A DNA stretch of 62,907 nt, filler included, from Bipalium vagum (lineage: Eukaryota): the NCBI GenBank assembly GCA_037834085.1. It is 3 parts of 3 records of this genome, joined end to end, with 100 filler letters (N's around TTAATTAATTAA, not from the genome) between each part and the next. Parts side by side here need not be neighbours in the genome. Positions count along the whole stretch, not along the records: positions 1 to 26,821 come from JBBMKC010126389.1; 2 more parts are not named here. The stretch is one strand, 5' to 3'. Position numbers and translations under genes: made by a program. Of the stretch, positions 1 to 62,907 are shown one piece after another; position 1 is the first letter of the stretch, and the number at the start of each line of letters is the position of its first letter. Below the pieces are notes generated by a model. It was not told where the DNA came from. It made no database searches and saw only the letters and a program-made list of their open reading frames with translations.

Positions 1-105
1 GTTCGTATTATAAAACGTATTTTTCCATGAAAACAATATGGTTTTCAACAATTTTTGACTGAAATGTTCATATTAAACAGGGTTCATATTGAACAGGGTT
101 GACTG
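1..105. mobile_element. End of a pogo/Tigger-like DNA transposon or MITE (terminal inverted repeat)
   Basis: Ends ...gttcatattaaacagggttcatattgaacagggttgactg|ta; the reverse complement reads TA|CAGTCAACCCTG with an internally duplicated motif, typical of pogo-type TIRs. The other end lies outside the window. Confidence 0.5.
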
Positions 106-1242
106 TATTATCATTTTTGATAAGTTTAGTATACTCACAAAAATAGGTTATTAATATCGCAACCTTATTATTCATTCTTTATACATTTGGAATCATTGAG
201 TTGAGTCAAGACTATTCTTCATCTACTAGAATAATTCATAAATAACTTAAAATTTTTCGTTGCTGAAAGATAATTTCTGATGACTCAAAACATTCTATGG
301 GGTCAGTTTAAAGTTACGACAGCAGAAATGATCCGAAAAATTCATGCTAAGATAAGTGTTCTATACTGTCCAATATCCAACTGTTATCACATCCACCATA
401 TTATCCAAATATAAGTCAGTCTCACTTGCATTTTATCTCAGAATTTTAAAATAGCGTGCACATAGAAAATTCCAATTCACTTATGAAGTTATCCATGAAT
501 CAAATTCCTATTTTGAAAGTATGAATATATTGTAATACAAAGATGGAATTAAAACTAGAGAATAGTTAGATAAGGTATGAGAACCAATATAAAGATGTTT
601 TTAAAAATACGTTTTCGTAAAAAAATAATTTCTTATTTACCTTTTTAGAAATACTTCGTAACATCAAAGATATTTATTTTGACTGGAATTGGTCCATTAA
701 TAATCAATCACTAATGAGAATATAAACAGAAATCTAGTAAAAAGTACAGTGTATTGTAAGTTTCTGTTGAACTCTTAAGACAACTCAGATCTCTTTCTCT
801 CTGTCTATATATATTTCCTGTTTGGCTTTAATTGAGTTAATTCAATTCGTTATGGTTCTTTCTTACTCTTTAAAGATTTATTGTTTTGACTTTATAAAAT
901 AAAAACAATAGAAATGTTAAATAATAACTATGACCACTAACGGAAATCTAGATTTTCTACCGACTTTAACATTGTAAATATTTAAAGTTACAATGCGAAC
1001 TGAAAATAAAACCTCAGCGTTAATTAAATTCAGTCTTGTACAAAATTATAAAGTCTTTTTCTAATCCACGTTAATAATTAGTTTATTAATTAATTTATTC
1101 ATTTATTAATAAATAAATTGGTGAAAAATTTTGGTTCATAAAATCAATAATCAAGAGTTTTTTTAATATTTATAAAAGTAATTTTTAATCAATCCACTGA
1201 AAAAAGTTTGAATTTACTCTGTAAATATTAATATTGTCTAAC

Positions 1243-1567
1243 CTCCATAATTCGGTTGTCTACCACTGATCTGCTTAGAAAAGTTTCTGACAAATATATC
1301 ATACCCAAGATTAATGTTGTTGACAAAAATAATTGGTGTATCGTCTTTATACAAAGTAATTATAGGACCATACTTCGGAATATACTTTTTAATCATTTTT
1401 TTGTATATTAAATTTTCATTCAAGATAAAATCAGCTTCTTCGGAATTTTTATTAGGACCAGGAGGCAAATTATGACTTTTTAATGTCACTTTGACATTTT
1501 TCATCTTTTCTTCTTTTATTTTTTTTGCCCGTTCAATCATATCTTTTGCGGATATATTTTCATTCAT
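1243..1567 (-). CDS. Cytochrome P450, first coding exon (remaining exons not identified in the window)
   Basis: Has the LPPGP hinge followed by KYGPIITLY...PIIFVNN...YDIFVR...SGR, the standard CYP N-terminal beta1/alphaB pattern. The ORF ends at a probable donor GGAG|GTTAG. No heme-binding exon was found. Confidence 0.75.
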
Positions 1568-4500
1568 AATATTAAGTAAAAACTTTTCAATAATATTGTA
1601 ATAATTGTAATATCAAATTGTTATAATTTACAGCTGAAAAATGTTCATGTAATTGATATATTTAAAGAAAATAAATTTGTCTAAAAATTTATAATTAAAT
1701 TTTGTAAGTTCAAAAATATTTTATGAAAACATATCGCCTTGTCTTATTAAAAAATATATAATATATAAAATATTATAAATTATCTATGCATTTACTTCCT
1801 ACAACTATCCATACTTTCAGCATAAATGATATATCTCGTTATAGGTTATAACACCCTCTCTTTTCCTTCATCTTTCGGTTGGCATAATACTAGATCACCA
1901 TATGCAACGAGACTGTTCTATCTCTCCTGGGACATATAACTCCATTTTTCTTAATCATAGGTTGTTTTCAGGTTATTTAAATTTGGCTTTAAAATATTAC
2001 ATTTTAGAATTTAATTAACCCAATAAAAAAATTAATCAATTATCTTCAATGTTCAAACAATTAACTGAATATAAAATCTTTTTGAGAAGTGAGATTTATT
2101 CTGACTGCTACTGAGCTTACTTTACCATCCAAGATTCGTTACTGCTTTGGAGGATATCAAACTTTTTATTGAAATATTTCCTCCAAAGACAGCATTATCG
2201 ATTATTATGTGCCGATGTCATATCTTTGTCTAAAACAAAATTATACACTGTAACTTTACTTATAATACTACTGTCACTCTTAAATTGTAATATATCACAA
2301 TATACAATGTATTTGTAATCTCAAATCTGTTATCATACCTCCAATCTTAAGATTAACTATAAAATTCTTAATCATGATCTTACTGTTGTTCCTACTTCTG
2401 ATATCAATTGAAATAGTTCCTTTGAAGGCCTTTCCAAATATAATAAAGGGAGAAGGTAGAACTAAATTTATCTAATGAATTTAGAAACAAATATCCTATA
2501 TCATTCAGTCTTACCCTAATTCTCTAGACTTTTCCATTATCAAAAAAGTACCAAGGTTCCGTTTCTATTTTTATTGAGTATTCTTTTCACATAAATATTA
2601 TTTAAATTTTAAAAAGTTTTACCTGAGTAATGGTCGTCAACTAACATTTATATAAAAAGGTATTAGAATTCTATACCCTAATATTAAACAGCATTTTGTT
2701 TCTTTCTTCATTTTGATCACGATAATTTTGTGTTAGTAGTCCACATACTTTATATAATAGCAAATTACATTATTTAATGATTTCGGAAACACTGATAGTG
2801 ATATCGTGCGAGAAGATTATCTAATTTAATTGTTGAGTTTTGCGTGTAGTGGTGTTGAAATTGGGAGAGCGGCAGGCAGTCCAGCAGTTAAACGAATCCA
2901 TTTGGGACTGTGAGACGTGTTTGTGTGTCCTGTGTGTCGGTTTGTGTTTAGCGACTAATTAGAAGATGGATCATTTCATTGGATATTTGTTGGAAAATCA
3001 AAATTAGGTCTGTGTCTGTTTGTGAGTATCTGTGTTCAATATTGTTTGACTTGGTCGATAATAATAGGTTGATAATAATAGGATAATAATATTCAGTTTC
3101 ACTAAAAAGATTAAAAGATTTGAAAATGATTATTAATATTTAAATTGGGTTAAGAATATCGATGATGGAACTATCGACTTTCTAGGAACTTAACATAAAC
3201 TTTATGTAAATTCAGAAGAATTTAGTGCATGTACGTTCGAAAATCTGAGTGATAATAAAAATATTGATTACAAACGTTGAACTTTTTAAACGATAAACTT
3301 TTAAACGATCAACTTTTAATTGATCAACTGAGTTAAAAAAATACTTTATAAAATATATTTGAATAAATCTGACAACTTCATTTTTTAATACAATTTTACT
3401 TTGGGGTTAAAACCCGAGATAAAGAGTTAAGAGAAAAGTCAGATCACCCTTCGATATCTTACTCTCAAGGGCCCTCAGTTAAAAATTCGGTTCTCCGTCC
3501 TACTAGACGTGAAGAACACAAAAAAAGAAAATACTGGGAAGTAAGAAAAAAGATAACAATTATTTGAGCCTAAATAATTTACTAAATGTTATTCTCCTTG
3601 AAGCTGGATTCTGAGACGTATGGTTACTTTCTTCTGGCTTATTCTGAATAGTGTTCGCCGATTTCCGAATATTGTAGGGTTGCGAATATCGTAGAGTTTT
3701 GAATATAGCTTATCCTTAGTTTGTTGACTTCCTCTGGAATGCGTCGGGTTTTCTTCTCTTCGGAGTAGATAATTTTACTTCTTGTTTGTGTTTATTTTTG
3801 TGCTGCCTTTTGATACAGAAACACTTCAGTATTTATATTATTTTATTTTTTGTATTTTTAATTATAGTAACTTTATGTTACTATTTTTACAATTCACTTT
3901 AAAATTTTACTATAAATTTATTTATAGTAGCATTTATTAAAATTTTTATTGAAAAAATTATTTATAGTAACTTTATGTTACTAAACAATTTTTTCCAATT
4001 ATTTTATAAATTAATCATCAAAATGATTATTTTTTAATTAATTATAATTATAATAATAATTTTTATATTTTATATTTTATTTTATATTTTAAACAGATAG
4101 GAAGGAAAATTAATTAAACTCAGGGTTTTAACTTTACATAAAAATAAAAATTATATTTACATAAAATTATATTTGTAAACGACACAAAAACACAAATATA
4201 TAAAAGAACAAAAAACACTAAAACACTAGAATGTTTTTAAGATCACTAAATGGTTTTTATTGGTTTTTCGAGAATTTGGAATTGAATTTTGGACCGGTTC
4301 TGGGAGTCTCCACAACAATAATAAAAATTATAACAAATGGAGAAATGGTAAATTATAATTACCACATAAAAAATTAATATTTATATTTCATTTGAATATT
4401 TTATAGGCTTGATTAGGAAACCCAATCCATTTAATTATTCAGCTCGGCCGAACATGTTTTGGCCAAACTACTTAAGACTCTCGGCTTGTCATTATCTTAT

Positions 4501-6195
4501 CATAATGGAAAAGAGGAACGAAGAGACCACACAGAGATAAAGAGCTTGTGGGCTTGGTATTGAGAACAGCCGCAGAGTAAATTATTCAGCTCAGGCAACT
4601 AAGGACAAATTGATCTGGATAATTGAAAGCTTCATGTTTCTGCGTAAGCAAATCCAGAAGAGGGAAGATATCCCTGTTGTGATTAGTGATTTGCCGATGG
4701 AGGTAAACTGGAGAGTATATAAGCAACTACCAGATTCTCTACCGTCAGAACCGAAATTAGAGTTAAATGAGGAAAAACAAAATAACAGAGAGACGGTGAC
4801 AACGAAAAGAAAAGACAGACGAAGAATTGAATTGAACATTATTATTGTTAAGTGATATTTTTTGAATAAATTATTCTATTACGATATTATTTATTCGAAC
4901 GGATCATTATTTTGTAATTTGGAGTCAAGAAAATTGGTTAATATTTATTCGAATATAACAATAGCATCCGCCGGCATTGGAATATCCTGTCATATTCATC
5001 TCTTAACTTATTAGTTTATTTCTGATTAGGAACAAATTACATATTGTGTAATGCGCAACATATATCAGTTCTTCAAACCTTTTGTTTGAATAAACTTTAT
5101 TAGCATTTCCACATATAATTTCATTGTTCTATATATTGTTCAATATTTTATATTACCTTACATATTGAGTTTATTAGTGTATTGCTTTATTTGTAAATTT
5201 TATGATAAAATTAATTTTTTGGAGTTTGCTGGTGGAAAGTCTTAGAGGTCAAAAAAATATCTACATTAGTGCAATCATAATATCTTACATCATTAACATC
5301 CCCTTAATGAAACCTCAACTGTTGTAGGTAGTAAAAATCAGTCCCAACCAATAGCTGCTTACAGCTGATAAAACATCCGTTGCAGCAGGAAGTCGACTGT
5401 TTTTAAATTATGTAATCATAAATCTAATTTTATTAAACTATTTGAGATTGTTACAATTTTTCATTTTCTTTTAAAAAATTTTCACGGCGAAACAGATGTT
5501 TCAAATTTTTCAAATCTAACCAATAAATGCAAGATAAATCATTGTTTTGGCGAGTTTCAACAATTAAACCACGAGAAGTGATATATATAAACATCTTTTT
5601 AATGGTCGATTAGTGGTCAATTCAAAGAATAATTTCAATTCTTATCTCTTGATCAGTCTATTAAAATCTCAATTCATGGATAAATTATAAATGAATAAAA
5701 GCGTCTTATGTATCTTGCATTTAATGTTTTATATAAATATCTTCTTAAACAACTTTATTTGATTTTTTCAGAATTGTTTATTTTGATTTTAACAGAAAGT
5801 GACCACAGATATCGAAATGATGAATTTGGATTCAGTGCTATCAATATTTTTTTAAAAATTAGTTACATAGTAAAACATTTTTAAGAAAAGGTGGTTAAGT
5901 TTGAAAACTAAAAATATTAAAAAATTTATTGTCAAAACGACTAAAGGTTATGAAATTATAAATAAAAATTTTCACACTGAAATTAATTTCATTCAAGAGT
6001 TCCAAAGCATACGATTCCAACACAGAAATTATTTTACCACAAAATGAATTGAATATTATATACAAACGACTTAAAAGACCCTTGTATGTCACAAGACAGG
6101 CATGGAAATGACTATTAGTAAAACAATCGGATTCACCAGCAAGACATTGAGTTAGGAACAACATTGAAAAAATTATTTTAAAATATTACAGGACT

Positions 6196-9100
6196 TCATT
6201 CCAATTTTTTTCTACACATTTGACAGAAAGGATTTCCGTTATTTGGATTTTGAAAATTACACCCCCTAATATAAATTTAAATCAATTAGAGGATGTACAA
6301 AGAACTTCAGAAAACATACTTGCAATGCAATGGCTTCACATTGTTCATAAAAGGAACACGAGGCATGTGACCACCAAAACGCAAAGAATTCGGATTCATA
6401 AAAGATGCTGCCTGTATAAATATTAATCGGAAAATCAGAATAAAATATTCATCACGTTATTCGGTGGATTATTTTGAAGTGACATCACCAAACTGGCTGC
6501 CATATTTCTAATGAAATTAGCTTGGTTATCCATTTTAGATCGGATATTGTTTGGTCCTCCTTTTGTTTCATTCCGTACTGGTTGACCTGGCATGCGAGCT
6601 GAGCTAACTGGAGGTAGACTGTAAATGTTTTGACCAAATTTCCCATTGGCATTCATCTTTCGTTGTTTGTTCGATGTTCCATCGAATTTATTTGATCCTT
6701 TATTATTTGCATTAGCCTGCTTATTGGCTTGTTTAATTGAACTTAAAAATATATTAAAGTAATATTATTATCAATCCTCAAATATTATTAAAATGGCTAA
6801 ATCAATTAGTGTGTAAGTGTATCAGATTTTGCTCCTATGATTTTTTAACTAACAATTTTTGATAATTCAAGTTGTATGGACATTGTAAGAATTATTATTA
6901 ATTGAAATTTTCCTAATATTTTTTTACTTTACCTGAAAAAAAAGTAATACCACGAGACCTTTATAATAAGCTATGGTGAACTAATATATAATTATTGATG
7001 TGGAAAGCATAATACAAGAAATAAACTTCCCAGGTTGGTTTTAAAGCTCTTTTAAAAATAATCATTAGAATTTGATTATTATAATATTGATTAATTAAAA
7101 TTTCATTAATTTAAACACTTCTTAATTCTTATTTAAATTTAACCTATATTCTTCTTTCAATATTTATTGGGATCAATATATATCATTTGTTAAAAATATT
7201 TTTTTGAATTGTAATTATATGGTTACCTTATTGACTTTATAAACTTTAATTAGAATTGTTTTTGAGCCATTTTATATGATAAAATCAAAGTTAATTTGAA
7301 ATATTTTACGGCTTTTTATAAAATGAACTAAACTTTTTTATTTATTTAACTGGAACTCGTGAAAAATATTAATTAATATTTGCAAACAACCGATATTTTG
7401 GTTAACAGAGGAAATTCTGTTAGTCTTTCAAACAATTTGGAATGAGTAAAATTTACCTATTTAATTTATCAGGTCCCGCTACCTTGGTGGTATCTGTTTG
7501 AAGATTATCAACAACTGTCTCATCTTTCGTTTCTGAAATTTATACAATGATATTATCTATTAAAAGATGAAAGAAAATTGAGTTGAAATAAAAATAAAAG
7601 ACAGAAAAATGTGGAGTATTTAATTTGATTTTTAAATATATTTATTACTTCGACATTTATTTCCCAAAAAATATTAATTGATAATTAACATCATGAAGCA
7701 CATTTATTTAAACAACTTGACAAAATAATAATTCATTATTCTTTATATAAAAATGATTTGAATCTCAAAAAGATCGTAAAATTCCCTTTATGAAAGATTT
7801 TTAAAAAGTTATGTTAAAAAACCATTATTTTTACAAAAAATAGGTCAACCAATTTTGAAGTTAGTTTAAATAAAAAACAGCAACGAAAGTTCTTTAAAAA
7901 TTAATTTTAAAAAAGACCATTATTTATATTTTAGCTTTGATAAACATAGATGAAATTGATTAATTTAATAAAACTATTAACAAACTAAAACTATATAGAA
8001 AGAATTTTTTATTAATATAATAAAATGCAGAGATAAATGCCAAAAGAAATTTACTAGATATAAGAAATTTAATAATGGTGCTATTGAATTGATTTTAAAT
8101 TAATTTAGAGCGAAATATAATTCAGTAATTTTTTATATTTAAAATAGTTATTAATTAATTAATTTGCAGAATTCATTCTTAAATATCACTTTTTTTTGTT
8201 TTAAGACTGCTAATAATATGTGCAAAAGAAGAAAATCAGATGAATTGAAAAATTGAAATAATAATTGATTTAATTAATTTTTAACTTTAAAAAAATTAAA
8301 ATTATAATTGATGGCAATAAGATTATTTTCAAATGGAAAATCAAAATTTCTTAATTTTACTAATTAAATCGAAGTAATCATTTTCAAAACTGATAATAAA
8401 TATCTAGAGATATTATTTTAAAGGCAAAGGCCCAGTTTAATAATATGAAATTTATTTATTCAATTTTTCAGTTTTTAAAAAATTAAAATTATAAGGAAAC
8501 CAATAAAATTATTTTAAATGGAGAATCAAAATTCTTAGAATTGGTTCATTCTCCAGAAGCATTACCTTCTAATTTTCTTTTAGTACCACTTTTTTCTTTA
8601 TCATTCGATTCAGTGTTAGACAACACTGAGCTAGCGATCTTGATATTATCATCTGGACTTATATTTTCAATTTTTTCTTGACTATTTATATCTTTATGAG
8701 ATTCAAAAATGTCAGGGGTAGATGAAACATTTGTTATTGTGTTTAAACTGATTTCGATGAATTTGTATCCACGAGAAAAGAGACTAGAAGATATTATATC
8801 TACACTATCAACTGCGTAGTCCATTATGTTGCCTTCATTAATTCCTCCACTAGCTTTGATTAAAATTGAAGAATTGGTCATTTTTACCTGTTTTGATATG
8901 CACCTGATATCCTAAATAGAATGGATAATTTCGCTTAATAATTAAGGATCATCCACTAATTATCAAATTAATGAAATTGACCAAGAATCTATAACTACAT
9001 TGTTGGAACAGATAATACTAAATAAATACCATAACTTAATTATCATTAAAATAATTATCAAATTACTTTAACAAAATTAATAAAATATTGATTAAAAATA

Positions 9101-11387
9101 ACTGTTAATTTACGATAAATAAAGGATTAAAAATATCCCTTTTCATTACATCTGCTTTATTGATAAAAAATGGTAATTTTAAATATTAACTATTCAGCAT
9201 TTAAAATTTTGATCAATTAAATTAATTTAAATCAAAATAAAACAACGTGAAATTTTATGTAATCATAATGAATTTATAAAATAGATAAATACGTTAAAAC
9301 ATCAATTTTTCAAGAAATATAACTTCGCTTCAAAAAATAACTTCATAAATTTTAATCACTGAAGATAATTGAGAATTAATACTTTGAATCAATTATAAAA
9401 TCGATTAATACAAAATTATTTTAATAAAGTACTTGGAAAGGTTTTTAAAAAATCAATATAATCTGAAAAAATATCAGTTTCATAAAGAATAACTTAAGAC
9501 TTAATCACCCATTCAATGGTTGATGATTAGTTGGTAATGTACAAGATACATTAAGCAAAGTAAATTTTGATTTAAATATTTTAAAAATAGATGTTTACAA
9601 TAAAGCATTTTATTAAGAATGCCAATGATAATATCAATAATTAAAAATGAATATAATCTAAAAAATAACTAGCCAATAGAAATTAGATAACATTATCTCA
9701 CTGGGTGAGTCATCGTGTTAATCATAAATATCAATTTTCCCAAAATAAGAATAATTTCGGAAGACTTCGTTTTGTTTTCGTACCAAAAATTAATAAGTTT
9801 AAATTTGATTTATTACTTTTATGTCCCACCTGACTGAATTTTTTAGAACTAATAAATTTAATAAAAGTAACGAGATGAAATATACTTTGTTAATCACAGC
9901 TTTTTAATAATCATACAATTAAATAATAATCTAAATTAAAAATTTTAAATTATTTTTTTTAATTAATTATATTATGCTTGTAACAATCAATAATTGAATA
10001 TCTAATACGTAAATTCGTAATTAAAGAAAAATGTTAATTTATCATTGAGGTTTTATTTTACAATTAATTATTACTAATTATTTTCACGAGCATCATAAAA
10101 AGAAGTTCGATAACATAATTTACTCAATTATTATTTTGTTTAGAATTTAAATGTAATACTTAATTAAACTCATATTTTTATTAGATGTAAAATAATCTCA
10201 GCAATATAATTCAATTTAGAAATTTTAATATTTGTCGTTTTATCCAAATCTTAATAATATATTGATTAATTATGAATTAAGACTTCACAGTTAACTTATT
10301 ATAGCCCCCCCCCCCTTTTTATATTAGCTCAATGATAATTTAATTTTTTGTGTTTATAAATAAAAGTAAACATTAAAAAGTTATTTATAACAGCTAACAT
10401 TTCCTCACTGAATTATAGATGGATCGGTAATCAATTAATCAACTGATCTATCAGTAATTTAACAATGTTCTTAATTTTATTACTTTTATTGATTTCTAAT
10501 ACCGTTCTTTAGCTCATTATTTATTTAAATTGTCTTCTGAATGCTTTGGATATAATTTTGTAGGTTTCAATGAAACTACATAAAATTGATTTTATATAAA
10601 AATAAAATTACGTTAATCATACATTATATATATATATTCAAAAATATCTTACGTTTATATTAAGATTTTTCAATGTAATTAAATCAGCCCCGGATCGGGC
10701 AGCCTCTAAAGCATCATTTAAATTTTCACAAACAACTTCAATTTTAGTTAATTTCGTTCCTCTAGATTTCAACAACTTCAAACTATTCTCAATGCTGCAA
10801 TTAGCATTAATACAGTTATCCTTCGTAACGGTTAAAATGGACTGATCATGTTTATAAATTTGCATTCCTCCAACGTACATAGCATATTCTTCAACAATTT
10901 TAAATCCCGGAGTCATATCATCAGCTCCTATTATTTCACCGTTCCATTTTTGCTTTAATTTCGTTAAAGTCGAATTAACAGTTGTTGCTACACTAATTGC
11001 ACGAGTCATTATATTCATAACTATTTTTTCCGCCATTAGAATCTTTTTTGTTACACCCGTTATGATACCGACTGTTGAAAAACTATTTACAACAGATCCT
11101 TCGGAACACAACCATTTGATTTTACAATCAAAGAATCGTAAAATTTCATCAACAAATGGTAAACCCGCTAAAATACCTGAAAATTGAAAATCATTACTTA
11201 TAAATATAAAATCAATAATTTAGTAATTACCTGTTTCTTTAATATCAAGATTTAAATTGATAGTTTCATCATTATTTAGGATGGCTGAGAAATCAAAGTT
11301 TGGCAAACTTTCATTTATCCAAAATTTGACATATTTTTTTAGGAGAACAGGATTAATTACATCAGAAAATTTTGTAATAGAAGCCAT
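6196..11387 (-). CDS. QPRT: Quinolinate phosphoribosyltransferase (QPRT/NadC)-like protein, probably catalytically inactive, with a C-terminal C4 zinc ribbon; 7 exons, 516 aa
   Basis: Exons 11387-11231, 11176-10653, 8911-8566, 7532-7457, 6741-6456, 6411-6320 and 6265-6196; all introns GT-AG, phases consistent, total 1551 nt. QPRT-like motifs: GILAGLPFVD, WLCSEG, MTPGFKIVEEY, KDN, KIEVVCENL.DALEAARSGAD, KASGGI, VDIIS. Ends HCKGCNFQNPNNGNPFCQMCRKKLE*. Confidence 0.88.
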
Positions 11388-12139
11388 TATGATTGTTTAT
11401 CACAAAATTAATTAAATCGATTTAAACAATCGATTTTGATAGTTATGAAAAACAATAAATACTATATATATATTTTTTCTATATATTTTGAATATTTTTC
11501 TATATATTTCTGCATAACCCTGTAATTTTAATGATTTAAATTTCAAAACTCATTTCACTATTTACAAAAAAAAGACAATTTCTTACAGAAATTAAATTTC
11601 ATAATTAGATTAAAATTTTATTCAATTGTAATACGCCAGAAAATGATTTATTTATTTCAAATAGAAAACAATACTCATTAACAACTACTAAAAGAAAAAA
11701 ACCACTACATACCACTGTATATTATATACCTTTTTATGCCATTTCTTGAATATTAGTTCTCTTTTTAGTTTAGGTCATTCTTATCCTTCTGTTAATCTTT
11801 TTAGATTATTTTTCAAATCATAACAGATTTTTTTTACTAATTTTCTGATTGGTAAATTCGTCTTCAAGTTCTAAACTCCGGAGCATCAATTGATGGTTCT
11901 AGTTATCATATCGATGTTGACCATTGAATGAAGAATCCAAAATTAGTAAATAGGCTTTTGGAGAAGCACCAATTACAAATGTCAGAAAACATCAAATTTA
12001 GTTTGGAAGAATTTAACTTTTCTGATCATAATATATTAAGGTCAAAAATGATGCTGGTAGCAAGTATGACTTACATCGATAATAAAATAAAAATTTCTTA
12101 CAGTAGCTTCAACAATACATTTTGCAGTTAAATAAAATA

Positions 12140-12450
12140 AATTTAGAAACTTCTTATGAAGAATTTAGAATCAGAATGTGATATAATTGGCGTATATGGT
12201 ACTATTGTCAAGATTGATGAGAAAAAATTGTGCAAAAGAAAGTATGAGTCTTTGTCATAGATTAAATTGAGCCTGGATTGAGAACTTGAGCACACAGAAT
12301 AGAAAAAACTCTGCCTATGAGAAATATAAGACTGCAGTACCAAAAGTGGAAGAAATGTCATACTAAAACATGTAAGGATTGGTTCTATAGTTCATACTAA
12401 CACCTGGGGAGGTTACAGGTAGCCTAATCATTACGGACTTCAAAGCTAAA
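12140..12450 (+). mobile_element. Merlin (IS1016/ISXO2-like) transposase remnant
   Basis: Degenerate translations IGVYGTIVKIDEKKLCKRKY and ILKHVRIGSIVHTNTWGGY match the Merlin motifs IGGxGxxVEIDESKxxKRKY and IxPGSxIxTDxWxGY; interrupted by stops and deletions. Confidence 0.75.
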
Positions 12451-13099
12451 CTATTATACATGTTTAGTTAGTGCCTTCTTCATTATAATTAAACATGAGT
12501 TTATTTATATAGTATGCTTATTAAGTAACTAGTCATTCGACTACCTTGGGTTTACTGGGATAATTCTCAATTGATGGATAACTGATCAATCTACTGGTTT
12601 CCAGATCTTGGTTCTGGTTCATCTTGAGTTGAGTAGCTTCTTCTTGGTTTAAAAATTTTCATTAAAGATTTTTTCCATTTTCCGGATTTATATATTTCCC
12701 CTTTACCAGTTTTATATCTATTCTATATATTTTTTCTCTATAGGTATTATAAACTAAATTTTATGATATTTCTTTATGTATTTATACTATTTTTCTATCA
12801 TGTGTGTTGGTGCTACAACGACTGTCATTAATGTTTTCAAATGACGTTTCTCCTTTTAATTTTTTGACTTAATTATTCATCCTATACTTAATTACCTGAT
12901 TAATTACTATTTTAAATTATTATTATTACATATTTATTTTTAAGAAATTAATTTATTACTATTACTATTACTATTATTATTATCATTCTCTAATATTATT
13001 GACATGTTTGTTGTTTGACATGAGTTTGTCCATTTGTCAAAATTATGAGATATTTTTATTTAAAAATTTGTGTTTTTTATATTTTTATACCGGATACGG

Positions 13100-13220
13100 T
13101 GTTGGGGTGGGTGTTTTGATTCGAAAAGGTTGAGAAGAGTTACGGACATAACGATTTATAAAAAGTGAGGAGTCACTAGCACACGAGCACAAGTTACTAG
13201 GTCGAAGTATAATAGTAACA
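13100..13220 (+). repeat. Putative 5' LTR of the Gypsy element
   Basis: TGTT...AACA termini, internal TATAAAA, and directly followed by a PBS-like sequence. The left boundary is uncertain because there is no second LTR to compare. Confidence 0.55.
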
Positions 13221-13222
13221 AT

Positions 13223-13246
13223 TGGATAGCACCCGACGTGATTTGA
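13223..13246 (+). promoter_or_regulatory. Primer-binding site, degenerate tRNA-Trp type
   Basis: tggatagcacccgacgtgatttga resembles TGGTGACCCCGACGTGATTTGA, the complement of the eukaryotic tRNA-Trp 3' end; it starts 2 nt after the LTR-terminal CA. Confidence 0.6.
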
Positions 13247-15655
13247 GTTTGGTTTGTGATTTGAGGAACAGTTGTCGAACGACCGACGGTAAATTTTTGA
13301 GATTATTGTAAAAATTGGAATATTGAGATTTTTGAATTTTCTGGCCGACGTGACTTGAATCGGATATTGTGTGAATTTTTGGTGATTATTGAAAGACCTG
13401 TGTGGCAAAAATTGGAGTATTTTTTTTGGAGGTTTTGAACTTTGTGCAAAGGCCAATGAGAATTGAGTTGTCAATTTTGGATTCGAATAATTTTGTGATT
13501 TATGATTATATTTTAATTAAACTTTAAGCAATTTATGATTGACCTAAATTTGACTAAGTTTTCGAACTTGAGGGTGGTCTTAAATTCGAAGAATGTTATG
13601 ATTTTTGATTTTTGTTATATTGATAAAACATGAGTAATTTGGATTTTTGTAAGTCCTGTGTGTGCAGAAAATTTTTTTTGTTTTTTTTGGATTTGATAAG
13701 GTTTTGGAAATTTTTTGTAAAGCCCGGCGAGGTATAAAAGTTCGTTTAAAAATTTTTAAGTTATTTATCTTTTTTTTTGAGATTTCATTTGGTTTTAGAA
13801 CTTTTTGTAAAGCCCTGTTAAGTATTAAAGTTCGTTTAAAAACAATTTTCTTGATTTGATTGGACCTGTGTGGTATTGACAAATTGTTTGGGATTTGAGC
13901 TTTGGACATTTGTAAAGTTCGTTTTTGAAAAGTGTGGCGAGTTTAGGAGGAAGGAAATCGAAATTAGAACAACAGAAGAAAGTAGAAAGTGGTTTGCGAA
14001 AGAGAACAACTAGAGGCTCAACGGGATTAGCTAATAGTCAATTGGAAGAAGAAAATTCGGAAAGTAGAAGCTCAGATTCGAGTCAAGGACAAGGATCGAA
14101 TCAACAAACGATTCATGGATGCCCATGATGTTAATAATGGTCATGATGTTTTTGAATATGATGAACAGATCGAATGCATTGGTAGCATACGATTGTACGA
14201 AGACAAAAATGGGAAAAATATATTCGTTGATAGATTTGGAAAAATGCCCAGAAGATTACCTGACAAATTTAACCAGCAGAGACGTATATTAACATATTTA
14301 TCAGGAAACGGAATTTAGAAAGGCGAACGTGAAGGAATATATCGTTAAGAAGGCAAAGTTTGAGTATTTTTTTTGGAGTCCATAGTATAACGGCTTTTTT
14401 GGAAGTAACATTGATACCAGTTCCAGTGATTGACAATTCCAAAAACTGCAAGTCAGCCTTAGTAACAGGGAAGTTACAGATCGCAGCAGGGCTAGCAATT
14501 GATGCAAAAGTCGGTGTAAGAACTCGACAAGCCATAACAGAAGGAGGAAACATAGAACCAGATGGCGCATGCACAGGCAGAGACAAATATAGAATATGCG
14601 ATAAAGTAGCCTAGGTGGTCACTTATTCGAAGAGTGATTTGTGGCTCCGGTTACCAGAATTTTATTAGAAAAAGATGCAAAACCGAAAATTCTAGAGTGT
14701 TGGTCAGCTATGTCGCCCATAAACAAAATAACACAAGATGTGTGGATAACTCTACCAGATAGAAAAGAGACGATTAAGGTAAAGAACCTGGAGTTGTTAA
14801 AGACTGAAAGGGGGTTGAAGTTTGAAGATTTGGATGAATTGGCATCCAGAGGAACCAATGGCACCAAAAGATACACATCGTTAACAGGATTTCGGGAATT
14901 AGATTCCAGAATTAGAATTAGATTCCTATATGTATGACGAGATACCAGGTGAAGAGACTGGTTTTTTAGAGGAAAAATTACCCGAACAAGAGTTGGATGA
15001 ATGGGAAGTAGTCAGATTAAAAAATGCTCGCGTGAATATGCTGAGAATAAATGATCAAAGGAAGCACAGGACCGATGATAAAAGCGTGGTAAAAGTGAAG
15101 ATCAATGGCCAAGTGTTATCAGCATTAATAGATTCAGAAGCAACAGTATCGATAATTAACAAATTTTTAACAGAGGGAGAAAGGAATAAGATACAATCAG
15201 CACCAGGAGCTCAAGCAGTAACAGGCCAGAATTTTGAGTTTGTGGGAAAAGTATTATGTGCAGTGGAACTAGGTGGTCACAGAATAGAGCATGGTCTGAA
15301 GGTAATGGTCAACTGTCTATATGATGGATTGATCGGAATGGACATTTTATTGCAGTTTCAAGGCGTAGGGTTTGATTTAGTTACAGGCAATTTGATACCA
15401 GTTCAAGGTAGTAGAGGCAGAAGATGAGCCGTGAATGACATAATATTAAATGAAAATGTATTATTAACATCAAGAGCAGAAACAGTTTGTTTCGTGACAG
15501 CGGGAATTCAAGGTAAAGAGGCAATGCACTTCAAGCCCAGCATTGAATTGAGATGGTTACATGGAGCAGTAGATGAAGTAGTACTAATCAGAGATGGAAA
15601 GATACCCATAAGGGTTGTGAACTTTGACGTTAAGAAGAAGCAGTTGTAATCAAAC

Positions 15656-16513
15656 ATGAGAATTGGCCAGTTACAACCATTAACGGATGAGCCATATGCA
15701 GATGCGATCAACGTTTTGAAGCCCAGTTCAATAAAAAGGTATAAACCAATAGTGATTACATGTCAGAATTTGACAGAATGCCAAAGAGAATGCATACAGA
15801 GAGTAATAGCAAGGTATGATAGAGTATTTGCTAAAAATGATTACGATTTGGGTTGTACTCACATTCTAAAATATAAAACTATTCTTACGGAGTCAACCTC
15901 AATCAAGCAAAGAGCATATCGTCAACCTAATGCGTTGGAAGACGAAATTGATCAACAGATAAAGGATATGTTGGAAATAGGGACGATTGAACCGAGTTCG
16001 TCACCTTGCGCATCACCTGTCGTAATGGTTAAAAAGAAAGATGGCTTGATAAGAATGTGTATTGATTACAGAAAAGTAAATGAAGTTACGAGAAAGGATA
16101 CATATCCAATTCCAGTGATTGAGATGATGTTCGACAAGATCAAGAGGTCGACAATATTCACAGTGATGGATCTTCAGAAGGGTTATAATCAAGTTGCTAT
16201 GGATAAAGACAGCAAAGAGATCACGGCGTTCGTAACGAGCAAGGGATTGTATCAGTACAACAAGATACCGTTTGGATTGACAGGATCTCCAGAAACGTTT
16301 CAGAGATTGATGAATCTGATATTAATGGATGTTGAACATGCTATGGTCTATGTGTATGATATTATAATATTTTCTATCAATGGTGATGAACATATTAAGG
16401 ACATAGCAGCAGTGCTGCAAAGATTGAAAGTAGCAGGTCTGAAGGTAAAGCCTATCAGGATATTACAGAAGATTTATCAGAATTTATGTCAAGATAGCGA
16501 CACAGTTGAGTGA
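15656..16513 (+). pseudogene. Gypsy reverse transcriptase fragment
   Basis: RT motifs are present, but catalytic YxDD reads YVYD and the frame breaks after LKVKP. Confidence 0.9.
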
Positions 16514-18793
16514 TTTACTGAAAGGAGAAAGTAAAGCGCTGAAGAGAAAAGCCAAACGAGAAAAGAGAGTAAATATAATCGAAAAAAAAGTAGATAAAAT
16601 CGTATGCGGAGAAGAGCAACAAAAGGCTTTTGAACAATTAAAGGAGAGGTTAATTCGACAACCAGTATTGAGATACCCAGATATGACAAAGTCATTTCTA
16701 CTAATGACGGACGCTAGTGGATACGCGGTTAGAGCAGTATTAGCCCAACAGGTAGAGGGAGAAAAAGACCACGTAATAGCGTACGCTAGTAGAGGACTGA
16801 AAAGCTCGAGCTGAATTATGCGACGATAGTGTTTTTGGTGAAGAAGTTCAAGCAATCTTGTGGGGACGTAACACTATTTTATTCACTGATCAAAGCCCAT
16901 TACAGTGGTTACTAAAGTATAGAGATACCGCTAGTAAATTGATCTGATGGGCATTAATACTACAAGAGTATGATATCGAAATAGGAAGGGGAAAGCCAAT
17001 GCCACAGTACCACACTTTATCGAGAATGAGGCAAGAGGAATTATCACAAGAGGATGCGTAGCTCACTGACGAAGATAAAACCGTCAGTGGTCAGAAGAGT
17101 AAATTTGATTGATTCACGAAAAGACTATCAGAAAGCTGATGACGAAATTGAGTTAATCAAGTGATGCATGAAAGGAAATGTTCCGGAAGATTGGGTAAAG
17201 AAATGGGAAAAGTTAAAAGATAAATTTTAAATGAAGAAGGGAGTATTATATTTTATCAGAAGTAAATATCAGTGCTACGTGGTACCGTTGATGATGCAGT
17301 ACCATGATGGAACACTTGGATGTCACCTGTCAGCTAGGAAAACATTGTCAAGAATTACGAGCAAATATTTTTGGCCAAAAATGGAACACGACATTAGAAA
17401 TTGGTGTCAGTCGTGTAAGATTTGTCAAACCCGGAGAGGAACAGGAGAAAGAACTAAAGTACCACAACTCCTGCAACACCAATGGAAATGGTGGCAATGA
17501 AAGTCGTGGGGCCGTTGCCAGAAACGATATTGGGAAACAATTTTATAATTGTTTTATGTGACTACTTTACTAAGTGGCCAGAAGCGTACCCAATGAAGGA
17601 TCAAAAAGCAACAACCATAGCTAAAATCTTTGTAGAAGAAATCAGTTTTCGGTACGGCACACCAAGGAAATTATTGACGGACAATTTTATGAGCGAGCTG
17701 ATCAAGAAGATATGTGTGCTATTTGCGATTTTGAAACTTAATACGTCACCGTATAGACAGCAGACTGATGGGTTAGTAGAGAGGTTCAATAGAACTCTAC
17801 TCAAAAAAAATAAAAAATATTTGTAATTGATGATTGTAGATCTCCTCCACTTTTTAAAAAAAACTTGGATATTTTTCATGAATTCCTTGAATATTTAAAA
17901 CTTTTTTAGCTCTTATGTTATATTTTTTAAACAGTTTTTAATCGTATTTTCCTGATTACTTATATTTTTTGAGATGTATTTTTCACAAAATTCAATATAC
18001 CATTTTGATCCATTTTCTAAGAAAATAAATTCATGGATTGATATAAAAAATAAATGATCTACTCTCCGTAGCTGTTATAAACGTCTTTTGACGATAAAAT
18101 GATGAAACTCATTAGAAATCTATCCTAGTTGATAACTAGATATTGAAAGAAACCTGAATTTCTCTAAAAACCACGATGCAAGATATCAAAATTTTTAAGT
18201 TCAGCTTAAAGAAATATAATTAATATAGAAGCTTCTTAGCTAGAATTTGAATCTTAATAACTTCATGGTAGAAATTTCGAGAGATATATCTTGATAAAAT
18301 AAGAAATAAATTATTCTGAAAAAATGTTAGATACATGAATTTCATAGCATAATTATCTCGCCCAGATTCGAAAATAGAAGTATCAGGAAGTTGTTAAAAA
18401 ATACCGGTTTCCATAAAATTTATACGATTAACAACAGCTGTGATATCAAAGAAATCAAAAGATCGAATGAAATATGAGGATAAATCAAACAATATCCAAT
18501 AAATGTTTTTTATCAGAAGACATACTTCGACTTCTTGAAGATCTAACAAGAAATATTAATCAATAGAACTACTTTTCTTTTTTTTATTATTGAGTGACAA
18601 AAACTACTGAATTTTAATTGCATATTTGGAATGACAGATGGTCGATAAATATAATCAACAGAAAATATATCAAATTTTATAATTGATTTTCAGTAAAAAG
18701 ATACAGAATTTCCGGATACAGAATCACATACCAAAAAATGTTAATATCTCTGATGATTTTAATGCAAATCTAACAAACTTTGTTTTAAATATA

Positions 18794-19890
18794 CACAACT
18801 GGAAAAAAAAGAGGCTCACACAAAATATACATTTTTACAAAAATGTTTAAATTGGTTAACATTTATTACATTTTTATGTAATATTTAAGGTATTGCACTT
18901 AATATGTATGTAATTTGGTGTTTTTGTTCTGTTTGTTTTAATAATTCAAGTAATAAATAAAATGACTAAGACACATTTAAATGTCGAAATAAAAAATCGG
19001 ACATAATGCCTTTGTTACACAAAACTGTCATATCCTGAAATGTAGAATATTTTGAAGAAACATGGTATTCAAATTCCATTATCCACAATACAAAGAATTG
19101 GCTACCAGTTCAACACAACAGGTTCTGTAAAAAGAAAATCAGGCTCAGGCAGATCCAGAAAAACTACAAGTCGAGATATCAATAGACTGAAATTTGATGT
19201 CATTAAAGATCGTAAGAAAATTATTAAAAAATTAGCTGAGGAATTCAAAAATGGAAATAATGAAACAGTTTCTCAAAAAATTGCAAGACGAGTCAAAAAA
19301 TTGGGGTTTGTATCTATGCGTTGTGCAAGGAAACTATTTTATTCAAATAAGAATATTAAAAACAGATTACATTTTTATAATCTTTACGCTATGTATGATT
19401 CTCAGTGGTTCCAATGTGTGTTCTGGAGTGATGAATGTCGATTTGAACTTCATAGTGATGCCCCTGAACGCTGTATTCAAAGATCAACTAAAAAATATGT
19501 AATGGAATTTATTTCCACCTAAAAAAAATGGCGCTGGGGGAATTATGGTTTGGGGAATATTCTCAGCATCTGGAGTTGATGAGCTTATACGATGTATTGG
19601 GTCAATTAATGCCAAAGAGTTCCAAAGGATATTAGATATTGAATTGCTTCCAAGCTTCGAGAAATTATGCATGGAAAATGAAAGACAATGTTATTTTCCA
19701 AAAGGACAATGCACCGGCGCACACAGCAAAAAAAACAAAAGCATGGTTGAAGAAAAGAGGTGTACCGGTTATGTTTTGGCCTGAACAATTGCCAGATCTT
19801 AATCCCATTGAGAATTTATGGGCAAACATAAAGGCAAAACTAGCCGGGAAATTTTTCAATACTTCTGACCAACTGTGGAAAGCAGTCGAG
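18794..19890 (+). mobile_element. Tc1-like (DD34E) transposon, degenerate, right end missing
   Basis: TA|CACAACTGG left end. HTH with SGRSRKTT; VFWSDECRF; MVWGIFS; FQKDNAPAH followed 34 aa later by E in PDLNPIENLW. Stops and frameshifts present. Confidence 0.92.
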
Positions 19891-20586
19891 ATATTTTTTT
19901 CTGGTGAAACAACTTTTCACATTTCCGTATTTGTGAATAAGCATAATTGCCGATGATAGGCATCAAGTAATCCTTCACAACCGTCGAATTTGTTTAAATT
20001 CCAGCCTAAGTTAATACATGTTTTGCAATGTCTTGCACTCAAATCATTGAACCATTCTTTTTTGAAGATAAAACAATCAATGGACAAAATTGTCTACAAA
20101 TCCAATCATCCAACGAAAAAGACTTACTAATATGATCATCTTGCAACAATATGGAGCTCCGGCACATTTTTGCAAAAATGTTCGCGTATGGTTAAATGAA
20201 AAATTGAAAGGACGGTGGATTCGCAAAGGTGATCCAATATCTTGGGCATTACGTTCTCAAGATCTGACTCCACTGGAATTTTTTCTATGGGTTACATTAA
20301 GAAAAGCATTTACAAAACAAAGGTCCATGGCATTGTCGATCTAAAGAACATGATTTAGCAAGATACAAAGTCCATAAAAAAGAAATTACAAACAGTTTTT
20401 GATGGTATTGTAAAAAGAATTAAGATTTTGTATTGATGTTAATATTGACACTTTAAAGCAGTATATGTAACTTTTTATATGAAAAAAAACTTTGGAATGT
20501 GATTTTTTAAAAAGTTTATTTAATTAGGTAAAAAAAATAAAATGCATATTAACTTTATTTTTAGATATGAATTACCGGACACCCTA
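19891..20586 (+). mobile_element. 3' part of a DD41D (rosa/Visitor-type) Tc1/mariner transposon
   Basis: FFSGETTFHISVFVNKHNCR (cf. FSDEATFHLSGxVNKHNCR); LQQYGAPAH...WALRSQDLTPLEFFLW with 41-residue spacing; ends ...ccggacaccct(a)|ta, like a CAGGGTG-type TIR. Confidence 0.85.
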
Positions 20587-20795
20587 TATTTATTTCAAAA
20601 TTATCTGATCAATATTTTAAGTAAAAAATCTGCTCTTTATAAAAACTATTGGAACATTCGAAGCCGTAAAACAAAAAAATTTCATAATTAGTAAATGACA
20701 ATTTTTATTTTGTTAATAGACCGGAATTCGATATTTCTAACCGTTCAATTAAATTAAGAGACAAATTAACGAAGATTTTACTAATACCATTTATT

Positions 20796-21529
20796 TCAAT
20801 CGTAATAGTCGTCGTCATTCTCATTATTTACAACTTTATAATTACAGTGTGAATTGTTAACGGCATCGAGCTGACTTTTTTCCACTGAAATCTGTTGGAG
20901 ATCAACGTCATTGGCTGTGGCTTCCAATTCAAATTGTGCTCGTGCCTGAAAAGTTGTTTTAAAGCTTTTTAGGGAGAGTTTCAAAAATACTTGTTCAAAC
21001 ATTTTCTGTTGCAACTCAACCATTATTTGATAATCCTCTTCTGTCTGATGTTGAAATTTAAAACGCGATGTTTGAGCTTTGCGCAATTTGACTTCTTCCC
21101 TTGCCTCTTCACTGGCACTTTTCGCTATTTCTTTGTAATGATTGAGGCCCATCATTTCCAGACCTTTATTACATAAACAAAGTTGTGAAAATAATATTTT
21201 TTCAATTTTATTTCATAGTTCTAATTAATCAAGTTATTTTATATAATATTTTTCTTATGCTTAATAAAATATAGAATATCTGATATAAATATAAAGAAAC
21301 CTGTGAGTATATGTTCAGCCATTATAGTCTTCTTACTTGCTTGATTACAAGCTAAATTAGCTTGACCAGCAAGTTTGTGTATAAATTCATGACTTATTTG
21401 AAGCATTAATTCTCGAGCTTCCAAAGTCAAACGAGCTTCTGGTGCTGCATCTTTAATTAGTTTGTTTAGAGCTGCTCTAGGTAAGCTTACATCCTCCTCT
21501 TCTTTGGCAATCAAATCGGCTGGGTCCAT
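20796..21529 (-). CDS. DR1: Negative cofactor 2 beta subunit (Dr1 / TBP-associated phosphoprotein), about 183 aa
   Basis: Exons 21529-21301, 21163-20991 and 20945-20796. Histone fold EEDVSLPRAALNKLIKD...EARELM...EFIH...ACNQASKKTIMAEHILTGLEMMG, followed by LQQKMFEQAR and an acidic tail, as in Dr1. Confidence 0.93.
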
Positions 21530-22679
21530 CCTAAATATTTTCACTATGAATTGTAATATCAATTTAAAATTTTAAAATATTTAATTAAATTTATTTATAT
21601 AAATGATTTACAAATAATTCAAAAGATACCCAAAATTAATTATTTAAACAAAATCAAAATATTATAAAAAATACTTATAATTAAAACTCAATTTGAGCAG
21701 TCACAAAAATATATATATATATATATTTTTTATATATATTAATTATTAACAAAATTTATGATTATAAAATTAATAAATGCTATATACTGAATCCTATCAT
21801 TTTTAATTGAATATTAACTGAAATATTTGTATCATATAAATTAATTCATAATTATTATTCTTTTAAACCGATTATATTTGTATAAAATTTGTTGTTGCTA
21901 GGAGTATAATGAAAAGAAATATATACAAATATAAATTTTTTAATAACTAAAGAAAACTGAATTATAATAATAATACTGAGTAATTGTAAAATGTAGGGAC
22001 ACAAATTTGATTCTTTATATTTTTTAAGCTTTGAACTAATAACTACAACTAGGTTGATAGATGGAGAGATCAAGGTTTTGAAGCTTATCTTTCGATCAAG
22101 TTTTTATTCTGAAATTAGTATGTTCAAGGTAATACACTTGTGTGCGTCAGATTGTAGTTTTGATTACCGTTGTTTGGTTTGCATAACAACCTTTCAGTAA
22201 TAAATATGTTAAATAAGTATAACTTGAATTAAAGTTAATCTTTATACTCGAAAATGGATCTAACCCGTTACTCGCGGATGGTGTAATAACCAGTTGGAGA
22301 ACACAGTAAGTCAATAAAAATAATGATGGACATACAGCACACAAAATTAAAACTTTTTAAATTAATGTTCAGATATTCAAAATGTAAAATCAGTAACGGT
22401 ATATACTTGGAAAATCAATTCCTTTAAAGTTAAATATGATTAATAATATTTATGATTGCTTTGAACCAAATGACATCAATTAAAATGGTCCTGATTTACC
22501 CAGTAACATAAATATTTGAATAATTTTTTTATTTATTAAAATTTAATCCTTACAACAATAATAAGTTATTAATCAGTAAATATACAAAAAATATTTCACA
22601 AATTATTTAAAAGGAAATAAATCAGAAACTTGATTCCAAAAATTATGAAAAAATTTTGAACGATTTCGGAAATATTCTA

Positions 22680-23230
22680 CAAAACATTAATTCGGCAAGG
22701 AGATCATTATATCTCTCTGGGATCTGTGTGAATCAAAGTGAACTTTTGATTTAAAAAAAAATCGCATTCATATGTTTTAAATATTTTGTACTTAAGCATA
22801 AAAAACTGGGTCAACAAAATTTACGAAATGGTTGACATTGACAAGAATATATCTTTGTGGTAAATTCACAATGTCATCAAATGCCTTCCTCATGTCTGAT
22901 AAGATTGTTGTATCTAGCCGTATATATTTCTGAATAATTTTGAATGGAACATCACGTCTCCTGACCGGTACTAAAAAATAATTTGGAGATCAGAGTTCTT
23001 TTTCTCCAAACATCCATTTAGTTTTACAAATACATCTTCCTCTCTTATTTTTGTCTGGAGATGCATGTTTTATTTTTTCCAGTTTTATCTGAACCTACAA
23101 CTATATTGCATTTTTCGAGATATTCAGCACATGCATACAAAAAATATTCATGTCATTTTAACTATTGATTTTTGACTTGTGTTTCAAAACTTTAAATTGT
23201 AAAATATGGAATTAACAAAAAGTGAGTTAA
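22680..23230 (-). mobile_element. Possible piggyBac-like transposase C-terminal remnant
   Basis: Broken frames resembling xVNSxILY...KMT..F and a downstream Cys-rich segment; highly decayed. Confidence 0.3.
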
Positions 23231-24711
23231 CATGTATTATTTGTTGGGTTAGCCAAGGATACATCCCTTTTAACCCTCTTAAAAATTATTATTTGTAGAC
23301 CACTAAAGGATCTAGATTATTTATAATATAAATTAATTATTGAAACCGAAAAAGGGTCAGAAGTGAAATAATAATACTAAAATTAATAATAACTAAATAA
23401 TAATTGTAAAAATTTGAAAATAATATTAATAATAAAATAATTATTTTTTATAAGAATAACGATCTAATCTGGACAATGGCGACATAGAACTGTCGAGATT
23501 AGATCAGGGAGCGACTGATTTGGGATTAAGTGATCAAAATTTGAGTTGACATTCTCCATTAGGAAAACTGATTTACAACTGATTAGTGGTCTGATCAGTA
23601 TAAAAGGAATAAGAATCCGCAGTGGATTGCTCCAAAAAGAGAACGACTAAATTTGTATTTTTAAATTAGTAAGAGGTGACATTTTGTTAGAAGAACCTAT
23701 TGGAACAATTGAAGAAATTTTGTCAGAAAAATTTACAGGATCAATTGTTAGAATTGTGTCAGAAGAATTATTAAAAATTGTAAGAAGAATTTATTGGGAA
23801 GAAAACCTTTGCAGATTCAAATTAGTAAACAGCTCTTTATGCTCGCAATTATGCGACAGGAGCTTATGATGGGTCTTGCGTTTTTAGGAGATGTCTAAGT
23901 AAGCCGGATTGGGCTCACCAAACGACCCTTTAGACCCGTGAAACCTATATTGAATTGTTTTATTTTTTTTATATTAATTATATATATATCTTTTTTTTAA
24001 ATTAACAATTAACATAATCAATTATTGATTATTTGACATTTATCGATTTGATTGTTTATTAATTATTGATTATTTTTTGAACTTTTATTGATTTGGACAT
24101 TAATCGATTTGATTGTTTTGTGTTTTCTTTTCAATATTATTGACTGTTTGAAAAATTTCACATTATGTTATTGTGTGATTACTTCTGTAATTGTGATTGA
24201 AGAAATAAAGTTTTATTGTAGTTGTTTAATTCATTTATTTGGGGAAACGTATTGACAAAAGTGAAGGGCTCATTAAAGCTTACAAGCTAAGTGTTACGTA
24301 AGAGTTTTCATAGTAATTTAATAGCGTAACATTTTAATATATTCAACAATATCTTCAACCGGTGTTTGATTTATTAAGGTCAAAGCGTAAAATTTCATAT
24401 TAAATAAAATATTGAAATTTTTATGTTGGTGTACCATAAACAAAATAGTATCTTTTGATATTTCAACTAAACTTTCATTTATTTTGTGATTCAATAATTT
24501 TGTTTTATTGCGCATTGTTAGCTGCGATATCAACAAAGTCAATCATTTTGAACAATATATTTTTGAATACTTTATAAAACAATAAATAATACTTTAAAAA
24601 ATTTTCCATTTTTAATAAATTAATATATTGTGCGATTAAAAATCAAAATAAAATTAACAATTAAGCAATTAATTAAAAATTAAAAATTAAAAATCAGTTT
24701 AAATACTCACA

Positions 24712-24948
24712 ACACAAAGCGTACCCTGTTTATCCCCCCCATTTTGTCATGAACAAAATGAGCCCTAAAATAGGTTTAAATATATATTTTTGGCAACAAA
24801 AAAATAATTATAAAAAATTACTAAAAATGCAAAATTAGAAAAGGAAAATATATAAAATATAAAAATGCATAAAAAATATATTTTAAAAATTCAGAGCTTG
24901 TTTTTGTTCACGAAAAAAATGTGTTGATAAGCAGGGTACACTTTGTGT
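24712..24948. repeat. Imperfect inverted repeat (arms about 58 bp, AT-rich spacer about 120 bp)
   Basis: Left arm acacaaagcgtaccctgtttatc...ttttgtcatgaacaaaa versus reverse complement of the right arm acacaaagtgtaccctgcttatc...tttttcgtgaacaaaa. Confidence 0.85.
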
Positions 24949-25456
24949 CATACAAATAGAAAAAATATAAGATACATCTTAAGTCATAAATTAATAAAAA
25001 GTCACTAAAAAAATAAGAAAAAACTAATTGTGCTGGAGAAAAATATATTTTTTTAGTTCAAAAAAATCACTAAGAAATTCACTAAAAATGGTAGGAAAAT
25101 GGTATTCTGAAATTTGTGATAAATCTATTAATAGAAAAAATAAAAGTCATCATGAAAATACAAGAATACATTAAAAAAATATTCAACGATTTCAACGAAA
25201 AAAGACTAAAAACAACGACAACGACGAAAAATCAACGATATTCACGAATAAAAACAACAACCTAAAAAATAAAACAACGACTGAAAAACCAAGATTAAAA
25301 ATAACAATAGCATCAATAAAAAAACAACGACTGAAAACATTTTATCAAAGACTAAAAATAAAAATCTAAATATTCAGAACATTCAAGAAAGATTTCCATC
25401 TTTTTTTTGATAAAAACAGGAGGAGACATCCAATCACAAATGACAAATAATCACAA

Positions 25457-25830
25457 ATGACAAATAATAAATTTTTAAACAAATTTAAAATTGGAAGATA
25501 TCCAGGTGAATTACATTTAAAATCTTTAAATCCTTTAAATAAAACAAATCCAGTTCACAATTTTACTGGACCTGAAACAAATGTTGACAAACGTTTAAAA
25601 AACTATAATGAAATAGTAGAAACTTTTGAAGATAATCAAGATTTATCAATTCTCCAAATTCCAAAATTTGATTCCATTCCAATAAATTGAATAGATCAAG
25701 TAACAATGAAACATGATGTAAAATATATGTCAACAGATTTAAAAGATAGACATGTTGCAGATGTAGAAATGATTCATGAAATGAATAATATTCAAAATCC
25801 TACACCAAGAAAAAAAACTTGAAAGAGCAA
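25457..25830 (+). pseudogene. Viral-type phospholipase A2 (PLA2X-like) pseudogene
   Basis: Ca-loop-like FTGP and catalytic HDxxY are in the same frame, separated by a TGA at 25688-25690. Confidence 0.75.
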
Positions 25831-25844
25831 TTGTAAAATTAATA

Positions 25845-26165
25845 ATGAAAGGAAAGGTCGCCTTCGGCTTAGGAGGATTATATCCTCCAATAGCTTTAGG
25901 ATTAGGTTTACCAAGAAAGTCAAAGATTCTCTCTAATGAAAAACTTTTCGAAAATTCAAAAATTCTTCCTCATGAAAAAAATAAACAATTAGCAAATGAA
26001 CTTCATAAAGAATTTAGAAAAACTAAAGATTTCCTAAAAGTTAAAGTTAATAATAAAGATTATATTTGGTCTGCAGATCTTACATTTGTTCCTGGAGAAA
26101 AAGATTATAAAATAATTCTAATAGTTATTGATTTATATACTCGTTTTGCTTTCGCTGTTCCTTAA
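25845..26165 (+). pseudogene. Polinton-type integrase N-terminal fragment
   Basis: LANELHK...WSADL (first catalytic Asp)...IVIDLYTRFAFAVP, then truncated. Confidence 0.85.
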
Positions 26166-26199
26166 AAAAATCAAAGGTTTCGAGTTGATTTAAGATACA

Positions 26200-26572
26200 T
26201 TACATACAAATATATTACTAGAATACATTAGGTAAATATGGAATTAACACAACATCAAATTTTGATTTAATTGATATTGCTGAAAATTTAGAAATGCTCT
26301 TAAAAGTTTTAATGAAAGATGAAGTAACTGAAAAAAGAAGACTCGAAGCTAATGAAGCCAAAAGCCCCATAAAATCTGAAGTTCCATTAATTATTAATTA
26401 TCAAAATACAAATCAAAACGCAATTCATTGGGTTGGATACTACAATTTTTTTTACTTGGATTCCTATGGTTTACCACCACTTGAAGAATTACAAAAACAT
26501 GTTAAAAAATATAATAAATTTGATTTTCAATCTGAAATAGATTTAGAGTACTGTGGACAATTATCTTTTTAA
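26200..26572 (+). pseudogene. Adenain-like cysteine protease (Polinton maturation protease)
   Basis: His in IHWV, Asp in YLDSYG, and Gln/Cys in FQSEIDLEYCG occur in adenain order. Confidence 0.8.
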
Positions 26573-26758
26573 CTTTTTCAGGGAAAAAAATTTGAGGAAA
26601 TTTTAGAAGAAATAAAATATTTTATTTTTGAAAATTTAAAATTAAAAATAAAAAAAAATATGGGTGATTAAGTATTTGTTAATACTGCTGAAAATGGAGA
26701 ATATATTTATACTAAAACGGAATCACCAATTTATTATTTATATCTTGAAAATTAGTCA

Positions 26759-26821
26759 GGGGATGTAGCTCAGCGGTCAGAGCAGTGCATGCGCATGTGA
26801 AGGTCCCGGGTTCGAATCCCG
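26759..26821 (+). repeat. tRNA-Ala-derived repeat (pseudo-tRNA or SINE head), cut by an assembly gap
   Basis: GGGGATGTAGCTCAGCGG (A box) ... GGTTCGAATCCC (B box); the anticodon arm is not canonical; related copy at 31620. Confidence 0.75.
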
Positions 26822-26920
26822 NNNNNNNNNNNNNNNNNNNNNNNNNNNNNNNNNNNNNNNNNNNNTTAATTAATTAANNNNNNNNNNNNNNNNNNNNNNN
26901 NNNNNNNNNNNNNNNNNNNN
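26822..26920. other. Assembly gap with artificial TTAATTAATTAA spacer
   Basis: N-run containing a central six-frame stop linker at 26866-26877. Confidence 0.95.
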
Positions 26921-27983
26921 NAAGAGAAAAGTGCAGACAGATTAAGCGCTAATGAATGGATAAAGACGGAGTGGCCAAAAATTACTGCTGAATATTCATT
27001 CCAAGATATATATAACGCAGATGAAACTGGAATGTATTTTCGTGCAATTCCAGAACATACTTATCTATTTAAAGGCGAAAATGACAAAGGATTCAAATGC
27101 TCTAATGTGTCATATTTGAAAAATGGCTACTAAAATGAGACCTCTTATTAAAGAGAAAGATTGTCTTGTTAATAGATAACTGCACTGTTCATAAAAATAG
27201 TTTATCATTAAGAAATATTAAGATAATCTTCTTACCATCTAATAATACGGCGTTAATTCAGCCATGCGATGAAGGCATAATTCGCACATTAAAGGCTAAC
27301 TATCGCAGACATATTTGTACACAAATTATTGTTGAACTTCATAAAAATGCAAATTCTGATGCAAATGCCACAGCAAAAAGATTTCTCTTTTGGATGCTTT
27401 ACATTTTTTGAGCATGTCTTGGAAAGAAATATCCCAGAAGACAATTAAAAATTACTTTCGAAACGTGAGTTTAAAAATATTTATTTGGAACCATATTCAA
27501 TCGAAGAACTTGATTCTATAACTATCCTTCCCGATTGTATGTCAAAAGAGGAATTTCCAAATTGGTTAGACATAGACAGCTCAATTGACGTAGCAGCTAC
27601 AATGACAATTTCTGAAATGTCAACGTCCTGGTGACAATTTTCAATTATCCAACGAAATAGAATTGAACCAAAATTCGGAGGACTTTTCAGAAGTTCCTCC
27701 TACCAGTAGTGAGATCCAGAAAGCGCTTCAGATTCTTCGCCGCGGTGTCCAATATAGGGCAAAGAATTTTGATTTTCATTATGATTATGAAAATTATATC
27801 CAGGATTTATTAAATCGAGACAAACGGCAAACTACGCTTGACGAATTTTTTGAAATAAATATTTAATCTAGTTTTTTTTATTATTTTTTGTTTTGTAATA
27901 AAAAAGTCGCATAATGTTATCAATCGGATATTGTTAACAAAAATGAATGGTCCCAAAGCGATCACATTAAGCGGCGACTACTG
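26921..27983 (+). mobile_element. pogo/Tigger transposon, 3' part, degenerate
   Basis: IYNADETGMYFR and LLIDNCTVH...IIFLPSNNTALIQPCDEGIIRTLKANYRR (DDE_1); right TIR ...atcacattaagcggcgactactg|ta. Confidence 0.92.
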
Positions 27984-28187
27984 TATAAATATTATTTATA
28001 AAATTACCACAATTAAAAAAGAATTTATTAAAATTTTTAATTCTTTTATTCACTCATGGTTAAGACGATTCCCGTTGTTTAAATTTAGTTTTAAACAAAT
28101 TTCATTTAAAAAAATATTTAAAGTTGGTTTTTTAATTTCTTAATTAACTTTTTGTGCAATTTTATTACTTATTTTTTATTTTTTTAG

Positions 28188-31100
28188 ATGTTTCATTTGA
28201 TACTTATTATGATATCAGTAACCACTGTTCATTGCAACCACAAGAACCAAAACGAAATAAGTCAGTAATTAATCAATATATTTAATTAAAAAATAAGTTC
28301 ATTTTGTAATTTATTTAATTATTTTTTCTAAATAGATACAACAGTTGCAATATCAGAAACTATTGCACTGTCTTGTCCGATACCAAAAAATGAAAATGAT
28401 ACCGTTATTTTTTGGCTTTTCGACAATGAAACAATTTCAGCTCCCACGGCCTCAAAAAGTAAGGATATATTTTCCCATATCCGACCAGGTGAAAATGGAT
28501 CATTGATCATCACAAATGTCACACAATCCGATGCCAAAATATATGTTTGTATCCAGAACGAGACCCTTATCGTAAATGAAGGTTACATTCGGATAATTGT
28601 TAAAGGTAACGATGATCCATTGAATACCGTATAAAGATTTCTGTTTTTTCTCACATGTAGAAAATGAAATTATTAATTTCGCAGTAGAATCGGCGTCAGA
28701 TTCAACTCTCACTTTCTCTTGGAACATAAAAAAATCAAAATCCACTCCAGTTTCCAGCTTTAATTTGACACTTTGCAAAAAGTAATCGATTTTTAAAATT
28801 TATCTATATTTTATTGATTTTCATCCCATCAATTTTGAGTATCTAATCTATTTTCCTCTTGCATACATGCACTTTGAGAATTTCGATTTTTATAAAATTT
28901 TACTTCCATAATCAATAATTGATATCGTAAACTTTTAGAGGTCATTGCCATGGAAATGAGTTTATTTTCCTTTGGAAAATCTGAAATTTTTTTGTATCTT
29001 GGTTCCTATTCATATTAATTTTGATCAATGTGATTAATTTTCATATCTGAGATGTGAATGAGTCTCAGAATCGATTATTGTCTTTGAAACCAATCTGATC
29101 CAATAATTGCTTTCAGTGAACGATTTTTTAATTCAATCACTTGGTGTCAGTGGTAACCAGGTTCATTGGGCTTTGCCATCTCCCTTTAAACAGAACCTCT
29201 TTCCTATCCCGTCACATTCATATCATTATTCCATGTTTTGCAATAATAAAAATTTATATTTTCTGTTGATTGATTTTTGTTTTTATTGATTTTCGATATA
29301 AATAATTACTTCTTCATGTTTCTTATATTTATTAACAAAATCTGTTGGTAAAATATAAAAATCAATAAATTTTTTATAAATATATTGATTATTAAAAAAT
29401 CGATAAATATATAAAATAGATGAATAAAGTAGGTAAATTCTGCTTTAATATGTATGATGTATTCTATATTTGATTAAAAAATCTGCTGATAATATTTTAA
29501 AAATTAATATTCGATTGAGAGAAAAGTTTTTCGTATTCATAAAACATGGAAATCGAATGCTATATTTTATTAAATGTTAATGGTTTATAATTATTACATA
29601 ATCATTACATTGTTAAAATACATTAAAATAAAAGATATTTTGTAAAGTAAGAATATTTGGTAAAAAATTGGACGTTTTTATATATTGTTAGTTTTATTGA
29701 TAATATAAAAAAAATTATCGTTTAAAATTTTATTAAAATAAGCACAAAAATGTTGAAAGAAAAGATTGTCATTTATTTAGATCTCTACAGAACTGACTTA
29801 ACGGTTAGTTCTATGCTTGAATGTAAAGAATGATTGGTACCATTTTACGAAAAAATACCCAATCGATTTAAAACATAGTTTAAATCAATATATTTATTCT
29901 ATTTTTTCTATTCAATTTCAATGTCTTTATAAAATACAAAAAAAACTTTTTCGTTACGTGATAAAAGAATAATCAATTTTAAAAGCAGACAATTAAAATT
30001 TTATTTTGTGAAAATATAATCCTCGTTTTTATCGTGTTCCGGAAAAAATACCTTTTCTTGATTGTCAGATTTTTGGTCGATATCGGTTATTATTGATTAT
30101 CCATCATTGATTAAGTAAATATAGAATGAATTAAACAAAAAATACTAAACCGTTAACAGGTGATTTTTCTCCAATTTTAGAGGAAGTTTGGAAGACTGCA
30201 CCACCGTACCGTTACGTGATTTATTGAGCAGTTATACATTTTACAATTTACCTTCCTTTACGAAATATGAAGCATCAATAAATGGCATTGATATTTCTGG
30301 ATTCGACAAGGTCTCTATTATTCAAACGAGTACACTACCTGGTTCTCCGATTTCCCGTCCATTTGTTTCTGAAATTGTTTCTTCTAACAGAAGTGTTTTA
30401 TTGGAAATTGATTGTGTCGAATGCAAAGATGATAAAAAGATGCAAGGAACTTTGAAGTGGTACTTTATATCATGTACCCATAAGCCAAATGTAATAAACG
30501 AGACTGTAAAAATTTTCAACACTTCGATGGTCAAGGTGGTTTATATTTTTACTTTCTGCTTTATTTTTAAAAACTTTGCTTAATTTAATTTATTATTATT
30601 AATATTGTATTATTTATCTAATCTACTTATCATTTTTTTTAAAATTATCTCGCTATTTCTATATATTGTAAAAATTTTTCAATTTATATTATTATTATTC
30701 ATATCATTTTTATTTATATTTTACTGTTATTTTTATTATATTTTTTATTATTAGACTAAGTTTAGAATATTATTGATTTTAACAAATTTATCGTAGACGC
30801 AAATATACAATCTGAATCCATATACCAACTACTCCTGCTTCATTTATGCTTCCAATGGCATCAAACACGGACCCAGCTACAAATTTTTTTTTAAAACTCT
30901 CCAAGATTTTCCCAGAACTCCATTATTTTTCACTGGTATACCAAATGTTTCCGGCACAGTCACACTAATATGGAGGCCGGGCTCCGATAGTAACGGTCCC
31001 CTTACCGGTTATTTGTTAAAGGTGTGATTTCGATTGGTGTAAATCGATAAGACCATGTAATTGTATTGATTAATCAAGGTTTGCGATGCTAAGCAGCACA

Positions 31101-34100
31101 AAATGATAGTCGAAGTCAATCTGGAAAGGACTATCAATATGTACAAAATCAAAAATCTCACAAGTAGGACAGAATATATTATGAAACTGTGGGCCGTTAA
31201 TGAAGCTGGTCTAAGTAGAAACCCTTCCGAATACAAAATCATAACCGATCGAAAAAGTATTTTTTGTTCTCTTTGTTGTTGTTATGGTAATTTCGGAGTT
31301 CTTCTGTGTGGTTTTTTTAATCCAACCGAATTATCATTGATTTCGATTGGAAAATAAAGGATAAAGTTCGATCCGTTTTGAGAAAAATGAGAAATAAAAA
31401 CAGAGTTTTCATATTTTTAGGTTCTTTCTCTCTTTCGTCTACCCCGGATTCGTTCTCTTCTTCAAATAGCTCACTCACTTTCTACATCAATAATTTTAGA
31501 AACTAACATGGCGACCATACCAGGACTCCAACCATCGAACAATGTGTCGAATGTGAAGGAGATTGATATGGATGTGAGCTTTAGATAAGGGGGATGTGAG
31601 ATAAATTGAAAATTAGTCTGGAGATGTAGCTCAGTGGTAAGAGCAGTCCAGCGCATGTGAAGGGTCCCTGGTTTGAATCCCGATATCTCCGATTCATTTT
31701 CAACTAACACCGTTTAAATTATCGGTTGAGAATGAACTTTTCTCTAACAACCTTTGTCTTGGAAAATATTATAATCTTGATTTTTTTTAATTATTTATTT
31801 TATTTTCATAAAAATCTTAAGAATTTGTATTTACTAAAATAGTGATTTTATTTGATTTAATTTTTAAAGGAACTACCTTTTTTCAATGAAATAACCTAAC
31901 ATTCTTGCATAATTATAATACGATAATACTTTTTTTTTAAAAAAAGTACAAAAATTTCTTAATAAATCAATAATTATAATTAATTATCTTTTTTAGAAGA
32001 ATAATTATTTTTTAAATTTTAAATTTAATTATTATTTTTCAATAATAATCTTAATTGATGTCAAGTTAATTTATATTTTTCCAATTGATTTATAAAAAAA
32101 ATGAATTAATAATTAAAATTGATTTTTTTCAAATGAATTAATAACATTTAAATATAATAATTATTTTTAATTAATTATTATTATTAAGAAAGATTTTCAA
32201 TTAACTGGATGAAAAATTATTTATAATTTAATAATATAATTTCTATGATCTTAAAAAATCAGTTAAACTTATTATTTAATAATAATTTTGATATATCCAA
32301 TTATTTATTAAGTAGTTTTAAATAAAATTCTGGAAAAAAATTAATTATTATTTAATTAGATTAATGAATATTTTGCTCAATAAAAAAAATTATTATCTCT
32401 CTAATTTCATATAGATATCTTAATCAATTAGAAAATATAAAATTTTTGTAAACAAATCAATAATTGTAATTAAATATTTTTAATAAATTACTAGTTTTTG
32501 ACTTCAGATTTAATAATTATTTTAAAATATATTATTCGAAAAAATTTTTTAAAAAAAAGAATTATTTTTTTGTACATTTCTTTATTAAATTAATAAATAT
32601 TTTTATAAAAATACTTTAATAAAAAGAAAACTTTATTAATGTATAAAAATAATTAAAAATTAATAAATTAAATATTTTTTAAATTAGATTTTATTAATAG
32701 TAATTATTAATTCAATTTCAAAATTTATTAAGATATTAATTTATTTTTTATATTATTATTAAAAGGATATTATTTTTTTAAGAACCGGATAAACCTTTAA
32801 TTTTGGGGATACAGAAAACGAAGAGTTCTTTCTGTGTCATCTTTGACTCAAATGAAGAAGAAACAAAATCATTAAAACATCAGGGTTGTTTTTATTATGG
32901 AAATAAGTCTGAGGAAAGGTCCTGCTTTGATATCCGTCCAGAGAAGGACCTTAATACCAGTCATGTCCAATGTCAATATTTATTAAATGGAACAAAGAAT
33001 TTGGTAATTGAGTCTATTATTATTTTTTATAAAAAGCAATTAATTGGAAATATTTTTACTTTGAATCTTTGTTATTCATTTTTTTATTTTCTGCATTACT
33101 CTAATTATTATTTATATAAGTTTGTGGTATTATTACGCTTTATTAATTTTAATATTCAAAGGAAATTGGTAATCAAGTCAAATTCTTATTGGTTATTTTT
33201 CATAAAAATCAACTAGTTGGAAAATATTATTTAGTTCGATTTTTACTCATTATTATTATTTTATTTTCAGTTTTACAATTTTTATCATTTATTACATTTT
33301 TATTTCCAATCTTAATTAATTTTAGCATTGTTATTTATTTTTAATTTACTAATTATATTTTATTTATTTTAAAGATTATTATTATTATAAGCATTAATTT
33401 TATAATTATTATTTTTAGTAGTAGTAATAGAGATTAAAGAAAATTTTTATTACTAATTAGGTGGATATTCCATTTACTATGCTGAACAAAATTTCCGATG
33501 TGAAAGAAGTGATGCTTTCGATTAAAATATCTGTGAATAGCGATATTTGTGACATGTCAAGAAAACTATGTTATCAATTACATTCAGAATCTCTAAAGCA
33601 GAGTATTGATTTAAACGGTATATTATTATCATAATTTTCATTTTCATAATTATTACATCGTTATTTTTATCTATGATTATTAATTATTATTAACGTTAAT
33701 AATTATCAATATAAATGAAAGTATTCCTTTTCTAAATCAATAATAATTTTTCAATGGTTTTTATCTTTGAGAGAATTGATGTTTCACATTTTAATCTTGT
33801 CATAATTCTTAAATTTACAATATTTTTGAAAAATAATTTACGGAAACTACCAAATTATATTAAATTTATTTTTGATAATTTTGCTTATTTTTATATATCG
33901 TTTTTTATTTTGCAAGCTTTTTTTGAATTTGTTAAAAATTCAAAATTAATTTTCTGTATTCGAAATATTTTTACAGATTTTCCAAAACGCCAATCCAATT
34001 CAGAAACTCGTGGAATTTCTTCTATCACCTGGACGTTGTTCATATTTATTTTCATTCTAATTTTGTTCTTTCTTGTCGGATTGATTATTTGGTGAGTTTG

Positions 34101-37100
34101 ATTATCGATTTTGAATATGAGTTTCTTAACAAAGGACCAAAACTTGCAGGAAAAAGAACGTAAAATATTTCTGTTTCTCTACCAGAAGAACGTTACATTT
34201 TCCCCGAATACAGTCAGACTTTTTGGAAACGTGTATCATTAAACAACAGCAATCGGTTTTGCCCTTAGAAAAATCTCCCTATCCTTTCATTCACATTTCG
34301 AATCTTGTTGAGCACATTCAGAAATATCGTGCCGATGATGGAGCAGGATTTCAGGCCGAGTTCGAGGTACATTTTTATTTTCTTCTTCCATTATATTACT
34401 AATCGATAATTGTTAGATCATATTTTTTAAAGGGAACGGTAATAATTTTGGTATTGGAAATGTTGCAGACTTTCTTTTATTTGTTTCACTTTGATGATCA
34501 TTTTAATTTTAATCGGTTTATTAAAAATAATATTGATATATTTTAATAAAACTATAAATTATTATTGAGTTTCTTTTGTCAATACTAAGAGTTAGTTCTT
34601 CTTTACTACACATTGAAAAGACGTCAGAATTATAGAAAAAAGTATCTATTCAAAAAAACACGATTATGTAACACGTAACTCCCCCTTCGATTAAACTGAT
34701 GCCACTTGTTCAGCCACTCAATTCTCCTTAGTTTGATTCCTCCTGGACTTGTCAGTTCAACTTGATGTGGTGATAAGTTTGTGATCTTGTATGGACCTTC
34801 ATATTGAAATCATTCTTCTTTATGTTTTGAACTGTTCCTGCATCGCTTCTTTGTCTCCCACATTGACTTGAAATTCCTTCTTCTGATCCATTTTTATTTC
34901 ACATAGTTTGGCCATAGCTCTGATATCTTCGACTTTGGCGTTCGGTTTCGGAACAAAAGCATCTCGAAGACCAGCACTTCTAGCTCGTTTTGTTAAAAAT
35001 TCGGTAATGATCTCTTCTTGGGACAATCCAGAATTAAGGATGTCATTCATTAAATTCCGAATACGAATCTCAAAAGTTGCATTCGTTCATTCGAATTTTG
35101 TCTAACTTCTGCCAATTCGCAAATTAAATCCGTTGTAGTAAATAAAATGTGTCAGCAAACCACGACCTTGCTTCTTCTTTTGTTGTTGCTTCTGTCTAGA
35201 AACTCTTCCATAAGGTTGAGGCTTCGTTTGATAACACCAGATCAAATACGTCGACCATGCATAAGTCATTTATATTGAGCAATTCCTCAATATCTTTCGG
35301 CTTCAGTAGAGCTTCTGTCGTTATATCGTTTGATTTGAAATCCAAAAATTTCCTGTGAGTTTTTTGGTAAAGCATCCATGACTTTTTTCATGCTTCTGGT
35401 TAAAGCATGTACATTTTCTTTGTGGTCTTAGTTCTTCTTTACTACACATTGAAAAGACGTCAGAGTTATAAAAAAAAAGTATCTGCTCAAGCAAAACACA
35501 ATTACGTAACACGTAACTCTAAGTTTATATCGATTGCAATTTCATTTTTAATTGATTATTCGTTATTACATTTTTAATCGAATTTTTCAAATATTTTAAA
35601 TGAAAAAATCATTTCTACGCTGAAATTTAAACTAAACGAAACAAAATTTATTTACTTCGATTGTGAAATTTTAATTTTTGTTTTTATTACTTAACTTTTT
35701 ATCTATGATTATTATTAATTACTTTAAAAAGAATTAAAGTAGTCCTTTTTCAAAAAAAATAATTATTATTTTAATGATTTTTACCTTGATGTTGATTTCA
35801 AACAAAAATTAATAAGATTTTGACATTAGGTTTTTAATGAAATCAAAAAAAGATGCACAACAATCAATTCATTCAATTTTGTGATAATATTGATTATCAT
35901 TGAATTAATAGATTGAAATGTGAATTTAGATTAGAACTAATATTTCTGAAATAAATCCCAGGCCAAAAAAATCAATGGATTATTTTCTACTTTAAAGTGT
36001 GAATAGTTTTGAGATATTAATTTTATTAATATCAATGAGTCCTGGAGATTTATTTCTTCTACGCATAACCTTCTTATTTTTACTATAAACTCTAAATTGA
36101 TTATTAATCAACAAAAATATATCATTATTTAAAAATCAATTTAAAAAGTAATCACTCGGCATTGTTTCTATCGCTAATGAATACAAACATCAATTCTTCA
36201 GGCAATCGAAAGTATGGACATTAAAAAATGGAGTGCAACACATGCTTCATTCAGAGATAACATAAGAAAAAATAGATATACCAATATCCTCCCTTGTAAG
36301 TTTTTCCTCGTAAAAAGTAATCTTTTACGAAGTTCGTAACTAAATTTCAGATGATCATTCTCGTGTTATACTTCAAAACTGCTTTCCCGGAAAATCCGAT
36401 TACATCAATGCTTCATTTATCGATGTAAGACATTCTGTTTTATTGAGTGGAAATTCTGTTCGATTCCTTTTTCATTTATATTCGCTATAGGGCTTCCAAA
36501 GACCGAACGGTTATATTGCCACACAGGGACCCTTAAATGAAACTATATGCGATTTTTGGCAAATGGTTTGGGAACAAAACTCCCACATTATTGTCATGAT
36601 TTCCAATTTTGTGGAACGAACTCGATCGAAATGTGACTTGTATTGGTCGCCGAAGAAACAAGCTAATTACGGAAACATATCCGTTCGACATGTGTTCGAA
36701 AAAGAAATGGCTTATTACACGGAACGGCATTTCAAAATTCGCAATAAGAAGGTTAGGTAGAGTTTTGATCTCTAAATTGATTTATCAGCGCTTTAATTAG
36801 ATTGAAAAAGAACGAACTGTTTATCATTTTCAATACACAGACTGGAGTGATTTCAATGTTCCTCCTACCGTGCTGCCGGTATTAGTTTTTTTGAGAGCCA
36901 CAACCAGGCATTGGAAGGAAAACTCGGGTCCGATTATCGTTCATTGCAGGTTCGACTTTGTCTTTTAAAACTTAATCGTCGACTGTTTCAACTTCCTTTT
37001 TACTCCATTATCATCATTCAGTGCTGGTGTTGGCAGAACTGGGACGTATATTTGTATTGCGAGTCAAATTCGTCAGTTGGAAATCGAACACCAAATTAAT

Positions 37101-40100
37101 GTTCGAGGATTTCTTGAACATATCAGACAACAAAGAATGAAATTGGTGCAAACAGAGGTATGACATTATATTTTTATTCCACGTCAATTTTTTTCATTTA
37201 TTGATTACCTCTAACAATTTTTTATAATTTTCCATCATATTCAATTGACTATTATTATTGATTAATTAATAATATTAATAATAAAATTTATTTTTATTAT
37301 TTATTATAACTTATTGATATATGCTTTACTTTATTTTACAAATGTTATAATAACAATTTTTAAATAAAATCAATGTTTCTTTAATTAATAATAAATGTTG
37401 CTAATTAAATAATTTAATGAAAATATTATTGGGGAAAATTGGCAATAAATAAAAATTTAGCGTGATTTTTTTTGGTTAATTTCTTTTAATTAATCCTTTA
37501 CTCATTGTAAGCCGTATCGATTATTTTGAGTACTTAAAAAGATTAGTTTATTTCCTGTATATTTTGTCAAATATCGGAATATTGGAATTTATCTAAAGTT
37601 GTCAGCTGAAATTATCATAAAATCTAATAGGCTCACATAACGACCAGGTAAATTGTTGTAATCGTTACAGATTATTCCATGGACAAGGTCGAATTATCGA
37701 TTTTTGTTTGGTATGATTTTCCATTATTAAGTCGTTTTGTGTTTATCTTATTAAAATTATTAATCGTTTCCTTTATTAGTGGAGGTATCACAGATCCGTT
37801 GATCATTATTGATTAATAACCCATTTATTTTACATTTCTATTATTATCATTAGTTTAACTGTTTTAGATATTATTATAGACTCTGAAACTTAAATTTTGT
37901 TTAGTCTATTTCCAAAGCTTAGGTTTATTGTTATTATAATTGATTTTCTTTAAGCTCTCTTTTTCTTTAATTTATAACAGTTCTTTTAACGACTTTCTTC
38001 TTTCATGTCAGTCTCAATACGCATTTATCCATGATGTGCTTTACGAATATTTCATTCATCCCGACCAAGAAATTCCCAAATTCGAGTTGTCCTCATATAT
38101 TACAAAACTCGTACAACTGAACTCATTGGGTACTACGAAACTGATATTACAATTTAAAGTAAGTTTTTTTCTGGTCATGCTCTCACTGTTTACTCACTGG
38201 CTTTTTTCTCTTTAGGAGTGTATAGCTTTCGAACCTACCGATTTCGATTATACTGAGTCGAAAAAGCCTTGTAATGTTTCTAAAAATCGATCCGGAATCG
38301 TATTGCCAAGTAATTCGATTGATCTTTCTCTCAATCAATTTCCGTTGTTTTGTTTTTAAGTCGAACCCCGTAGAATAAATCTGTCCAGTGAACCCGGTGT
38401 TGAAGGTTCCAATTATATCAATGCTTCTGCAATCCAGGTTGGAAATTATTTATTATTATTATTATTTTCCGCTAGTTTTTATTTTATGATTATTTGTTTT
38501 AGATTTTGTTTTGTTTTTAGATTATTATTTTTTACTTCGGAAATCATTACTTTTATTGGTAAATATACATAAATCAATTTTTTTTAAAAATTCATGAAAA
38601 TAAATTTCAAAAAAATCAAATAATATTATGTCCCCTATAAAATGTCTTTTTTTATTATTTAGACTTAGATGAAACATATTTCTGTGTATAAAAAAATATG
38701 AATTTATTAGTATTTTAAAATTCGCTTAACCCTCTAAATACAGGATGTGTCAGAAAAATCTGGACAAAGTTTAATTGAAATTTATATTTATGCTTGATTT
38801 AATTATACGAGTTAACATTTGTTTAAACATGCTATATTTTTTGTAAATTGCGCACAATTGTCAGAAATGAGAAATCCAATCATCTTGATTCCATAATAAT
38901 AAAATATAAATAAAATTTAAATTAATAATAATAATAATGAATGAAGTAATATTAAAATTGTTGAAACGAGTTATAATAAAATGAAAATCATAGTACTTCA
39001 TAATATAGAAATATATGAATAAAATTAACGAGACCCAGTAAGTATTATATAAATTAATAATTCGTAATTAGGAAAAGAATGCAATCAGAAGGATGAAAAT
39101 TAAGAGAAAATTACAGTGACCTCGAATATTGATTCCAAGTTTTAAAATTTTTGTTGTAATAATTATTTCTGTAAGTCTTTTAGTCGTTTAATTCTTCATT
39201 TCGCCTAATTGACGACTATACCAAAAACTCTTAATTGTTTTATCGGACGATAGAAGCTCGTAATAAATTATATTTTCCAATCTTACTAAATAATTTATAA
39301 ATTATTTATCTTAGAAAATCAATATTAACTTAAATTAGTTTATTTTCAAACGATAATAATGATAAAATATTTGAAATGAATTTTATATTGATTTATTTGA
39401 CTCAGGGTTATTGGTACATGAAAGAATTCATAATCACTCAACATCCTCTCGAGGAAACCGAGCAAGATTTCTGGAAAATGGTTTGGGATCAAAACTGTAG
39501 CTTGATCGTGTTGTTATCCAATGAAAATTTGCACAAATTCTGGACTACATCGGATAATAATGTTGTGCTTCATTCACTTGTATTTTCTCTCGTTAATGAT
39601 CAATATATTTCGTTCTTTAGACACGTGATTTTCGGGGGATTAACGTCACTCATTGCAGTCACGAAGAAATGGAATGTTCTGCCAAATACGGCTTTCTGAT
39701 CAGTTCTTCCCGAGAAGATTATGCGTTGGAATGTGATATGCTCTGTCTGAAAAGTTGGCCCGACACTGTGTCTCAGTGCACCGAATTGCTACGGATTTTG
39801 TTTGAAGTAAATTCTCGAAAACTGAAGAATCCCGTTATCGTTATCGATGAGTATGGGATTTTTTATTCACTTATTTTTATAATTGATTTCTTATTGTCAA
39901 ATTTCAATATATATTAAAAATTTTATATTATATATTAATATTAAATAATAATGAAAAATTGAAAATTATATTTTTATAATATATTATTGATCAATTATTT
40001 TAAATGTTTAATTTTGTATCAGATTTAATGATAAATAAATTTTCATTTTATAAACTATTGATTTATATTTTTCATATAATATTTGATGGTTATTTTATTT

Positions 40101-41460
40101 AATAATTTGATTTTATTGAATACGGATTAAAATTTATTGATATTTTTATTAAATAAGTATTACCAACCCATTATTGACTATTTTCTTAATTAATAATAAC
40201 ATTAATTGTTCAATTTTCTTTAATCAAGTTGGAAATATGCATAAATTGTGTTTTTTCGGTCGATTTATTTTTAAAAAACTATTTTATTATATTGCTAGAT
40301 TTTTTTATTTAAAAGTCTTATTGATTTTTTTTCCCAAATAATACATCTATTTTATTTGATAATAAAAATATCGGTATGTATTTTTTTAATCTATGATTTT
40401 TCTTATTTTTATCGATTTCCCGTGCTGAGCTATTGATTAGAATTAGAATTGATTTTGTCTTATTTAAAATCAATTTTTCATTATTACATCATTGATTATT
40501 GATCTTGTATTATTTTTAACTATTTCTATGTTTCTCGTAACAAAAATCCATAATCGATTCTGTCTACCTAGATTCGGCAGAAATAGAGCAGGTATATTTG
40601 TAGCCATGAGTTCCCTTTTGCATCAGCTCAAAACCGATCAGGCCGTCAATGTATATTTCGTCATGAAAATGATCCACATCGAACGTCCCCATGTATTCAC
40701 TAGTAGCGACGAACTTTTGTTTCTCTACGAATTATTGGAATTTGTTATTGAGCACGAAAACACATACGCCTTCTTTTCCCAGCCCGATCAAGATTCCGTC
40801 GTTCCCAACGGTTTCATTGCAATTGGTGATCGGACGACAGATAATAAATCACCGCTTCTTCGTCTACTTATTCACCATGACAATAGCAATGAAAACAGAA
40901 ATAATAATACTCCGTCTTCGCTGTCATCGTCATCGTCATCAGTTGATCGTCGTCACTATGCCAAACTTCGATCCACATTTTCATTGTCAACCAACCTTTG
41001 TCGACAACCGTCTGTGGATTTGGAATCATCTCCGGTGTTTAAATCACCAAACAATGGAAAATACTTCTCTTCCAATCGAACCAGTTGGAATTGTGGCGAC
41101 ACGAGATCAAAGAAGACCAATGTGACACTGAAACTCGTTCCGTTGTCGTTGGACGGTGGAAGTTCCGACGATTGGCCAAGTAATACCAACCAATCGACAG
41201 ACGACGGAGAGCGGGAAGAAGAGAAAGAAGACCATACCACCACCGGTACCGGTACCGCAACGGGCACTGAAACCAGAACCAGTAGTAGCAGTAGAAGTAG
41301 CACTACAAATATATTTCAACCGATACCACCACTACCACCCCGCCTTTTCAATGTTTCGCTTCCCGCTGTCGAAATCGTTTCCATGCCTTCCCAGGAGGAA
41401 GACAAAAGTCCTAACAATGTTCATTTTTCAGATTTCGATAAAGGTTTGACCGTGCTTTAG
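28188..41460 (+). CDS. Ptp99A: Receptor-type protein tyrosine phosphatase, R5-like (Ptp99A/PTPRG/PTPRZ group): SP-Ig-FN3 repeats-TM-PTP D1-PTP D2-S/T-rich tail
   Basis: Exons: 28188-28260 (signal peptide), 28336-28605 (Ig), 28661-28781, 30181-30535, 30797-31021, 31079-31256, 32783-33003, 33461-33617, 33977-34091 (TM), 34150-34230, 34269-34366, 36202-36295, 36351-36424, 36491-36751, 36801-36949, 37022-37157, 38012-38158, 38216-38309, 38361-38437, 39406-~39561, 39621-39850, 40572-41460. D1: [43 protein letters not shown]2: [19 protein letters not shown], and Cys replaced by Asp in VIDEFG. The orthology label is tentative. Confidence 0.9.
31620..31690 (+). repeat. tRNA-Ala-derived repeat or pseudo-tRNA in an RPTP intron
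   Basis: GGAGATGTAGCTCAGTGG...GGTTTGAATCCCGATATCTCC; the acceptor stem pairs (GGAGAT/ATCTCC), the anticodon arm is disrupted and the B box is mutated. Confidence 0.75.
34590..35518 (-). mobile_element. Miniature non-autonomous LTR retroelement (TRIM-like), 929 bp, in an RPTP intron
   Basis: Direct repeats at 34590-34680 and about 35426-35518; outer termini AGTTA...TAACT; 5-bp TSD CTAAG (34585-34589 and 35519-35523); minus-strand PPT GAAGGGGG abutting the left LTR; internal integrase C-terminal remnant YEGPYKIT. Confidence 0.9.
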
Positions 41461-42384
41461 CAACTTGATGCTGAGAAATCAATAGTCCAAAATCCTACCC
41501 AACACATTGAGAAATCTATAACACAATATCCCAACACACTTGAGTGTGTGAAAAAACTTGAGGTTCGATTGTTTATATATATATATATATCGATTTTTTA
41601 ATTTGCACTTATTATTGATTATTCGGTCTTATTTAATCAGAGATTAATAATTGTGAATATATATAACTATTTTTGTCATTCCGAATATCGGTTTATTCAT
41701 GTCAATTATTGGTTCGTTGTGGTCGTAAACTTAGTTTCATTATTGATTGATGGATGATTGATTATTATTTATAATTATTGATTATTATTAATTCTCTCTC
41801 ATAGTAACACATAAATTTGTATAAAGAAATATATATATATATATATATATTGTTTGTGTCTAAAAATTTAAGTCATCGTATTTTATATTAAATGTTTGAT
41901 TTGTTTTATAAGTGTATTTTTCGTATCAATAAACAGGTTATGATTTTTTTAATGGAAAATTTTCAATATTTCATTTAGTGTTATGAAAGATAAGGTTAAA
42001 TGCATCTGGTATTTTGGTATCGAATTTGAAAATCATATTTGCTTTTTATTCGAATTCGCAGTCTAAAAATGCTTATCGAACTTGGTATGACTCCTGGCCA
42101 ACTGTAGTGAGTAAAATTAACGAAATCAAAATCCTTAATTACTGAAATTTTTGAAATAAATTATGCAACTTAGTAACCTGCTTTCATTCACTTTACCTAC
42201 ATCTTAAGAAAACTGAAATCTATTCGAATTTTTTGTTAAAATGTATGTTATATTGTTTTGAATAATAACATTTATGTATCACATTTAGGATTAGATAATA
42301 ATTTGATGTTTCTTATTGAAATCCAAATGCCGAAAAGTATTAAAAATATTCACATCAGGCGTGAATTGCGAAGGCAGCAAAGCT

Positions 42385-42518
42385 TTAGAGACTTCAGGAA
42401 AAATTCTGAAAATCTATTCTTTTGAAGGAATCTTGTTGCCATCTTTTTTTTTCCCAAACCACTTTTTTGCATTAACAGAGTCCTTCAAGATTTTCAGAAT
42501 TTTTCCTGAAGTCTTTAA
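42385..42518. repeat. Long hairpin-forming inverted repeat
   Basis: Left arm ttagagacttcaggaaaaattctgaaaatc...ttgaagga pairs with right arm tccttcaagattttcagaatttttcctgaagtctttaa. Confidence 0.85.
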
Positions 42519-42723
42519 GATCGTCCGCCGTCTATCCGTTGTCGACGTTGACAAGCTAAACAGATTGATTAATGAAAAATAAGAATCCACTTATATGAAA
42601 AATCACATAGAGCCGGAAGCTGAGAATAATATAAATTAGTATTACTTGCACATTTCAACTTATACATTCGCGATTTTGAAAATTAATAATAATTTTTAAC
42701 AATCAACAATTTGCTAACAATTA

Positions 42724-43332
42724 CAGGGTGACCAGAAAAAACCCAGACTAACATTTTTAACTAATATTTTTATAACCAAAAGAAATATAAGAAGAAAATA
42801 AAAAAATGAATCATTTTGAATTTATATATTCAATTGGTTTCGAAATGTCCACCCTTTTCGCGAATACAGTTTTCCAGAAGTTTTGTAAAATTTTCAGCAA
42901 TTGGCCGCGGCTCTTTGGGTGAAACACAGTCTCATTCTCGACTCAGATATTCTTTCAGTGCTTCCAAATTTTGGTGACGCTTAGCACATACTCTGCTTAA
43001 TAAAATAGACCGTATAGTGTACTCCAGCGGGTTAAGATCCGGGGAGTATGGCGGCTATTCTTGGGACGTGACAAAATCCGGCAATTTGGATTTGCACCAT
43101 GTCTGAGTCTTTTTGGTCTTATGGGCTGGAGCGGAGTCTTGTTGAAAGATCCATTCTTCGTTTTAGAAATGGTGTTTGGACAAATGAAGTAATACAGATT
43201 CCAGTATGTCACTTCGATATACTTCTTGATTGGTTGCCTAGATTTCAATAAACGAAAAATTATATTAATAAAACAGAAAAGTTTCTTTCAATGACACAGC
43301 AAACTTTGTTCGGATTTTTTTTGGTCATCCTG
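42724..43332 (-). mobile_element. Internally deleted maT (DD37D) transposon with both TIRs
   Basis: TA|CAGGGTGACCAGAAAAAA...TTTTTTTGGTCATCCTG|TA. The minus strand reads WIFQQDSAPAH...*PPYSPDLNPLEY, with 37 residues between the second and third acidic positions. Confidence 0.88.
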
Positions 43333-44652
43333 TATAAATAGGAAAATATGTAATCCCAAAAATGTTAAATTAACTTATTTCTCATTTAAGAAGATATGTA
43401 AATAGTTGATTTGGAGCTGACATCAGAAATTCAAAAATGCTGACAATATTTTGTAGATAAGTAATAGTAACATTTACATAATTTGATTTATTTAACTTGT
43501 TGAAAGGTTTTGGTAAAATTAAGGTACTTCGATTCTAGAATTCATCATATTCTTCCTGAGTTTAAGTTGTTAAGTTTAAGTAACAACAATAAAATATTGA
43601 AAGTCTGCTTAATTAAGTTTTCTTAAAATGATTTTTTGTCAGAAAGTAAATAATTTTATATTAAATACGAAATAACTAAAATTTGGTATTCAAAGTGATG
43701 ATATTGACATACTTAACTGTAGGTCAATGTTTCCAAGCTGGGTCGTGATGATTAAATTTAGGTCTTTGTTACTTATATTAATGATAGATGTTTCCTAAGA
43801 TCTATCTTGTTAAGATAAATCTTCTTTTTTGAATAGATTTGTATGTGTTAGAGCGCAACAGGTGTACCTTGCATATGTCACATTTCATCTTTATATGCAC
43901 ATATTAAAACCCAATTTGAATTAAAACCCCACAATGACACTTTATCCGCGCTTTAATTGAATCAAAGCAATCACAATAACACTTTATTAAAAATAATAAG
44001 AACATCGTACAATACAGTCCCGTTTAATATACAGAAAGATCAAACATCTGAAAAGTCACAATCACAAAATTGATCAGAGGTCCGCACAGAATAATATGAT
44101 TAAATGTCAAATCAAATGAAATAATATATAGTTTAAAAAATACACTAAATAAATATTAATGCCAAAATTTAGTATGAAATATTATTAAAGAAAATTAAGG
44201 GGTTCCCGGATCGTCCTTGTTGCTCGGTTATCATCAAAGAAAATAAAATTACGGAAATCAACGAATCCTCAGCAATAATTAGTCGGTAATATCTAATCTT
44301 CAAAGCAATTCTTCGGCAATAATAAATGTTTAACACTATTTTTAGTTTTCGTTCTGGGTCAATTTGTGGAGCATCCCACAATAAACATTTTTTATATTTA
44401 ATTATTGAGTAACTTTACTGATTTTTAAATGATCAATGAATGTCGTGATTTTAATAAATATTTTTATTTATTTATATTGTGTAAAGTTTTGTGGCTGATC
44501 ACCAGAAAACTATCTTTTAATTAATTATTATTATTAATCAGAAAAACAATAAATAAGGAAATTATACAGAAAATCATAATAGATATTAATAATTACTAAA
44601 ATTAGAAAATAATACAAATAAAATTATACAGGTTACTAAAAATAGATTTTAG

Positions 44653-44752
44653 NNNNNNNNNNNNNNNNNNNNNNNNNNNNNNNNNNNNNNNNNNNNTTAA
44701 TTAATTAANNNNNNNNNNNNNNNNNNNNNNNNNNNNNNNNNNNNNNNNNNNN
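44653..44752. other. Assembly gap with artificial TTAATTAATTAA spacer
   Basis: 44 N + 12-mer + 44 N. Confidence 0.95.
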
Positions 44753-47170
44753 ATAAAAATATTATTTATATTGTATAATAATATTACGTTTATAAGGAAA
44801 ATGATTATTTCTCCTCTTGATATTTTCTATTTTTCTAGCAAAGCGGTAGAATTTAATAAAATCTTTCCAGGAATTCTTTCATTATAAAAAATGGTATTGT
44901 TTGAATGGGGGTTGTCAACTTCAACAATTGTATAAATTCATAAAGAGAAATTGTATTTGTAAGCTCTGGTCACGTAGTACATTACCCCACAATGACAATG
45001 GGACTTAATAACCTTTTACAATATCCCTAATTATTTTATCATAAGTCCGCAAATTTATATACTTTTTACAAATATATAAATAGAATGGTTTTATCTTTTT
45101 ATTCGAAAGGTTTTGTCTGATAAGTTACCTAATTTCTAGGTATTGTTATAAAAAAAGAATGAAAATTATAAATTAAAGACCAGTATATATTTTTAGAAAA
45201 TAGACATGACTTTATACTTCAAACAATAATTTCTGTGAAGAAAGATATAAAAGAGGCTTAATAAAGGAATTACTTCATAGAGTATGGTCATTAACATAAG
45301 ACTGTAAAGAGAGATAAGGAACTGGATCTTACTAAAGAAGGATTAACAAGGAATGCACACCCTGATAGAAAAGTAGAAAGATCATCAATGAAACTATTAA
45401 TAAATTAATAATTGGATTTGATAACATATTTTTATTAAAAACGACACGATTCAAAACACGATCATTTAATTGATTAAAATGTTTATCTTCAAATATCAAT
45501 GACTGAAGGAGAATTAATAACAAGTTCGAAACATATATCATAATATTAAATGTTTTCTGTTGATAAAAAGTGTTTACTTGAAAAATAAATTGCTTATTTT
45601 CACAGTGACAGTCTTATGAAACTTATCAAGCATTTTAATCTTTTAAAATACTACCCAGAAAGGTCACGATTTTGATCTGGAGTAATGAAAAAATCTCAAA
45701 GTATTCATTTCCATTTGGTAATACTGGAAGTATTTTCTTAATTCAAAGATTATATTTTTCAATGGTAACTGTGAACATATATAATGTAACGGTTAACCAG
45801 CTTATCTTCACTATTTTTTGTGATTTTATAAATTATGGGATTCAGTTTTACTTTCTTTTACCTCCAAACCTGAAAGAAAACCGTGGTGCAGAACGCAACG
45901 TCTCAGATATCCTTCGACTACTTTCCTATAGAAAGTATACAACAGAAATATTAATTCCAATTTATGAAGAACAAAGGACAAGATTAAACAAAGTAAAAAA
46001 AATTATTTTTTAAAAAAGCAATACACATTGTGATATATTAAAGACGGGACGATAAAATAAACAAACATTAGCCAAAGATCAATATAATGAAAGGAAGAAT
46101 ATAATGGGTCCCCTTAAAACTAAAAGGCAGGCGAAATTCCAATCCAATTTAATGAAATAAATAAATAAATAATTTGTTGAAAAATATTTTTTCTTGGTGA
46201 AATAATTTTCCAATGTCACGTACACGAGTCGGTTTTGATTTGAATTATAATTTTTCAGAATTTTTTTTTCTTTCAAAAAAAAGTTTTGGAAATAAAAAAA
46301 AGTCCCCAAAATTCCTCCTTTCGCTCCTCGTTAAAAATCAATAAAACCATTACAATTTTTGTTTGTTGCATAAATAAAACAAAATCCTAATATTTGTACG
46401 TGTAACACGTTGTTTATCAAGCAACCTTGACTTGTTTGGTTTAGAAAAGAAATCAAAAATCAATAAAGACAACATTTCTTATTTCACACAAGAATACTTG
46501 AGAAAAATAATATTCATTATTGATCTCTTCAAATCCAAAAGTGAATCAAATTATAGTGATAAAGTATATTGACGAAATTATTTTCAATTTTTAATCCTGG
46601 TTAAAACAAAAATCAGCTTAATATTCCAAGTGGGTTTTTTTTCAAGTTTTTAATTTTTCATTTAAGTAATTTTTCTTGGGAAAAATAAAAGAGATCAAAT
46701 AGACCAATTCGTTATTGTTAAAAATTGGGGAAAAATTCCCTTTTCCGTGCCAATTTACAGTACAGAATTATTTGAAGAATTATTTATTTTTCACTTAGAT
46801 CAGTAATTATGTCCATTTTAAATATTATTATATTTGTCATTTCGGCCTTCGTATTTTTTATTTTTTTAAATAAAATATTTATTTATTTATTATATTTTAT
46901 ATTATATTTTTTTATATTTATTTATTTTTATTGATTAAATAATAATATTAAATATTAAATATCAAATATTTCAATTTTTCTATTAAATCTTTTAACCCTT
47001 AAATTAAATTATCATAACTGGCTTTTATTTATATAAATGAAATGAGAAATCTTTTTACTATTTATAAAATAATCATTATGAAATATCGAAACCCAACAAT
47101 GGAATTCTTGAACATTCTAAAGCATTACACGTTTTGCACTATATTAATATTATAATTATACTATTCTTCT

Positions 47171-47443
47171 TTGAACTTTTATCATGATATCGTTCACGAT
47201 TTAAGAAATACAGCCGAAACCATTTTTCGTCAATATCCACATAATTGTCCCATGTATTATATCTTTAGTGCTGGAACCACTTCAATCTCTTATGAGATTT
47301 CAAATGCCACTGCTGACACCAGTTCTTCGTATTTTTCAATACAAGGTCTTCCAGAGGCTTGTTTTCTTGCAAATGAATCACGTTCAAAAATTGTCTGGCA
47401 ATTTGCTTACATAGTTAATATTTACATTAAAATTCTTGCATAA
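47171..47443 (+). CDS. Probable exon of an uncharacterised gene
   Basis: Less AT-rich open frame (YPHNCPMYYIFSAG...LPEACFLANES) with N-glycosylation sequons; a signal-peptide-like mini exon MSILNIIIFVISAF lies at 46809-46850. Splice phases not resolved. Confidence 0.4.
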   Translation: MNFYHDIVHDLRNTAETIFRQYPHNCPMYYIFSAGTTSISYEISNATADTSSSYFSIQGLPEACFLANESRSKIVWQFAYIVNIYIKILA

Positions 47444-48059
47444 ATCTTGGACCCTTTTTAATTTTGGTTCCACTTTTCCTATCTTAACCAGTATTCTATC
47501 ACAATAAAAGCATTATATTTTTTCGAAAAGAGTTAAAATTTATAAAGTCCTCTTAAAATAAAACAAAAATAGCTATTTAAAACAATTTTTGTAGCTATTT
47601 AGAAGTTGTAAAGCTAATTTGTTTTATCACACTATTCTTATTATTGACAAATCACATTTATTTGAAAATCCAATAATTCTTGTCACTTAATTTTATTTAA
47701 ATATTAAATATTATTTTTATTCTCTTCAACCCAATGTATAAAAAAATATATCTGTGCTATGAACGAAAAATGATTTGTGACCAGGGATATCGAAAAGGAT
47801 TGGTTACTTATAACAATGTGGACGACATGGAAAAGTACTAACAATCTTTTCGAGACAAGATCATTGAATTCTATTGAAATGAAATCTAAAGTACGCCAGA
47901 AATAAGAACAACGAACAAATTATTAAAAAAAAATATAGAAATTCACACAAAATTCGTAATACTTAATACTTTTTAAGAATATTACGGGTACAGATAAATA
48001 ACTCTGACTTATTTTTAATAAAAAAAAGCACGATAATTCCAAAAGATGCATAAAAATTT

Positions 48060-48480
48060 ATTTATTCTAAGAAATGACCACCGCTATCCACACACTCTCC
48101 TATTTTTCAGTTAATTTATGGATACTTTCTCAGTAAAACTTCTCTAATTTTAAAGAGAACCATTAAAGAATAATCTTTAAGCCGTTCAGCATTTCAGTTT
48201 GACTGAAGCAGATAAATTCCAAAGGACCAAAATCTGGTGAATTCTGGAGGTAGATGAGCACTTATCAGACAATATCTTTGACGATATTTCTAACTCCTTC
48301 AGAAATGTCTAGCGATGCTTTTTCATTGAGAAAAATTATATTTTCATCTCTTTTGACCTATTCTAAAAGTTTATCAATAAAAGTTCATCAGACTGAACTA
48401 ATTTGTTTTGATAACAAACTGATAACAGTTTTACTTGGTCTGAGAAACTCATGGTAAACCACAATTTTTTGATCCTACCA
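48060..48480 (-). mobile_element. Decayed Tc1/mariner-superfamily transposase C-terminus
   Basis: Broken frames give SPDFGPLEF and ECVDSGGHFLE-like segments. Confidence 0.4.
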
Positions 48481-48959
48481 AACACGATATTTTCTTTCTT
48501 AATTTTTTAGTTTTTTATTAAGTTGAAGCATAAGTTCGTTCGTTTTTTTTCAAATGAGTTTTTTGTCATAATTCTGTTTTATTTAGCAAAGTATTATGAA
48601 TGCTTTGAAGGCTAATTATCTATTTTATATAATTTTGTTTTACTGAACTAATTTAAAATATTTACTTTGTGGATATTTTAAATTGAACTATGGAATTTAT
48701 TGAAAAAGATGTACTTTACCGACATCTGATGCCTTTTGTATAAAATCGTGGTGGTTTTAAAGTTTGACCTGAGTTAACTCTTGATTTTATAAGTTTTGGA
48801 TTTTATAATAAATACACTGTTTATCTCCTATTAAAATTTGGTTAAGAAAACCTTTCTCTTGTTTCGTTATAACAACACATCACTTACTACTTTTTGATTT
48901 CTCTGTTTTCTTTCGTTTTATTAATTAGGCACTCATTTTCCTTTCTTTAAAATCTTGCC

Positions 48960-49260
48960 CATATAATTTATTCGCGCACATGTTGTTTGCTAAGTAACAT
49001 CTAATCTAATGACAAGCATTTCATCCAATAATGTTTCTAAATGTTGGTCTTTACATTTAGATAAATTATCTGAACGTTCTTTAATCTTCAAACAAAAATC
49101 GTTAGTTCTGAATATCTTGAACCAAAGCTCTTGATTGTTCTGACATATAACAAATTTTTCCATAAACCTCACAATGTTTCTGGTAGTTTTTTGTAGCACC
49201 TTTGCTCATCATAAAAAATGATTAAAAACTTTTCATAAAATGATACGGAATAATGTTGAT
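48960..49260 (-). mobile_element. Decayed mariner transposase N-terminus
   Basis: TTRNI...QELWFKIFRTNDFCLKIKERS resembles mariner WFxxFRxGDFxLxDxxRSG. Confidence 0.45.
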
Positions 49261-50167
49261 ATGTCTAAATCTAAATATTTTGAATATGATAACATCTTTT
49301 TGAAAATTTAAAAAATAACTCAAGAAATTAGTTAAGTAAAACAAAATGGATGAGGTCTGCATTCAAAATTATATAACCGTATGTCAGTGAATCGATTTAA
49401 ATCCGCATTATTTATCTGTACACCCATTATATTAAGCAAAGCCCAAATACCACTTTGTTATTGGTATAGCTTTGATTCCAAGTATGTGGAAATATCAATT
49501 ATCATGATATATAAAAACATCGCATAAAAATAAAGCAAGTGAACTTAAGCTTTCATTTTTATATTTTATTTAATTTTAAACTAAATTATTTTTACAAAAT
49601 AATCCTTTGTCTAATCCTTTCTTTATATTACATTTTTTGACGGGCACAAAACGTTTTATAAAATTTTCTTCTAATCAATATTTTAAATAGTATGGAGAAA
49701 ATGGGAAAATCAAAATCTATTTTTTCCATCATGAAAAAGACCAATTTCAAATTTTAATAAATAAATAATGAAATAGATTTATAAGAAAAAAATAGAATTT
49801 TATTTCCTCGTTCATTTCTCATATATTTTATATTTTTGCAAAATTTTATTTTTTTTCGATTTCAAGACTTGCTTAATATATATTATAATATTCTCAGATT
49901 GGTTTTCTCCAACCGAGTTCGAGTTAGGAAGCACGGCGCTCTTATTTTACTCTCTTTTCTTCATATTTTAATTAAGATCTCGGACAACTAAACCAAATTG
50001 ATGAGTTTATTAATATGTAGAAAATTGATGAAGTAAAAGGCTTTGGAGATGAATGATTGATCATTAATATAATTATTTATTGAAAAGAGCTTTTAAAAAA
50101 TCAAAAATACATATTTTTTAATATAAATCATATTTTCAAACTCATTTGCACGATATTTTTCTTCTAA

Positions 50168-50326
50168 NNNNNNNNNNNNNNNNNNNNNNNNNNNNNNNNN
50201 NNNNNNNNNNNNNNNNNNNNNNNNNNNNNNNNNNNNNNNNNNNNNNNNNNNNNNNNNNNNNNNNNNNNNNNNNNNNNNNNNNNNNNNNNNNNNNNNNNNN
50301 NNNNNNNNNNNNNNNNNNNNNNNNNN
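50168..50326. other. Assembly gap
   Basis: Run of N. Confidence 0.98.
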
Positions 50327-50688
50327 TATAGCTATATTCCTGAGCTGTCATTTGTATTAATAATAGGATAAGACTAAAGTGTAAATATATTTTTGTAATT
50401 CCGATTATTCAAATAAAGTTTGCAAAAATTGACCCCACCTACCTTTTTAATTATTATTTAAATTATTTAATATACAGACATTTTTCAATTTATACATATT
50501 ATCAAATTTGTACATTAAAATTTTAACTAAAATTGTCTAATAACCATTAGAAACTATGACTTATAAAAATTTTAATAATTTGTAAACTTTAAATTATAAA
50601 AATTTAATAATCATTAACTTAGGAGTGAGGTCCTTATTTAAAAACACGCATCCAAACTAATTGTTCGAACCACTTCTTATAATAAAAA

Positions 50689-50689
<1 letters not shown>

Positions 50690-50740
<51 letters not shown>
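50690..50740. repeat. (ATT)n microsatellite
   Basis: Perfect ATT/TTA run of about 17 units. Confidence 0.95.
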
Positions 50741-50741
<1 letters not shown>

Positions 50742-50742
<1 letters not shown>

Positions 50743-51365
50743 AGTCGACCCTCAATTTAACGATATTTCTTGTTATTTTACCCTCGCTATAACGATACTT
50801 GGAAATTAAATTTTTTTACAATTAGAATCACAAAAGAATTAATTCAAAACAAAGAAATTGTTTAAAAGTATTATTTTCTAAAATTTGATTGGTCAGCTTT
50901 GTTTAATAAATTTCTTTCAAATTATTGAAAATTTCTCGTCAAATAATGGCACTTTCATCTTTTTCGGAGTACCAAATGTTAGCCAACAAGATCCTTCAAA
51001 ATCAAAACAATGTTAATTGACTTTTGGTAAAAACAAGAAAATTATTGATACTGCAAGTAACAATAACAATCACCGTGACATTTCAAAAAGATTTGGAGTC
51101 CCAAGAACTCATCATCAAATTGAAATAAAATTATTAGTGCAATTGAGGTTGGTAATGATCTTTAACGAAAAAACATAAACAGTCAAAACACGAAGATCAC
51201 GAGGATCACGAAAAAGCCATGCTAACGATCAAAGTAAAAACCTACTAATTACTGGGAAACTTCAAAAAAAAGCAAAAGAAATCGATTCACATTTCGAGAA
51301 AGTAATGAATGGCTCAAAAATCTTTCACGTAAACATCCAATAATTCTCAAGACAAATCACAGGAA
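50742..51365 (+). mobile_element. pogo/Tigger-like element, 5' part
   Basis: TA|CAGTCGACCCTCAATTTAACG left TIR; remnants of a CENP-B-type HTH (LTFGKKQEII...RDISKRFGVP). Confidence 0.65.
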
Positions 51366-53466
51366 TAAAAAAAAATAAAATATTGAAAAATATTGTTTAT
51401 TTTGTAAAAAAAATTCAATGTTGTTATTATCATTTTTATTATTATTTAATATTAATAACAAATCATGTTGATCTGATAAGACCGTTTGTATTTTCTATTA
51501 TACACATTTTATATTCTGATTTTTATGATCACTCGCACACCCATATCACCAATTATAAATCGATAAAATTTTAAATAAAATTTTTTAATTAATATTTAAT
51601 TTATGAAATAAAATATATTATTATTTGAGATAAAATAATAAATATTTACAAAAAAAACGGATTTTTGCAGTTCCTGATCATTGTAACAATTATCGAAATC
51701 GTATTCTGGATCTTCATGGAAATAAATAAAATTTCACCCTAACTTTATAAATATTTAATTTTTATTCATGGATTTTATTCAATTCCCATTAAAGTTACAA
51801 CTTCAAAATGTCAATGTTTCAAGCATTTATCTCATCAAATGTGACAAAATCATCATTATAATTATATTAATTATTTATACATTGCTTTCCTGTTTGTTTG
51901 AATGGAGAGAATTTATTGGAAATATTTCTTTTTTCTCTCTTACAATCAGACCAATGTAACTGATCAAATTCATTCCAAATATTTTATCAACCATACAATA
52001 ATATTTAATAACCAAACTCGAGATATATATTATTTTATTATTATTATTACTATATTTTACTCGAATATTTATTCTAATTATATTTCTGTTATTTTTTATA
52101 ATTTGACAGCAAACGATATCTGCCTTAATTTATTATTATTTTTATTTTATGGCATTTGTTATATTAATTTTCGTAATGATTGATTGATTGTTACAGGATC
52201 AATCCGTTTTAGAAGGAAATTAAGAATATCCCTAATTCGTACAATTTTATTGATTGCGATATTAAGAAAGAGTGGTTTTATTTTGATAACTTCGGATAAA
52301 CAAAATTTTCTAATATAATTATTTTATATTTATTTTATACTATATTTTTTGATGGAAATATTTTTTATTTTTTTCGCCCAATCTTTATTTGTAAGTAATT
52401 ACTTTTGATTAGGCCTCCTATATTTTATATTAAGCCATTTTATAATTAATTATAATTAATAGTAATTATGTTAAATAAAATGATTTTATAAATATTTATT
52501 ATTAACAAAATATAATTACTAATTTGTTAATGTGGTTATAATTATTATAAGTTCTTTTGTATTGTAAGAAACCAAAGTTTAGGTCCTTGGCAGTCACCGA
52601 GATTTTGTTTTATTTTATTAATAAAGTTGTCGGGGAATATTTAACGCTGTTAAAACCTTCTGTGAAAATTTTATGAGATGAATAAAAATATATTTAACAC
52701 ATTAAGAAAACTGTTATTCTATAGAATAAAGAAAGTTGTTCTCAACAATGTTCTCTTATGCTTGTGCAACCAATTCAGCACCTTTGCATATATCATGTAC
52801 CATCGTCAAAGGTAAAAACGAATGTTGATCCATTTTTACTTCATTAGCACTAGCGAAAAAATGATAATAATAATAATAAATATTTAATAAATGATAGTTA
52901 AACGGTTTGGTTTTTTTGCTAAATGAGATAAGAGATCAAACTACATGTCAAAATTTTATCTAGCCTTTACAACAGATCAAACGTGGATAACGGAAATGCG
53001 AAGCTTTCTTCACAAGTTCTAATTATGAAGAATATAATTCGGTATCATAGTTTTCTTTGATAATTTCACCAAAAAGAGATGAAAATCTGTTTTGGTTCAG
53101 TTATCTTTGTAAATGAAAAAAGCTTGAGCATAATAGAACTACTGATTTCGCTTGCTATAATTACTGAAATAAATATATTCTTTGGTAATAATTCTTTTTT
53201 AATTAACATTTGTTAATTCTCCAATAAGATCTGACTCCAAAATCTCAAGGTTATATTCGTAATTAATCAACACACTTTAGCCAAAAACAAATAAAGTGAA
53301 ACATTTTTAATTTCTGAACACTGAACTGTGAACATTGAACACTTCTGAATGAACTTCATTTAATTAAATTAACTGTTAATTTGAACTTTTAATTTAAAGA
53401 TTTTGTTTAAATATTAAATATAAAATTGCACTATTTTAAAATTTTAATACTGTAATACTTTAAATA

Positions 53467-53773
53467 CAGGGTACATAGTGGAAATTAACGAATTTTTAAC
53501 TTAAATTAACAATTGTTTAAACTGTTGATTTTTTTAGAAAATGAACTAAAATTATGCAAGATAAAATAAAAATAAGAAATGATTTGAGTACCAGTACTAA
53601 TTAGTCTCAAACTGGTTATAAATGAAAATAAAAATAAAATATAAATAAAAATAAGAAATGATTTGAGTACCAGTACTAATTAGTCTCAAACTGGTTATAA
53701 ATGAAAATAAGATAGTTTCAGTTACAACCGTTAATTGATGTTTAAAATTTGTTAATTTACTCTTTAAACCCTG
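53467..53773. mobile_element. MITE with CAGGGT TIRs and an internal tandem duplication
   Basis: TA|cagggtacatagtggaaattaacgaattttt versus reverse complement of the right end cagggtttaaagagtaaattaacaaatttt|TA; an approximately 66-bp unit is repeated at about 53566 and 53645. Confidence 0.75.
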
Positions 53774-53869
53774 TATATATTAATTTAGCTAAAATATTCC
53801 ATGTAAAAGAGGATAGTAATGGAAGAAATAAGAAATGATCTATCCATAAGGTCTTTAGTCAAAAAAATA

Positions 53870-54430
53870 TGGAATTTCAATATGTACTATACCAGGTTGA
53901 ACAGCAAATATAAATTAAATCAAAAATTTGATTCAGAAAACTGGAAGGAATTTCAAGTCGGAACTTAGGCTGTTTTAATTGAAAGAATATATAATTGGTT
54001 TGCAATAGCAAAATCTCATAATATTACAATTTCTGGATATATAATCCAAGAAAAGTTATATGAATGATGTTAATGCCTCATAGTTTAAACCTTCAAGGGG
54101 TGATTGAGTTCTTTCGTAAAGGCAACATTTCGTTTCGAACACTTTCTGGAGATTCTGCTAAAATCGATAATCAGATGGCATTTAACTGAAAGCAATATTA
54201 CAAGTCACGTAACATTTGAGATTCGGATGAAGTTGAGTTATTCTGGCGTGGAATAAGTCAAAGAGATCTGTTAATAGAAGATGATGAAATAAAAGAGAGC
54301 AGATTAGAAAAAGAATGTCTGACCATTTTTCTATTTTGTTCTGCAGTCGCGAAAAAACAAGGCCTGTGATAATGGGCAGTATATATAGCCTATTGCTTTT
54401 CATAAAGTTCCTCCTAAAGATAATTTTTGG
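53870..54430 (+). mobile_element. Decayed Tigger/pogo transposase
   Basis: ISFRTLSGDSA, SDEVELFWR (cf. ADETGLFWR) and KECLTIFLFCS (cf. KERLTVLLC) in broken frames. Confidence 0.6.
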
Positions 54431-54735
54431 ATATCAAACACCATAATGTCCAGTAACCTTAAAATTGTGAAACATTTAAAATTCGCTCTACTGCGCATTT
54501 TAGTTTTAAAGCTCTTTTTACAAAAAATTTGACCTTCTCTTTTTCCAAAACTGAGTACTAATCTCAAAAGCCACCTACCTCATTAAGGACAAATTACATT
54601 TTCAAAGATAATGAATCTCTTTAAGACCAACAAATAAATAAATCTCTAAGCGACTAAAAGAAGACAATATTTTTATTATTATTATGATTATTATTACTAC
54701 TATTATTATTGTATCATAATGGAACAACTTTTTTA

Positions 54736-55231
54736 TTAGGTAACCAAGAAAGTTCGTGCGCATTTTACATCAATATATTACATGTCAAATAATAAAATTT
54801 CACTTACATTAAGAAATTTTTGCCAAATCTTTGCATGATAAATTAGAATTCTCTTCAATAATTTCTTGCACCTCATCGTCTTTGATGTCTGAAGGTCTTC
54901 CATGGCGTGGTGCATTTTCGAATGATTCATGAATTTTACAAACCACTTCTGGACTGTTTTTCATTTTAAGGCATCATACCAAAAGCTTGGCATTTCCTAC
55001 GACATACCTCTGAAGCATTGGATCCCAATTTGTACTCGACATAATCAATCGACATAATTTTAAAAGGCAGTCACAGATATATAGAAATTGATAGATTTAA
55101 ACAAACAAATATGATAATGAAATATAAATGTCTTTATGAAACAATAATTTTATTTTAAATTCTTTATATAGTCATTTATATATCGTTATTCTATATTTAT
55201 ACAAAATGCACTCGAACTTTCTTGGTTACCT
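54736..55231 (-). mobile_element. Internally deleted mariner element with both TIRs
   Basis: TIRs aggtaaccaagaaagttcgtgcgcatttt / aaaatgcactcgaactttcttggttacct; minus-strand remnants TVQKWFVKF and APRHGRPSDIKDDEVQEIIEEN. Confidence 0.85.
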
Positions 55232-55305
55232 TGGTTATATTATAATATAATTAAATTATAATTGTAAGAAATATGAAATTATTAACAAAAAATAATTGCT
55301 TTAGA

Positions 55306-55753
55306 CGCCATGAATTCCTTGAAATCCTCACATGCAATATCAATGCCTGCGAAAACCATTCTTACTTCAATTCCAGTTGAATGTTTATCTTCCAATGCCA
55401 TAAATAATTCTGCAATGCGGAGTTGTACTGATAATGTTTCTTTCATTTCAACATCACCATTACCATTTTACTCAATTTCATATGGCCAAAACATTTCCGT
55501 ATTGCAACCTAATATTTCACCTTTTCCAGAAGTTGATATTAACATTCCATTGATCAATGTCGATTCCTACAATCTGTCCACTCAACAACCAAACCCGTCA
55601 TCATCTTCCAGTTCCAGCAATCATACTTCGACCGTCAATTCATCGAGAATTGCCAACTCCGATGATGATGATATCGTCAATCTCAGTTCACATATCGATC
55701 AATTGTTTTTCACAAAACATCCATTTAGATTTCAATCATTTGGTAAAAGTTGA
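55306..55753 (+). CDS. Probable terminal exon of an uncharacterised gene, Ser-rich and likely disordered
   Basis: 147-aa open frame preceded by acceptor gctttag| and followed by AATAAA signals; composition less AT-rich than the flanks; no recognisable domain. Confidence 0.5.
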
Positions 55754-58700
55754 AAGCGACATAAAACCTTCAGAATTGATAAGAAGGAAAATATAAAATA
55801 GAGTACTGTTTGATATTTTCAAATTATTTTCTAATAAATATATATCTTCCTACTTTCTCTGAACAGTTAAATTTGTTTTTCAATAAAATTTCAAGATTCC
55901 TTTACGTTATTTATATTGCTAAGATTTCACTGGTACATTATAATAAATAATATAATATAATATTACATAGTATTACATAATATGAAATAACATTATATAA
56001 TATTATTTTATAATTTTATATTAATTTATATTATTATTTTTATATCTTTAATTTATTTTAATTAATGAATGAATTTACAATTTACACTGCATATATTTTC
56101 CTCCTCACATGTAGTATACATAAAAATCATTAATATTTGTCACGGGAAAATTTTTTTAAAAATATTTATGAAATATTTTTAATTTAATTAGTTTGATCAC
56201 CTTTGGGAAAATTCAAAAAATATTTTTATTAATATTTAATATTATGCAATGGTAAATTTTATAAGCTTATATTGATCGTCGTTCTGGAATTAAATATCAA
56301 AAAGATTTTCTAAGGAAAACAGTGCCCCATGTCCATGGTAGATTCTCCGTTAATAAATGATTTGATATGGATACATTTCCTCACTGATATTTTCACAATG
56401 ATATTCATAAATATAACAATTTTATTTTCCCCTTCTGACATTATTTTACATCATTAATGCCAATCTCCGTACGTCATTCATTGCTTGAAACCGAAACAGA
56501 AATATCTAAAGAAAACAAGATGATCACCCGGTATCAATGGGATGCCAATAAATTGGCCTTAAATTATTCTAAATATATTGTTTTATCTTTCTGTGAATTT
56601 GTAAATGTGCGGTAACATGAAAATGAAAATAATTCATGTCTATTTTATTATTATTTGTTTTTTTTTCTTTTATGTTGAGAAAATGTGTAATCTGATCATG
56701 GGAATTTTTAATCTTAATTAAGAACTAAATAATTCAAGTTATAATATAAAATTTTAATAATAATATATAATATAAATTATTAACAATATATAAAATAAAA
56801 TATAAATAATATATAATAAAAAATTATCAATGATATATAATGAAAATTATTTAAAATAATATATTTAAATAATATAAAATTTTATTAAAAATATATAGTT
56901 TAAATTATTTAAAATAATTAAAAAAAATTTCTGATACAGCTAAAATTATCAAAAAATTATTTTTCTTTTTAATATTAAAATTTTAATAAAATTAACAATT
57001 AAAAAATTAAATTAAAAAAAATAATGAGCTAAAAATCCCAAGGTTTGATAACTTGTTTGAATATTCCAAATGCAACAAAAAATCAATATTATATTTTTGA
57101 TCTGTTATCTCTTATGTTAATGACCTTTATATCAATTCAAAATACAAAGATCAAACCGGTTAATATTTTTTGAAAAATACTCCACAAAGATAATATTAAA
57201 TATTACAGCTAAACAATTCCGTCACGTAATTAAAAATATTAAAAAAGTTATATGATGAAAATAAATTAATTTTTAACTTATTGAAGTATTTTTACAAATG
57301 AAAAACTACTCTACATTGGTAATGAGGTAGAAAGGATTTTCATATTGATAATGATAATCAACATTATTAAGGACGAGTCAATTAAGAATAAAAACAAAAT
57401 TCTCTAAAACAGAAAAAACCGCCAATATAATTTTTTAATTTTTACTTTCATTTAGCGATCATTATCTCTGGAGTCTATAGCTTAATTTGTTTATTTAAGT
57501 CCTAATTAATTCAGTAATTCAGCTATTTATTTTTGTCGATTTTTGTTAATAAAAGTTTTCAGAATCAATTGTGTAATTAGTGAAATTGAAATATTTTTTA
57601 ATTAAAATGTAACATATTGAATAATGAAAGGGTTCTGATATTATTGATATCTGCTTTATTAATAGATTTCACGGTCTTTGAATTGTTTTATTTTTTACTT
57701 TTAAATATTATGGATTATTGAAATTTGCACATTAATTATATCTTTTCATTACTTTTGTTTGAATGAGATAAATTGTAAAAATGATGATTTCCACAACAGA
57801 ATTTTTATTAAAAAATAATAATAAATAATAACTTTAAAAAAAAAATTTTTTTTTAATTTTTGTTTTTTATCTTACATTATGTTTTACTTTATTTCTTTTA
57901 ATGAAAGGTTTAATAATGTATTATCGATAACTATTAAACAGTGACTGCTTTTCATCAATTATCAATAAAATTTGTTAAAAACTTTATTATTAAGAAACTT
58001 TTTTGAACTTTTTCCCCATTCTTCTTCAGTAATTAATATCAAACATTTTAATCCAGTAAATGATTGTATAATTTTTTAATTAAAATATTTTATCAAATTC
58101 TGATTAGTAAAAATTATTATGATTATGTATTTTATTTTTAATCAGAGATCACACTGACAATCCATTAGTTTTATCTGGTTGCCTTTCTCTCATTAATAAT
58201 GATTCACACATCTTTCGTTAATCGTTATTATCGAAATTGCTCATAAATACTCTAAATTCTTCTTTTTTTACTTTTTCGAACAGCACAAATCTTGGGATTT
58301 TACTGATTTCGCTTAATTGCCAAAATATATGTCTCGTAAAATTTAAGAAATTAAATAATAGAATATATAAATAAATAATATTTTACTAATTTTAAGTCTA
58401 TATAGAATTTAAATGCATTCAGATCTTTGTTGAACAAAATTAAATTATTGAATAAGAACTTCGGCGGATTTTAAACTTAGAAATGCTAGTGAACAACCGT
58501 ACAGAAAAAAAGTATGTGAATAGTTTTTAATATTCTTTATTTTGCTTTCAAAAAAGTACTGCTTCTGAATCTTGTCATTTCTCTTGTTGATCATACATAC
58601 ACTTAATATGCCAATTATTGATGAACTTTTAATAAAAACCTTCACTTTTAAATTGATAAACCATAGTTTACGAAGTATTTAACTTGAGATTAGACCACAG

Positions 58701-59299
58701 CCCTCCATATGGAAATAATTACCTTTATCAGAATTTTGTTTTGTTGGACAAATATTTTTGTCCCAAACGCTGTTTTAACAAAGTAATTAAATTTAATATA
58801 TTGTAGCAATGAAAGTATTATAAAAGTCAATGAGCGATGTTGAAATAGAAATAAATAATGATATCAACTTCGGGTTTTAGAAGAGTTCTATCTTTTACTT
58901 GTAGATCTTTAAAAACCCGTCATTTCTTAATGATCTCAAGTATGATCTTTCCATTTACATCTTCTCAATTTGACTCAAGAACAATTTCTATTCACTGATT
59001 TCTCATGCTAAATTACACCCATAATGATCAAGTTTTATTTTTCATATTGAAGAAACGTGCTCACGGATTCATTATCGTTTTACATTCTAATTATACATCG
59101 TTTCTGAACTTGATCTAAATGATCTCTCGATCTAATTTATGCATAACCGGCTTTTAACATATGACTGAAGTATGCTTCATTAGACAAAGTTTTGTTCTTT
59201 AAGAAAATCTTCAGTGTTTATGAGACATAAAATATAGATCATCCAAAATAATACTGATTATTATAAAATATTGTAATTACCTTGTTGCTAATAATAATA

Positions 59300-60720
59300 A
59301 ATTAGATTGGTGCCTAATCAGGACTATGAGGTAGATCTGACAGCAAATCCCATCCAAAATCCAGAAGTTTTTGTCGATTTTTCATGTGAAATTTTCCGTT
59401 GTTTTGACGGAAAAAAACACCTCTATAGTTAAATAATTCCTGACGTTTCAGCTTTAAGGAATCATTTACCTTGTCGAATTTGTGACAGTAAACATCGAAA
59501 ATGATAGTAGTACTCCTAGGCAAAAGATCAAGATATATCACTCCCTTATAAACCCACCATATGGGTAGCATGACCTTTATCTGATGTCTTTCAGTTTTTG
59601 GTATTGCTTGAAATGACCACGACCTTTTGCGGATTATATTAGTGTATGTAATCCATTTTCATTGACAGCTATGAATCTCTTCAGAAATGGTTCGCTAATG
59701 TTATGCTTTAAGAGAATATCACAAATATCGATTCTTTACATTACAAATTATTCACCAGAAATAGACAAATATGAGGCAAAAACGGCATTTCAAGAGGATC
59801 AGTGAAAAAAAGATTTGTTTAAAGTTTGCAAAAAACAAAAAGAACCCATTGTTTATTTACAAAATTCAAGGGACAAAATAAAGTGTGGACTTAATAAGCA
59901 GCAGATGGAATAGCTGAAATATTACTACCCCTGACTGCGTAAGAAGAAGAACAATGATCGGGTATCAATATCCGCATCTGAGAAGAGACTTCTGTTATTG
60001 TGAACTTCGGAAATGACATTGATTTCAGATGTGGACAGGAATTAATTCTGAAGAGACAGGTGTAGGCACCTCGTGTCAATTCTTTTGAAATCTCAGTGCA
60101 TTCTGGATCGCTTTTTTAGTATGGCTAGAAGTAGGAGTGTGAGACGTTACAATAATTGGTTTAAGCTGCGTTTCGGAGGTCTCTGAATTATGTTGTTCAG
60201 AATTTAAGTGTTCATTCTGATCATGAGAGCTTATAGAGTCCATACAAAATTTCATGACTTGATCAACAAGTCTTATTTCTACTTTCGAAAATTTTACAGC
60301 ATTTACTAATTGATTCAAGATCTTGGTCCTTAACAGGTACTGGTCTTACATTAAATTATTTAACAATTGATGTGGAATATAAATACCCAGCGTTTGTAAG
60401 AATCCCAGCCTTACCAAATATCTGCTAGTTGTTATTTTTTATATTGTAACTGCCCTGTTATTTCACGAAATGCTACATGTGCATCGATTTCGATGAAAGA
60501 CTTTGTTTGGTCATCAGAAGTTTCCATTAGTCTCCTGAATGGAGAGTTTTATAGACCTCGACAATTTCAGATTTTAATTTTTATACTAATCTGACATATA
60601 CATTCGGTTACGGCATCAGAATTATAGGCAGTGCATGATTTCCTATGTGCATTGGCAGCTATTTTATCTTTTCTAAAATAAAAGAACAAATTGTCGAAGA
60701 AGTTCTTTGTTATTTCCTAT
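59300..60720 (-). mobile_element. Degenerate mariner transposase interrupted by a 593-bp insertion
   Basis: 5' part LFYFRKDKIAANAHRKSCTAYNSDAVTECIC...LGIYIPHQL (60350-60700); 3' part RIDICDILLKH..EPFLKRF, WITYTN, IWWVYKGVIYLDLLP, FRQNNG, LPHSPD*AP (59300-59750). Confidence 0.85.
59753..60345. mobile_element. Unclassified 593-bp insertion with a TSD of about 15 bp
   Basis: Flanked by ttacattacaaattatt (59736-59752) and ttacattaaattatt (60346-60360); splits a colinear mariner coding sequence. Confidence 0.65.
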
Positions 60721-61343
60721 TTCAAAATGACACTGAATAAATTTTAACGCTTTTATCAATTGACAACAAAAACTGTTTCAACATTTATTATTATGACAGG
60801 TTTCGAACTTTTTATCTGTCATTAATACTTGAAATATAAAATATTAATCCATTTAATGATCGTATCGTTTTTAATTAAAATATTTTGTGAAAATCTGATT
60901 GCTTAAAATTATCATTTTTTTAAATAATATTTTCAATGAACCGGATAACACACTGAAAATCTATTGGTTTTTACTTTCTCCATTTGAATGTTAATCTCTG
61001 GTCGCTGTTCTTTTATTAATAATGATTTAGATATCTTGTTATTATTATCAAAGTTGCTCAAGAATATTGTTTTTTTCAAACTTCACCTTTCGCACAACAC
61101 AATTCGTTGAATGATCTAAGAATCTTACTGGTTCTGCTTAATTGCGAATGTATTCTAACACGTGTTCAACACGTCTACTACACTGTGTACTTCATAAATA
61201 TAGATAATTACACTTATGACATTTAAATTGGTACACCAATCATGTAATAGATGTTAATACTCGGAGAAGAACATCTATAATCAGGATTAAAGAATAATTA
61301 ATAAAATATCAAACGTTTCTTAGTGAGAAACAAATCAAAATTA

Positions 61344-62081
61344 CGTAGGTCAGTCGAAAAGTTTCAGGAATGGCACACAAACAGCATATATTTATTATAA
61401 CAACTAACTGAAACACCCAAACACTTAACTCTTGCATTGTTTCGAGTTCATATGAGTATATCCATGATTAATCGCCACTGACAATGTCATAAACATATTT
61501 TAGGATTTCCTGCTTAAATTTGTCGACCATAGCTTTGATCAATTGTAAGAATATGCGATATCCAACGACAATTTAGCTTTCTGATACCAAAGTGTTTATG
61601 TAAAATAGAATGGATTGAGGTCCAAGATATTTTCAATGATATCTGAATTTCGTCATATGTTGTCCGACAATCTCCTTCAATTAATTTCCGAAAAACTTTA
61701 ATATTTTCATCAGATACACTTGTTTTTGGACAACCTTCTCTGAAATGATCACCCAAAAATTCACGTCAAGACTTATATTCATGAAACCACTGTAGTATTC
61801 GATGGGGCATCATTAAGAAATACCAAATTTATGCGATCGAGACATTGCTGATGTGTCAATCTGCATCGGAAATCATATAAAATCATTGCTCGAAATTTTT
61901 CCATTGATAAATTTATATTTTCAGCTTTGTATGCCATATTTAAATGTAAATATTTATTTAAACAAATGCGATTTTTATTATTAGATAAAAGTGATATAGA
62001 ATTAAAATAACATATTTTATGATTAATTTTTACTAAACCTTTCCAAATTCTCTATTCCCGAAACTTTTCGACTGCCCTCCG
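61344..62081 (-). mobile_element. Internally deleted mariner element with both TIRs
   Basis: TIRs cagtcgaaaagtttcaggaat / attcccgaaacttttcgactg; remnants MENFRAMILYDFR, FREGCPKT, CRWISHILT (WVPHxL) and IVSGD*SWIY. Confidence 0.88.
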
Positions 62082-62836
62082 AATTAGGACAATACAAATA
62101 TTCATTTGAATGTCAACCTTAGATTTGGATATCTTTTTCAAAAAAGCAGATATAATCTCCGACAGAACAATTCAAAAGGATTTTATATTAATTCAGTAAC
62201 ATGTTACACGGTAATTTTAAATGTTTTATTATTAATTGCTATTATAATAATTAAAATAATGGAAAATAAAAATCCCTTTGAAAATAGGTGACATGTTTTG
62301 CGTCGATAACTGAACACTCTTGATCTAGATAATCGGATCATAATATTAATTCACAAAGTAATTACCTCGTTAAATGGAAATTGAAGGACTCGCTAATAAT
62401 TAAATCATTTTTAAATCTTTGAACCTGATCAGAGATAAATGAAAAATGAGAAAATTAAAAAAAATTTAATTTAATTTCCGAACAACAGATAATAATTAAT
62501 TTCTGTTAATTAAAAGTTCTAATTATTCTTTTCTGTGATTATTATTTCAATCATTTAAACAAAACAACAGTATTTATTTTAAAAAATATGAAGACATAAT
62601 TCTCATTGGAAAAAGACTTTTTTGCATCATTAGTGAGTGCGAATTTAAAACAGTGTTGTTTTAATGAACGTTCTAAAAATATATTGTTTTTATACTGACT
62701 TTCTTTTATTTTAACCTGATTTTAACACTACCTCACGATAAGATCAATTTACGTAGCTCGATATATTGGTGCAAAAAGAATGAAATATAAATAAAATAAT
62801 AATAATGACAAGAAATATGAAAAAATATACAAAACC

Positions 62837-62907
<71 letters not shown>
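62837..62907. repeat. (AAT)n microsatellite running off the window end
   Basis: Perfect AAT run of more than 20 units. Confidence 0.97.

Follow-up and report, generated by a model that had tools for sequence, protein, structure and literature searches.

Canonical QPRT (NadC, BNA6; PF02749 and PF01729; human 2JBM, pig 4I9A) is a stand-alone enzyme of ~290–300 aa. The window analyzed here, the whole stretch of 62,907 nucleotides (filler included) from Bipalium vagum (GCA_037834085.1), encodes a protein with the same two-domain fold, to which a ~230-aa tail with a zinc ribbon is added and which evolves fast. The long QPRTs of parasitic flatworms resemble it in their degenerate fold, ~200-aa predicted disordered linker, basic patch and C-x2-C...F-C-x2-C-R ribbon; their folds are only 34–36% identical to that of the window protein, their linkers are unalignable with its linker beyond short motifs, and their knuckle spacer is 10 residues, as against 11 in the window. 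More canonical features (K-D-N motif, SGG loop) are retained in the window copy than in the parasitic-flatworm proteins, but Glu201, kept by most of these, is lost. Its nearest relative, P0001, is catalytically canonical (9/9 catalytic-site residues), unlike the window protein itself. Among described fingers, RanBP2/NZF (PF00641; pattern used, W-x-C-x2-C-x3-N-x6-C-x2-C) resembles the window ribbon in its four Cys, two knuckles and Asn four residues past the second Cys, and the NZF finger of TAB2/3 likewise lies at the end of a disordered region; the window ribbon differs in having no Trp before Cys1, a spacer of 11 rather than 10 and no T-F ubiquitin-binding pair. Zn_Ribbon_1 (PF13240), DZR (PF12773) and DUF7577 (PF24463) share C-x2-C-G-x8-9-F-C-x2-C-x-x-x-L; these generic families are mostly prokaryotic and without a defined ligand, and all orthologue matches to them fall below curated cut-offs.

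Pfam and similarity searches of the window gene were run exon by exon. Minus-strand exons span 11387 to 6196 (157 + 524 + 346 + 76 + 286 + 92 + 67 = 1548 nt, or 516 codons; Table 1), with GT..AG borders at all introns, consistent phases and, in the window copy, a frame open over the full 516 codons. The first-pass annotation had proposed seven spliced exons in a single 516-aa frame, and this was borne out, since lengths, phases and GT..AG borders all agree and gene models of other species place the same parts in the same order. Its domain reading was likewise recovered in the exons: a QPRT fold, then a low-complexity S/N/K/P-rich stretch with a TKRK patch, then a terminal C-x2-C-x11-C-x2-C. 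Judged from the sequence, this seven-exon locus is very probably a real gene with a QPRT, linker and zinc-ribbon architecture. Exon 1 aligns with the N-termini of P0001 and of fluke proteins, the intron preceding the last third of the barrel is common to the window gene and canonical relatives, and the exon junctions, that of exons 3 and 4 included, are supported by comparison with relatives and with a second copy in the assembly; the one sequencing run in which the stretch occurs is of DNA type. Retention of intron 3 is predicted, from the in-frame TGA, to yield a ~350-aa protein without the zinc ribbon; such a short isoform is possible and may well coexist with the long form.

Table 1. Coordinates of the exons and other features of the QPRT-like gene, counted from the first letter of the window unless a second-copy locus is named.
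Feature	Position	Strand	Description
Exon 1	11387-11231	(-)	ATG at 11387; 52 codons + 1 base; N-terminal helix of QPRT N-domain
Exon 2	11176-10653	(-)	QPRT core, 174 full codons; end of QRPTase_N and first two thirds of QRPTase_C
Active-site loop, degenerate	10902-10928	(-)	GADDMTPGF; canonical G-[ST]-R-K-T-T-P-G-F; alignment to 4i9a and 2jbm
Exon 3	8911-8566	(-)	last third of QPRT barrel (~57 codons), then linker start; donor GTAATG at 8565
Basic patch	8567-8587	(-)	G-T-K-R-K-L-E; NLS-like, just upstream of exon 3 donor
In-frame TGA	8546-8548	(-)	six codons into intron 3
Exon 4	7532-7457	(-)	76 nt, linker
Exon 5	6741-6456	(-)	95 linker codons; P-x-x-P-x-R motif 6573-6590; conserved hydrophobic stretch near end
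Exon 6	6411-6320	(-)	linker end and ribbon Cys1 (codon 6322-6324); donor splits next codon, phase 2
Exon 7	6265-6199, TGA 6198-6196	(-)	remaining zinc ribbon (C-x11-C-x2-C, F-C-x-x-C-R core)
Exon 4 homologue, second copy	L005 1329-1254		same length, phase and AG/GT borders; sequence strongly diverged

The fold was assigned by Pfam matches above curated cut-offs (QRPTase_N at 1.3e-9 and QRPTase_C at 2.9e-15 on exon 2; QRPTase_C at 1.2e-7 on exon 3, profile positions 115–168) and stops ~57 residues into exon 3, giving a QPRT part of ~285 aa. Exon 2 was matched to the pig and human QPRT chains (4i9a, 2jbm) at E 3e-28 with 31–35% identity, and roles of active-site residues were taken from PMC3633916. 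Canonical animal enzymes have invariant R, R, K, H, R, K, E, D and N at positions 102, 138, 139, 160, 161, 171, 201, 222 and 223; the window protein has K, D, D, Y, K, K, V, K and N, so that seven of the nine sites are replaced, five of them non-conservatively. Within the carboxylate pocket (Arg138, His160, Arg161, Lys171 and partner Arg102) the window residues are Asp, Tyr, Lys, Lys and Lys, leaving only Lys171 unchanged. Of the residues that bind ribose and phosphate, three are changed (Lys139 to Asp, Glu201 to Val, Asp222 to Lys), while Asn223 and the SGG loop (Gly249, Gly250) are retained; the TPGF loop is retained too. From cnidarians to vertebrates, canonical enzymes do not vary at the sites where charge is reversed in the window protein. 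At the same nine positions the second copy reads K, N, I, Q, R, D, K, E and N, and flukes and tapeworms carry yet other replacements. Since the residues contacting quinolinate, PRPP and NaMN have been exchanged, partly for others of opposite charge, the window protein should not make nicotinate mononucleotide; in all likelihood it is not a working QPRT but a pseudoenzyme.

The C-terminal extension beyond the fold (~230 aa) is N/S/K/P/Q-rich and closes with C-x2-C-x11-C-x2-C, the first Cys being encoded in exon 6 and the other three in exon 7. No Pfam family was matched by exons 4–7. Searched against a database of 773 window segments, a profile of fluke and tapeworm tails ranked exon 7 first, a weak match (E 0.003–0.05), and left exons 5 and 6 undetected (E 8.6 and 31); likeness of the linker is therefore claimed for architecture and short motifs only, the linkers of the window protein and of flukes having only short R-[ML]-P-G-Q-type motifs in common. 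The basic patch is kept as C-T-K-R-K-I-E in the second copy, and fluke and tapeworm tails also have a cluster of basic residues with an acidic one after it; the nuclear role of the patch is putative. A check of the zinc ribbon against zf-RanBP models, suggested in the first-pass annotation, was made on orthologues, the window finger being split by an intron; six orthologues were scanned up to E 10 without a PF00641 match, and the RanBP2/NZF reading of the finger was rejected on that scan. Pfam matches to the ribbon of orthologues were all sub-threshold (DUF7577 at 5e-5, Zn_Ribbon_1, DZR). An ESM Atlas search with the tail returned no usable feature match; the nearest structural neighbors carry generic zinc-ribbon families and, with TM below 0.2 throughout, serve as leads only.

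All seven exons, with their borders and phases, are kept in the second copy. Identity between the copies climbs toward the C-terminus (exon 1, 48%; exon 2, 53%; exon 3, 62%; exon 5, ~63–65%; exon 6, 72%; exon 7, 77%), and exon 5 matches its counterpart at E 5e-29; by these comparisons conservation of the tail equals or exceeds that of the enzyme fold. Omega was about 0.14–0.28 in both halves (window against second copy), and purifying selection on the tail is supported. As in the window, a stop follows six read-through codons past the exon 3 donor of the second copy; its exon 2 carries a 1-nt frameshift within a short A homopolymer. The fragmented assembly may be a mixture of organisms: it contains at least three different intact COX1 genes, and an NC2-beta exon, normally single-copy, has a second copy at 87% identity. 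On account of these the second copy may be a paralogue, a homeologue or an orthologue from a co-assembled relative, and the label 'paralogue' is not asserted.

The same architecture was found in predicted proteins (429–577 aa) of Dicrocoelium, Calicophoron, Paragonimus, Fasciola, Clonorchis, Mesocestoides and S. japonicum, the last of these (Q5DCL6) derived from a cDNA clone. Among 154 homologues fetched, the zinc motif at the C-terminal end was present in flatworm proteins only, and the family has so far been seen only in flatworms. A phase-2 intron lies in the codon after Cys1 in the window (AA|G), the second copy (AA|A) and Clonorchis (AG|A); Mesocestoides is without an intron at this codon and also has a 296-aa read-through model (P0019). 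Common descent of the QPRT part is tentatively suggested by a quick tree of 179 columns, in which the window clade (99) and that of flukes and tapeworms (95) are sisters, joined at a node with only 84% SH-aLRT. Compared with that of P0001, terminal branches are six- and four-fold longer. P0001 is recorded as a UniParc entry alone; what lies closest to it is one genomic exon, on a contig of 954 bp. A search for long relatives from the window lineage, made with a mixed alignment of window exons in separate rows and one fluke protein, returned only the five fluke proteins already known. The first-pass annotation had called the architecture unfamiliar. This held for the literature, where searches found no paper describing a long QPRT-like flatworm family; it did not hold for sequence databases, in which the parasitic-flatworm members already stand, automatically labeled as QPRT.

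Structure was considered on the orthologue P0041. Its AlphaFold model has pLDDT of ~90 over residues 33–282, <50 over residues 283–484 and 60–84 in the zinc ribbon, and its best PDB match is human QPRT (2jbm; E 5e-28, target TM-score 0.86). In QPRT enzymes the dimer is head-to-tail, with the active site at the interface. Homodimer prediction for residues 1–285 scored 0.35 against 0.00 for the best control, a result that may reflect the model's memory of solved QPRT dimers; of proteins solved as pairs 21 of 30 attained the mark used, and of those solved as single chains none of 23. Runs had at least 83% of contacts in common, with partner pLDDT of at least 80, and the predicted interface takes in the invariant TPGF loop. 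Most columns that are invariant across the family lie in the core or at the interface.

Four other explanations were weighed. A still-working QPRT, in which remaining and replacement residues (Lys102, Lys161, Lys171, Asn223, SGG loop) rebuild the site and the tail regulates or localizes the enzyme, is given a small chance. TDO and 3-HAO exons are present in the assembly, so quinolinate could be made. A second, canonical QPRT, which the first-pass annotation had proposed to look for, was not found in the fragmented assembly, both QPRT-like loci there being non-canonical; the presence of TDO and 3-HAO alongside this result leaves room for residual or altered activity. Several binding elements are retained, and with P0001 fully canonical the loss would be recent. 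This explanation must nevertheless accommodate Asp at both 138 and 139, Val at 201 and Lys at 222, with charge reversals at invariant sites, as well as the long terminal branches; the second copy is replaced differently at the same sites, as relaxed constraint predicts. The TDO and 3-HAO genes may themselves come from another organism in the assembly. The 3-HAO product has a further possible outlet, since 3-HAO can also supply the ACMSD branch. Also very unlikely is a metabolite sensor, offered in the first-pass annotation beside the scaffold, in which a small molecule (quinolinate, NaMN or a new ligand) would occupy the remodeled pocket and the signal would pass through the tail. Pseudoenzymes that retain ligand binding are a known class, and the barrel is predicted with high confidence in the P0041 model, but the residues at 138, 139, 160, 171 and 222 differ by lineage. 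A pocket so unconserved within the family is at odds with a shared ligand, and the columns that are invariant lie mostly in core and interface.

Under an account of two products or two genes, the main transcript would stop at the TGA in intron 3, and exons 4–7 would be unused, rare or part of another gene. The conserved stop in both copies and the Mesocestoides read-through model fit this account, which is nonetheless held to be highly improbable: the open frame, phases and splice sites of exons 4–7 are kept in both copies, where they form the best-conserved part; seven other species have predicted long forms, that of S. japonicum coming from a cDNA clone; and the zinc-knuckle intron is common to the window gene and Clonorchis. 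Decay into a pseudogene after loss of de novo NAD synthesis would explain the lost catalytic residues and the frameshift in the second copy. Its chance is put at next to nothing, given a window copy open throughout with intact splice sites, omega far below 1 in both halves, and retention of the family across flukes and tapeworms.

The reading we favor as a whole, with moderate confidence, is of a QPRT-derived pseudoenzyme that acts as an oligomeric platform and works through its tail and zinc ribbon. The first-pass annotation had suggested a co-opted oligomeric scaffold or sensor whose ribbon would bind protein, ubiquitin or nucleic acid. Its core, a repurposed QPRT fold joined to a linker and a zinc ribbon, is supported by the replaced ligand residues, the purifying selection on the tail, the predicted dimer of an orthologue and the retention of the family in schistosomes, which lack a working pathway. 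Schistosomes are without de novo NAD synthesis, and tryptophan gives no rescue (PMC7252647); they retain the long QPRT-like gene despite absence of the pathway. Binding of a 1.7-kb 'Qprt' clone to the SH3 domain of SmTK3, a Src kinase, was seen in a yeast two-hybrid screen (PMC2734992). Under the pseudoenzyme reading, the dead fold would still pair as the enzyme does, as a dimer and perhaps a hexamer, and the paired fold would be a platform displaying several copies of the tail. The basic patch would carry the protein to the nucleus, and the basic zinc ribbon and Pro/Asn-rich linker would engage a partner multivalently, the likeliest candidates being nucleic acid or RNP, or SH3-type signaling proteins. 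The oligomeric platform with the tail as its working end is, taken by itself, a tentative proposal at slightly less than even chance, and nucleic acid as the ligand is considered rather unlikely. The tail would have been gained while the enzyme was still active; an order in which it was added before catalysis was lost is suggested by the close relative P0001, with all its catalytic-site residues in place. Catalysis would later have been lost separately in parasitic flatworms and in the window lineage. The broadest version is speculative and unlikely: flatworms would have made the QPRT oligomer a multivalent scaffold, nuclear or in RNPs; the tail, gained before catalysis was lost, would have linked NAD-precursor metabolism to regulation; and the regulatory role alone would then have kept the gene in parasites without the pathway.

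Annotations of flukes and tapeworms of medical and agricultural importance name these proteins nicotinate-nucleotide pyrophosphorylase, a label in conflict with the inability of schistosomes to make NAD de novo (PMC7252647). Pseudoenzyme status for the family would remove this conflict and correct metabolic reconstructions. The family would also offer a clean case of the passage from enzyme to scaffold, in which gain of a domain preceded an apparently repeated loss of catalysis, and for which a canonical close relative is available for comparison. It is flatworm-restricted and conserved, and the one experimental hint is binding to an SH3 domain, that of a Src kinase expressed in gonads. Function is directly testable, since RNA interference can be used in planarians as well as in schistosomes. 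If the scaffold reading is true, these proteins would be an essential, parasite-specific, non-enzymatic target hidden under an enzyme name.

Seven exons (e1–e7) were read from the sequence on the minus strand of the window and scanned singly against Pfam (see table). Exons e1 and e4–e7 returned no Pfam match in this exon-by-exon scan. All introns are GT..AG, phases fit across the seven exons, and the coding total is 1548 nt, bearing out the 516-codon, seven-exon frame of the first-pass annotation. The QPRT fold stops ~57 residues into e3 and is followed by ~230 residues rich in N, S, K, P and Q, with a basic patch (T-K-R-K-L-E) and a terminal C-x2-C-x11-C-x2-C.

Features of the window, with strand and the evidence for each
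Feature	Position	Strand	Evidence or note
e1	11387-11231	-	sequence read
e2	11176-10653	-	sequence read; Pfam QRPTase_N 1.3e-9, QRPTase_C 2.9e-15
e3	8911-8566	-	sequence read; Pfam QRPTase_C end, 1.2e-7, profile positions 115-168
e4	7532-7457	-	sequence read; 76 nt
e5	6741-6456	-	sequence read
P-x-x-P-x-R motif of the tail	6573-6590		also kept by the second copy
e6	6411-6320	-	sequence read
e7, then TGA	6265-6199, then 6198-6196	-	sequence read
ORF with L-P-P-G-P motif, like cytochrome P450 N-terminus	1238-1567	-	no Pfam match
Block with LTR-retrotransposon pol pieces	13000-18000	+	35-38% GC vs ~25% elsewhere; pieces split over several frames
Reverse transcriptase piece	15656-16513	+	RVT_1 4e-27
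Integrase core piece	17482-17826	+	within the pol block
Tc1/mariner-type transposase in two ORFs	19052-19956	+	HTH_Tnp_Tc3_2 2e-6, DDE_3 3e-13
Histone-fold gene, NC2-beta/Dr1 or NF-YB type	20796-21562	-	CBFD_NFYB_HMF 1.7e-16
Further integrase-core fragment	25845-26165	+	rve 1e-3

Exon e2 alone was used as query in a protein search of 1.8 billion representative proteins. The search found QPRT-like proteins of ~510–550 aa in which an N-terminal QPRT fold is followed by an extended low-complexity linker, and a zinc motif of the type C-R-x-C-G-x-x-N-x5-F-C-R-N-C-R closes the protein. Carriers of this architecture were Dicrocoelium, Calicophoron, Paragonimus, Fasciola, Clonorchis, Mesocestoides and Schistosoma japonicum, and fragments of such proteins were also found for Opisthorchis, Hymenolepis and Protopolystoma. 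In S. japonicum the protein entry is an SJCHGC clone, which we take to be the product of a cDNA project, so that fold and zinc ribbon would there lie on one mRNA. Of 154 homologues in the first set, only 6, all from flatworms, had the zinc motif at the C-terminus; a Mesocestoides protein added afterwards (P0155) likewise ends in it. These public sequences are automatically named QPRT or nicotinate-nucleotide pyrophosphorylase.

A second QPRT-like locus in the same assembly (exons 1–4 on contig C77683, exons 5–7 on C223299) keeps every exon border and phase of the window gene; its e4 is also 76 nt long, with an otherwise diverged sequence. Amino-acid identity between the two copies rises toward the C-terminus (e1 48%, e2 53%, e3 62%, e5 63%, e6 72%, e7 77%). 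Rough dN/dS estimates, with dS saturated, were ~0.17–0.28 for the fold and 0.14–0.26 for the tail, and at the level of sequence the tail is evidently under purifying selection. The codon after the first Cys of the zinc ribbon is split by a phase-2 intron in the window gene (AA/G), the second copy (AA/A) and Clonorchis (AG/A); on this comparison, an intron shared in position and phase within a 4-residue knuckle is difficult to account for other than by shared ancestry. The zinc ribbon of the Mesocestoides corti gene (UXSR01000080.1) has no internal intron. A profile built from fluke and tapeworm tails and run on the open segments of the window ranked the zinc-ribbon exons of the window gene and second copy above all 759 other open window segments (E 0.003–0.05). 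The linker exons were not detected by this profile among those segments, and the window and fluke linkers have only short motifs in common.

From the recurring architecture, the second copy, the Clonorchis intron and the ranking by the tail profile, we conclude that exons 4–7 belong to the window gene, as judged from sequence. The long QPRT–linker–zinc gene described in the first-pass annotation is thus confirmed by comparative evidence from other species and the second copy. A short isoform is possible as well, and translation continued past the e3 donor runs into a stop six codons on in both copies; in the window this is the TGA at 8546. The possible isoform has a parallel in an alternative Mesocestoides model of 296 aa (P0019), whose reading frame continues into the intron that follows the QPRT part.

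The second copy carries a 1-nt frameshift in a short A run of exon 2 (~4957 of locus L005, cut from C77683), possibly introduced in assembly, possibly a recent lesion; the remainder is open, and the public run matching the window gave no contigs on C77683. The relation of the second copy to the window gene calls for caution, since at least three distinct mitochondrial COX1 genes, all intact, occur in the assembly (contigs C253947, C246471 and C253320; loci L015, L016 and L017), together with a duplicate NC2-beta exon (C268776, 87% identical to that of the window), the latter hinting at two related genomes in the assembly or at an old duplication. Accordingly, the second copy could represent a paralogue or a homeologue, or else the orthologue from a relative assembled together with this genome. 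In the COX1 gene on C253947, all five AAA codons fall at Asn sites, presumably universally conserved Asn positions, and AGA falls at a Ser site; this codon use points to the flatworm/echinoderm mitochondrial code.

Exon e2 was aligned to pig and human QPRT and numbered after the crystal structures. In the pig QPRT–NaMN complex, the basic pocket consists of Arg138, His160, Arg161 and Lys171, phosphate is held by Lys139, Asn223, Gln274 and the backbone of Gly249, Gly250 and Gly270, and ribose is held by Glu201 and Asp222 (PMC3633916). At positions 102, 138, 139, 160, 161, 171, 201, 222 and 223, canonical animal QPRTs (Nematostella, Biomphalaria, Protopterus and the close relatives P0001 and P0159) are invariant (R,R,K,H,R,K,E,D,N). 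The window protein reads K,D,D,Y,K,K,V,K,N, the second copy K,N,I,Q,R,D,K,E,N, and flukes and tapeworms a different set in each. Three of the window changes (Arg138 to Asp, Lys139 to Asp, Asp222 to Lys) are charge reversals in a pocket whose canonical form suits a dicarboxylate and pyrophosphate. With these residues, the window protein is unlikely still to work as a QPRT. That the old-pocket residues differ lineage by lineage argues against a conserved small-molecule ligand; the TPGF loop and core positions are invariant within the family.

For the e2 region, a tree made by a quick method from 83 sequences and 179 columns placed the window gene and the second copy with P0001 in one clade (support 99), sister to a clade of flukes and tapeworms (95) with moderate support at the joining node (84). 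P0001 keeps all nine catalytic-site residues on a short branch (0.14), and the branches of the two copies of this assembly are long (0.84 and 0.61). The window lineage shares the tail and its intron with the flukes. On the simplest history, therefore, an early flatworm gained the tail on a still-active enzyme, and catalysis was then lost in separate events.

Structure was predicted with AlphaFold2 for the orthologue P0041, with the family alignment as input. Residues 33–282 formed a confident predicted QPRT fold (pLDDT ~90; best PDB match human QPRT 2jbm, E 5e-28, target TM-score 0.86), residues 283–484 had pLDDT <50, and the last ~28 residues formed a small predicted beta-hairpin element (pLDDT 60–84). 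A homodimer prediction of residues 1–285 scored 0.35 against 0.00 for the best control, possibly through model memory of solved QPRT dimers; the homodimer mark is one that 21 of 30 proteins solved as pairs attain, against none of 23 solved as single chains. The homodimer runs had at least 83% of contacts in common, with pLDDT of at least 80, and the TPGF loop lies within the predicted interface. Pfam scans of orthologue C-termini gave sub-threshold zinc-ribbon matches only (DUF7577 at 5e-5, Zn_Ribbon_1, DZR, zf-ChsH2) and no zf-RanBP match, the model named for checking in the first-pass annotation; its term "zinc ribbon" is therefore apt and the right level of description. An NZF-type ubiquitin-binding finger is unsupported. 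The interpretation in the first-pass annotation stands in part. The fold has been kept and the active site lost, and the disordered tail closes with a zinc ribbon that is conserved.

No canonical QPRT was found in the assembly. Exons of 3-hydroxyanthranilate dioxygenase (3-HAO), tryptophan 2,3-dioxygenase (TDO) and a NAPRTase-family enzyme lie on contigs C123127, C140156, C119541 and C221268; steps upstream of quinolinate may thus be present, and these exons may come from more than one organism. Schistosomes are without de novo NAD synthesis: no de novo enzyme was found, and NAD was not restored by tryptophan when NAMPT was blocked (PMC7252647). Yet the gene is kept there, so its retained role in schistosomes lies outside that pathway. 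When the SH3 domain of the S. mansoni Src kinase SmTK3 was screened by yeast two-hybrid, nine clone groups emerged, one of them a 1.7-kb "Qprt" cDNA (PMC2734992). The insert has room for the long form, and the proline-rich tail would be a plausible ligand of SH3.

The QPRT oligomer would form a platform from which several tails project, the basic patch would be a putative nuclear localisation signal, and contacts of the Arg/Lys-rich zinc ribbon and the linker with nucleic acid or RNPs, or with signalling proteins, would be multivalent. The platform reading is held tentatively, at a little short of even chances; nucleic acid as the ligand is less likely still. Full-text searches of the literature yielded no description of a flatworm QPRT pseudoenzyme or QPRT–zinc-ribbon fusion. 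We rate the family, whose sequences are themselves already public, as a probable pseudoenzyme, derived from a metabolic enzyme and with a new domain architecture.

Follow-up and report, generated by a model that had tools for sequence, protein, structure and literature searches.

Why would a flatworm keep an intact reading frame with the fold of QPRT when most of the residues that bind the substrates of that enzyme have been replaced? This question is raised by a minus-strand locus of Bipalium vagum, which we analyzed together with the whole 62,907-nucleotide (nt) stretch of DNA around it (the window), an AT-rich sequence with short introns and a GC content of mostly 0.2 to 0.3. The first-pass annotation had described an apparent pseudoenzyme at 10660 to 11040. 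That interval covers only part of the second exon, and the annotation had missed the exons that follow, together with the tail, the zinc finger, and a flatworm-wide family to which the protein is related. Most likely, the gene comprises seven exons encoding 516 amino acids (aa), in which a QPRT fold is followed by some 200 residues of low-complexity tail and, at the C terminus, by a four-cysteine (C4) zinc finger.

The splice model runs through 516 codons without a stop or frameshift, has six GT-AG introns, and places the finger at its end; all features lie on the minus strand. Exon 1 (11231 to 11387, with the ATG at 11387) encodes residues 1 to 52, the N-terminal lobe, which carries D26S and is 56% identical to residues 1 to 52 of P0018, a relative with an intact active site. 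A GT donor at 11230 opens intron 1 (11177 to 11230; 54 nt, GT-AG, phase 1). Another related protein, P0201, starts just before the intron 1/exon 2 boundary and looks like a read-through of exon 2 with the same boundary. Exon 2 (10653 to 11176) encodes residues 53 to 227 and bears R102K, R138D, K139D, K149E, H160Y, R161K, M169V, H174C, E201V, and D222K. Intron 2 (8912 to 10652; 1741 nt, GT-AG) follows residue 227 in phase 0. At this same residue, similarity is lost in P0018, P0201, and P0020, a pattern expected if these sequences read through into a shared intron. Exon 3 (8566 to 8911; residues 228 to 342) supplies the end of the barrel (with E246K and Q274R), a conserved SGG loop, an acidic linker, and a KRK basic patch. 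Its predicted donor (AG/GTAATG, at 8566/8565) lies 18 bases before the read-through stop at 8548 to 8546, with which an unspliced transcript would encode a 348-aa form.

Exons 4 to 7 are a splice prediction based on higher GC content, compatible phases, and GT-AG ends. Predicted exon 4 (7457 to 7532; 76 nt) begins at a TTTCAG acceptor, ends at an AG/GTAAAT donor, and encodes part of the tail; its phases (1 in and 2 out) bridge exons 3 and 5, and its GC content is 0.37, versus 0.18 to 0.21 in the flanking introns. Predicted exon 5 (6456 to 6741; GC content, 0.37) is an open frame encoding an N/Q/K/P-rich low-complexity tail; the model is least certain at the donor of this exon and at the 44-nt intron after it. 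Predicted exon 6 (6320 to 6411; GT-AG, donor AA/GTATGT, GC content of 0.41) has the first finger cysteine, C493 (6324 to 6322), at its end, and predicted exon 7 (6196 to 6265) completes the finger, C-x2-C-x3-N-x7-C-x2-C, with C496, C508, and C511 and the stop codon.

The remainder of the window contains a Dr1/NC2-beta-like histone-fold gene of at least two exons (20796 to 21571, minus strand) and a multiexon receptor-type tyrosine phosphatase gene (about 28300 to 41460, plus strand) whose product has an Ig domain, pieces of the phosphatase domain, and an extended C terminus rich in serine. A decayed Ty3/gypsy-like pol (14600 to 17900, plus strand; GC content of about 0.37) shows frameshifts and, by eye, protease, reverse transcriptase, RNase H, and integrase pieces. 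Other transposon relics lie at 25785 to 26572, 27139 to 27518, and 19046 to 20344 on the plus strand and at 59314 to 60716 and 61779 to 62051 on the minus strand; they include an rve integrase next to a piece resembling a protease (by eye, Polinton-like), a pogo DDE_1 relic, and fragments of Tc1/mariner elements. A weak Pfam match to the PH1 domain of herpesvirus glycoprotein B (60079 to 60345, minus strand; 89-residue frame; E = 0.00085, below the cutoff) is surrounded by mariner remnants and may be due to chance. A frame at 1238 to 1612 (minus strand) resembles the start of a cytochrome P450, with a PPGP motif by eye and no Pfam match, and the caspase-like appearance of 45639 to 47440 was rejected since it had no Pfam match either.

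The relationship of the locus to QPRT is clear. In a PDB sequence search, the exon at 11176 to 10653 aligned with residues 52 to 224 of pig/human QPRT with a single gap (E = 5.8e-29); pig QPRT was the best of 18 matches at E values of ≤0.001 (query residues 1 to 172 against chain residues 52 to 224). Pfam scores were above the cutoffs for QRPTase_N (40.4 bits) and QRPTase_C (56.8 bits) in exon 2 and for QRPTase_C in exon 3 (31.9 bits). Direct reading of the minus-strand codons gave R102K (11027 to 11025), R138D (10922 to 10920), K139D (10919 to 10917), H160Y (10856 to 10854), R161K (10853 to 10851), H174C (10814 to 10812), E201V (10733 to 10731), and D222K (10670 to 10668). Thus, every substitution previously listed is real and lies within 10660 to 11040, although R102K and R161K are conservative replacements and not losses. 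The same annotation was right that the frame is intact, but two of the structural motifs that it named as preserved, GILAG and ASGGI, are positioned outside that interval. Changes absent from its list are D26S, T140M, K149E, M169V, E246K (exon 3, codon 8857 to 8855), Q274R, D280E, and K284N. Residues K171, D172, N173, E199, N223, S248, G249, G250, and S268 are unchanged.

Replacement was concentrated at the ligand contacts. We used the 13 side-chain contacts given in three structural reports, namely, R102, R138, R161, K139, and K171 (PMC5517448); H160, M169, E246, and S268 (PMC4726147); and E201, D222, N223, and Q274 (PMC3633916, which also gives the main-chain contacts G249, G250, and G270). 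Ten of the 13 are changed in the B. vagum protein, with only K171, N223, and S268 kept, compared with 19 of 68 other conserved positions, including G114S, G179C, and G193T (Fisher P = 0.0013). The comparison drew on 81 positions with conservation of at least 95% across 119 of the 121 relatives whose motifs are intact, and because these references were prefiltered for RK[TI]TPG and KDNH, those few positions are 100% conserved by construction. Within residues 1 to 227, at positions where P0018 carries the consensus residue, the contrast was similar (8 of 10 contacts versus 14 of 55 others; P = 0.0017). A cruder split into charged and uncharged positions (13 of 26 versus 39 of 55 kept) was not significant (P = 0.085).

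The consequences for catalysis were judged from what an active QPRT requires according to PMC5517448 and PMC3633916. The quinolinate pocket (R102, R138, K139, H160, R161, and K171) now reads K, D, D, Y, K, and K, and the ribose-binding acids E201 and D222 are V201 and K222, so that neither site keeps its full set of required residues. At the phosphate site, G249, G250, and N223 are kept and S270 is a common variant, whereas K139D and Q274R are changes. In purified human QPRT, activity is reported to be abolished in K139A, greatly lowered in K171A, and little changed in R138Q (bioRxiv 10.64898/2026.04.01.715697). The combination of K139D, E201V, and D222K makes QPRT activity very unlikely, and the B. 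vagum copy is likely a catalytically dead pseudoenzyme. Some residual binding is possible, since K171 and the SGG phosphate loop are retained and the human R138Q enzyme loses little activity.

Relatives with similarly degenerate sites were found among parasitic flatworms. A search of 1.84 billion representatives returned 1883 matches, of which P0018 was the best (51% identity over exon 2); the next reached 39%. Among the first 167 matches, we picked by eye 11 copies lacking several site residues and looked up 10. Parasitic flatworms accounted for six of these (Mesocestoides VDD74806, Dicrocoelium CAH8449879, Calicophoron CAL8092355, Schistosoma japonicum Q5DCL6, Hymenolepis VDL62689, and Protopolystoma VEL28024); the others were P0039, which groups with them, and three proteins from Blumeria. 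In the seven proteins of the parasite group, 7 to 12 of the 13 contacts are changed, and contact-specific loss was significant in only three of them. All seven share K149E with the B. vagum protein, whereas of 230 proteins whose RKxxPG motif is intact, 229 have K at this position, and 26 positions are common to the B. vagum protein and at least six of the seven. P0018 and P0201 are also tied to the parasite proteins by a [LI][RK]SKxG stretch and a YAM motif. Powdery mildews (Blumeria graminis/B. hordei) have no fewer than three QPRT-like proteins whose active site is degenerate (P0034, P0063, and P0081), two of them from contigs of identical length (12.3 Mb), and these look like a further, fungal loss of QPRT catalysis that arose independently. 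Separately, the fungal-type QPRT P0144 contains many T-to-M, P-to-L, and S-to-L-like changes and is nearly devoid of Pro and Thr, a pattern suggestive of C-to-T hypermutation.

Four of the seven parasite-group proteins, 429 to 577 aa in length, end in a C4 finger with a conserved N and an FC pair, a motif found in none of the remaining proteins of the 341 compared; the three without it are shorter and probably incomplete. By way of the predicted splice model, the B. vagum protein displays the same combination of a dead site, a low-complexity tail, and a C4 finger. Its extension abounds in N, S, K, and P. When the window was read in all six frames, C-x2-C-x3-N-x7-C-x2-C was found a single time, and against a hidden Markov model of the four parasite C termini, the open reading frame piece containing the finger was the best of 2695 (E = 0.0022; next, 0.51). 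No alignable similarity was detected between the exon 5 tail and the tail of P0196 (best E = 3.1). PDB and Pfam matches of the finger were weak (E = 0.01 to 0.2), with every Pfam match below its cutoff, and exon 7 alone had no PDB match. The RanBP2 signature, W-X-C-X(2,4)-C-X3-N-X6-C-X2-C (bioRxiv 10.1101/2025.06.19.660640), is not matched, because the B. vagum finger has no Trp and has X7, and the parasite fingers have X6 and no Trp. In place of the TF dipeptide that follows the second Cys in NZF fingers, B. vagum has NF (with M as in NPL4) and the parasites have GA, GT, GS, or GF. A K[KR]x[KR] pattern is present in four of the seven parasite tails and absent from the B. vagum basic patch.

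Database names do not reflect this degeneracy: UniRef names four of the six named parasite proteins as active enzymes, yet two full-length parasite proteins scored 141 and 148 bits, below the nadC cutoff of 198, which even the incomplete P0018 passed (241 bits). In Schistosoma mansoni, the de novo NAD enzymes are reported absent, and Trp or Asp does not rescue NAD (PMC7252647). Nonetheless, Smp_246230, labeled nicotinate-nucleotide pyrophosphorylase, is expressed and ranks among the top daily-cycling genes of male heads (PMC8638415). This protein would belong to the same family as the tailed QPRT-like proteins, by way of the S. japonicum protein. A family of dead QPRT-like proteins accounts for the presence of a "nicotinate-nucleotide pyrophosphorylase" in flukes and tapeworms despite the reported lack of the pathway in schistosomes. 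Neither natural QPRT pseudoenzymes nor the flatworm tail and finger turned up in searches of CC-licensed PMC and bioRxiv texts.

The history of the loss was inferred from two trees, one with 43 rows and one with 23 rows from which 18 active-site columns were removed. Both joined the B. vagum protein to the intact P0018 (with P0201) at 100/99. A clade uniting the B. vagum protein with the seven parasite proteins was rejected, albeit at a borderline level and with long branches involved (approximately unbiased [AU] test P = 0.0435; 18 active-site columns removed). The placement of the B. vagum/P0018 clade was unstable, falling with the parasites in the 43-row tree (95/83) and with arthropods in the 23-row tree (91/98). 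Because the trees join the B. vagum protein to intact relatives and not to the parasite proteins, they suggest that catalysis was lost twice. An ancestral flatworm QPRT would have gained the tail and, with it, a second job, after which the active site would have decayed in parasitic flatworms and again in the B. vagum lineage, possibly following gene duplication, as the trees and one diverged contig hint. The contig, from run X1 (record 1; 6453 nt), matches both ends of exon 3 (window positions 8541 to 8586 and 8881 to 8938) at about 87%, with 273 letters between them versus 294 in the window (21 bases fewer). Its depth is 38.6, about twice that of a perfectly matching neighboring contig (21.2), and it looks like a paralogue, a diverged second copy that would also reach the tail.

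A single loss, in a duplicate older than the split between parasitic and free-living flatworms and of which the B. vagum gene would be the orthologue, is a possibility that we take seriously but regard as unlikely. It accounts for the shared tail, finger, K149E, and loss of D26, and the lost noncontact positions overlap between B. vagum and the parasites (P = 0.006). However, the B. vagum protein shares 52% gap-free identity with the intact P0018 and only 27 to 29% with the parasite proteins, and the AU result weighs on the same side. K149 is also changed in two of the three unrelated Blumeria degenerate copies (K149E in one), so the change can arise convergently, and K149E may be a convergent mark of lost catalysis.

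What would a dead QPRT with such a tail do? We favor, with moderate confidence, a nonenzymatic multivalent adaptor in which the oligomeric core presents zinc-finger tails. The QPRT fold would still form its usual dimer or hexamer and display several tails at once, and the RanBP2/NZF-like fingers could then bind ubiquitin or RNA multivalently. The basic patch hints faintly at the nucleus as the probable site of action. More tentatively, and with somewhat less than even confidence, we propose an undescribed flatworm family of oligomeric dead QPRTs whose prion-like tails are tipped with RanBP2/NZF-like fingers. The tail would have come first and made the gene indispensable as a nuclear adaptor for RNA or ubiquitin, catalysis would then have been discarded twice, and the protein would have been kept and expressed in schistosomes, other flukes, and tapeworms without the de novo NAD pathway.

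Two other roles appear improbable, to about the same degree. The protein could be an inactive regulatory subunit that tunes NAD synthesis by joining an active paralogue in mixed dimers or hexamers. QPRT sites are built from two subunits, position 102 is still basic in the B. vagum protein, and run X1 holds the diverged second copy matched at the two ends of exon 3. In the window, no second QPRT copy was found, and in run X1 at 85% likeness no contig spanned exon 2, a hole that proves nothing. Regulation of an active partner would in any case not be a general role, since S. mansoni is reported to be without the de novo pathway, and six parasitic flatworms, including S. japonicum, keep the dead form. 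In the second role, the fold would have retained a moonlighting activity of its own, for example, the suppression of apoptosis by binding caspase-3, and the tail would be secondary. According to bioRxiv 10.64898/2026.04.01.715697, the binding of human QPRT to caspase-3 does not depend on catalysis and is no weaker with K139A, but this proposal leaves the conserved finger unexplained.

Slightly less probable still is a pocket repurposed for another reaction or for a new ligand that might be cationic. Neither R138D nor K139D could arise by fewer than two base changes, the pocket retains K171, N223, and the SGG loop, and the summed charge of the residues in the carboxylate pocket (six in number) drops from +5 to +1. 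The first-pass annotation had noted basic quinolinate-binding residues turned acidic and an acidic PRPP/Mg ligand turned basic and had suggested that the pocket may bind a cationic ligand. The two new acids are real; however, over the 13 contacts, a count of charged residues, which is no substitute for electrostatics, gives a formal charge that increases from +2 to +4, as R138D and K139D are outweighed by D222K, E246K, Q274R, and E201V. Charges are swapped between subpockets rather than reversed overall. The position of the new acids among the new bases K222, K246, and R274 suggests internal salt bridges filling an empty site. At these sites, the parasite homologues have scattered, unrelated residues and share no new pocket residues, and the proposed cationic-ligand pocket is not supported.

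That selection keeps the fold and not the chemistry, as first proposed, is supported by several observations. The B. vagum protein and P0018 are identical at 118 of 227 residues (52%) without a gap. We simulated neutral decay of the B. vagum codons by substitutions only (assumed GC content, 0.20; kappa, 2.5; 400 runs); 139, 37, 2, 0, and 0 runs remained free of stops at 95, 90, 80, 70, and 60% identity, respectively. Hydrophobic-core columns are still hydrophobic in 57 of 69 cases, and GC contents by codon position are 0.35, 0.33, and 0.25, versus 0.15 to 0.20 in introns 1 and 2. An AlphaFold model of exon 2 (pLDDT, 88.8; pTM, 0.76) was best matched by human QPRT (Foldseek E = 3.5e-15; root mean square deviation to QPRT, about 7 Å), which indicates compatibility with the fold and no more, because the 19-row input alignment consisted mostly of active enzymes. 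By the identity, simulation, hydrophobic-core, and GC results, the gene is constrained, though less tightly than one for an active enzyme. In word-indexed protein searches, exon 2 retrieved only ordinary NadC proteins at 25 to 31% (3 of 1374 and 14 of 148 candidates); these searches missed P0018, so that their lack of closer matches carries little weight. A metagenome scan found no relative with exon 2 and, with an alignment, 68 loci of ordinary QPRTs, none of which entered the comparisons. A decaying pseudogene or an assembly artifact would fit the long branch (1.46 versus 0.18 for P0018 in the 43-row tree), the changes at 19 of 68 noncontact conserved positions, and the failure to find a close orthologue, but it is scarcely credible given the intact, gap-free frame with its six introns, the 52% identity to an intact relative, the simulated stops, and a branch of 0.72 versus about 0.5 once active-site columns are removed.

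The multivalent adaptor remains our preferred reading. Naturally dead QPRTs show which surface selection keeps (the 26 shared positions), and their misannotation as enzymes in databases would mislead metabolic reconstructions. If two independent losses followed the gain of the tail, the family would be a clean case of an enzyme becoming a scaffold. If the adaptor reading is true for the family, the parasites carry a misannotated, parasite-specific protein with an architecture without counterpart in their hosts.

Compared with known systems, the B. vagum protein is a clear homologue of QPRT/NadC/BNA6 (EC 2.4.2.19; PF02749 plus PF01729; PDB 4i9a and 5ayy), with both Pfam domains. It shares with them the SGG loop, K171, D172, and N173 and differs at the 10 contacts described above. 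A closer alternative is not provided by ModD (TIGR01334), a prokaryotic family with the QPRT fold: exon 2 scored only 28.3 bits against its cutoff of 178.85, far below the 124 bits obtained with the nadC model. TIGR01334 is labeled a hypothetical equivalog in the profile library, and the function of ModD is uncertain. The B. vagum extension, predicted at 228 residues with a zinc finger, exceeds the tails of 3 to 39 residues in intact relatives with the end motif found (n = 57), a set that lies outside the close relatives P0018 and P0201, whose sequences stop at intron 2. Its finger weakly resembles RanBP2-type/NZF fingers (NPL4 and TRABID) and eL40/DZR ribbons in its C-x2-C-x3-N-x6/7-C-x2-C spacing and NPL4 in the F after the second Cys pair position and the M before the last Cys; unlike RanBP2/NZF fingers, it has no Trp, N for T (NF versus TF), and one extra residue (x7 versus x6).

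The nearest counterparts are the parasite QPRT-like proteins, which likewise have a degenerate site, K149E, a low-complexity tail, and, in four of seven cases, a C4 finger. They differ from the B. vagum protein in a core that is only 27 to 29% identical, in other replacement residues, and in a separate position in the trees. Moonlighting human QPRT, as reported, is a precedent for a catalysis-independent job of this fold, and its activity is abolished by loss of K139; unlike the B. vagum protein, it is a single active enzyme with no tail or finger and is not a natural pseudoenzyme. Pseudoenzymes as a kind and moonlighting by QPRT are already known, and the B. vagum protein adds a likely natural QPRT pseudoenzyme with a predicted tail and finger.
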